Assembly (NCBI GenBank): GCA_021129655.1
Contig: JAJOLC010000019.1
Span: 1 to 34,326 of the forward strand
Length of the DNA stretch: 34,326 bases
Source of the DNA: Minisyncoccota bacterium
GTDB taxonomy: Bacteria; Patescibacteriota; Minisyncoccia; Phycocordibacterales; UBA918
Direction: 5' to 3'
Position numbers and translations under genes: made by a program. Positions 1 through 34,326 of this stretch are shown here, in pieces; positions within the stretch are counted from its first letter, which is position 1; every line of letters starts with the position of its first letter. The notes beneath the pieces are model-generated. The model did no database searches and was not told the origin of the DNA. It worked only from the letters and a program-made list of their open reading frames with translations.

Positions 1-407
1 GCACTTAGAACCGAATTTCGAATATCAATCATTCCATTATAAAGCTCCTGCATCACATCAAACTGAGCATCTTCAATTTCACTCTCACTAGGAATCAAAT
101 CGTACCGACAGTGATCAATTTCTCCCTTCAGCTGGTTTAGCTGTTGCCTGAATAATTCAAATACCTGCACTCCGTCAACAGCTCCAAACTGCAACTCTTT
201 GTAACTATCTTCTATAGCGATTGCTTCATAGTTAAGAATTTCAGTATACAAAGCCTCAGCATTTTCCTGGAAAGCTTCAAGATCTTCAATACTAGATAAA
301 TCTAACTCTCTCTGCTCTACCTCACTGGACTCCTCGTTCGACAAAACAGGCTCCTGCTCAGAAGTTGCTGATGGTTTTGTATTTTGCTGAAGTACTTCTA
401 AAGCCAT
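1..407 (-). CDS. Hypothetical acidic protein, runs off the left edge of the window
   Basis: Not in the ORF track. ATG at 407, 14 nt after the ATPase stop. Reads MALEVLQQNTKPSATSEQEPVLSNEE...DVMQELYNGMIDIRNSVLS with no stop seen before position 1. Confidence 0.7.
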   Translation of the reverse strand, partial: MALEVLQQNTKPSATSEQEPVLSNEESSEVEQRELDLSSIEDLEAFQENAEALYTEILNYEAIAIEDSYKELQFGAVDGVQVFELFRQQLNQLKGEIDHCRYDLIPSESEIEDAQFDVMQELYNGMIDIRNSVLS

Positions 408-421
408 AAATAATATATATT

Positions 422-3202
422 CTACATCATCTTGGGAGCCGGTGGCACACGTGGCGCAGGCTTTTGGTAACGCAGTCTAATCTCTTCCTCTACTTCTGTT
501 CGTAAACGACCATGCTTAGCTAGACTTTTAGCGATAAGTTCCTCTACCCTGTTTCTATCCACCGGCGCTGGTGCATTGGTAGCGATACTAAATGGCGGCG
601 TCGGGGTACCGTCGGCCAACACTCGCAAAAAGGCGTTTCGGTTAGGAACATTCATTAAATCACTCTGATTAAAGACCGGGGAAAACTGCGACTCAAGGTA
701 CTGTGCATCTTCAGGACCCACTCTAAAGGCTGCCATTGAACCAACGTTTCCGAACACAGCATCTTTGATATCTGGCTGTAACTGAGCAATAAATTGATGA
801 GCAATAGTTAGGCCCAGCTTGTACTTCCGAGCCTCGGACAAGATAGCAGAAATGGAGTCAGTGGAGATATTCTGAAACTCATCCATATGCAAATAGAATG
901 GCGCGAAACTTTTACTCGGGTCATCAACTCGAGACAAGGCTGCCATAAGAATTTTACCCACCACAATCATTCCGATTAAATTGGAATTAATCTCTCCTAG
1001 CCTACCTTTAGCTAGGTTAACCAAAAGAATTTGCTTGTTGTCCATCACTTTTCGGAAATCGAATGATGAGTGTTGCTGGCCGATAATTGGTCTCATGTAG
1101 TCGTTGGCGGTGAAGACGTCGAACTTAGATACAATATAAGGAACAATATTTTCTAATGAAGCCTCTCCCCCGGCCTTTAGAGCAATCTCCCTCCAGAACT
1201 GAACTACTACCGGATTCTTCGCTCGTTCTAATTTGTATCTACGATACTTATCGTCAGTCATCACTCGACCAATATCCATTAGAGTATTTCCACTGTCGGG
1301 GTCTTCCATCACCAGCATGGTGGCATTTCTGAAGTACTGCTCGAACATTGGACCCATAGATTCTGGGTTAGCGCCGTACAACTTCTGGAAAATTGAGAAT
1401 AACTCATTCACCACGAAAGTCTTTTGTTCTGGCTTAGAGTAGTCATACTCCAGCATATTAAGACCGACTACTCGCTCCATGTTTGATGGATCAAAATAAA
1501 TCACATCGTCTTCCCTTTCTGATGGAATCGAAGCTAACACGTCTTCAATATCGGTACCGTGTGGGTCAATCATACAGACACCGTCTCCTCGCAAGATATC
1601 CTGCACAATCATGTTCTTCATCAACGTAGTCTTACCAGTACCGGTCTGGCCGATAATATAAAAGTGCCGCAGTCGGTCTTCGTCAGTAATGAATATGTCT
1701 CTCTCTACATTACGATGCTTATTGAGACCCAACAGTGTCCCTTCAGTCGGAAGATTCGTTGGGGCCGGGGCAGAATTAGCGTAGGACTGCTTGAATTGCG
1801 GAGCCGAGCTAACACCGTCGCCCGGAAAATGAACCAATGTGGCCAACTCGGTAGCTGAGAGAGGTAAAAGGGTTTTGGTAGATAATTTACGGAATGAAAA
1901 GGCCTCTTGTGCGTGACGGAGGTGCAATCCTTGCTGTAGTTTGAAGCCGACTTTATTTCCATCATTATTATCAAATTGATGAAAGGACGCCTCAATTTCA
2001 GACAAGACACTTTCTGCCTGACTCTGATCCTTTGCCGATACAACCAACCTAATATTTACCTCCAAGATATTAGACTCCAACTTTTTCTTAAATAACTCAA
2101 TCGCTTCATTATCAATTTCTTTTGATTCCTCCTCTTTATCAACGCTTTTTTTGGAACCCAACAAATCATTTTTAACAAAATCACCAACCGAAAAAAATAG
2201 GTCTCCCATTGTAGTACTGCGTTTGATTGCCTCTCTAGCAGACTGCCCGTCTTCGACAGCTTCAATAATATCTTGATAGTTCTTTCTGTAGTTCTTGTTG
2301 GGGTGACGAACTACAAATTGTAGTGCTGCCCCACTGTCAGCTCCGCCAATTTTAGAAAAAGCATTCAGCACTACCTCTAAGGGATCCGTAGCGAATTCCT
2401 CGTGTGTTCTTAGAGGGTAAATTGGATGCTTTTGTAGGACTAAATCTGCCACGAGTGTATGCCCACCATCTATATAGATATTATAGTCATGTGGTTGTTC
2501 TGTTAGAACGGCATGTGGAAATAATGATAAAGTCTGCTTCTCAAACAATGATTTAAAGTCGTCTGGGACAGCTACGTAAATAACAATATCGTGACTATTG
2601 TTCGCAACTGCAATTTCTATGACAAAGTGATTACCTTCGCGTGCCGAACCAATAGTTCGAAGGCCAGACAACAGTTGCTCCATAGTTCCAACCAATTCAC
2701 TCAACTGATATTCTTTCCTATCAGCGTCTTTGTTTGCAGGCAAAGTTACTTCATAGAGAGTCATATGTAATAGATGCCAGGGAGGAACTCCTTTCTTAAA
2801 GTCAGCCAACTCGGCTCCCTTATGGACATGCTCAACAATGCGCTTATGCACCTCGTCTATCACATAAGCATTGTTCACCTTATCAAGAACCGTTAGTGCG
2901 TTCTTAATACCCTTATCAAACACAATCTGCATCACTTCTTCGACCGGGTCATGGGAGAACTCTACTGACTTAGCTGAGTGCTTCAACTCGTTTCCATCTA
3001 GCTCATAGGCAGGTTCAAGAATAGTCTTTGGAGTGAAACTGACATATTCATTTATTTGTTGTCTAACAATTGTCTCAGCATCAGACTCATCAACTCCAGC
3101 TGAACGCCCGAGCACTTCTTGCTCCTTTTTAGCAATCTGTTGACGTAGAAAAGTAATTTCCTCCTCAGGCGAAGAGAATTTTTGTGGAACACCTTCATTC
3201 AT
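422..3202 (-). CDS. VirD4/TraG/TrwB-like (HerA/FtsK superfamily, DUF87-type) P-loop ATPase
   Basis: RLRHFYIIGQTGTGKT (Walker A), IDPHG, LHMDEFQN (Walker B), SEARKY, AHQFIAQL, GNVGS..FRVG are all typical of coupling-protein-like ATPases. Start moved to ATG 3202 (MNEGVP), 6 nt after a TATTAT -10 box. Confidence 0.85.
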   Translation of the reverse strand: MNEGVPQKFSSPEEEITFLRQQIAKKEQEVLGRSAGVDESDAETIVRQQINEYVSFTPKTILEPAYELDGNELKHSAKSVEFSHDPVEEVMQIVFDKGIKNALTVLDKVNNAYVIDEVHKRIVEHVHKGAELADFKKGVPPWHLLHMTLYEVTLPANKDADRKEYQLSELVGTMEQLLSGLRTIGSAREGNHFVIEIAVANNSHDIVIYVAVPDDFKSLFEKQTLSLFPHAVLTEQPHDYNIYIDGGHTLVADLVLQKHPIYPLRTHEEFATDPLEVVLNAFSKIGGADSGAALQFVVRHPNKNYRKNYQDIIEAVEDGQSAREAIKRSTTMGDLFFSVGDFVKNDLLGSKKSVDKEEESKEIDNEAIELFKKKLESNILEVNIRLVVSAKDQSQAESVLSEIEASFHQFDNNDGNKVGFKLQQGLHLRHAQEAFSFRKLSTKTLLPLSATELATLVHFPGDGVSSAPQFKQSYANSAPAPTNLPTEGTLLGLNKHRNVERDIFITDEDRLRHFYIIGQTGTGKTTLMKNMIVQDILRGDGVCMIDPHGTDIEDVLASIPSEREDDVIYFDPSNMERVVGLNMLEYDYSKPEQKTFVVNELFSIFQKLYGANPESMGPMFEQYFRNATMLVMEDPDSGNTLMDIGRVMTDDKYRRYKLERAKNPVVVQFWREIALKAGGEASLENIVPYIVSKFDVFTANDYMRPIIGQQHSSFDFRKVMDNKQILLVNLAKGRLGEINSNLIGMIVVGKILMAALSRVDDPSKSFAPFYLHMDEFQNISTDSISAILSEARKYKLGLTIAHQFIAQLQPDIKDAVFGNVGSMAAFRVGPEDAQYLESQFSPVFNQSDLMNVPNRNAFLRVLADGTPTPPFSIATNAPAPVDRNRVEELIAKSLAKHGRLRTEVEEEIRLRYQKPAPRVPPAPKMM

Positions 3203-3270
3203 AGGATAATAATACCGCACGGAGTGGGATTTTATGGAGCTAATCCCCTGTTACAGAAATGAAGTCCTGA

Positions 3271-4284
3271 TTATTTTTTCGCTAGAACTGCTCGTTTGTA
3301 GGCACTAAGGTGTTCTAGTGCAATACCAGTTCCTTTTGCTACACAGAATAGAGCTTGATCGGCTACCGCTGCTTTTACTCCAGTTCGACGTCGGATTAGT
3401 TCCGGGAAGTTTCGTAGCTGTGAAGTTCCTCCAGTCATGATGATTCCTCCGTCAATTATGTCTGCTGCTAGTTCGGGTGGAGTTTCTTGAAACACATCTT
3501 TAATAGCCTTTACCATTTCCCTTAACTCTCTACCAACCGCCTTTACCATTTCATTACTTCTAATCTCTGTTGTTCTAGGTAAACCTGAAAGCATGTCGCG
3601 GCCCTTAATATCCATCACAAGCTCCTCCTCAAGTGGTAAAGCTGATCCGACTTTAATCTTAATCTCTTCAGCGGTCTTTTCTCCAATCGACAGGTTGCGG
3701 GTTTTCTTTACGTAGTCAATTATTGCCGCGTCGATTCTGTTGCCGGCACACTTCACTGAGTTAGAAGCCACAATACCTCCGAGCGAAATAACCGCCACAT
3801 CGATAGTTCCACCACCAATATCTACAATAATGTGTCCTTGCGGTTCATAAATCTTCACACCGGCGCCAATTGCAGCCAGGATGGGTTCTTTTACCACAAA
3901 GGCATTCTTAGCCCCAGCCTTCATAGTGGCTTCTACCACAGCCCGCCGCTCAGTCGAGGTCACACCAGCCGGCACAGACACCATCACATCTGGTCGGAAT
4001 AAGTGGTACTTACTCATTGATTTACGAAGAAAGTAACGAAGCATAGCTTCAGTCACTCGGTAGTCAGCAATCACACCATCTTTCATCGGACGATAAGCCC
4101 TAATGTTGTCAGGGGTTCGTCCAATCATAAGCTTAGCTTCCGAGCCAACAGCCAGAACTTTGTTGTCTTCAGACACCGCTACTACCGACGGCTCATTCAG
4201 AACTATCCCTTGTCCGGGTATAAAAACAAGAATATTAGTAGTACCTAAATCGATACCAACTTTTGGAGTCAAATTACCAAGCAT
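3271..4284 (-). CDS. mreB: Rod shape-determining actin homologue MreB/Mbl
   Basis: GIDLGTTN, NEPSVVA, RPMKDGVIADY, VDIGGGT, TAEEIKI, TGGTSQL motifs; 337 aa. Confidence 0.95.
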   Translation of the reverse strand: MLGNLTPKVGIDLGTTNILVFIPGQGIVLNEPSVVAVSEDNKVLAVGSEAKLMIGRTPDNIRAYRPMKDGVIADYRVTEAMLRYFLRKSMSKYHLFRPDVMVSVPAGVTSTERRAVVEATMKAGAKNAFVVKEPILAAIGAGVKIYEPQGHIIVDIGGGTIDVAVISLGGIVASNSVKCAGNRIDAAIIDYVKKTRNLSIGEKTAEEIKIKVGSALPLEEELVMDIKGRDMLSGLPRTTEIRSNEMVKAVGRELREMVKAIKDVFQETPPELAADIIDGGIIMTGGTSQLRNFPELIRRRTGVKAAVADQALFCVAKGTGIALEHLSAYKRAVLAKK

Positions 4285-4335
4285 ATATTAAGCCAATAGT
4301 ACCCGTTTTACACAATAGTACAACGTGCACTCTAT

Positions 4336-4354
4336 ATAGCATATATGCTATGCT
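4336..4354 (+). promoter_or_regulatory. Perfect 16-bp palindrome ATAGCATATATGCTAT (4336-4351) overlapping the extended -10 TGCTATGCT (4346-4354) of XRE-murA; candidate operator
   Basis: Palindrome read directly from the sequence; the -10 lies 8 nt before ATG 4363. Confidence 0.55.
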
Positions 4355-4362
4355 TTAGGTCT

Positions 4363-5862
4363 ATGCAACACATTGGAACTCGTATCACGGACGTTCGAGA
4401 AACGGCCGGAATGACTCAGGAAGCCTTAGCCAAGAAAATTGGCACTACTCAGAGCGCGATTGCTCGCATTGAATCTGGCAGGCAAAATGTCAGCGCTGAC
4501 ATGTTAAAGAAAATTGGTAAAGCTTTGGGCAAAAATCTTATCACCCTATCCCCCGGCACAGTCAATGTGTCTATCGAAGGCGGGAAGAAACTGTCTGGCG
4601 TAATCGAAACCAACACTTCTAAGAATGGTGCGGTTGGTCTACTGTGTGCTTCTTTGCTGAACAAGGGTAAAACCACTCTTCACAAAATGCCTCGTATCGA
4701 GGAGGTACACCGACTGGTTGAAGTATTGGAAAGTATTGATGTAAAAGTAGACTGGAAAGGTTCCACACTTACAATCACCCCTCCAAAGTCTTTTAGTCTA
4801 CAGAAAATAGATGTTGAAGCCGCTATGAAAACTCGCAGCATCGTGATGTTCATCGGACCTTTAATTCACCAGCTGAGATCATTCTCACTTCCTCAGTCTG
4901 GAGGATGTAAACTAGGCAGCCGCACTGTAAAGCCGCACTTTTATGCCCTTGAACATTTCGGAGTTGATATTCAAGCGACTGATGACGCCTTCGTTGTTAA
5001 AACTAGCATCAAACAACCCGAGGAAATCATTCTTTACGAATCAGGTGACACCGTGACTGAAAATGCTTTATTCGCAGCCGCTGGCAGCGCCGGAACAACT
5101 ATCATTAAATACGCTTCTTCAAACTACATGGTGCAGGAAGTTTGTACTTTCCTACAACTGTTTGGAGTAAAGATTGAAGGCTTTGGCACCACAACCTTAA
5201 CTGTAACCGGCGTTGGTTCAATTAACCAAGATATTGAATATACCTTGGCTGAGGACCCAACAGACACAATGTTCTTTCTAGCCGCTGCGGTTGTAACGAA
5301 TTCAAGTATCACTATTACTCGTTGTCCGATTGAATTCCTAGAACTAGAGCTACTAAAGCTTGAAAAAATGGGATTTAAGTACAAAAAATCAAAAGTTTAT
5401 TACGGTCATAACGGCGTAATTAAATTAGTAGACATCACCACCAGGCCGTCTAAGCTGGTTTCTCTGCATGAAAAAGTCTACGCTCGACCTTATCCAGGGC
5501 TAAATATAGATAACCTTCCTTTCTTCGCTGTTATAGCCACGCAAGCAGAAGGTCAGACTTTGATTCATGACTGGGTGTATGAAAAGCGAGCAATTTACTT
5601 TACAGAATTAGACAAATTAGGGGCCGAAACAGTACTAGCTGACCCGCACCGAATCTATATCAATGGTCCCACTAAACTTAAAGGCACTGAACTTATCTGC
5701 CCCCCAGCTCTCCGACCGGCCACTATTCTGCTCATTGCCATGCTTGGCGCATCTGGACACTCAGTTCTACGTAATATATACAGCATCAACCGTGGCTATG
5801 AAAAATTAGTAGAGCGACTGGAATCTTTGGGAGCTTCAATCTCATATATTGATGAATTCTAA
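4363..5862 (+). CDS. murA: UDP-N-acetylglucosamine 1-carboxyvinyltransferase with N-terminal XRE/Cro-C1 HTH domain
   Basis: The N-terminus IRxxR-like ITDVRETAGMTQEALAKKIGTTQSAIARIESGRQN is a classic HTH_3. MurA motifs: SKNG (K22 equivalent), GGCKLGSR (catalytic Cys loop), YPGLNIDN, INRGYEKLVERL. ATG 4363 is preferred to 4345 because 4345 lies within the promoter. Confidence 0.92.
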   Translation: MQHIGTRITDVRETAGMTQEALAKKIGTTQSAIARIESGRQNVSADMLKKIGKALGKNLITLSPGTVNVSIEGGKKLSGVIETNTSKNGAVGLLCASLLNKGKTTLHKMPRIEEVHRLVEVLESIDVKVDWKGSTLTITPPKSFSLQKIDVEAAMKTRSIVMFIGPLIHQLRSFSLPQSGGCKLGSRTVKPHFYALEHFGVDIQATDDAFVVKTSIKQPEEIILYESGDTVTENALFAAAGSAGTTIIKYASSNYMVQEVCTFLQLFGVKIEGFGTTTLTVTGVGSINQDIEYTLAEDPTDTMFFLAAAVVTNSSITITRCPIEFLELELLKLEKMGFKYKKSKVYYGHNGVIKLVDITTRPSKLVSLHEKVYARPYPGLNIDNLPFFAVIATQAEGQTLIHDWVYEKRAIYFTELDKLGAETVLADPHRIYINGPTKLKGTELICPPALRPATILLIAMLGASGHSVLRNIYSINRGYEKLVERLESLGASISYIDEF

Positions 5863-5873
5863 CGATTAGCCAC

Positions 5874-5913
5874 AAGGCCGCTCGATTGGCAATACAGCCA
5901 ATCGAGCGGCCTT
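5874..5913 (+). terminator. 17-bp perfect inverted repeat between murA and priA (terminator-like hairpin)
   Basis: AAGGCCGCTCGATTGGC-AATACA-GCCAATCGAGCGGCCTT with only a short T tail, immediately followed by TGCTATAAT. Confidence 0.65.
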
Positions 5914-5930
5914 TGCTATAATGCTCTCAC

Positions 5931-7826
5931 ATGTTCGTAACTCAAGTAACTCCTTTAATCCGTGGAACCAAACTTGAGTCTCTATCATACTTCTCAAGTA
6001 TAGAATATACCGTTGGTAGCTTTGTAGAAGTACCAATAAGAGGCAAAACCCAAACAGCAATCGTGACGGAGACCCGGTCTGTCAGCACCACCAAAACTGC
6101 CCTTAAAGCAGCTACCTTTTCTCTTCGCAAGCTACCAAACCAACCAGACCCGGTAGTTCTTCCTGAAACAATTCGTGACACAGCTTCTGAATTAGCAAAA
6201 ATCTACCCAGCTGCTATTGGCGGGATACTATTCGGCCTGCTTCCTCCTGATATACGAAATGGCTCAAGAGCCTACCCACGTCCAGACCTTGGTAACCACA
6301 ATGAAGAAACCATCCCTCAACTCCTGACTGCAAAAATTGACGAGCGGTACAGTGCTTACCAAAGCTTCATTAGAAGCACTTTTGCTCACCGCGGTTCAAT
6401 CATGTTTGTGGTGCCGACAGCAGTTGATATTCCCTATGCAGTAAAGCAGCTGGGTACCGGTATTGAAGACCGCTTAGTAGTATTTTCTCCAAGTCAGACT
6501 AAGCGTCAGCGAGATACTTCATACCGAAAATTGGTGGACACTACTACCGCTAAATTAATCATCACCACTCCTTCTTACGCCTATCTGGAGCGAGTGGACC
6601 TGATAGCCATAATCATTGAGCAATCATCAAGCGGACACTACGTAACAAAACAGCGACCTTACCTAGACCATCGAGACGCTCTTATTACTTACGCCCGAGT
6701 TTCTGGACGCTCTATATTGCTCGGTGACACTGTTCCGAGAACCGAAGACGAGGTAAGGAGGCGTGACGAACGCTACCTAACCTATGATGAGGAAGCTAAG
6801 CGAATTGCTTTCACTTCACCAGTTTCCATAGTCACTCAAAAAGACAAACCTAAGCCAGATTTAGCTTTTCAGTTATTTTCTAAGGAGTTAGTAACTAGTG
6901 TTGAGCGGGCCCTAGAAGCTAAGGGACACGTATTTTTCTACGCTGCCAGACGTGGACTAGCCCCAGTAGTAGCCTGCATAGACTGTGGGAATATTTTCCG
7001 CTGTCCAGACTCCAATACACCATACTCACTAATCCGAACCTTCAAAAACGGTGAAGAAAAGCGCTGGTTCGTATCCAGCACGTCAGGAAGGCGAGTACCT
7101 GCTTCTGATGTGTGTCCGCACTGTGGCTCTTGGCGGTTACGAGAAAGAGGGATTGGAATACAACAGGTATATGATGAGTGGAAAAATAAATTCCCTGACA
7201 CCGATGTAACTATCATGGATAGTACTACAGCCAGCACTCCCAAAAAAGCTGAGAAGCTGGCGGAAGAATTCTTTGCTAAAAAATCTGGAGTATTGATTGG
7301 AACTCAGATAGCTTTACCGTTCCTAAATCACGGGGTTGATGTGAGCGCCATCATCTCTCTTGATGCAGCTCGCTCAATTCCCACCTGGAGAGCGGACGAG
7401 TCATTATTTAGGCTAATATTAAGATTACGCGAATGCACTGTTAAAGAAGTGGTAATTCAGACACGAACCGAAACAGATAACCTGATGATTCACTCAACTC
7501 GAGGAGCCATCGAAAGATTTTATGATGATGAAATCGCTCTTCGGAAGATGCTTCAATACCCTCCTTTCAGCACCTTCATTCTTCTAACCTGGATTGGAAC
7601 CGTAAGTTCTGTATTAGAATTAGCAAAACCTATCATGACGATACTAGGAGACCATGAAGTCCAATACTACAACGACCCAAACTCAACTAAGGACAAAACT
7701 CAGCGACATGGGTTAATACGAATCCCCCAAGGAGAAGGAGCTGCTATTTATCCTGACCTACTGGCCAAGCTACGCAGCCTACCGCCTTATGTGAAGGTGG
7801 AAATAAATCCCGAAAGAATTGTCTAA
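5931..7826 (+). CDS. priA: Primosomal protein N' (PriA)-like, helicase motifs degenerate
   Basis: N-terminal 3'-binding domain (LSYFS..VGSFVEVPIRG), RRG.APVVACIDCG..CP..CPHCGS, GIGIQQV, IGTQ, VVIQT, RKMLQYPPF. Sits upstream of def-fmt, the usual priA-def-fmt arrangement. Confidence 0.85.
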   Translation: MFVTQVTPLIRGTKLESLSYFSSIEYTVGSFVEVPIRGKTQTAIVTETRSVSTTKTALKAATFSLRKLPNQPDPVVLPETIRDTASELAKIYPAAIGGILFGLLPPDIRNGSRAYPRPDLGNHNEETIPQLLTAKIDERYSAYQSFIRSTFAHRGSIMFVVPTAVDIPYAVKQLGTGIEDRLVVFSPSQTKRQRDTSYRKLVDTTTAKLIITTPSYAYLERVDLIAIIIEQSSSGHYVTKQRPYLDHRDALITYARVSGRSILLGDTVPRTEDEVRRRDERYLTYDEEAKRIAFTSPVSIVTQKDKPKPDLAFQLFSKELVTSVERALEAKGHVFFYAARRGLAPVVACIDCGNIFRCPDSNTPYSLIRTFKNGEEKRWFVSSTSGRRVPASDVCPHCGSWRLRERGIGIQQVYDEWKNKFPDTDVTIMDSTTASTPKKAEKLAEEFFAKKSGVLIGTQIALPFLNHGVDVSAIISLDAARSIPTWRADESLFRLILRLRECTVKEVVIQTRTETDNLMIHSTRGAIERFYDDEIALRKMLQYPPFSTFILLTWIGTVSSVLELAKPIMTILGDHEVQYYNDPNSTKDKTQRHGLIRIPQGEGAAIYPDLLAKLRSLPPYVKVEINPERIV

Positions 7827-7868
7827 ACCCTTCGCAAATGCACTCTTATTTGCTATAGTACGAAAACT

Positions 7869-8390
7869 ATGGCCAAGCTAGTACCCGAAAACCACCCAGC
7901 ATTACACACTATCGCTGAAGAAATTACAGCTGAGGAATTTTCTGATGGAACAGTAGCAAAAATCGTTAAGGACCTTAGATCAGCTATCAAGACTTACGAT
8001 GTAGACGGTTATGCTGCCGTCGCTATTGCAGCTCCTCAAATTGGAGTATCAAAACGAATTTTTATTATCGAGGACCAAAGCGATCGAGACGACTCCTTAC
8101 CCACCATTGTGGCAGTAAACCCGTCTTTCATAAAGTTATCCAAGAAGATGCAGGAAATGGGCGAAGGTTGTCTGTCTATACCCGACACCTACGGCATAGT
8201 TCGTCGACACAAGAATGTAACTATCAAGGCTCTCGATGAAAATAACGAACAATTCTCTCGTGGAGCTGGAGGACTATTGTCTCAAATAATGCAACATGAG
8301 ACTGATCACCTGGACGGTATCTTATTCCCTGAGCGAGCTGAAAGAACATGGCAAAAGAGTGACGAGCCAGAAGACGAAGAGCCTGAATAA
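7869..8390 (+). CDS. def: Peptide deformylase
   Basis: AIAAPQIG, EGCLSIP and QHETDHLDG metal-binding motifs. Confidence 0.96.
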   Translation: MAKLVPENHPALHTIAEEITAEEFSDGTVAKIVKDLRSAIKTYDVDGYAAVAIAAPQIGVSKRIFIIEDQSDRDDSLPTIVAVNPSFIKLSKKMQEMGEGCLSIPDTYGIVRRHKNVTIKALDENNEQFSRGAGGLLSQIMQHETDHLDGILFPERAERTWQKSDEPEDEEPE

Positions 8391-8391
8391 T

Positions 8392-9273
8392 ATGGAACCT
8401 TCATTTAAATTTGTATTCTTTGGTGGCGAGCCATTAGCAGTACCAGTATTAGAAAAACTTAAAGAGGAAGGGTTAATGCCAGATTTGATTATCTGCAACC
8501 CGGATCGACCGAGCGGTCGCGGGCAAGAACTCAGTGAACCGCCAGCTAAAGTTTGGGCTGAGGAGCAAGGAATCGAAGTATTTCAACCGAGCTCATACAA
8601 AGATGGTGTAGCTAAGGAGAAGCTGTCTCAAGGTAAATGGGATGTGTTCGTTGTGGTTGCTTACAACTTTATTCTGCCTAAATGGCTGTTAGATATTCCT
8701 GAACGTGGTGTTGTTAACGTGCACCCCTCTCTCCTGCCTAAACTCAGAGGCTCAAGTCCTATCCGCACTGCCATCAAAGACAATCTACCTGAAGATGTTG
8801 GAGTTACTATTATGCTACTTGATGAAAAAATGGACGAAGGCCCAACGCTGGAGCAAGAGGAGCTACCACTAACTAAAGCCAACTGGCCAATGAGTGGGCC
8901 CGAGCTAGACAAGACCCTAGCCGAACTCGGTGGTGAGTTGCTAGCCGAAATTTTACCAGCCTGGGTAGCAGATGAACTGTCCCCCCAAGAACAAGAGCAC
9001 AAAGCCGCCACTTACTGCGGAAAGCTTAGTAAGAGTGACAGTGAGCTAAGTATCGACCCCCAGCGCATGTTAGCCGGCCGAGAAGCAACGAAGGCTTGGC
9101 ATACTATAAATGCTTTTGTGGGTATCGGTGACACATTCTTCATGCACAATGGAAAGCGAGTAAAAATTAAGAAGGCGGAGCTTACTAACGGCGGCTCATT
9201 ACGTTTACTTAGAGTAATTCCAGAAGGTAAGAAAGAGATTGATTTTAACGACTATCTGAACCGGTTGACTTAA
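8392..9273 (+). CDS. fmt: Methionyl-tRNA formyltransferase
   Basis: FVFFGG, PDRPSGRG, VVVAYNFILP, NVHPSLLPKLRGSSPI, MDEGP. Likely start ATG 8392, 1 nt after the def stop. Confidence 0.95.
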   Translation: MEPSFKFVFFGGEPLAVPVLEKLKEEGLMPDLIICNPDRPSGRGQELSEPPAKVWAEEQGIEVFQPSSYKDGVAKEKLSQGKWDVFVVVAYNFILPKWLLDIPERGVVNVHPSLLPKLRGSSPIRTAIKDNLPEDVGVTIMLLDEKMDEGPTLEQEELPLTKANWPMSGPELDKTLAELGGELLAEILPAWVADELSPQEQEHKAATYCGKLSKSDSELSIDPQRMLAGREATKAWHTINAFVGIGDTFFMHNGKRVKIKKAELTNGGSLRLLRVIPEGKKEIDFNDYLNRLT

Positions 9274-9324
9274 GTAACACAAAAGACCGGAAAGGCTTAG
9301 CTTTTCCGGTCTTTTGTGTTACTT
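9272..9324. terminator. Bidirectional terminator hairpin between convergent fmt and hpf
   Basis: 22-bp perfect arms AAGTAACACAAAAGACCGGAAA / TTTCCGGTCTTTTGTGTTACTT around GGCTTAGCT. Confidence 0.85.
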
Positions 9325-9331
9325 TCCTACC

Positions 9332-9700
9332 CTACTGATTATCTTCTAGCATCCGCTCCTTCGCCTCCCTTCCGGCGTTTTTATCTAAGGTAACTTGCTT
9401 CTCTTTAGCACGTCTCATTTCCTTGTCTAACTCACTCCTAACCTCATCTACAGCCTTCTCAAAGCTCTCCTCAGTAGCTTCAGCTCTATACGCATTACCA
9501 TTAACAGTCAAGTTAGCTGTTACCTGATGAATTTGACCATTATTATGCGGAGCAACCTTACTAAATTCAACCTCACAAGCAACTGATTCACCATCATGAA
9601 TGAATTTTTCTAAGGACTTCATCTTTTGGTCAACCAATTCTGCCAATATTTTTGCATCATCCACATCATTGTACTTGTACTTAATAACAGGAAATGTCAT
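9332..9700 (-). CDS. hpf: Ribosome hibernation promoting factor (HPF/RaiA, S30AE domain)
   Basis: Pattern KMKSLEKFI...CEVEF...VTANLTVNG..YRAEATEESFEKAVDEVRSELDKEMRRAKEK matches the S30AE fold; 122 aa. Confidence 0.85.
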   Translation of the reverse strand: MTFPVIKYKYNDVDDAKILAELVDQKMKSLEKFIHDGESVACEVEFSKVAPHNNGQIHQVTANLTVNGNAYRAEATEESFEKAVDEVRSELDKEMRRAKEKQVTLDKNAGREAKERMLEDNQ

Positions 9701-9721
9701 ATCAATATAAAACTTAAACTA

Positions 9722-10036
9722 TTAACCTTCGCATGATTCGCAGGTTGAGCCACCAACATGAATTTTAGGTTTTGCAGACTCTGTATTGTCGTTATCTGTA
9801 GTCAAGCGATTCTCTCTTATGTACTCAATAATATCTCCAGATTCATACATAGAAACACCCTTTTCAGAATCAACCAAAAAAGGAACTTGCATCTTCCCAC
9901 CTTTTTCCATCAGTTCTGTATGAGCTGCCTCGTCCTCTGAAACATCCTTCATTTCAAGCTCAATCTTGAGGTTTTCAGCCATCTGAATAACTCTTTGGCA
10001 AAATGGGCAAGTTGGTTTGTAGTAAAGGGTAAGCAT
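9722..10036 (-). CDS. Glutaredoxin/NrdH-like redoxin (GST-N type) with an extra C-terminal CxxC
   Basis: LYYKPTCPFCQRV, GGKMQVPFL, MYESGDIIEY; tail ends GGSTCESCEG. Confidence 0.88.
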   Translation of the reverse strand: MLTLYYKPTCPFCQRVIQMAENLKIELEMKDVSEDEAAHTELMEKGGKMQVPFLVDSEKGVSMYESGDIIEYIRENRLTTDNDNTESAKPKIHVGGSTCESCEG

Positions 10037-10151
10037 GTTTTTCGTATTTATTATTAAATGGTAACTCTCCTACTATTATACTACGCGCGCAGTCTCAACA
10101 CCATTCAAGATTAATATGTAGTATTCAAGTACTGTTTAGATTTAAATAAAC

Positions 10152-10177
10152 AAAAAGCACCCCTAGGGGTGCTTTTT
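10152..10177 (-). terminator. Rho-independent terminator downstream of the cold-shock gene
   Basis: AAAAAGCACCCC-TA-GGGGTGCTTTTT, 18 nt past the csp stop. Confidence 0.85.
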
Positions 10178-10195
10178 ATTTATACGAGTCTGAAA

Positions 10196-10399
10196 TTATT
10201 CAGCTGCTCGACTAACGTTTACAGCGTTAGGTCCTTTTGGACCTTCACCTACTTCAAATGTAAGCGCGTCACCTTCTTGAAGGTCATCAAACGCTACATC
10301 GTTAAGTTCGTTAACGTGGAAGAAAAGATCTTTTTCTTCACCATCTCGTGCGATAAATCCGTACCCGTTGTTGAGTCGGACAACTTTTCCTTGTTGCAT
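10196..10399 (-). CDS. csp: Cold-shock protein (CspA family)
   Basis: RNP1 NGYGFI and RNP2 DLFFH, GPKGPNAVNV; 67 aa. Confidence 0.95.
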   Translation of the reverse strand: MQQGKVVRLNNGYGFIARDGEEKDLFFHVNELNDVAFDDLQEGDALTFEVGEGPKGPNAVNVSRAAE

Positions 10400-10489
10400 A
10401 TTGTTCTAAACAAATTTTTTTAATAAATCTCAAACCTTTTGAGAAACGTATAAACATATTTGCTTAGTACAGTTCCGATTTGAGCCATA

Positions 10490-10517
10490 AGGATATAACT
10501 TTATAGCAATTTGTCAA
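10490..10517 (-). promoter_or_regulatory. Sigma70-type promoter of csp (TTGACA-16-TATCCT), giving an approximately 85-nt 5' UTR
   Basis: Consensus -35 and a TAnnnT -10. The leader can pair CUCAAAUC with GGUUUGAG; long structured UTRs are typical of csp genes. Confidence 0.6.
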
Positions 10518-10536
10518 TGCTTTTTAACACAAAAAG

Positions 10537-10570
10537 AAGCCGTAACATGTATATACACAAGTTACGGCTT
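10537..10570 (-). terminator. Terminator downstream of the secreted-protein gene
   Basis: AAGCCGTAAC...GTTACGGCTT stem followed on the minus strand by CTTTTT. Confidence 0.7.
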
Positions 10571-10585
10571 ATATTAAAAACTGAC

Positions 10586-10906
10586 TTACCAGCAAGTAAA
10601 GGTACAAACACCCCATGGATTATTAGCTATACAGTTATTCATAGCTATGTCCCTAGCTTGCCACCAGACAGTACTTTGCCCATTACCCCAAGCTCCACTA
10701 GGACTCCTGGCATGACATCTCCATACGTACACATGCCCCCAAACATGATTAGCTTTCAGACTTTTACCAACAGATGAATCTGAAGAATATTGCAGAGTCT
10801 GGAAGAAAGCAGACTTATCTTGAGCCCTGTCTGCAGAGACCGCTACGGTTGCATAAGGTGAACACATCATAATGATGCATAACGGAAGAAATAGCTTGTA
10901 TTTCAT
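10586..10906 (-). CDS. Small secreted Cys/Trp-rich hypothetical protein
   Basis: Signal peptide-like N-terminus ending AVSA; four Cys in the C-terminal half; SD AAGGAG; promoter TTGACA-16-TAGAAT (10982-10955); own terminator. Confidence 0.7.
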   Translation of the reverse strand: MKYKLFLPLCIIMMCSPYATVAVSADRAQDKSAFFQTLQYSSDSSVGKSLKANHVWGHVYVWRCHARSPSGAWGNGQSTVWWQARDIAMNNCIANNPWGVCTFTCW

Positions 10907-11003
10907 TTTCCTTCTCCTTGTTTTCGATTACACGACATGAGCAATCTGCGAAACATTCTATATTTTAAGCACCATGTGTCAAGCCGGCACAGTAATACAC
11001 AAT

Positions 11004-11082
11004 ACAAGTGAATATCCGACCTTACATTTGACAACACTTCCTTGCAAAATCAATACACTAAGAGTACATTAACAAGTGAATA
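11004..11082 (+). promoter_or_regulatory. PIN-PhoH promoter (TTGCAA-17-TACATT, 11042-11070) flanked by an 11-bp direct repeat ACAAGTGAATA
   Basis: Repeat copies at 11004-11014 and 11072-11082; SD AAGGAG before ATG 11115. Confidence 0.5.
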
Positions 11083-11114
11083 CATTGTTCATTTACAACA
11101 CAAGGAGAATAAAA

Positions 11115-12707
11115 ATGGCAGAGCGAAGACATGGTCGAAGAAACCCTTCTAAGCGCAAACCGGCACGTGCACCAACTTCAAAAGTTCATACCTCACGCAA
11201 TAAACCAAAGAGTAAAAAGGGTGAAGAGAACAGTATCCCTGTCAAAAAAAGTATTCCTGATTCCTTTAGAGGCATCAGGAAGGAATGGGGCGGAATAATT
11301 TCATTTGTACTAGACACAAACGTAATAATGACAGCGTGGGATTCATTGTTTAAATTTGAAGAACATGACGTCTATATTGTTAGTCAGGTCCTCAAGGAAC
11401 TGGATAAGTACAAAAAGGGACATTCAGCTGAAGCTATGAACAGTCGCAAGGCAACTCGTATTTTAGACAAACTGTCTAAAGGCAAAACCCCAAACCAGTT
11501 AGCTGAAGGCTTGCCATTAATACCCCCAGCTGAACTCGAGAACGGAAAACCTCGTAATGGTAAACTTTTCTTCAATTTTTCTAATCCTATATTCATAAAA
11601 CATGATGACGTTGATCTAGACTCTAATGAGCCAGACGATAGAATAATATCTATCTGCCTATCTCTAAGACTCCAAGGTAAGCGTGTAGTCTTTATCTCAA
11701 ACGACGGTAATGCTAGAATCAAGGCTAGAGCATATGGAATAGAAGCAGAAGAGTATCTAAATGAAGCAGCAACAGAAATTGCTTCTTCTGGTGAGGAGGA
11801 TAGGCGCACAGGGTTCCATAAGGTTCCTGATAATATTTGGGATGAGTTGGATGACATAAAGATAGAAAATATGCACGGAGTAAGTCAGTACGAACTGTCA
11901 CATTCGTTTTTCAAAAGAGTTACTTGCAATGAATTCTTACTTTTTTCTAACGGGCCAAAAGGAAAACTATTAAAGCTACAAGTGATCACCAAGAAGAACC
12001 AGAGTCGTATCATAGCTAAAACTTTTTATCAGAGTGAGCAAGGAGTCTGGGGTGTAACGGGGAGAAATGTTGAGCAAGAGCTAGCCCTTCAGCTTCTAAT
12101 GGATGACAGCATTGTCTGTGTGTCACTAGCAGGATTAGCAGGTAGTGGTAAAACCTATTTAGCACTAGCAGCAGCCCTGCAACAAGCCTACTCCGATGAC
12201 ACAACCTACAAAAGGATTATTATTTCACGAGCAACTGTTGGATCGGATGAAGATATTGGTTTTCTACCGGGTGACGAAGAGGAAAAAATGAGTCCTTGGA
12301 TGGGTTCAATGCACGACAACCTGGAAGCCTTGACTGAAGATGAGTCTAATGACAGCTCGAAGTCACTTTCACGTCAGATGACACAAGCCTTCTTGAGAGA
12401 GAAAATAAAGATTAAATCACTAAACTTTATGAAAGGGCGGACTTTTCAAAACACCTTTCTGATTATTGATGAGGCTCAAGACTTGACTGTCAAAAAGCTG
12501 AAAATGATAACTACTAGAATTGGTGTGGGTTCAAAGATTATCCTATTGGGTAACGTTGCTCAAATAGATGACCCGTACATCAACGAACACACGTCAGGCA
12601 TATCCGTTATCATCAGAGCTTTCGCAGACTCAAAACTTGCAGGACATGTAACCCTGCAACAAGGTGAGCGTAGCGCATTTGCAACTGAGGCGGAGGAGCG
12701 CCTTTAA
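11115..12707 (+). CDS. PIN-PhoH (PhoH2/YlaK-like) RNase-ATPase
   Basis: PIN motifs FVLDTNV, LKELD, DDRII, FISNDGNARIKA. PhoH motifs GLAGSGKT, IGFLPG..EEKM.PW, FMKGRTF..FLIIDEAQD, ITTRIG.GSKI..GNVAQID. Start ATG 11115 follows a strong SD. Confidence 0.93.
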   Translation: MAERRHGRRNPSKRKPARAPTSKVHTSRNKPKSKKGEENSIPVKKSIPDSFRGIRKEWGGIISFVLDTNVIMTAWDSLFKFEEHDVYIVSQVLKELDKYKKGHSAEAMNSRKATRILDKLSKGKTPNQLAEGLPLIPPAELENGKPRNGKLFFNFSNPIFIKHDDVDLDSNEPDDRIISICLSLRLQGKRVVFISNDGNARIKARAYGIEAEEYLNEAATEIASSGEEDRRTGFHKVPDNIWDELDDIKIENMHGVSQYELSHSFFKRVTCNEFLLFSNGPKGKLLKLQVITKKNQSRIIAKTFYQSEQGVWGVTGRNVEQELALQLLMDDSIVCVSLAGLAGSGKTYLALAAALQQAYSDDTTYKRIIISRATVGSDEDIGFLPGDEEEKMSPWMGSMHDNLEALTEDESNDSSKSLSRQMTQAFLREKIKIKSLNFMKGRTFQNTFLIIDEAQDLTVKKLKMITTRIGVGSKIILLGNVAQIDDPYINEHTSGISVIIRAFADSKLAGHVTLQQGERSAFATEAEERL

Positions 12708-12736
12708 CTTAAACCTTGTACTGTTCTTTTAACCCC

Positions 12737-12804
12737 AAGGGGACTGTTTTACAACAGTCCCCTTTTCATTATAAAAATAAACCCCACAAATTAATGTGGG
12801 GTTT
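12737..12804. terminator. Two tandem terminator hairpins between convergent phoH2 and the Crp-like gene
   Basis: AAGGGGACTGTT-TTAC-AACAGTCCCCTT(TT) at 12737-12766 and AAACCCCACA-AATTAA-TGTGGGGTTT at 12779-12804. Confidence 0.8.
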
Positions 12805-12823
12805 TCTAATTCTTCTTAGATTA

Positions 12824-13432
12824 CTATACGCAAATTGCCGCATAAGTTGGTGTACATTTCTTGCACTCTTTCTTCTTTTCTTGCCAGGCTGCACTGCGAG
12901 ATATTGTTTCAGGCCTGATACCACTTAACGAAGCAACGTCATGTGTTCTTAGATTACACATATGCATGTTGGGTTTACTATTCAGAAATAATATTACTCG
13001 CTCTACTTTTATCTCTGCTAAACCAGATGACAATACTGATACTCTGTCACAATAATCCTTCGTTGTTGAATGCAATATTTCTAAGCCGTAGCTCAAAACT
13101 CTACTAGAGAGAGCTCTGACCTCACTTTTAGAAACTATCAAAACCTCTCCCTTTGAGGCAACTTGTAAAGCTATATCACTGCCCAATTCCCAGAATGGAA
13201 TTACTTGACCAGGACTATACACCTGAATAATTTTCTCAATGTCACCATTGATACTATGCTTTCGTAATATGAGCACCGCAGTAATAGGTATAACTAGACT
13301 ATCTTTACGAATAATCTGCTTTTCCTTCAGCGTTTCTGTACACCTACCTAACTGCGCCAACATAGCACCCGTGAGTACAGACAGTAAGCGATTTCTTGGC
13401 AAGATACTCAAAGTTGAGACCGAAACTTCCAT
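12824..13432 (-). CDS. Divergent Crp/Fnr-family transcriptional regulator
   Basis: C-terminal HTH LRTHDVASLSGIRPETISR; effector-barrel-like segment GDIEKIIQVYSPGQVIPFWE; C-helix-like LSSGLAEIKVERVILFL; SD AGGAG. Confidence 0.7.
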   Translation of the reverse strand: MEVSVSTLSILPRNRLLSVLTGAMLAQLGRCTETLKEKQIIRKDSLVIPITAVLILRKHSINGDIEKIIQVYSPGQVIPFWELGSDIALQVASKGEVLIVSKSEVRALSSRVLSYGLEILHSTTKDYCDRVSVLSSGLAEIKVERVILFLNSKPNMHMCNLRTHDVASLSGIRPETISRSAAWQEKKKECKKCTPTYAAICV

Positions 13433-13525
13433 TAGCTATTCTCCTATAAAAAGATAAAAATCAAACTAAACCAGCGCTACAATACATACAAAACTTGTAT
13501 CTGTAAATTACAAAATAAAGTTTTT

Positions 13526-13726
13526 CTATACAGCGTCAAATCTGACTCTATTGTCTGACATCCACTTATCCATCTCTTGCTTCTTATCCTCAGCTGACAT
13601 ACCCTCCTTTCCTTTCATCACGTCTGCATGAGCATCCATATAGTGAGGCAGTAGCGCCTGCATCCAATCTTCAAAGGCTTCTCCATCGGCAGTCACTTCA
13701 CACAAATCACATTTTATAGTTTTCAT
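13526..13726 (-). CDS. Small metal-binding protein, DUF1059-like
   Basis: MKTIKCDLC...HYMDAH, a CxxC plus HxxxxH pattern; 66 aa. Confidence 0.6.
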   Translation of the reverse strand: MKTIKCDLCEVTADGEAFEDWMQALLPHYMDAHADVMKGKEGMSAEDKKQEMDKWMSDNRVRFDAV

Positions 13727-13802
13727 AGCAAATGATTGTTCTTAGTTAGCAATAATAAAACATACCATAGCGAACTAGAGAGGTCTTGCTATAGTAAGAC
13801 GT

Positions 13803-14549
13803 ATGAAAATACTTTTATCACCATCTAAATCACAAGACTTTGATAGCAAAAGTAACCTAGTTAATAAGACCTCCCCAATTTTTAGCTCTGAAACTAATAA
13901 ACTGGTTTCCTATATGCATGCGTACACAAAGGATGACCTAATGAAAATGATGAATATTTCAGAGAGATTGGCCGAACTAAATGTTGACCGGTACACAAAT
14001 TGGGCTGCGGCTAAACAGAAACAAGCAATTTCAGCATTTACCGGGGACGTCTATAGTGTATTTCAAAACAACACTCTATCAAACAGCACTCTAACTTACC
14101 TCGAAGAACATATACGGATTATTTCTGGTTTATATGGCCTTCTCAGTCCCCTCACTCTAATTAAGCCCTACCGACTAGAAATGGGCAGAAGGGTCTTCAC
14201 TAGTGCAGATAAATCGAACAGTATTAGACTGTATGATTTTTGGGGAGACTTAGTCACAAGCTATCTTACTAATCATGATGTAATTATAAACTTAGCTTCA
14301 AATGAGTACTGCAAGGTTATAGACACTTCCCTTCTTAAGGGTAAATTCATCACCATTGTATTCAAAACTAGAAAAAATGGGGCAATGAAAATTATCCCTA
14401 TCTTTGCAAAAAGGGAGCGAGGTGCCATGGCACTCTGGATGGCTCAAAACAACATAAAGAACGTAGAGAAGATAAAAGAGTATAACAAGAATGGATATCA
14501 GTTCAGCAAAGCTGATTCGAGTGAGTTAGCCTGGATTTTTGTAAATTAA
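13803..14549 (+). CDS. yaaA: Peroxide stress resistance protein YaaA (DUF328)
   Basis: MKILLSPSK, MNISERLAELN, FTGDVY, IISGLYGLL.P...I.PYRLEMG, IINLASNEY, AKRERGAMA. Confidence 0.93.
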   Translation: MKILLSPSKSQDFDSKSNLVNKTSPIFSSETNKLVSYMHAYTKDDLMKMMNISERLAELNVDRYTNWAAAKQKQAISAFTGDVYSVFQNNTLSNSTLTYLEEHIRIISGLYGLLSPLTLIKPYRLEMGRRVFTSADKSNSIRLYDFWGDLVTSYLTNHDVIINLASNEYCKVIDTSLLKGKFITIVFKTRKNGAMKIIPIFAKRERGAMALWMAQNNIKNVEKIKEYNKNGYQFSKADSSELAWIFVN

Positions 14550-14570
14550 ACAAAATCGGCTGCACTCATA

Positions 14571-14603
14571 TAAAAAACACCCAAATGCTTTGGGTGTTTT
14601 TTA
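14571..14603. terminator. Bidirectional terminator between yaaA and the GlcG/HbpS gene
   Basis: TAAAAAACACCCAAA-TGC-TTTGGGTGTTTTTTA, perfect 15-bp arms. Confidence 0.85.
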
Positions 14604-14619
14604 TTATCGAAAATTTAAC

Positions 14620-15027
14620 TTAAGCTGTTGCTGTTGCTGTTGCTCCAGCTTCTGCTACAGCATGGTCATTCTCAACAGTACTACCGCTTACCCCTATAGC
14701 ACCAATGATATTCCCTTCTACATCCTTCACTGGCACACCACCCGGAAAAGTGATCAGACCCTCGTTTGAATGCTCAATACCAAACAGTGCTCCTCCTGGC
14801 TGTGAAAGTGTGCCGATAATACCAGTGTCCATATCAAAGAATCTAGCTGTTTTAGCTTTCTTGATTGATATATCCAAAGAACCTAACCAGGCTCCGTCCA
14901 TACGACCGAACGCGACCAAATTAGCACCAGCATCAACCACTGCAATATTCATTTTTGTATCCAACTCTACTGATTTTGCTTTTGCAGCGACAATCATTTT
15001 TTCTGCTTGTTCTAGGGTAATAGTCAT
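14620..15027 (-). CDS. GlcG/HbpS (DUF336) heme-binding family protein
   Basis: [54 protein letters not shown] 15027 preferred as start. Confidence 0.9.
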
Positions 15028-15128
15028 ATCCAAACTTAATTATATAAACAAATTTAAATTCCACACCTAGGGTGTGAAATTTGAAAGATGATTATAACCT
15101 AACAACAATCAAAACTGAAATTTAGTAC

Positions 15129-16689
15129 TCATGAGTCCAGTTTGTCGTCAGCCACTTCATAAACTGGGTCTTCATCCAAGTTCACTTCAACAATCTTCTC
15201 GGCGTTCTTCAGCAAACGCCTACAGTCATGACTTAAGTGATATAAGTGAAGCTTCTTCCCTGCTTGCAGATATTTGTCAGTCAGTGAATTAACAGCTTCA
15301 ATACCTGAATGATCTAGTATGCGAGCATCATTAAAATCAATAAACACCTCCTCTGGGTCATTAGCTACATTAAAGATACTTGAAAAGCTATGTATGGAAG
15401 CAAAGTACAGAGGACCGCTCAATTCGTAATGTTTACCACCGGTTTTATCTAAAAAGGCTTTAGCTGAAATACCCTGCGATTTTTTCCAACTAAAGACTAG
15501 TGCCGAAACAACAATACCCGCAATCACAGCTACTGCTAAATCAAACATAACAATAGTAGCGGAAACCAGAATAAGCACAAAAGCATCTGACCGGGGAATC
15601 TTCCTAATAATTCTCAAACTAGACCAAGCAAAGGTGCCAATTACCACCCTGAACATCACCCCCACTAGGGCCGCTAGAGGTATTTTCTCAATCAACGAAC
15701 CTGCAAATAGAATAAAACCAAACAAGGTCAGTCCAGCCATTATTCCAGCCCACCGGCCACGACCACCGGAATCCATATTGATCATACTTTGGCCCACCAT
15801 CGCACAGCCACCCATTCCTCCGAAGAAACCTGTCACGACATTAGCTACACCTTGAGCAGAACACTCAACATTACTTTGACCTCTAGTGTCGGTTTTCTCA
15901 TCAATCAGTGACATTATCATCAAAGACTCGACCAGCCCAATAAAGGCCAGAATAATTGCAAAGGGAAAGATTATTTTTAAGGTCTCAAAACCAAAAGTAA
16001 TGTCCGGAATTGAAAATGTTGGAAAACCAGCACTGTCTGACCACCATTCAACATATCGTAGACAGTGGGAGTATTTAAATCAAAGAAAACCACCAAAAAT
16101 GTGACCCGAGAGATGGAGGCCAGTGAAGCCGGCGCAGCTTTAGTAAATCGTGGCAAGAAAGCAATAACTGCCATTGTGAGTGCTATTAACCCACCCATTA
16201 GCATCAACTCCCCTGGCGGCAGCCATTCGCCATAAAACCAGCCAAAGTGACCGGCTGGTGTGAATGTTTGCAATTGCGGTATTTGAGCCAAGAAAATAAC
16301 AATTGCCAAACCGTTCACAAAACCCAGCATTGCAGGATGCGGAATAATACGAGAAAATTTACCCAATCTAAAGAAAGCAACGGTCAGCTGAATCATCCCC
16401 ATAAGTATTACAGTGGCAAACAAGTATTCGACTCCATGAGTACGAACTAGCTCAATCATCACTACTGCCAAGGCACCCGTGGCACCGGAAATCATCCCGG
16501 GTCGACCGCTCAAAACAGCCGCTATAAAGCTAACTATTGCAGCCGCATACAAACCCACAATCGGGTCCACTCCGGCCACAAAGGCAAAAGCAATCGCCTC
16601 TGGCACAAGAGCTAGAGCGACAGTAATCCAGACAATGTGTCTAAACGCCAATTGTTGGGAGATAAATATGAAAGTACTTTTTGTTGCAT
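15129..16689 (-). pseudogene. sulP: SulP-family anion transporter with STAS domain, broken by two frameshifts
   Basis: Reconstructed frame: ATG 16689 MQQKVLSYLSPNNWRLDTLSG, shift near 16629, ITVALALVPEAIAFA..GRPGMISGATGA...MLNGGQ, shift near 16034, SAGFPTFSIP..GLVESL..GGMGGCAMVGQS..STAS (GPLYFAS, DHSGIEA). Adding one base at each site gives about 520 aa. Confidence 0.85.
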
Positions 16690-16812
16690 CTGTAGTGTTT
16701 GTTATTGAACCGAGGGGCTACTAATCTAGTGCAACAGAATAGCATAATTCTTCCTCTCTGCCGGCAGATATATTATAAGAATATGTTACTAGAACACTCT
16801 AAATTACGACCA

Positions 16813-17403
16813 TTACACCACCAGCACTCCTTGCCTAATCACCTCAAACCCTGAATCAGAGCACTCAATGACAGTAGAAGCCTCGTTCTCCAGCTCACCA
16901 CCGTCAATAGCCAAATCGATACCTTGTAAATCTTTCAAGACTTGTCTGCAACTGTCGCCAGGTTCTTGGCCACTAATATTTGCACTGGTTGTTGTAATTG
17001 GACAATCTAACTCCTTAACGATATTTAAAATCCCACTCTTATCTGGAATTCTTATTCCAATCTTATCTTCATTGCCAATATTCTTAGCCAGGTATATATC
17101 CTTAGCTGGAAGTATCAGAGTAAGTGGACCTGGTAAATACTTATCCATTAAACCTCTGGTATAATCATTAAAATACACATATTTAGCAGCCATTTCTATA
17201 TCGGAAACAACAATCGAAACTGCTTTTTGACTACTCACTTCCTTTATACTGCTAATCTTTTCTATAGCTGTTTCAGATCTTGCCAGAACACCTAAAGCGT
17301 ACTGGGTGTCAGTCGGATACAAAACTACCCCTCCATTTTTGAAGGTTTTAATTATTTCGTTTACATGTTCATAAATTTCTGAAATATGGATAATTTTTGT
17401 CAT
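16813..17403 (-). CDS. tsaC: L-threonylcarbamoyladenylate synthase (TsaC/YrdC/Sua5 N-domain)
   Basis: GGVVLYPTDTQYAL, PGPLTLIL, IGIRIPD, TTTSANISG, STVI, IRQG. Confidence 0.93.
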   Translation of the reverse strand: MTKIIHISEIYEHVNEIIKTFKNGGVVLYPTDTQYALGVLARSETAIEKISSIKEVSSQKAVSIVVSDIEMAAKYVYFNDYTRGLMDKYLPGPLTLILPAKDIYLAKNIGNEDKIGIRIPDKSGILNIVKELDCPITTTSANISGQEPGDSCRQVLKDLQGIDLAIDGGELENEASTVIECSDSGFEVIRQGVLVV

Positions 17404-17502
17404 AATATTTAGCTTTACTTCTATATTCCACTAGTCAATATACCACTTAAACAATATAAAAACCGTCTTCCCACCGAGATGAAAATTCGGTTTTTCTCCT
17501 AA

Positions 17503-17898
17503 TTAAAGGTTGTGATAATTTGAACGAACAAGACCTAGTAATGCATCAAGACCCTTACAATAAGCGGGCTCATCCGGTTTATCTAATCTTATAATTATCC
17601 AGAAATAAAGATGGAATACCTTCTGTCCTGCCGGACGCCCACAGTTGGAAGAGATGTTGTACGACGCATTAGCAATATCCGGAATCTCCTGCAGCATATC
17701 ATTAAAAGACGGCTGCCATGCAAGCAGAAGTTCTACAGAACTTCGACAGTGTTTCTTCGGGATAATCAGATAACTATTTGGTATTACAACGCCATCTTTT
17801 ACAGGCTGAATCAGAAAGGCTTTACCATTCTGACTCAGAATTTGATCTTGTCTGACTATTTCGTTTTATAAGCAAAAAGAACAATCTTTTATTTTTAC
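17503..17898 (-). pseudogene. HIT (histidine triad) family pseudogene
   Basis: After SD GGAGG the frame reads (GTA)KIKDCSFCL*NEIV...SYLIIPKKH...YNISSNCGRPAGQKVFHLYFWIIIR. In-frame TAA at 17866-17868, no canonical start codon, and HxHxH reduced to HLYFW. Confidence 0.75.
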
Positions 17899-18007
17899 AA
17901 TAACCTCCGTTGAAGTGAGTCGCAGTAGCGCTTTAATTAAGCTATATCATTCATTGTTTTTGTCAAATATTCCAACAACTTGAGAGTTTTTATTAGATTG
18001 AAACGAC

Positions 18008-18028
18008 AAAATCCACCTAAAGGTGGAT
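18008..18028 (-). terminator. Terminator downstream of the tRNA-Asn locus
   Basis: Minus strand ATCCACC-TTTA-GGTGGAT-TTT directly after the duplicated tRNA 3' end. Confidence 0.7.
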
Positions 18029-18036
18029 CTCTATCT

Positions 18037-18250
18037 CTGGCTCCGGCGGCAGGAGTCTCTCTTGCTACACAAGCAGTATACTTTTTGGACAGACAGGTTA
18101 GCCCTGCTCCCGATCTGACTCAAAAGCTTTTCGAGTCCTGACGAAAGTGACATTGAGTCACTTTCTCCGCCGCGGCATAGAAAAATCCCCTTTCGGGGAT
18201 TTTCCGATTCCTTCCGCCTACGGCGGACAAAAATTTGCGAGTTGTACTGA
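18037..18250 (-). repeat. tRNA-derived structured element: 18-bp direct repeat of the tRNA-Asn 3' end, an inverted T-arm copy and several hairpins
   Basis: CTGGCTCCGGCGGCAGGA at 18037-18054 equals 18251-18268. TTCGAGTCCTG (18130-18140) and CCGCCG (18167-18172) occur on the strand opposite to the tRNA. Hairpins at 18117-18137, 18143-18165, 18182-18203 and 18213-18227. Confidence 0.75.
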
Positions 18251-18251
18251 C

Positions 18252-18327
18252 TGGCTCCGGCGGCAGGACTCGAACCTGCGACAAATTGATTAACAGTCAA
18301 CTGCTCTACCAGCTGAGCTACGCCGGA
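18252..18327 (-). tRNA. tRNA-Asn(GTT)
   Basis: TCCGGCG TA GCTC AGCTGGTA GAGC A GTTGA CTGTTAA TCAAT TTGTC GCAGG TTCGAGT CCTGC CGCCGGA G CCA; a full 76-nt cloverleaf with encoded CCA. Confidence 0.97.
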
Positions 18328-18432
18328 ATGAATAGGATAATAAAAGTTTATTTTTATTAGTTATCTGAATGAACGGCGAAAGATTTTTCTTACGCCGGAA
18401 TATTCTTCTTACCTACTTTCGTAAGTGCGACT

Positions 18433-18460
18433 ATTGTACCTATTTTTATGATTATTTCAA
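18433..18460 (-). promoter_or_regulatory. Promoter of tRNA-Asn (TTGAAA-16-TACAAT)
   Basis: Near-consensus hexamers about 105 nt upstream of the mature tRNA 5' end. Confidence 0.55.
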
Positions 18461-18497
18461 CATGCTAAATATCAATTAGTAATATAGACTTAACAAT

Positions 18498-19361
18498 ATG
18501 CCAGAACTTCCAGAAGTCGAAACTGTGCGAATGCAACTTCAAAGAAAGGTAGTTGGGAAAACCGTTGCTGACGTTGAAGTTTTTCATGCCAAATCAGTCG
18601 ATAACAACAGTAATATCGAGGACCAGTTGCGAGGTAAAACTATTTCTGATGTAGACAGGATAGGAAAACTGATGATTTTTTCATTTGTAGATGAGGATGA
18701 CTTATTCCTACTGGCTCATCTAAAGATGACTGGCCAGTTTTTCTATATAGACAAAACTGGAAAAACTATCGGAGGAGGTCACTCCGCGACAGCTGGCGAT
18801 ACCGAGCTACCAACGAAACATACGCGTGTTACCTTTCATTTTACTGACCGTACTTCCCTACACTTTAACGACATGAGAATATTTGGTTATGTAAAAGTTG
18901 CTACAGCTAACGAAGTAAGAACTGCACGTGCCCGATTTGGACCAGAGCCTATCAGCCCTGACTTCGACTGCTCATGGTTCCATAAAAAGCTAAACAAAAG
19001 GAAAACTCCCATTAAGGCCGCTCTACTGGACCAAACCTTCATTGCCGGACTTGGCAATATTTACGTAGACGAGGCGCTGTGGCGAGCAAAGGTAAGACCA
19101 ACCAGACGATCGGACAAGTTAACCAAGAAAGAAGCGGCGGCGCTTTGTGCTGCCGCTGGTGACGTCATGAATGAATCTATAGCGGTGGGAGGAACCACCT
19201 TTCAACACTTCGTTGACACAGGTGGAGCTAACGGTAATTTTTCAGACTACTTGAAGGTTTTCGGACAACAAGGCAAAGCCTGTGAGCGTTGTGGCAAAAT
19301 CATAAAGAAAATACGCTGCGCTGGCAGAGGCACTCACTACTGCACAGGTTGTCAGAAGTAA
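18498..19361 (+). CDS. mutM: Formamidopyrimidine-DNA glycosylase/AP lyase
   Basis: MPELPEVET, RIGK, HLKMTG, FNDMRIFG, LLDQ.FIAGLGNIYVDEALW, C-terminal zinc finger CERC...RGTHYCTGCQ. Confidence 0.97.
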   Translation: MPELPEVETVRMQLQRKVVGKTVADVEVFHAKSVDNNSNIEDQLRGKTISDVDRIGKLMIFSFVDEDDLFLLAHLKMTGQFFYIDKTGKTIGGGHSATAGDTELPTKHTRVTFHFTDRTSLHFNDMRIFGYVKVATANEVRTARARFGPEPISPDFDCSWFHKKLNKRKTPIKAALLDQTFIAGLGNIYVDEALWRAKVRPTRRSDKLTKKEAAALCAAAGDVMNESIAVGGTTFQHFVDTGGANGNFSDYLKVFGQQGKACERCGKIIKKIRCAGRGTHYCTGCQK

Positions 19362-19413
19362 CTAAATTGTAAGATATAATGAATATTATTTATTATTAAT
19401 AAACCACATACCT

Positions 19414-20619
19414 ATGTTCGTCTCAAGTGTTGGAATGTCTAGTGGTATAGATGGAAAAAATGCCACCAGTCTGGCAATTAAAATTGCCAAATCACAACTA
19501 CAAGCTGAATCCCCCAACGCAGCCATTGTCTTCGCCTCTTCTGAATTCAATCAACAGGAAGTGGTTGATACAGCTATGTCTCTTTTGCCTGAAGGAATTT
19601 CATTAATAGGAACCTCTACAGCTGGTGAAATATCTCAAAATGGACCAAGCGGTTCACCTTCAGTGTTAATAATGCTGCTAGCTTCAGACACGGTTGGATT
19701 CGTAGCAGCCTCAGTCAAAAATGCGGCAGGAAATGAGGAAGCGGCAGGGGCAGAGCTGGCCGAAAAACTGAAAACACAAACTGAGGAAGAGATTAAATTC
19801 ATCACCCTTCACAGCGATGGATTAACAGTTAATCCTAGTGCTATTTTAAGAAGTCTAGATGTTTCTTTCCCTGAACTGCCTATTACTGGAGGATCTAGCG
19901 GGGATGACGGTAATTTCAAACAAACCTATCAGTACCACAATGGCACTGTAATGAGTTCGGGGCTAACCGCTCTGGCCTTCACCGGTAATCTAAATCTAGC
20001 CATCAGTGTTCGTCACGGCTGGAGTCCAATTAGTGCTTTTAGGACCATCACCAAAACTGAAGGAAATGTTGTATATGAGATTGACGATAAACCAGCTATT
20101 GAACTTTATGAAGAATATATCGGTAAAGAAGAAGCCGCGAACCTTAAAAATGTCACCTTGGGTGAAGTTGCTTTGTCTTATCCATTGGGAGTTAAGGATA
20201 CCGAAAGTGGAGTTATGCTATTGAGGGCTCCCATAACTGTAGACAACAACGGTTACATAACTTTTGGTGGTGAAATGTCAGAAGGAGATCAAGTGCAGTT
20301 AATGATCGGAAGTAAAGAGCAAGCCGTCGAAGCAGCTAGGGATACGGCAGAATATGCTCTTAAAGAATTTGGAGAAAAACCGGGAGCTGCTTTGATATTT
20401 ACTTGCCATGTCAGAAACACATTATTTAAGTCACGAGATGAGTCTAAATTAGAAATTCAAGCTATTCAAAATATAATCGGAAAAGATGTGCCCTTAGCTG
20501 GATTCTACACCTACGCCGAACAAGCGCCAGTTGATGACACAAATTTAGACATAAAAACCTGTAACAGTAAAAGCCACAACGAAACCATTGTGACTGTATT
20601 ATTAGGAGAAACAAAATGA
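19414..20619 (+). CDS. FIST_N/FIST_C sensory protein (NosP-like)
   Basis: IGTSTAGEI, DGL, ITGGSSGDD, HGWSPI, ITKTEGNVVYEIDDKPA, YPLG, FTCHVR (SCxxR equivalent), AGFYTYAEQ, HNET. Confidence 0.9.
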   Translation: MFVSSVGMSSGIDGKNATSLAIKIAKSQLQAESPNAAIVFASSEFNQQEVVDTAMSLLPEGISLIGTSTAGEISQNGPSGSPSVLIMLLASDTVGFVAASVKNAAGNEEAAGAELAEKLKTQTEEEIKFITLHSDGLTVNPSAILRSLDVSFPELPITGGSSGDDGNFKQTYQYHNGTVMSSGLTALAFTGNLNLAISVRHGWSPISAFRTITKTEGNVVYEIDDKPAIELYEEYIGKEEAANLKNVTLGEVALSYPLGVKDTESGVMLLRAPITVDNNGYITFGGEMSEGDQVQLMIGSKEQAVEAARDTAEYALKEFGEKPGAALIFTCHVRNTLFKSRDESKLEIQAIQNIIGKDVPLAGFYTYAEQAPVDDTNLDIKTCNSKSHNETIVTVLLGETK

Positions 20620-21443
20620 ATAAAGAAAAACCTACAATAGAATCACTACAAGCCGAGATTAATGAACTTAACATTATTATTGTTGGATTAGAAAACACAT
20701 CTAAAATGTTAGTTCGCAGGGACTTAGACCTGAAAAAAGCTCATAACAATCTAAAATCTTTAGATAAGGAAAAAACAGATTTTGTTGCTATTGCGGCACA
20801 TCAGCTACGCACACCTCTAACAACGACCATGTGGGCTCATAAAATGTTTCTGGAGGGTGACACAGGTAATTTAACAAGCAAACAGAAAGATTTGGCGGAA
20901 AGATCATTCGCCAGCGTCAAACACATGCATGCACTAGTAGAGGAGTTAATTCAAGTTGATAAACTAGAATACGGTAATACCGAACTAAAAATTCAAAGTG
21001 GCAACATACAAAAACTCATAGAAACTATACTGGCTGAACATACCTTAAAAATAGCGGAGGCTAACCTCACCATTAATAAAAATTATTCTTATGCGGAACC
21101 AATTAGTTTTGACCCGTACAAATTATCAGACGCCTTAGGTAATCTAATAAATAATGCGGTCAAGTACACACCAGATAATGGTAAAATATCCATTACTATC
21201 ATTAAGAAGGCTAGTAATGTTTATATAGAAATCACAGACAATGGAATAGGTGTCCCGATCGGTGAGGAGTCTAGATTATTTCATAAGTTCAGTAGAATAA
21301 AAAATGCTGAACAGGTTGACGCCGGCGGATCAGGACTAGGTCTCTATATTGCTAAAAAAATTATAGAAAAGCACAAAGGCACCTTAACCTTTTCACACAA
21401 TGATGGTCCAGGGTCAACCTTTACTGTAAAAATTCCGTGTTAG
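20616..21443 (+). CDS. Soluble histidine kinase (HisKA plus HATPase_c, no sensor domain)
   Basis: H-box AAHQLRTPL, N-box NLINNAVKY, G1 DNGIG, F-box LFHKF, G2 GSGLGL; coiled-coil N-terminus; ATGA overlap with the FIST gene. Confidence 0.93.
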   Translation: MNKEKPTIESLQAEINELNIIIVGLENTSKMLVRRDLDLKKAHNNLKSLDKEKTDFVAIAAHQLRTPLTTTMWAHKMFLEGDTGNLTSKQKDLAERSFASVKHMHALVEELIQVDKLEYGNTELKIQSGNIQKLIETILAEHTLKIAEANLTINKNYSYAEPISFDPYKLSDALGNLINNAVKYTPDNGKISITIIKKASNVYIEITDNGIGVPIGEESRLFHKFSRIKNAEQVDAGGSGLGLYIAKKIIEKHKGTLTFSHNDGPGSTFTVKIPC

Positions 21444-21468
21444 TATAAATTTAATAAGACTATATATT

Positions 21469-21897
21469 ATGTCAGTATCAAAGAAAGTTGATTTTGCACT
21501 TGAATCTATGAAGCAAAAATCTTTGGGGTCAGTAAAGGTTCTTATGATTGAGGATGATTCTATGATTCAGGAGATGGTTATCATTAAATTGGTTTCTCAC
21601 GGCTGTATTCCCTATGCAACCAAAGACGGTTCAGAGGCTGTATCAATGGCTGAACAATATAAGCCGCATATTATAATTTTAGACCTAATGCTTCCTGGGA
21701 AAACTGGCGAAGAGGTTCTAAAAGAACTGAAAGAACACACTGATTTGTCAAACACTCCAATTATAGTATTCACCAATAAAAGTAGTCACGAAGATAAAGA
21801 AACCCTAATTAAATTAGGGGCAGACAAATACTTCGTAAAAGCTCAAACAGACCTAAATGATCTGGTCACAACCATAAAGGATCTGGTAAGTAAGTAG
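21469..21897 (+). CDS. Single-domain response regulator (receiver only)
   Basis: VLMIEDD, ILDLMLP (phosphoacceptor Asp), VFTN, GADKYFVK; no output domain. Confidence 0.92.
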   Translation: MSVSKKVDFALESMKQKSLGSVKVLMIEDDSMIQEMVIIKLVSHGCIPYATKDGSEAVSMAEQYKPHIIILDLMLPGKTGEEVLKELKEHTDLSNTPIIVFTNKSSHEDKETLIKLGADKYFVKAQTDLNDLVTTIKDLVSK

Positions 21898-21900
21898 TTG

Positions 21901-22563
21901 ATGCAATCCCAATTACCTCCGTCTTGGAATATTTTTTTGAATGAGGAGTTTTCGAAACCATATTTTAATGAACTTAAATCTAAGGTTGAAGAAGTCTATA
22001 AAGAAGAGTCTGTCTTTCCTGCTCGTGAGAATATTCTTAACGCCTTCAGTTTATGTCCTCCAGACAAGATTAAGGTTGTGATACTAGGCCAAGACCCCTA
22101 CCACAGCGAAGGGCAGGCACACGGACTATCTTTCTCAGTACCGGAAGGGACAAAAATTCCACCTTCGCTGAGAAATATTTATAAAGAAATTAAATCAGAC
22201 TTAGGTCAGATGATTCCAGAATCTGGAAACTTAGAACGCTGGTCTAAGCAAGGTGTGCTACTACTTAACGCAACATTAACAGTTGAAAGTGGTCTGCCAG
22301 GATCACACCAAGGTATTGGCTGGGAAATATTTACAGACGAAGTAATAAGTAAGATTTCATCTAAAAAAGAATACGTAGTTTTTATACTGTGGGGTAAATT
22401 TGCAGAATCAAAATCAAATTTAATAGATAACAACAAGCATTTGATACTGACAACGTCTCATCCTTCTCCGTTTTCCGCACATAAGGGATTTCTTGGTTGT
22501 AAGCACTTTAGCAAAACTAACACCTACCTAACAAGTCACGGACTAAAGGAGATTGAGTGGTGA
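21901..22563 (+). CDS. ung: Uracil-DNA glycosylase (family 1)
   Basis: GQDPYH, AHGLSFS, PPSLRNIYKE, QGVLLLNATLTV, SHQGIGWE, HPSPFS. Confidence 0.97.
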   Translation: MQSQLPPSWNIFLNEEFSKPYFNELKSKVEEVYKEESVFPARENILNAFSLCPPDKIKVVILGQDPYHSEGQAHGLSFSVPEGTKIPPSLRNIYKEIKSDLGQMIPESGNLERWSKQGVLLLNATLTVESGLPGSHQGIGWEIFTDEVISKISSKKEYVVFILWGKFAESKSNLIDNNKHLILTTSHPSPFSAHKGFLGCKHFSKTNTYLTSHGLKEIEW

Positions 22564-22564
22564 C

Positions 22565-22595
22565 AAAAAAGACCGGCGCCAAAGGCGCCGGTCTT
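22565..22595 (-). terminator. Terminator of the ATPase operon, convergent with ung
   Basis: AAGACCGGCGCC-AAA-GGCGCCGGTCTT with a T-tract on the minus strand. Confidence 0.85.
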
Positions 22596-22626
22596 GAAAC
22601 CTGAGAATTAGTATGGATTTGCTAAT

Positions 22627-23265
22627 TTAGGAAGACTCCACCTCTTTAGCCATAATCATGGCCTTTACTCTCATAGTAGAAACAACAGCATCACGTCCTC
22701 GCTCATCAAGTTGCATAGTAATAAACTTGATTGTCTCCTCAAGATTAGGGATTCTTACATTCTCCAAGGCTGACACACGACGACGAGTTTTTTCAATTTC
22801 TTCAGCCAGGTTTTCTGCTGTCTTTTCTAATCCAGCGAGGTGCAAAATATCAACAAAAACTTCGTCGAACTTGACCATCGCGTTGTCGAGATCACCAGTA
22901 GTTTCAAACATTCCGTATGAGAAAGCTGAGCCCTTTTTCTCGATTGAGAATTCAGGGATTTTAACAGACATAATACTGTTAACTTTTACTCCCAAATCAA
23001 TCTTGGCGTTAGGCACCATAAAGGCTGTCCCTAGCGCAGCCGCTGCTGTCATTCCACTAGCTCGTGAGTATGAATCAAAAGCTGAACCGAGACGACTTTC
23101 TACAGATTCACGCAGGTCTCTGGCTTCAAAAATAACCGCCATGAATTTCTTCACGAGCCCATCTCGCTTGTCTTTGAGTAGTTTATGCCCCTTCTTAGCA
23201 ACCTTGAGTTCTTTCTTAAGACGCAAGAGTGATACTCGGGTTGGGCTAACTTTTAATATGGCCAT
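22627..23265 (-). CDS. ntpD: V/A-type ATPase subunit D
   Basis: PTR..LL.LK..L..AKKGHKLLKDKRD.L and EIEKTRRRVSALENV.IP. Confidence 0.95.
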   Translation of the reverse strand: MAILKVSPTRVSLLRLKKELKVAKKGHKLLKDKRDGLVKKFMAVIFEARDLRESVESRLGSAFDSYSRASGMTAAAALGTAFMVPNAKIDLGVKVNSIMSVKIPEFSIEKKGSAFSYGMFETTGDLDNAMVKFDEVFVDILHLAGLEKTAENLAEEIEKTRRRVSALENVRIPNLEETIKFITMQLDERGRDAVVSTMRVKAMIMAKEVESS

Positions 23266-23380
23266 AGATTTTAGTAATTAGTTTAGATTAGGTGTTCTAG
23301 CAATTTCCTCTAGGAGAGGAGAAAATTGAGAACTAAATTCGAAATAGTCGCTTTGCTCATTTTCTCATTCATTATACCAA

Positions 23381-24775
23381 TTAGGCTTCTTCTTCATTAG
23401 TTACGGCTGGCATATGCTTTTTAATCAAGTCTGCCTTTACTCGCTTAAGTGAGGCTCGTGGTAGTAGAGAAAGTAACTTCCATCCAATGTCTAAAGACTC
23501 GTCTACTGAACGGTTTTCGTATTCACCTTGTCCTACGAATTCAGCTTCGAAGGCTGTAGCGAACTTAAGGTGGGCTCGGTCTGTATCATCTAGTGAAGCT
23601 TCACCAAGAACTACAGCTAGCTCACGTACTTCTCGTCCAGTTGCATATGAAGCAAAGAGTTGATCCTTCAAAGAAGAGTGATCGGCTCGAGTCTTTCCTT
23701 CACCCACTCCAGCTGACCATAGTCGTGAAAGTGAACCTTGTACATCTACTGGTGGGAATACTCCCTTCTGGTATAGCTCACGAGAAACCACGAACTGACC
23801 TTCAGTAATGTATCCAGTAAGGTCTGGTACTGGGTGAGTTTTGTCGTCATCCGGCATTGTAAGAATTGGAATTTGAGTAATAGTTCCAGACTTACCCTTA
23901 ACTCGACCAGCTCGTTCGTAAAGAGTAGAAAGGTCAGTGTATAGATACCCTGGGTATCCTCGTCGTCCTGGTACTTCCTTTCGAGCGGCAGACACTTCTC
24001 GCAGAGCTTCACAGTAGTTGGTCATATCAGTAAGAATAACCAGTACGTGCATTCCCTTTTCAAAGGCTAGGTACTCAGCTGTTGTAAGTGCCATACGCGG
24101 TGTAGAAATACGTTCCACTACCGGGTCGGCCGCTGTGTTGATAAATAGAACTGAACGCTCTAGCGCTCCAGCTTCTTCGAATTCCCGACGGAAATATTCA
24201 GCTTCTTCAAAAGAAACACCAAGGGTGGCAAAAACAATAGCAAAGTCTCCCCCATCTTTCACTGATGCCTGACGAGCAATCTGTGCAGCTAGTCGTGCAT
24301 GAGGTAGTCCTGCTCCAGAGAAAATCGGAAGCTTCTGTCCTCGCACAAGAGTATTCATGACGTCGATAGAACTAATACCAGTCTGAATGAAGTCATCTGG
24401 AAATTCTCGTGAGTAAGGATTGATTGGTTCTCCAGAAATATCTAGACGTTGCTCTGGAACAAGTTCTGGTCCATTATCAGCTACTTCACCAGCTCCGTTG
24501 AACACTCGTCCGAGCATGTCTTCTGATACACCAAGCTTCAAAGTTTCACCCTTGAATCGAGCTCGAGTACCGGCTGCTGTCATACCACTTGTTGGTGCAA
24601 ACATCTGCACTACAGCTTTGTCCTTTGCAATATCAAGCACCTTACCAAAGCGTGGCGCTTTTTCTCCTGGCACATTAACTTCTACAAGCTCGTCGTATTT
24701 TACTCCTTCAACCCCCTCTACCACTAGTAGTGGTCCGGCGATTGATGAAATGTCTGTATATTCTTTTTGACTCAT
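23381..24775 (-). CDS. ntpB: V/A-type ATPase subunit B
   Basis: [76 protein letters not shown]. Confidence 0.97.
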
Positions 24776-24789
24776 GATAAATAAATTAA

Positions 24790-26592
24790 TTATGCCAAGG
24801 CGCTGATATCAGTACTGATTCGTTCCTGATATGACTGATAATCTTCTGGTGTTGCTTTTAGGTTACCTTTAATTGCTTGGAATTCTGCAATAGTTGGGAT
24901 TTCTGCAAATGTCTTAAAGTCGAATTCTTCTTTCGTCACAACATCCTTACCTAGTTCGTAGAAAGTCACTAGTGACTTAAGTAGACTGTACTGATTAGCT
25001 AGCGGCGTGTAAGCATCGTCTGCATCAAACGCATTCTGGAAAAGAAAATCTTCTCGAATCATTCCTGCCACTTTCAACACAAGCTTGTCGCTGTTTGAAA
25101 GTGACTCCATACCTACCAGTCGCACAATTTCCAAAAGTGATGATTCTTTTTCTAGAAGAGTGAGAGCTATCTTTCTTACTTCGCTAAAATCTGGAGCAAT
25201 TTCTCGTGCCCAGAACTCTTCAAAGTTTGGAGCGTAAAGTGAGTATGATGTTAACCAGTTAATTGACGGGAAGTGCTTCTTGTAAGCAAGGTCTGAGTCT
25301 AGTGACCAGAAAGTCTTAGTTACTCGAAGAGTTGCCTGAGATACTGGCTCGGAAAGGTCTCCACCAGGAGGAGATACCGCACCAATCACTGTTAGTGAAC
25401 CGGTTCGTCCCTCGCTTCCTAGAGTCTTTACCATTCCTGCTCGTTCGTAGAATTCTGCAGTTCGTGATGATAGGTACGCTGGGTAACCTTCTTCACCCGG
25501 CATTTCTTCTAGACGCCCTGAAATCTCACGCATCGCCTCAGCCCACCTAGAAGTTGAGTCTGCCATAAGAGCTACGTTGTATCCCATGTCTCGGTAATAT
25601 TCAGCAATTGTGATTCCGGTATAAACAGAAGCTTCTCGCGCTGCCACCGGCATGTTTGAAGTGTTAGCAATAAGGATTGTTCGCTTCATAAGCGGCTCTC
25701 CTGTGTTTGGGTCGATAAGGTGTGGGAATTCTGACAATACTTCTGTCATTTCATTTCCTCGCTCACCACAACCAATGTATACGATAATCTCAGCATCACA
25801 GTACTTAGCAATTCCCTGCTGAGTCACTGTTTTACCTGCTCCGAATGGTCCAGGAATACATCCTGCTCCACCCTTAGCAATTGGGAAAAATGTGTCGATA
25901 GAACGTCCTCCAGTCCGTAGTGGTTCGTTAGGGAAAATCTTCTTAGCCTTTGGACGAGGTTGTCGAATTGGCCAGTACTGAAGCATTTCAACAGAAGCAA
26001 CGGTATCGTCTGCTCGCTTTAGAGTAGCGATTGTATCAGTCACTTTGAACTCACCACTCTCGATAGAAACTACTGTCCCACCTTCTGTAGGAGGAACCAT
26101 AATTTTGTGAACAATTACTGAAGTTTCTTGCACTTCACCAAGAACATCACCAGCCACAACAGTATCACCCACTTTCACAACTGGAGTAAATTTCCACATT
26201 TTCAACATGTCGATAGCTTCTGCTTCGATACCTCGCTTAATGAAACAGTTACCAGCAGCAGCTTCAATCTTGTGCAGCGGCCGTTGTACACCATCATAAA
26301 TAGACTCTAGAAGTCCGGGGGCAAGCGCTACAGACATAGTTCGTCCGGTTCGGTACACAACGTCACCAGGACCAATTCCAGCTGTCTCTTCGTACACCTG
26401 AATTGCGGCCACATCACCGTGCAGTTCGATGATTTCTCCGAGCAGTTTTTCCTCTGAAACTTTAACAACTTCGTAAAGCTTAGCTTCAGCCATTCCGCTA
26501 ACGCGAACTAGCGGTCCAGTTACACGCTCAATTACACCAGTTGCTACATCGGTGTTTGTTTGTGCTTGTGTTGTTTCTTGTGAATTAGTCAT
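24790..26592 (-). CDS. ntpA: V/A-type ATPase catalytic subunit A
   Basis: Walker [66 protein letters not shown]. At 600 aa it has no intein. Confidence 0.97.
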
Positions 26593-26634
26593 GATGTTCT
26601 TGTAAGGTGGGTAAAGTAATAAAAGTTAAGTTCT

Positions 26635-26762
26635 TTATGAGGAACGTGGTCGAGGGAAGTTCAAGGAGTTCAACATTCTGTCGAGGAAGTCGGAGTCTGT
26701 GCTACGGCGACCGAGAGAGAATGTTTGACGACAATGAAATTCACCGACCACGTTCCTCATAA
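26635..26762. mobile_element. 128-bp palindromic element with perfect 18-bp terminal inverted repeats (MITE/RPE-like)
   Basis: TTATGAGGAACGTGGTCG (26635-26652) and CGACCACGTTCCTCATAA (26745-26762), with nested internal stems AACATTCT/AGAATGTT and GTCG/CGAC. Mobility is inferred, not shown. Confidence 0.6.
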
Positions 26763-27113
26763 TTAAATAATGGCTGAGCCGACTGCCTGTTCTGCTAGTC
26801 GACGCAATCGGTCGAGAGCAAAACCTTGAGCTCCTTCTGGTCCAGGAAGGATTACCACTGCTGGTAACGGACCGGCCACAATCTTCGCGTATGCGTCATG
26901 GTCAACTGAAGCTACTAGATTTTCAATGACACAAACGATGGCGTATTTGGTATCGGAGTCTGGGTCTAGGGTTAGTCGCTTGATTTTATCTAGCTCTGCC
27001 AGTGCCTCATCTGATGTCTGAGCTGGGAAGGTTTCTACTCCCAAAGCCTTGAATCCAGACACTGTATCGGCTGGGCCGACAATGGCAATTTTGTATTCGT
27101 TATTCGTTAACAT
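26763..27113 (-). CDS. V/A-type ATPase subunit F
   Basis: KIAIVG..DTV.GFKALG, P.VVILPG, L.RLAEQAVGSAI; located between subunits C and A. Confidence 0.9.
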   Translation of the reverse strand: MLTNNEYKIAIVGPADTVSGFKALGVETFPAQTSDEALAELDKIKRLTLDPDSDTKYAIVCVIENLVASVDHDAYAKIVAGPLPAVVILPGPEGAQGFALDRLRRLAEQAVGSAII

Positions 27114-28086
27114 AAGCCATTTTTAGATTAGCGCGAATATCCTCTTCTTTCATACCACTGTTCTTCCCCACCACGATTGTCCTAACGTTAGCTGCCGACT
27201 GCTTGCACTGCAAGTAATAGAGAACTAACGATGCTGATGAGAACATGTCAAAACTTGCTTGCCTGGACAAAGTCAAAATATATTCAGCGGACCGTGCATC
27301 GATACGAGTAGTATTTCCAGTTTCCTCGTAATACTCGATTGCATCAGACCAGAAGTCTGCACCATCAAGTTTAGACAATGCTTGGAAAATTTGGTCTTTA
27401 GTTTCCATTTCTTCAGCCTGAAACGTTCCACCAGTTATGAAAGTAGGAGTGGTATCTGAGTGTTTATGTTCAATAGTTCGGAGACGACCCTTTACATTGA
27501 ACATATCAATTACAGCTTTGAAATACTTTTTAATAAAAGCATCGGAAGAAGCTGTAACAATGCGTTCTGAAGTAGCAAAATAAACAGCGTCAAATATACC
27601 GTCTACTTTGTTAATTTCTCCAGCCGCTACTACTCGTACTGCTTCATCGTAGGCAACCTGCCAGTCAGACTGTAGTCGATTCAAAGTACCTGCCTCAGCG
27701 TGTGAATGTAGGTACTCAGGATCATATGAACCTCGCTTAGAAACATAAGGCTTACAATCTTCCAATGAGTAACCCTTGGCTGTAGCTTTAGCAAACACTC
27801 GCAAGTTGTGAATGTCGTACTGAACCCACAACACTCGGAACATATCTCCAGCTGGGGCAATTCGATGAATCAGCTTTTTTGCATCTATCAAAGTGTGCTC
27901 GATACCATCAGCGATATCTTCTGAATCAACTCTAGCTACAAATGGAGCTAAGTATGTCTCCTTCAGAGCAGACTCAAGGTCATCGCCTGGTTCTGCTACC
28001 AGTAGACGCTCAATATCCGTCTTAGTCAGCAGGTACTGAGTCAAGGTATTTACACGACTTGTGCTGTAAATAAACGGAGTATGCAT
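27100..28086 (-). CDS. ntpC: V/A-type ATPase subunit C (d)
   Basis: YSTSRV..L...LL, YDIHNL, IDMFN, NVRTIVVGK; 328 aa; operon position. Confidence 0.88.
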   Translation of the reverse strand: MHTPFIYSTSRVNTLTQYLLTKTDIERLLVAEPGDDLESALKETYLAPFVARVDSEDIADGIEHTLIDAKKLIHRIAPAGDMFRVLWVQYDIHNLRVFAKATAKGYSLEDCKPYVSKRGSYDPEYLHSHAEAGTLNRLQSDWQVAYDEAVRVVAAGEINKVDGIFDAVYFATSERIVTASSDAFIKKYFKAVIDMFNVKGRLRTIEHKHSDTTPTFITGGTFQAEEMETKDQIFQALSKLDGADFWSDAIEYYEETGNTTRIDARSAEYILTLSRQASFDMFSSASLVLYYLQCKQSAANVRTIVVGKNSGMKEEDIRANLKMAYVNE

Positions 28087-28087
28087 T

Positions 28088-28657
28088 TTAGTTGAGTACC
28101 ATATTAACCACTTTCATCTCTATCTTGTCTCGCTTCTCATCGAATAGTCGATTTAATGTCACATCGTAAACACCGTCCTTGGCATGAGCGATAAAACCAG
28201 AAGTAATACCGGCCTGCACTTCCACCTTAGTGGTGATATTGAGAGTACTTAACAATGTTTCTGTTTCAGACACTCGAGCTTCGGGTGCATAAACTACTAT
28301 TAGTTCAGCTTCCTTTGGCATAATTTGAGAAGCTTGTTCACTGTAGAAAGCCACGTACTTTTCTGCCGACAGTCCGAGTAGTGATTCTTCAACCTCAGCA
28401 AATAGAACATCGATTTGTTCTCTTTTAGCTGTTTGCAAAGCAATCTTTCCAGCCTGCTTAGCTTGTGACACTGCCACTAGCTCTAGATGTGATTGTTGTT
28501 TTTTTACAGACACTTTGTGAGTCTGATTCAATTCAGCAACAGCTGCTTCAGTCTCACGCTGAATCTGCTCAACCTCAGCCTTAGCTTTAGTTGTTATTAC
28601 AAACACTTTCTCTGCAGTATCTTGTTCGATTTTTTCTATCAGCGTGTTTTGAGACAT
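28088..28657 (-). CDS. ntpE: V/A-type ATPase subunit E
   Basis: Coiled-coil N-terminus (LIEKIEQD), C-terminal SGFI...G.YDVT; position between K and C. Confidence 0.82.
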   Translation of the reverse strand: MSQNTLIEKIEQDTAEKVFVITTKAKAEVEQIQRETEAAVAELNQTHKVSVKKQQSHLELVAVSQAKQAGKIALQTAKREQIDVLFAEVEESLLGLSAEKYVAFYSEQASQIMPKEAELIVVYAPEARVSETETLLSTLNITTKVEVQAGITSGFIAHAKDGVYDVTLNRLFDEKRDKIEMKVVNMVLN

Positions 28658-28667
28658 GAAAGTTTAA

Positions 28668-29150
28668 TTAACCTGCAATTGAAATAAGTAGGATGAAGCT
28701 GATTAGAACTCCGAAGATAGCCCATGTTTCCACCATTACGGACAGAACGATAGCCTTACCCATGTTGCTTTCGTCTTTTGCAATCATTGAGATACCTGCT
28801 GCTGCTACGATTCCCTGGAACATACCTGAGAAGTAACCAGCTACGCCGATAGGGATTCCAGCCATAAGATACTGAAGACCTGTTGCAGTATCAATCATTA
28901 CTACTCCATCTGCTCCTAGGACTCCTGAGAAATTAAGAATCAAGAAGGCTCCCACTAGACCATAAATACCCTGTGAACCTGGAAGTGCCTGCATAAGAAG
29001 CATCTTTCCGAAAAGCTGTGGCTTTTCACCAAGCACTCCGGCCGCTGCTTGTCCTGCGTGCCCCATTCCGATTGCTGAGCCACTGAATCCGAGAGCGGCT
29101 GCAATTGCTGCTCCTGCGAAAACCAACCCTACTCCAATTAATGTTTCCAT
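28668..29150 (-). CDS. ntpK: V/A-type ATPase rotor subunit K (four helices, Na+-type signature)
   Basis: GSAIG, QALPGSQGIYG, SGMFQG, MVETWA; aligns by eye with E. hirae NtpK (LLPGTQGLYG, SGIAQG, MVETYA). Confidence 0.94.
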   Translation of the reverse strand: METLIGVGLVFAGAAIAAALGFSGSAIGMGHAGQAAAGVLGEKPQLFGKMLLMQALPGSQGIYGLVGAFLILNFSGVLGADGVVMIDTATGLQYLMAGIPIGVAGYFSGMFQGIVAAAGISMIAKDESNMGKAIVLSVMVETWAIFGVLISFILLISIAG

Positions 29151-29216
29151 AATACTTTTGTTATTTAATGTTTATTTGACTAATTATTTATAAATCTACC
29201 TCTCCCCTAACAACGG

Positions 29217-31175
29217 TCAATCGTCTCCGACCGTGACATATTTTTCTGTGCGGGAGAGTGGAGCAAACTGCTTGCCGGTACCGGCGATAAATTTACCAAA
29301 GAACTCTACGAACTGCAATCGAGCACTATGAATGAATGCTCCTAGAGTATTTACCATTAGAGTAAACAAGTGTCCAACTACCAATACCACAATCGATATA
29401 ACGGTCCCAACGTAAGGAATAGATTCGGCTACAATCTCTGCGATTAGATTAACGGCAAAGGCTAGAGCTGTTGTAGCTAGTCCTAGAGCCAACAGACGTG
29501 AGTAAGACAGGATATCTGAGAAGTACCCAATACTGTTATATAGACTCAAGGCTGCGCTTTGCACCTTCTGTAGAACAGTCTCACCCTTACGACCACTAGC
29601 CATAATAATTAAAGCAATACCTACGTATATAAGATTAGTGATGTTTGCTAATGGAAGAATGTCTACGTAACCAATGCTTGTCAAAAGATACAGAATACCA
29701 ATCATAAACATTAACAACCATGGACCTTGATCTAATATACCTTCCATTAGCTTGTCGTTCTTATAGTCGCTGTAAATCTTGATGACCATACCAGTCATAA
29801 CTTGTACTACACCAAGAGATAGAGCTAGGTAGAATACTGGCAAAGGGTCACCAATTGGGTCGAACAACTGAATCGCCAGTAAGAAATCTGGTAGAGCTTC
29901 TGGGGATATACCCAAATAACCACCAAACAGTAGCCCAACCAAAGCTGAACCAAGACCCATAAATAAGAGCAATTTTGCAAATACTCTTATCTCGTTCGAC
30001 ACCTTAAACATAGTCAAAACCATGATTGCTACCCCCATCAAGAAAACTCCGTATCCAACATCAGTTAGTGAAAGTCCGAAAAACAGAAAGAAAAAACCAG
30101 CCAAAAATACAGTTGGATCCAAGTCTCTATGCCCAGGCATACCATAAAGTCGAGTAATGGCTTCGAACGGTTGAATGAAAGCTGAGTTTTGGATTTCTAC
30201 AGGAGGCGCCTCGTCTTCTTCTGTCTCAATATCAAACATTGTCGCGGCAATGTCTCCAGACTTAAATTCAGACTCAATTTGATTTCGTTTATTCTTGTTT
30301 ATCCAACCGGTAAACAGAACGGATGATTTAGTTGCTACTGCCGATTCAACTACCGCAAACCGTTCTCTTTGCCAAGCTAATATTTCTGAAGCGATTCTTA
30401 ATGCTCGGACATGTGTAATTGAGAAATGCTCGGCCTGATCGTGCAGCAAAGCCAGTTCTCCCTTAGCAGTTGAAAGCGCTTGTTCAGCTGCTGTAATCTC
30501 AACTTCTGCTGTCTCTACTCCAGTGGGAGCTGCTGACTCTTCAGTTGTACTCGCGTTTAGTAGTTGTTGTAACTTAGACAAATCCTCAGACCGGACCGTC
30601 ACAGCTGCCAAGTTGTCTGACACAACTGTAAGCTGGTTCGGTAATTCTTCAGTAGTGAAAATTTCTGATAGATATCCAGCCAACGGTTCAGTTTCGGTAG
30701 CCTGTTCAGACTCAACTAAGACAGTATTTGTAAGCCCTGTTTTAAGTGCAGCGAGCTTGATTGGTAAGGCTTTCCACTTAACCAGTAGTTCACGCTGAAC
30801 TGTTAATGTTCGCAACTCCTCATTCTTATCAGCGAACTCAACTTGCAACCGCTCCAAGTCCTCTACGATTTCAGCAATAATTGCGGTGTCTGCCAGTTTT
30901 TCAGATACGTCGTCTTCGGTCATCTCAACTCGAGTACCTTCTCGCAGTGATTTCCACAATTTTACTTTAGGAGCATATGGCTCAAGAAAACCTAGCGCGT
31001 GCTGAACACGAGGCAATAACTGAGCATGAGGAAACTCCAATTGTGGGGCAGAAGTATTTTCCACTTCAACCTCTTTAAATTCGAAGGCTCCGGTCTTTTG
31101 AATACTATTCAGCGCAGCATCAACATCAGTCGCATGGACCAATAGACGCACCTTTTGCATGGGGACTATAGCCAT
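29217..31175 (-). CDS. ntpI: V/A-type ATPase subunit I (a)
   Basis: MAIVPMQKV, PFE.IT.LYG.P...DPT, DVGYG, SDILSYSRLLALGLAT (essential Arg), GH, FIHSARLQFVEFFGKF. Confidence 0.95.
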   Translation of the reverse strand: MAIVPMQKVRLLVHATDVDAALNSIQKTGAFEFKEVEVENTSAPQLEFPHAQLLPRVQHALGFLEPYAPKVKLWKSLREGTRVEMTEDDVSEKLADTAIIAEIVEDLERLQVEFADKNEELRTLTVQRELLVKWKALPIKLAALKTGLTNTVLVESEQATETEPLAGYLSEIFTTEELPNQLTVVSDNLAAVTVRSEDLSKLQQLLNASTTEESAAPTGVETAEVEITAAEQALSTAKGELALLHDQAEHFSITHVRALRIASEILAWQRERFAVVESAVATKSSVLFTGWINKNKRNQIESEFKSGDIAATMFDIETEEDEAPPVEIQNSAFIQPFEAITRLYGMPGHRDLDPTVFLAGFFFLFFGLSLTDVGYGVFLMGVAIMVLTMFKVSNEIRVFAKLLLFMGLGSALVGLLFGGYLGISPEALPDFLLAIQLFDPIGDPLPVFYLALSLGVVQVMTGMVIKIYSDYKNDKLMEGILDQGPWLLMFMIGILYLLTSIGYVDILPLANITNLIYVGIALIIMASGRKGETVLQKVQSAALSLYNSIGYFSDILSYSRLLALGLATTALAFAVNLIAEIVAESIPYVGTVISIVVLVVGHLFTLMVNTLGAFIHSARLQFVEFFGKFIAGTGKQFAPLSRTEKYVTVGDD

Positions 31176-31181
31176 GACTTA

Positions 31182-31484
31182 TTATTTAAAGTTCTGCTTA
31201 ATTACTTTAAGTACTTCTTCTTTACTATCGGCAAACTTTTTTTTCACAGCAGTAACATTGTCTGTTGTTTCAACATCAATCTTACCTGTCATGTCAGCGA
31301 CATGCTTTTCATATTCTTTGAGAGCAGCTTTTCCGGCTTCATCTAACTTTTTTCCTTCAGACTCTAGCCGTAAAGATTTTTCTTCACGAGCTGCAGTTAC
31401 AGAAGCAGCTGCTTCTGCTTTAGCAGTTTCAATCCCTGTTTCAGCCTCTTGTTCAGCTTTCAGTACTTCATCTAGAGCAGTCAT
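31182..31484 (-). CDS. V/A-type ATPase peripheral stalk subunit G/H
   Basis: 100-aa Ala/Glu/Lys coiled coil (LDEVLKAEQEAE..IE.AK.EA); first gene of the operon. Confidence 0.78.
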   Translation of the reverse strand: MTALDEVLKAEQEAETGIETAKAEAAASVTAAREEKSLRLESEGKKLDEAGKAALKEYEKHVADMTGKIDVETTDNVTAVKKKFADSKEEVLKVIKQNFK

Positions 31485-31513
31485 AATAGACGTGGAAAAT
31501 TAAATAAATATTG

Positions 31514-31618
31514 GCCACATAGCGAATAGCTATCTGTGGCATCTGCGCATAATTGAGAGTCGACAAAAGTCGATACACCTATGCGACTGCATACTACTAC
31601 GTTCATATACATCGTCAA
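31514..31618 (-). promoter_or_regulatory. ATPase operon promoter (TTGACG-16-TAGTAT) and two-hairpin 5' leader
   Basis: -35 at 31618-31613 and -10 at 31596-31591; hairpins at 31585-31546 and 31540-31514. Confidence 0.6.
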
Positions 31619-31712
31619 GGGGAATATCTGGATAACACCCCAAAATTCTATTTAAGCAACATTTAGCTGCACCCGCCAAGCAACTTGGAGTGATTTTGCT
31701 ATACTATTAAAC

Positions 31713-31796
31713 ATGAAAGTGATAATACTAGCGCTAGGGGGGTTCATACTCCTGCTGATGATTAACTCATTTTTAGGAGGAAATCCTTTAGGATAA
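31713..31796 (+). CDS. 27-aa hydrophobic small protein, probably leaderless
   Basis: MKVIILALGGFILLLMINSFLGGNPLG. The ATG is 7 nt after TGCTATACT and the stop is 4 nt before the truB ATG. Below the ORF-track size cut-off. Confidence 0.55.
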   Translation: MKVIILALGGFILLLMINSFLGGNPLG

Positions 31797-31800
31797 ACAC

Positions 31801-32610
31801 ATGACTGATAAATATTTATTATTGGACAAAAAGGTAGGAGAAACCCCCCTATCCTGCGCTGAAGACTGGAGAGCAGAACATCCTGAATTAAATGGTGTTT
31901 CTATGGCTTATGCTGGTCGATTAGACCCAATGGCCTCGGGTAAGCTTTTGATATTGCTTGGAGACGAGTGTAAGAAGCAAACTGACTATCACGGTTTAGA
32001 TAAGGCGTACAAATTTTCAGTCTTATTAGGAATTGAGTCTGATTCACTTGATGTATTAGGTAGACTGAAGACCTGCCCCACCTCTGATAAAGACGCTGCT
32101 AAAGAACTGAATGGAATTCTAAATTCCTTAACTGGAAAAATTGAACTTCCCTACCCACGCTTTTCTGCCAAAACAGTCCAAGGCAAACCTCTGCATACAT
32201 GGACCATGGAAAACCGACTAGACGAGATTGAAATACCAACCAAAGAATCAGAGATATATACACTTGAATTCGATAGAAAAGAAACCTTAACTAAAGAAGA
32301 CCTAGTCAAAAGTGCTCTAGAAAAAGTTAACTCAATACCGCCTGTTACAGAACTACGTAAAGCTCTTGGCAACGACTTTAGACGAGTTGATGTGCGTAAG
32401 GACTGGAACAATATCCTTAAGGATAATTCGCTTCCCGAAAATTTCGATATTGTTCACCTTAATTGCATCGCCTCATCTGGTACCTACATGAGGACCCTGG
32501 CGGGTATAATAGCCAAAAAACTAGGCACATGTGGCCTAGCCTGGAGTATTCATAGAGACACTATCGGAATCTACGATTCCCAAAATAGTAAGTGGATCAA
32601 AGAGTACTAG
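31801..32610 (+). CDS. truB: tRNA pseudouridine(55) synthase TruB-like, no C-terminal PUA domain
   Basis: LLDKKVGETP, YAGRLDPMASG (catalytic Asp), K.Y.F...LG.ESDSLD.LG, P.FSAK...GKPL, SSGTYMRTLA. Confidence 0.88.
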   Translation: MTDKYLLLDKKVGETPLSCAEDWRAEHPELNGVSMAYAGRLDPMASGKLLILLGDECKKQTDYHGLDKAYKFSVLLGIESDSLDVLGRLKTCPTSDKDAAKELNGILNSLTGKIELPYPRFSAKTVQGKPLHTWTMENRLDEIEIPTKESEIYTLEFDRKETLTKEDLVKSALEKVNSIPPVTELRKALGNDFRRVDVRKDWNNILKDNSLPENFDIVHLNCIASSGTYMRTLAGIIAKKLGTCGLAWSIHRDTIGIYDSQNSKWIKEY

Positions 32611-34325
32611 CTTTTTAGTTCTTCTACTTTTTCTAAATAGGCTTGAACAGCCAAGACAAACTCGGCATGACTCCACACTAGTGGTGACGTAGAAAGTTGT
32701 TCACGTGTATTAGGGTGCATCTGTTCGGCTAGTAGACCGCCATTATTGGCATGAGACCCAGTCCATTCAAGTAATTCTAGCGGGCGTTTCAAATCCTTTA
32801 ATGATTTTGCTTTATCAATATAATAACGAGCAATCCATAACGTAGTGATAACCCATGGATTTGGAGAATCAGCATCCTGCATCCGATAGTAAGCATCTCC
32901 CTCATAACGAACAAAGCCTTTACTGTTCTCTTGTACCTGCAAATCCTTTTCAACAGCTTTTACCATTTGGGTTATTTTTTCGTCTTCTACATCATAGACT
33001 CGGAACAAAAGTAAGCCATACAAACTACTGATATCTAGAGTATTGTCATACTCAAGCTCGTCATCGTCAGTATGAAGAACGTGTTTTACAAAAATTCCCT
33101 TCTTGTCGTCGAATAAGACTTTACCAATAGCTGTTTGCATTCTTTGAGCTATTGCTTGGTAGGTGCGTGAGGGTTCGTCTTTACCTAGTAAATTTGCAAA
33201 CTTTGCTGCTGCCATTAACCCGCCATAAACTGAAGCGGTGGTATAGGTTGAAGTACCGTACTTTTCTTCCCACAAGTCAAACGATGCTTGCGGTAATCCG
33301 GTAGTTGGCTCTATGTACTCACACATAAATTCTGCGGCTGGCTCGATAAAAGTATTGTAGAGAGATTCTACAAACTCAATGTCATGGTATTTCTCATAGT
33401 GTTCCCATAACATGAAAATAACACTGGCTGTTTCGTCCTCTTGAATTGGCAGTCTGGCTTCGCCGTTAATTATCCAAGGATGCCATGAACTACCAAGCAC
33501 TCCATCAGCTCGGTACTTGTGCATCAAGTAACCACTAGGGTCTAGTCTATCAGCGATAAAATTAAAGAATCGAACTGCCACATCTCGGTACCCAGCCTTA
33601 TCAAAAGTATGAGCAACAATTGCTCCGTCACGCGGCCAAACATAACTATAAGTGTCTCTACCGTGATGAAGCATATCGGTATCGCTAGAAGCAATAATTC
33701 CTCCTTCGTTATCAGTATGTACACGCATTACTATCAAAGAGCGTCTATATAGAGTTTGTAACTGTTCTGAAAGAATTGACAGGTCAGTCCGCTCTTTGTC
33801 GAGCCAAGCGTGCCAGTACGCCTCGGTAGAAGCAATTAGTCTTTCAGCACCATCATTGATGACCAGCTCATCTAACATGTGAGCTTCAACTATAGAGGAG
33901 CCGCAGGTAATCCAGTAGTAGGCGTCGTTAGAAGAATGCGCTGCAATCGAAAAAGAAAGCCCTAACACAGAGTCAACTGAACCATGTTCAATTGGATTCT
34001 TTTCAAGCACACCGTCGTTAGCATCCATATATGTACCCTCTTTACCCTCAATTCCAAATAGACCAATGTTGTATTCTTGAAAGGTCTGCTTGCCACTCAT
34101 AGCATTAATTAAGAAAGTGGTGTCACCTTTGTAGTGAACCAATGCGTTTACTCGTGGATCAAAGAAACCAGTATCGCCCCGCCTGGATTCAAAAATGCTA
34201 AATTGTTGTGCTAAAAATAATTTAACCTCTCGGGTTTTATCGCTTAAGTTGTGGACCGTAAAGTGTCGTAAGAAAATATTTTCTTCATTATGAACAGCAT
34301 CCCGACTAGCAATAGTTATACCTAG
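32607..34325 (-). CDS. Glycoside hydrolase family 15 (glucoamylase/trehalase-like); 5' end lies outside the window
   Basis: GGIIAS, YSYVWPRDG, QEDET, DLWEE (acid), RYEGDAY, NPWVITTLW, LAEQ (base), PLVWSHAEF. The frame stays open from 34142 to the window edge. Confidence 0.92.
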   Translation of the reverse strand, partial: LGITIASRDAVHNEENIFLRHFTVHNLSDKTREVKLFLAQQFSIFESRRGDTGFFDPRVNALVHYKGDTTFLINAMSGKQTFQEYNIGLFGIEGKEGTYMDANDGVLEKNPIEHGSVDSVLGLSFSIAAHSSNDAYYWITCGSSIVEAHMLDELVINDGAERLIASTEAYWHAWLDKERTDLSILSEQLQTLYRRSLIVMRVHTDNEGGIIASSDTDMLHHGRDTYSYVWPRDGAIVAHTFDKAGYRDVAVRFFNFIADRLDPSGYLMHKYRADGVLGSSWHPWIINGEARLPIQEDETASVIFMLWEHYEKYHDIEFVESLYNTFIEPAAEFMCEYIEPTTGLPQASFDLWEEKYGTSTYTTASVYGGLMAAAKFANLLGKDEPSRTYQAIAQRMQTAIGKVLFDDKKGIFVKHVLHTDDDELEYDNTLDISSLYGLLLFRVYDVEDEKITQMVKAVEKDLQVQENSKGFVRYEGDAYYRMQDADSPNPWVITTLWIARYYIDKAKSLKDLKRPLELLEWTGSHANNGGLLAEQMHPNTREQLSTSPLVWSHAEFVLAVQAYLEKVEELKS

Positions 34326-34326
34326 A

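Follow-up and report, generated by a model that had tools for sequence, protein, structure and literature searches.

In an ultra-small bacterium of the Patescibacteria, and in many of its relatives, MurA, the enzyme of the first committed step of peptidoglycan synthesis, is encoded in one chain with an N-terminal helix-turn-helix (HTH) domain of the XRE/Cro-C1 type, and the promoter of the fusion gene is overlain by an 18-bp inverted repeat that is conserved among related loci and, by sequence comparison, specific to murA promoters. The reading favoured here, with a probability of roughly 0.65, is that the fused XRE domain binds this repeat as a dimer and represses the promoter of its own gene, in the manner of BirA, PutA and NadR. 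A conserved, murA-specific palindrome lying over an extended -10 is the arrangement expected of such autoregulation, and it appears to be common to many Patescibacteria.

The fusion gene, its product and its relatives

Within the window, by which is meant the whole stretch of 34,326 nt that was analysed, the fusion gene and its surroundings comprise the following features.

4363..5862, plus strand: HTH_3::MurA fusion gene, 499 aa plus stop codon, assigned by Pfam and NCBIfam profiles and by homologues
4393..4539, plus strand: XRE/Cro-C1 type helix-turn-helix domain, Pfam HTH_3, recognition helix TTQSAIARIE
4576..5820, plus strand: MurA catalytic domain, Pfam EPSP_synthase, active-site cysteine codon at 4906-4908
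5876..5911, plus strand: 14-bp GC-rich hairpin directly 3' of the fusion stop codon, putative terminator
3271..4284, minus strand: mreB, 337 aa, divergent neighbour of the fusion gene, Pfam MreB_Mbl (E 2.2e-128)

A first-pass annotation of this DNA had described an intact XRE HTH fused to a MurA and transcribed divergently from mreB, and the gene is indeed built and placed in that way. Its start is the ATG at 4363, rather than the first in-frame ATG at 4345, as judged from the 499-aa database copy and from relatives that start MQHIG or MQDIG; the gap between mreB and murA is therefore 78 bp, the length first given for it. The HTH_3 profile of Pfam matches with E 5.3e-15 (59.4 bits against a cut-off of 23), and residues 4-66 of the fusion align with the whole DNA-binding domain of the 434 repressor (1per_L, E 2.9e-5). 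The EPSP_synthase profile matches with E 4.6e-46, and the NCBIfam MurA subfamily model NF006873 is passed at 314 bits (cut-off 297), whereas the aroA model TIGR01356 gives only 82 bits, so the protein scores as MurA rather than AroA. The strict equivalog TIGR01072 is not reached (300.3 bits against a cut-off of 392.7), a score that fits a divergent Patescibacteria branch. Among relatives of solved structure the top 32 are MurA (best 5ujs_A, E 1.9e-50), and the active-site loop aligns. Retention of the catalytic motifs, another early claim, is borne out by nine residues (K87, N88, R158, C182, R187, D383, R409, R451 and R477) that are the same in all 78 full-length fusions, and also in an alignment that includes unfused MurA; we take them to correspond to K22, N23, C115, R120 and others of the Escherichia coli enzyme. 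These comparisons suggest that the gene encodes a working MurA with an N-terminal XRE-type DNA-binding domain.

Profile searches found no domains in the fusion besides the HTH and EPSP_synthase. The linker from HTH to enzyme has ~8 residues, the enzyme part 430 aa, and no separate dimerisation domain is evident. There are also fusions whose recognition helix differs, and HTH::MurA-like paralogues that are without the catalytic loop but have the same recognition helix. The fusion gene looks monocistronic, since the hairpin at its stop codon is followed by the next gene's own promoter (TGCTATAAT, 5914-5922); a terminator scan left the hairpin unflagged because its T run is short.

The fusion is widespread. 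Both domains are present in all of the best 120 homologues listed, and 598 of the 600 stretches matched in the genome collection encode a relative, which amounts to at least 598 genomes at species level. For comparison, 80 loci were sampled with a peptide pattern identical to the recognition helix, and presence of the repeat was counted in the 76 whose upstream sequence extends to 80 nt or more. A literature search, in which subscription journals were thinly covered, found no publication on HTH-MurA fusions, on an operator for them or on leaderless promoters in these bacteria, in agreement with the earlier remark that no operator had been described for such fusions.

The inverted repeat over the murA promoter

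The spacer upstream of the fusion gene holds two overlapping elements.

4335..4352, no strand: candidate operator, 18-bp inverted repeat TATAGCA-TATA-TGCTATG, conserved and murA-promoter-specific by sequence comparison
4346..4354, plus strand: putative extended -10 of the fusion gene, with TG at 4346-4347 and hexamer TATGCT at 4349-4354

The perfect 16-bp palindrome ATAGCATATATGCTAT that had drawn attention to this promoter is found at 4336-4351, over the murA extended -10, and the 18-bp copy of which it is part has one mismatch to the family consensus TATAKCA-N4-TGMTATA. Taken alone, the palindrome is weak evidence. Six perfect 16-mers are present in the window, where 200 simulations gave 0.56 on average and at least one in 41 % of simulated windows, and a search for this palindrome with up to three mismatches returned one site against 0.23 expected, with at least one in 23 of 100 shuffles. 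One of the six, at 4487-4502 inside the HTH coding sequence, is without conservation in 13 relatives and was dropped. A possible second operator at 14695-14712, the only other near match in the window, is uneven, lies within an HbpS-like coding sequence and was treated as chance, and an RNA element was rejected, there being no Rfam match and a fold no better than shuffles (z 0.21).

What lifts the site at 4336-4351 above chance is its conservation across relatives. If at most two mismatches are allowed in the 14 specified bases, 63 of 76 related loci of the Patescibacteria have TATA[G/T]CA-N4-TG[C/A]TATA in the 200 nt that precede the fusion gene. The first-pass annotation had staked its proposal on a conserved palindrome upstream of orthologous fusions, and the proposal survives that comparison. 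In the other 13 loci the HTH is intact and there is no good copy within 200 nt, and in many Saccharimonadales the arms are uneven, the left reading, for example, TATACC... or the right TGGTAT. Copies with at most one mismatch number 60 in 569,405 nt of sequence, and 54 of these are within 160 nt upstream of a fusion gene, a zone that makes up ~2 % of the sequence yet holds ~90 % of the near-perfect copies; three of the remaining six are also upstream of a fusion gene, at -171 to -278. At E<=1, a sequence model trained on 20 sites matched 132 times, and seven of these matches are elsewhere according to a table read by eye. With sequence, spacing and position conserved in this way, it is extremely improbable that the palindrome is an accident of AT-rich intergenic DNA, even though the abundance of perfect 16-mers, the unconserved one at 4487 included, speaks for that explanation.

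The right arm of the repeat appears to be an extended -10 of the generic kind that this genome uses in leaderless promoters. TGnTATAAT-like boxes occupy the corresponding position in relatives, 42 of 63 loci have 6-10 nt between -10 and ATG, and other genes in the window share the same promoter type. As the ATG of the fusion gene comes just 8 nt after its -10, the murA mRNA is probably leaderless.

A generic right arm is also what would be seen if the palindrome were only a symmetric bidirectional promoter, formed by back-to-back extended -10 boxes and involving no repressor. Two papers (PMC12825309, PMC10268837) describe bacterial bidirectional promoters as pseudo-symmetrical sequences. Three sampled loci, L029, L051 and L058, have the arrangement that this predicts, with a divergent murB starting 6-8 nt past the mirrored -10 box; back-to-back promoters form an inverted repeat elsewhere in L029 as well, at 6733-6760. 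Outside these three loci, the features of such a promoter are missing. The left arm (at most one mismatch) accompanies 37 of 50 murA promoters but only 2 of 72 other promoters of the leaderless, extended -10 type, which suggests that it is specific to murA and is not a general promoter feature. Nor is it simply a mirrored -10, because the last T of the hexamer on the right arm is kept in 51 of 63 loci and the mirrored A on the left in only 29 of 63. The repeat is intact beside mreB, glyA, murB, DUF4446 and upstream genes that run in the same direction; six of the seven loci of this last kind have it intact, and a perfect copy is present in L063, the remaining one. The divergent gene has a separate -10 both in the window and, in the case of glyA, in Nanosynbacter loci, and the spacer of the murA repeat is fixed at 4 bp, as opposed to 10 bp in the L029 repeat at 6733-6760. 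A bidirectional promoter without a repressor is accordingly judged an unlikely account of the repeat.

The mreB side of the spacer and the possible binders of the repeat

Three short elements lie on the mreB side of the spacer.

4280..4288, no strand: partial copy AGCATATAT over the mreB start codon, an exact repeat; relatives are unrelated there
4296..4301, minus strand: likely mreB -10 box TACTAT, 11 nt before the mreB ATG
4313..4321, no strand: second CAATAGTAC copy, an exact repeat, not conserved in related mreB-murA spacers

The partial copy AGCATATAT and the direct repeat CAATAGTAC (4294-4302 and 4313-4321) are the exact repeats that they were first described as, and both copies of the latter had been credited with TACTAT boxes for mreB. 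That assignment probably holds for the first copy, which contains the box and has counterparts 8-15 nt before the mreB ATG in related loci (spacers judged by eye), but not for the unconserved second copy, which is probably a chance repeat, as AGCATATAT at 4280-4288 probably is too. The identity of mreB is secure by profile (NCBIfam NF010539, 433.8 bits against a cut-off of 293); its joint control with murA, as first proposed, is not supported by the comparison. The partial copies are unconserved, mreB has its own -10-like box, and in L001 and L017, where other DNA stands between mreB and murA, the palindrome remains beside murA. Of the original idea of a self-regulating enzyme in charge of both genes, the murA half is supported by comparison, and the mreB half is not.

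The neighbourhood of mreB bears on another explanation, namely that the HTH binds proteins or ribosomes, either as a RodZ-like tether for MreB or in the manner of MBF1, and that the palindrome is unrelated to it. RodZ binds MreB via an XRE-like HTH, mreB is the divergent upstream neighbour in the window and, within the sampled flank, in 13 of 80 loci, and MBF1/EDF1 chains are among the weak structural-database matches of the HTH. However, the RodZ-type profile HTH_25 gives just 13.3 bits (cut-off 24.6, E 0.077) compared with 59.4 bits for HTH_3, and a RodZ-like identity was rejected on these scores; no RodZ chains appear at E<=0.01 among solved structures, mreB is not nearby in most fusion loci, and a conserved murA-specific repeat would be left unexplained. 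A module of this kind is very unlikely.

Another possibility is that the operator is real and that a different regulator, for example a small stand-alone XRE protein, binds it while the HTH of MurA has some other role. Stand-alone proteins of ~93 aa with the same helix (KKIGTTQSAIARIE) occur in Parcubacteria, so a different binder is conceivable, and the helix fits the common XRE consensus. Set against this, the site accompanies the fusion gene across lineages that are 52-100 % identical in the fusion protein and despite turnover of the neighbouring genes, no gene for a second regulator is conserved beside it, and the domain encoded immediately downstream is the simplest binder. Binding by a different protein is, on balance, improbable.

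Constraint also shows in the right arm: among loci of the 'TSQS' lineages, 44 of 49 have A at its variable base, versus 20 of 54 at other promoters, which counts in favour of the operator reading. An association between helix and operator was seen as well, in that the T or S that precedes the helix glutamine tracks the C or A of the arm in 14 of 14 and 49 of 49 cases. This co-variation is weak and was discounted as strong evidence, because the change of G.C versus T.A in the arms and its link with T/S trace to one event only on a quick tree (SH-aLRT support) and are confounded by a clade-wide preference, other promoters in the clade of the arm change also favouring TGC (13 of 17).

According to the favoured reading of autoregulation, the 18-bp repeat at 4335-4352 would be the operator of the fusion protein, with its right arm doubling as the extended -10, and transcription would start at or beside the ATG to give a leaderless mRNA. 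Two HTH domains would sit on the two arms, their centres 11 bp, or one helical turn, apart, and the bound dimer would cover positions -26 to -9, thereby blocking RNA polymerase, such that MurA would hold down its own synthesis by negative autoregulation. In a few lineages the mirrored arm doubles as the -10 of a divergent murB, and there the two early peptidoglycan genes would share the operator. That the binder is the fused HTH rather than another protein, that it acts as a dimer and that the outcome is repression are what we infer from the arrangement. More speculatively, DNA binding might alter when the enzyme closes around UDP-GlcNAc or UDP-MurNAc. Carried further, MurA across the Patescibacteria might be both an enzyme and a metabolite-sensing transcription factor, in which ligand-driven opening and closing sets the operator affinity of the two HTH heads, early peptidoglycan genes (murA and a divergent murB) are tuned to the supply of UDP-sugars, and the loop-less paralogues are pure sensors acting on the same site; this larger scheme is tentative, and we consider it less likely than not to hold.

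Significance and comparison with known systems

How the rate of the first committed cell-wall step is set is an active question. Here a phylum-level radiation, made up of host-dependent bacteria with tiny genomes, appears to have wired MurA to its own promoter; if the larger scheme were true, such cells would tune early peptidoglycan genes to UDP-sugar supply. The finding supplies a defined 18-bp site and a defined protein, which are among the first candidate regulator-operator pairs for Patescibacteria, along with a promoter model for these organisms, extended -10 and leaderless. The idea is testable, since certain members, Nanosynbacter among them, grow in culture together with a host.

With a DNA-binding domain and a catalytic domain whose residues are kept in one chain, the predicted protein has the composition of a trigger enzyme, and in the literature searched no cell-wall enzyme was found among the described enzyme-repressor fusions. 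BirA is both biotin protein ligase and repressor of the bio operon, and it dimerises on DNA when its enzyme domain holds product. HTH::MurA resembles it in joining an N-terminal HTH and an enzyme in one polypeptide, and in having a candidate inverted-repeat operator over a promoter of its own pathway. However, the HTH of BirA is a winged helix attached to an unrelated enzyme fold, whereas the fusion combines an XRE HTH with the MurA/EPSP synthase fold, and in HTH::MurA the candidate operator sits on the enzyme's own gene. PutA and NadR are likewise metabolic enzymes with a fused DNA-binding domain, XRE-like and N-terminal in the case of NadR, and they control genes of their own pathways, as HTH::MurA would by analogy, although they are other enzymes of other pathways. 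In its DNA-binding part the fusion is closest to the dimers of the XRE family, including 434 repressor and Cro, HipB, HigA and C.AhdI, and its candidate target is of their type, an inverted repeat that is short and AT-rich, overlaps a promoter and has its half-sites spaced by one helical turn; 434 repressor shares the GTTQ...E.G helix pattern with the fusion HTH; these proteins, however, are small dedicated regulators, and HTH::MurA carries an enzyme. Unfused MurA, finally, belongs to the same enzyme family and has the same catalytic residues, but its known control is post-translational, through ClpCP/ReoM degradation in Firmicutes and UDP-MurNAc feedback in E. coli, and to this a DNA-binding head and an operator would add direct transcriptional self-control.

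The fusion gene and its family

The mreB-murA region of the window contains the following features.

3271-4284, minus strand: mreB, divergent from the fusion gene (Pfam MreB_Mbl, E 2.2e-128)
4296-4301, reverse complement: TACTAT, a -10-like box for mreB inside the first CAATAGTAC
4336-4351: perfect palindrome ATAGCATATATGCTAT
4349-4354, plus strand: predicted murA -10 hexamer TATGCT, followed by the ATG after 8 nt
4363-5862, plus strand: HTH_3::MurA fusion gene (HTH_3 E 5.3e-15, then EPSP_synthase E 4.6e-46)

The ORF finder picked ATG 4345 as the start of the fusion gene; because the database copy of the protein has 499 aa and close relatives begin with MQHIG or MQDIG, the start is placed at ATG 4363, which leaves a gap of 78 bp to mreB and agrees with the gap length in the first-pass annotation. 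The enzyme part scores 314 bits against the MurA subfamily model NF006873 of NCBIfam (cut-off 297), 300 against the strict equivalog TIGR01072 (below its cut-off of 393) and merely 82 bits against the AroA model, and the closest solved structures are 32 MurA sequences, with 5ujs_A at the top (E 1.9e-50). Immediately 3' of the murA stop, a 14-bp GC-rich hairpin (5876-5911), whose tail is only TTT, abuts the next gene's promoter; the terminator scan did not flag it.

Both domains are present in all 120 of the best listed homologues (80-100 % identical), which, if named by a source at all, are listed as plain MurA of Nomurabacteria, Kaiserbacteria, Parcubacteria or Patescibacteria; cluster representatives include nine full-length fusions with identities down to 31 %. 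A scan of species-representative genomes with the recognition-helix peptide T[TS]QSA[IV][AN]R[IM]E matched at least 600 stretches, at least 598 of which encode a relative; the best 80 are the loci compared here, all sharing the helix by construction, and they derive from Paceibacteria, Saccharimonadia (including Nanosynbacter), and Uhr-, Doudna-, Lipton- and Taylorbacteria. Residues K87, N88, R158, C182, R187, D383, R409, R451 and R477 are invariant across 78 fusions of full length, one from the window and the others from 77 loci, and include what we take to be K22, N23, C115 and R120 of Escherichia coli MurA. The earlier description of an XRE HTH joined to a MurA with its catalytic motifs is thus borne out, and, since the active-site residues are invariant, the enzyme is expected to be active. 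When 62 MurA domains were placed on a quick maximum-likelihood tree (SH-aLRT support only), the 52 fusions grouped with three unfused proteins at a support of 96, and the remaining seven unfused MurA fell outside this group, a pattern that fits an old fusion event with a few later losses of the head. Seven further homologues outside the window (P0133, P0134, P0141, P0143, P0148, P0232 and P0270), 29-39 % identical to the window protein, combine HTH_3 with EPSP_synthase and retain the recognition helix TSQSA..R.E without the active-site cysteine loop or the K22-equivalent lysine; such proteins may be catalytically dead paralogues serving solely as regulators or sensors.

The inverted repeat in the window and in related loci

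The perfect 16-bp palindrome claimed at 4336-4351 is present, and both 9-bp repeats reported with it are exact in the sequence. By itself the palindrome is not beyond chance, and the case stands on relatives. Six perfect 16-bp palindromes occur in the window, whereas 200 simulated windows averaged 0.56 and at least one was present in 41 % of them. Another, ATGTCAGCGCTGACAT at 4487-4502 within the HTH coding sequence (residues QNVSADM), is probably a product of chance; it is conserved at the DNA level in none of 13 relatives, which carry two to six arm mismatches, so perfect palindromes can arise here without being kept.

Four more lie at 10157-10172, 24963-24978, 31401-31416 and 34270-34285. 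The first looks like a two-way terminator, because it is GC-rich, flanked by a run of A and a run of T, and set in the short gap between ORFs 9722-10036 (minus) and 10169-10423 (plus). The second falls within the A subunit gene of a V/A-type ATPase operon (22627-31175; subunits D, B, A, F, C, K and I by Pfam). The window also encodes a FIST-domain protein, a histidine kinase and a response regulator at 19414-21897, and two adjacent minus-strand ORFs (15977-16651 and 15129-15923) that correspond to the N-terminal and C-terminal parts of one sulfate permease plus STAS domain, a gene (15129-16651) that may be split or frameshifted.

The regions upstream of murA in relatives carry the same inverted repeat as the window, in the form TATAGCA-N4-TGCTATA in the closest clade and TATATCA-N4-TGATATA in most other lineages, with a spacer of 4 bp throughout. 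A scan of 569,405 nt (the window and the 80 loci) for TATAKCANNNNTGMTATA, allowing one mismatch, found 60 copies. Of these, 54 are spread over 50 loci and lie no more than 160 nt ahead of the fusion gene; among the remaining six, three likewise precede a fusion gene, at -171, -186 and -278. Among the 76 loci whose upstream sequence extends to 80 nt or more, 63 have a site with at most two mismatches inside the 200 nt upstream, and the conserved palindrome expected ahead of orthologous fusions is therefore found. Starting from 20 sites, a sequence-only model produced 132 matches at E<=1, with seven elsewhere when the table was read by eye. Counting against the operator reading, 13 of the 76 loci have no good copy and the arms are uneven in many Saccharimonadales. 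At up to three mismatches, a copy within 160 nt is missing from seven of 78 loci, among them the three with the distant copies. In five loci (L020, L021, L026, L030 and L037) a weaker proximal copy is accompanied by another, often a better one, which lies 56-78 nt upstream of it and after a terminator hairpin; the two could both be operators, or the upstream copy could belong to a distal promoter whose leader is long.

Promoter overlap and neighbouring genes

The right, murA-proximal arm plus two further bases reads TGnTATAAT, an extended -10 element, and the hexamer stands 6-10 nt before the ATG in 42 of 63 loci; the proposed overlap of palindrome and murA extended -10 therefore holds, in the window and in relatives. 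The same design occurs at other window genes, with TGCTATAAT 8 nt before the gene at 5931 and TGCTATAGT 7 nt before 13803, and for this reason the usual promoter in these genomes would seem to be an extended -10 that yields a leaderless mRNA. The clade's generic promoter resembles TTTGCTATAAT, with the ATG 6-9 nt later and no clear -35 (window 5914-5933 and 13780-13805; further loci), and in the closest clade TG is followed by C at 13 of 17 such sites. The literature search, with most subscription journals outside its coverage, found no transcription start data for these bacteria.

As judged from these comparisons, only the right arm is generic promoter. When leaderless-type extended -10 sites are compared, 37 of 50 murA promoters have the left arm (at most one mismatch) versus 2 of 72 elsewhere; it lies at about -26 to -20, where we know of no sequence contact by RNA polymerase. 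A further point against the operator reading is that back-to-back promoters can imitate an inverted repeat without any repressor, and compact divergent promoters do so at 6733-6760 of the related locus L029, where TATAGCA-N10-TGCTATA, with its 10-bp spacer, forms two extended -10 boxes between divergent, apparently leaderless genes. That the left arm is a mere mirrored promoter is made unlikely by the retention of the hexamer's last T on the right in 51 of 63 loci versus A at the mirrored left base in only 29 of 63.

The upstream neighbour of the fusion gene differs among loci, as follows.

mreB, divergent: closest clade, 13 of 80 loci
glyA (serine hydroxymethyltransferase), divergent: Saccharimonadia
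murB, divergent: L029, L032, L038, L051 and L058
DUF4446: some loci
SET-domain, APH, prolyl-tRNA-synthetase-like, Wzy-like and murB genes: co-directional

The repeat is intact beside every neighbour type, including six of seven co-directional loci checked; in the seventh, L063, a perfect copy overlaps the assigned start codon. At L029 (2900-2945), L051 (2934-2989) and L058 (1477-1532), one symmetric site would lie on the promoters of both first peptidoglycan genes, since the divergent murB starts 6-8 nt past the mirrored arm. In Nanosynbacter-type loci (L041, L043, L045-L047, L050 and L073), glyA has a separate TGATATAAT box, about 16 nt upstream of the palindrome, together with a GGAGG ribosome-binding site, so that a leadered and a leaderless gene stand back to back.

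Joint control of mreB, which the first-pass annotation had proposed, is unsupported, because the partial copies are unconserved and the palindrome-mreB distance ranges between 74 bp and several hundred; where mreB and murA are set apart by other DNA, as in L001 and L017, the repeat remains with murA. By eye, compact mreB-murA spacers share only two recurring blocks, the palindrome and, 8-15 nt ahead of the mreB ATG, a -10-like box. Of the elements assigned to mreB, the TACTAT-like box in the first CAATAGTAC thus recurs, whereas neither the second CAATAGTAC nor AGCATATAT over the mreB start is conserved in related spacers. The site may still have a local effect on mreB in this genome, as its centre precedes the likely mreB start by about 53 bp.

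The DNA-binding head and proposed autoregulation

Over residues 4-66, the fusion can be aligned with the 434 repressor's DNA-binding domain (E 2.9e-5) and with HipB, HigA and C.AhdI, all three dimeric binders of inverted repeats; a RodZ-type head was rejected, its HTH_25 profile scoring far under the cut-off. In the clade whose right arm has C, the helix glutamine is preceded by T (14/14); where that base is A or G, it is preceded by S (49/49). This pairing is only suggestive, because the switch is one event on the quick tree and other promoters of the T clade likewise favour TGC (13/17). More telling is the excess of right-arm A in S lineages, at 44 of 49 murA promoters versus 20 of 54 others.

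The best reading of these patterns is negative autoregulation of murA by the fused head at the candidate operator. Two HTH heads would occupy half-sites one helical turn apart and, spanning -26 to -9, would exclude RNA polymerase. As to how two heads might pair, the linker between head and enzyme is only about 8 residues, and MurA is usually regarded as a monomer. An attractive idea is that ligands would exert control by way of MurA's open and closed states. The site's partner could instead be a small stand-alone XRE protein, and small XRE proteins with an identical helix do exist: three Parcubacteria proteins of about 93 aa (P0302, P0305 and P0306) have helix KKIGTTQSAIARIE in common with the fusion, and their N-terminal extension is similar to antitoxin-type HTH proteins.

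A full-text search, in which most subscription journals were outside coverage, found no literature on HTH-MurA fusions or their operator, in agreement with the earlier view that no operator had been described. What appears to be new is MurA in such a role, phylum-wide, with a defined candidate site on a predicted leaderless promoter. Fusions of an enzyme to a repressor head are an already known kind, and autoregulation by HTH-MurA would match the design of BirA, PutA and NadR.

Follow-up and report, generated by a model that had tools for sequence, protein, structure and literature searches.

The DNA analysed here (the window, 34,326 nt) comes from a Minisyncoccota bacterium and carries, on the minus strand, a tRNA-Asn gene that is followed by an array of short hairpins and partial copies of the tRNA 3' end (Table 1). 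The flanking genes encode Fpg, a FIST protein, a histidine kinase, Sua5 and a split SulP; in line with the original prediction that no integrase is present here, the neighbors are housekeeping genes, and the single tyrosine recombinase of the genome is encoded on another contig. Contigs obtained with an independent assembler from the public run X1, which possibly represents the source sample, reproduce positions 17661-18283 without differences. In a search of positions 17000-19000 against Rfam 15, the tRNA alone passes, the other matches being far below the gathering threshold (E at least 0.27). A consensus scan detected only two promoter-like sites, both upstream of the tRNA (the nearer one is included in Table 1), and none between the tRNA and the element.

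Table 1. Features of the tRNA-Asn locus, with positions in the window
Feature	Coordinates	Strand	Basis
tRNA-Asn(GTT) gene, CCA encoded	18252..18327	-	ARAGORN; Rfam tRNA at 72 bits
Proximal 'A' segment: T-loop, T-stem 3' strand, acceptor 3' strand, discriminator, CCA	18252..18274	-	Read from sequence; repeats D1, I1
Spacer with small hairpin UCCGCC-GUA-GGCGGA (hairpin 18213-18227)	18204..18251	-	Sequence, fold
First terminator-like hairpin T1, AAAAUCCCC-GAAA-GGGGAUUUU	18182..18203	-	Sequence, fold
Left antisense arm g1, 10-nt slot	18167..18176	-	Sequence; alignment with relatives
Hairpin h1, GAAAGUGAC-UCAAU-GUCACUUUC, 9 bp, conserved flanks A...GU	18143..18165	-	Inverted repeat I9; fold; alignment
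Right antisense arm g2, CAGGACUCGAA	18130..18140	-	Inverted repeat I1; BLAST 11/11
Module hairpin h2, type 'AAGCUUUUGAGUCAGAU...'	18081..18129	-	Sequence searches of own genome
Module hairpin h3, GUAUAC just before	18060..18074	-	Fold; comparison within genome
Distal sense copy of tRNA 3' end, UCCUGCCGCCGGAGCCAG	18037..18054	-	Repeat D1; BLAST 18/18
Second terminator-like hairpin T2, AUCCACC-UUUA-GGUGGAU plus U-run	18008..18028	-	Sequence, fold
Promoter-like site TTGAAA-16-TACAAT, 10/12	18433..18460	-	Consensus scan only

The proximal 'A' segment of the tRNA gene is the source stretch of both the sense and the antisense copies within the element. The distal sense copy matches positions 18251-18268 exactly, whereas the antisense copy is interrupted by the hairpin h1 and differs in preservation between its two arms. 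The right arm g2 (CAGGACUCGAA) exactly complements UUCGAGUCCUG of the tRNA. On the minus strand, positions 18130-18140 read CAGGACTCGAA and are perfectly complementary to the T-loop together with the 3' strand of the T-stem. In the left arm g1, CGGCGG (18167-18172) alone still complements the acceptor 3' strand (CCGCCG in the tRNA), the remainder having decayed. Taken by itself, the g2 11-mer is not significant in a genome-wide BLAST search (E = 33), and we count it as significant because of its position and family membership rather than the match alone. A covariance model of the g1-h1-g2 core, denoted R2, matches the locus at 44.8 bits.

Both hairpins that the original prediction had described directly behind the tRNA, one in the spacer and the other being T1, are present; a counterpart of the spacer hairpin is absent from most members of the family described below, and a T1-like hairpin with 96% identity sits after the element in the relative G002, whereas in the window it sits before it. 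The further claim of an antisense copy split by a 9-bp hairpin stands for CGGCGG and the exact 11-nt g2, but the acceptor part retains only 6 of the 10 nt seen in better-kept relatives. Similarly, the predicted second copy of the tRNA 3' end is an exact 18-nt repeat, but the terminator said to follow it is a hairpin with a T-run recognized by eye: a strict terminator scan called none in this part of the window, T1 and T2 included. Folded as RNA, a 252-nt segment reaches z = -5.75 relative to shuffled sequences, and another RNA fold reaches z = -7.18; with DNA parameters, a 140-nt fold gives z = -3.3 for either strand. Under both RNA and DNA parameters, g1 and g2 pair with the sense copy and close the predicted fold.

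Searches of the source genome (0.72 Mb, 722 kb in 64 contigs, 97% complete, with only 28 tRNAs) found pieces of the element on other contigs, every one of them directly downstream of a tRNA gene. Altogether, 12 of the 28 tRNAs (Asn, Ser-UGA, Ser-GCU, Lys, Met, Leu-CAA, Leu-GAG, Trp, Tyr, Gly, His and Ala) are followed by the same layout, in the shared order tRNA, T1, g1, h1, g2, h2, h3, sense copy, T2, and in each of these cases both the antisense and the sense arms match the local tRNA, with g1 complementing tRNA positions ~65-74 and g2 positions 54-64. The family consensus of the h1 flanks is A-GAAAG...CTTTC-GT. The h2 type of the window is common to elements behind other tRNAs of the same genome, and this h2 type and the h1 variant of the window also recur behind tRNA-Tyr elsewhere; the window element is a somewhat decayed copy of the family. 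The prediction that copies would be found behind other tRNAs, with the antisense part covarying with the host tRNA, is thus borne out, and the sequence is clearly neither single-copy nor non-conserved nor devoid of covariation.

The correspondence between the arms and the local tRNA was quantified in 99 elements pooled from the source genome, its relatives and a pattern scan. The antisense acceptor arm g1 has no more than 2 mismatches in 10 positions to its own tRNA in 57 of the 99 elements, compared to 44 of the 1320 pairings with other tRNAs. For the sense copy, no more than 2 mismatches in 14 positions are found in 65 of the 99 elements and in 6 of the 1396 pairings with other tRNAs. Complementarity of the antisense arms to the tRNA amounts to only about 80%, so tight arm pairing is not maintained.

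The family extends far beyond a single genome. The R2 model has matches in 97 of the 101 genomes of the genus (0-22 per genome, about 720 in total) and in 87 of the 121 genomes of the order, representing 84 of the 116 genera. A scan with an exact pattern detected at least 121 loci, mostly from Saccharibacteria and Paceibacterota/Parcubacteria among the matches listed. Among these listed matches, 121 could be evaluated: 60 lie no more than 130 nt behind a tRNA on the same strand, 16 lie behind a sense copy (tandem arrangement), for 8 the tRNA is located at a greater distance upstream, and the remaining 37 have neither, a class that includes evident chance matches in coding DNA and loci with short flanks. 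A few records from the scan are labelled Betaproteobacteria, Acidimicrobiales, Verrucomicrobiia or Elusimicrobiaceae (labels as given in the records). Overall, the elements occur behind at least 16 tRNA specificities; the pattern has 0 matches in 2.9 million viral contigs and none in phage genomes. Full-text literature searches, judged mostly at the level of abstracts, retrieved no description of such elements. The window element thus belongs to a widespread, apparently undescribed family of small, gene-less modules located behind tRNA genes of ultra-small bacteria.

Comparison of orthologous sites shows a turnover in which sites gain and lose elements, accumulate them in tandem and reassort them. 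The tRNA-Asn orthologs are empty at, for example, L014, L016, L019 and L022-24, and elsewhere are filled singly, in tandem (L020, L021, L026) or with other modules. The fpg-linked orthologs in metagenome contigs contain none, one or two elements, or an extra cassette of ~520 nt; among these loci, the best relatives are 76-77% identical in Fpg, and identical pairs have identical content. The extra cassette (L224) includes a 133-aa ORF, which has no match in Pfam, and ends in a further copy of a tRNA end; this terminal copy does not fit the resident tRNA. At the same gene, the relatives L224 and L241 carry larger inserts with cargo and repeats of the tRNA end. In G002, the tRNA-Asn is identical and h1 and g2 are nearly identical, but the h2/h3 module and T1 are different; this swap, together with the recurrence of the h1 and h2 types behind other tRNAs, indicates that modules are exchanged or spread independently of the arms.

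Mobility is deduced from these between-species patterns, because neither an excised form, nor a circle junction, nor a pair of empty and filled sites within one species was seen among the available data, which comprise one genome per species and fragmentary public contigs. The public contigs covering the locus are fragmentary unitigs that break at repeats, and the flanks of the tRNA-Asn gene are not alignable between species of the genus. A joint that skips 105 nt, found in one contig of run X3 with 22 nt on one side, was considered as an excision product and judged too weak.

The duplicated target segment comprises 15-22 nt, with the junction in the T-loop TTCGA: it begins inside the T-loop, identity back from C61 reaches 1 to 7 nt, and the right end of the element itself resembles CGAAT. 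At the other side, the duplication mostly runs as far as C74 or the predicted tRNA terminus, which it exceeds by 0-1 nt in 45 of 63 elements. Since the first position of g1 is complementary to C74 and the last position of g2 to T54, the antisense arm spans exactly the duplicated segment. Several observations do not fit any single model, namely, the inclusion of T1 in the duplication in 5 of the 63 elements, the resemblance of the window T1 to the T2 of G002, and the ill-fitting end copy of L224; no single insertion geometry covers both the T1 duplication and the T1/T2 swap between the window and G002.

The reading of the locus that we prefer, and to which we give about an even chance of being correct, is that positions 18037-18251 represent an insertion cassette devoid of genes, dedicated to the 3' end of a single tRNA gene and acting at the DNA level, probably as a folded single strand able to mimic the target or to pair with it. 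Such a unit would enter at the T-loop or the 3' end of its cognate tRNA gene in a manner that keeps an intact tRNA followed by a terminator and duplicates the 3' part of the gene. The split antisense arm would serve the element rather than the cell: in single-stranded DNA, it could pair with the sense copy or with the sense strand of the tRNA gene, yielding a duplex of ~21 bp with both ends coinciding with those of the duplicated segment. This duplex would either present a double-stranded mimic of the target or guide the cuts. The enzyme would be supplied in trans, the candidates in this genome being a Y1 HUH protein (C2:6645-7319) and the tyrosine recombinase (C27, in the region 5109-5627).

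The same arrangement allows a more far-reaching conjecture, which we hold only tentatively and think rather improbable, namely, that the family embodies a natural form of sequence-programmable insertion. Under this scheme, g1-h1-g2 would pair with ~21 nt of the tRNA sense strand, the ends of the heteroduplex would set both cuts, and the segment from the T-loop to C74 would be duplicated as a consequence. A rewritten arm would then re-aim the cassette. The reaction would be carried out by a small host-encoded enzyme that is DNA-guided (or RNA-guided) and would be independent of CRISPR, TnpB and IS110 bridge RNAs.

The repertoire of candidate enzymes is small. Reverse transcriptases, serine recombinases, IS110, TnpB and phage-type integrases were not found in the 97%-complete source genome. 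The tyrosine recombinase is present in a single copy in nearly every genome of the genus, including the 4 genomes without elements. The Y1 HUH gene is a single-copy, RAYT-like gene encoding a 224-aa protein with the HUH and Y motifs that matches Pfam Y1_Tnp at 33.9 bits, above the cut-off of 23; the best NCBIfam match, the REP-associated tyrosine transposase (REP_Tyr_transpos), scores 37.4 bits, below the cut-off of 80. On both sides of the gene lie inverted hairpins of a distinct type, CCACAGG-N5-CCTGTGG, of which the genome contains 4 copies, none of them in the window or in the tRNA elements. In G116, a Y1 gene adjoins an element; we rejected it as an autonomous form, since this gene is separate from the element and has flanking repeats of its own.

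The version of the preferred explanation that names the enzyme posits a REPIN- or PATE-like element moved as single-stranded DNA by the Y1 HUH (RAYT-like) transposase; we consider it possible and rather unlikely. The enzyme would bind h1 or h3, and the ~21-nt arms would pair with the sense strand of the tRNA gene in the manner of IS200/IS605 guides (which use 4 nt), placing the cut in the T-loop. Compatible with such a role are the presence of the Y1 protein with its motifs and its above-threshold Pfam match, the strictly Watson-Crick hairpins, the fixed orientation of the elements, and the position of the arms directly at the foot of h1. Furthermore, within the genus, genomes that encode Y1 have a mean of 8.8 element matches compared to 4.2 in those without (Mann-Whitney p = 1e-6, kinship ignored), all 18 genomes with 12 or more matches encode Y1, and all 4 genomes with zero matches lack it, the high-count genomes being kin. 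However, the association is weak across the order, where each genus contributes roughly one genome (4.85 vs 2.94, p = 0.058; odds ratio for presence 1.45, p = 0.41; kinship ignored), and 33 of the 87 element-bearing genomes have no Y1 match at all. Moreover, the near-complete genomes G006 and G010 harbor up to 11 elements without a Y1 match, the hairpins that flank the gene differ from those of the element, the NCBIfam score is below the cut-off, and IS200/IS605 elements produce no target duplication. With a clear link in the genus and a weak one across the order, we regard Y1 as a lead rather than a finding.

A different possibility, for which we see little room, is that the array is a by-product of replication errors, whereby a pair of palindromes (the T-loop TTCGAA and the terminator hairpin) would serve as points of template switching that yields a sense-antisense-sense triplication, and gene conversion would spread the modules. 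The direct-inverted-direct arrangement with junctions at palindromes is what this scenario implies; in some loci, such as L010, the tRNA, T1 and the antisense copy form one long interrupted palindrome, and the near-universal T-loop sequence that flanks the modules could seed conversion. The mismatches between the arms and the tRNAs (37 G:T, 31 A:C and 78 other) show no wobble bias, which fits the scenario as well and, in itself, says nothing on which strand acts. Nevertheless, the antisense arm is often imperfect beside a perfect direct repeat: 29 of the 87 elements have a repeat that is perfect over 14 nt and an arm with at least 2 mismatches in 14 positions, compared to 9 of the 87 with the reverse, and the decay of the arm and that of the repeat show no positive correlation (rho = -0.17). 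These asymmetries indicate that the antisense arm belongs to the element and did not arise along with the repeat in one copying event. At positions that distinguish the two sense copies, the arm sides with the tRNA in 80 cases and with the distal copy in 6, a count biased toward the tRNA, given that the arm had been located by its match to the tRNA. In addition, hundreds of loci have the antisense copy split by the conserved h1 at one and the same point, the modules are shared between different classes of Patescibacteria, and the element-free tRNAs of the source genome display no partial intermediates, all of which is difficult to accommodate in a replication-error scenario.

Equally doubtful, in our assessment, is the interpretation of the element as a functional structured RNA, produced by read-through or from its own start, be it an NCCA-ended mimic of the acceptor and T-arm, a trailer involved in pre-tRNA folding or 3'-processing, or a guide RNA resembling an H/ACA pocket. 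The very stable predicted RNA folds, the closing helix that includes the acceptor 3' strand and the discriminator, the orientation fixed relative to the tRNA and the persistence of the elements in streamlined genomes would all be compatible with an RNA. The tRNA-sense (top) strand folds better as RNA than the bottom strand in 56 of 66 elements, which would also fit a transcript; this difference is explained by the purine-rich loops of the top strand. The pairing within the stems, on the other hand, is unlike that of a selected RNA structure: the h1, h2 and h3 stems together comprise 1096 Watson-Crick, 8 G:T, 3 A:C and 31 other pairs (0.7% G:T), whereas the acceptor and T stems of 129 tRNAs from the same data contain 83 G:T among 1548 pairs (5.4%) vs 10 A:C. 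In the h1 stem, all 252 of 252 cells are Watson-Crick, with 67 double changes and 0 one-sided ones, in rows preselected for at least 8 of 9 pairs with G:T allowed. Because G:T is so scarce compared to tRNA stems, the pairing pattern points to DNA hairpins or palindromes rather than to a selected RNA fold.

Other features also argue against a transcript. A terminator-like hairpin normally precedes the element, with no promoter-like site in between; the discriminator and C74 are base-paired, which they are not in tRNA mimics; the elements are patchy at orthologous sites and include tandem and decayed copies; and there is no match to an Rfam family. Two of the readings in the original prediction, a tRNA-mimic non-coding RNA and a pre-tRNA maturation switch, are disfavored by the usually intervening T1-like hairpin, the lack of a promoter-like site behind the tRNA, the missing G:U signature and the Rfam result. 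In contrast, its third reading, a tRNA-targeting non-autonomous element, is supported by the covarying arms at 12 of the 28 tRNAs, the wide spread of the family and the empty, filled and tandem states of orthologous sites.

That the locus is an ordinary attL/attR scar, i.e. a tyrosine-integrase island in tRNA-Asn deleted down to ~200 bp (a minimal CIME), is highly improbable: the direct repeat of the tRNA 3' part does begin in the T-loop, a class of att sites that Williams in 2002 is said to have counted as classical, and the relatives L224 and L241 do carry the larger inserts at this gene, but the ~200-bp content is that of a conserved family whose members follow tRNAs of at least 16 specificities, and it includes an internal antisense copy (which a plain att scar would not, as the original prediction rightly remarked), the genome has no phage-type integrase, its one tyrosine recombinase has a single counterpart in nearly all genomes of the genus irrespective of elements, and the pattern has no viral or phage match.

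If the tRNA-specific, gene-less cassette that we favor is indeed mobile, it would represent a new way of life for selfish DNA in the smallest bacterial genomes, in which cassettes land on an essential, universal gene, repair it with a terminator and a 3' end that they bring along, and recognize it through a mirror copy. Such a lifestyle would bear on the origin of tRNA genes as universal integration sites, and if the arm guides the cuts, a compact mechanism of programmable integration would be at hand. The family also matters for the assembly and annotation of Patescibacteria, as the repeats break contigs at tRNA genes. Even in a conservative view, this is a large, uncatalogued class of repeats that mimic tRNA fragments and can mislead predictors of tRNAs, pseudogenes and islands.

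Among the known systems, the small structured non-coding repeats of reduced genomes, such as the Rickettsia palindromic elements and MITE-like repeats, can also be located in or beside RNA genes, but have fixed ends, no target-specific arms and no confinement to tRNA 3' ends. Another comparison is with elements that integrate into tRNA genes and with the derivatives of these that have lost all genes (tyrosine-integrase islands, prophages, cis-mobilisable elements or CIMEs), of which PMC3293823 provides an archaeal case. In such elements, as in the present family, insertion occurs at the 3' part of the tRNA with the gene kept intact, tandem stacking is seen, and a direct repeat starting from the T-loop results from displacement or duplication of the 3' part. 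The flanking direct repeat next to an intact tRNA is found here as well (18/18 nt in the window; no more than 2 mismatches in 14 positions in 65 of the 99 members); a cognate or dedicated integrase is not, the neighbors being housekeeping genes and nearly every genome of the genus, the 4 without elements included, having a single tyrosine recombinase. Unlike integrative elements, the cassettes are ~150-250 bp long, with no genes and no integrase in or near them, and possess a split internal antisense copy of the target and a hairpin scaffold that is common to the at least 16 specificities.

REPINs and their RAYT transposases share with the present family the gene-less inverted-repeat hairpin elements in many copies, the single-copy Y1 HUH gene flanked by inverted hairpins and, within the genus, the rise of element number with the presence of Y1. 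In REPINs, however, the inverted arms are a fixed REP sequence and the copies are dispersed, whereas here the arms copy the local target and the elements are tied to tRNA 3' ends; the RAYT-like gene is flanked by hairpins of a different sequence, so that the same hairpins do not both flank the gene and make up the dispersed repeats, and the association fades at the order level. The PATEs of the IS200/IS605 group are likewise hairpin-rich, strand-specific and gene-less, with sequences at the hairpin foot that are complementary to the insertion site, and insert next to a short conserved motif (TTCGA of the T-loop in our case). PATEs have subterminal hairpins, no target duplication and a fixed tetra- or pentanucleotide, whereas here a segment of 15-22 nt is duplicated, the complementarity is Watson-Crick over ~21 nt instead of mixed pairing over 4 nt, the element carries its own terminator, and there is no linked TnpA or TnpB.

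In the attP sites of CTX phage and IMEX and in the attC sites of integrons, two inverted arms and a spacer fold in one strand into a target-like duplex, and the integrated form of a folded attP reads target copy, inverted arm, spacer, target copy. By this description, the present elements are alike in having foldable inverted arms, with an extrahelical feature (here h1) interrupting one of them; g1 and g2 fold with the sense copy into a duplex copy of the target, and the arms covary with it. The target here is a tRNA gene, rather than the dif site, on which host Xer recombinases act, or attI, which IntI uses, and the arms have been re-fitted to many targets. The elements are a few hundred bases long, with no phage genome or cassette ORF and with only rare cargo (L224), and no Xer- or IntI-type binding motif was identified in them; the T-loop GTTCGAA departs at the fourth base from GTTRRRY, the core of the attC R''/L''-L'/R' boxes. 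The element fails to qualify as an IS200/IS605 element, an integrase-borne island or a REPIN, and probably also as a folded-strand site of the CTX or integron type. By analogy, the cassette could nonetheless work like the folded-strand sites, CTX phage attP and integron attC, or follow the guide-hairpin logic of IS200/IS605.

Besides the element itself, probably a gene-less hairpin insertion cassette, coding cargo too accumulates at tRNA ends: in two loci, L224 and L248, a cassette of about 520 nt inserted immediately 3' of tRNA-Asn separates the gene from an ordinary element. This cassette contains a 133-aa ORF, a ribosome-binding site and a terminator, as well as a diverged copy of the tRNA end. 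The ORF gave no match to Pfam. Upstream of tRNA-Asn, the window carries an 11-nt copy of the gene's 5' end, and in two relatives (G002 and G032) such copies span 22-70 nt; these sequence matches suggest that the phenomenon is mirrored on the 5' side. The anticodon loop of tRNA-Asn holds a 258-277-nt group I intron in several relatives, with further split tRNA-Asn matches in four genomes (G022, G011, G019 and G035) and four loci (L177, L186, L188 and L244); some of the intron-bearing genes were wrongly labelled tRNA-Thr by ARAGORN.

Coordinates of features at tRNA genes and elsewhere
Feature	Location	Strand	Remark
Group I intron in tRNA-Asn	L034 1234-1492		relative G027; Rfam Intron_gpI, 81.9 bits
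tRNA-Asn 5'-end copy	window 18391-18401		matches 18319-18329
tRNA-Asn 5'-end copy	L010 1284-1353		relative
tRNA-Asn 5'-end copies	L011 1127-1148, 1314-1342		relative
Cassette ORF	L224:423-824	minus	133 aa
tRNA-Ser call	C32:186-273		anticodon ACT; own genome
tRNA-Thr(UGU) and partial self-copy	C8:6360-6440		own genome; copy degenerate
Y1 HUH (RAYT-like) gene	C2:6645-7319	minus	224 aa; own genome, outside window
CCACAGG-N5-CCTGTGG hairpins	C2:6607, C2:6757, C2:7371, C18:1422		own genome
h2 hairpin loop (example, own genome)	C9:16330-16345		
Split SulP ORFs	window 15129-15923, 15977-16651	minus	

Only 28 tRNAs were found across the 64 contigs of the own genome, and several contigs, C13 and C12 among these, terminate within elements; the assembly was therefore probably broken by tRNA-linked repeats. 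The full CCA is encoded in only 6 of the 28 genes, most of which end in discriminator-C-A, directly followed by a long palindromic terminator with A/T arms. The tRNA-Ser(GCU) gene and its element are followed, after about 350 nt, by a tRNA-Ser call with an unusual anticodon, and a degenerate partial self-copy follows tRNA-Thr(UGU).

In the window, a SulP-family sulfate permease is divided over two ORFs, one for the N-terminal part and the other for the C-terminal part and STAS; this may reflect a frameshift or a pseudogene.

The RAYT-like Y1 gene, which encodes a candidate enzyme for the element, has inverted hairpins on both sides; a third copy of this hairpin is located within the Y1 ORF and a fourth on another contig. 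In many modules of the element (for example, those in L041, L061 and L063), the loop of the h2 hairpin is GCGAAGC or GCGTAGCGAA, the former being known as an unusually stable DNA mini-hairpin.
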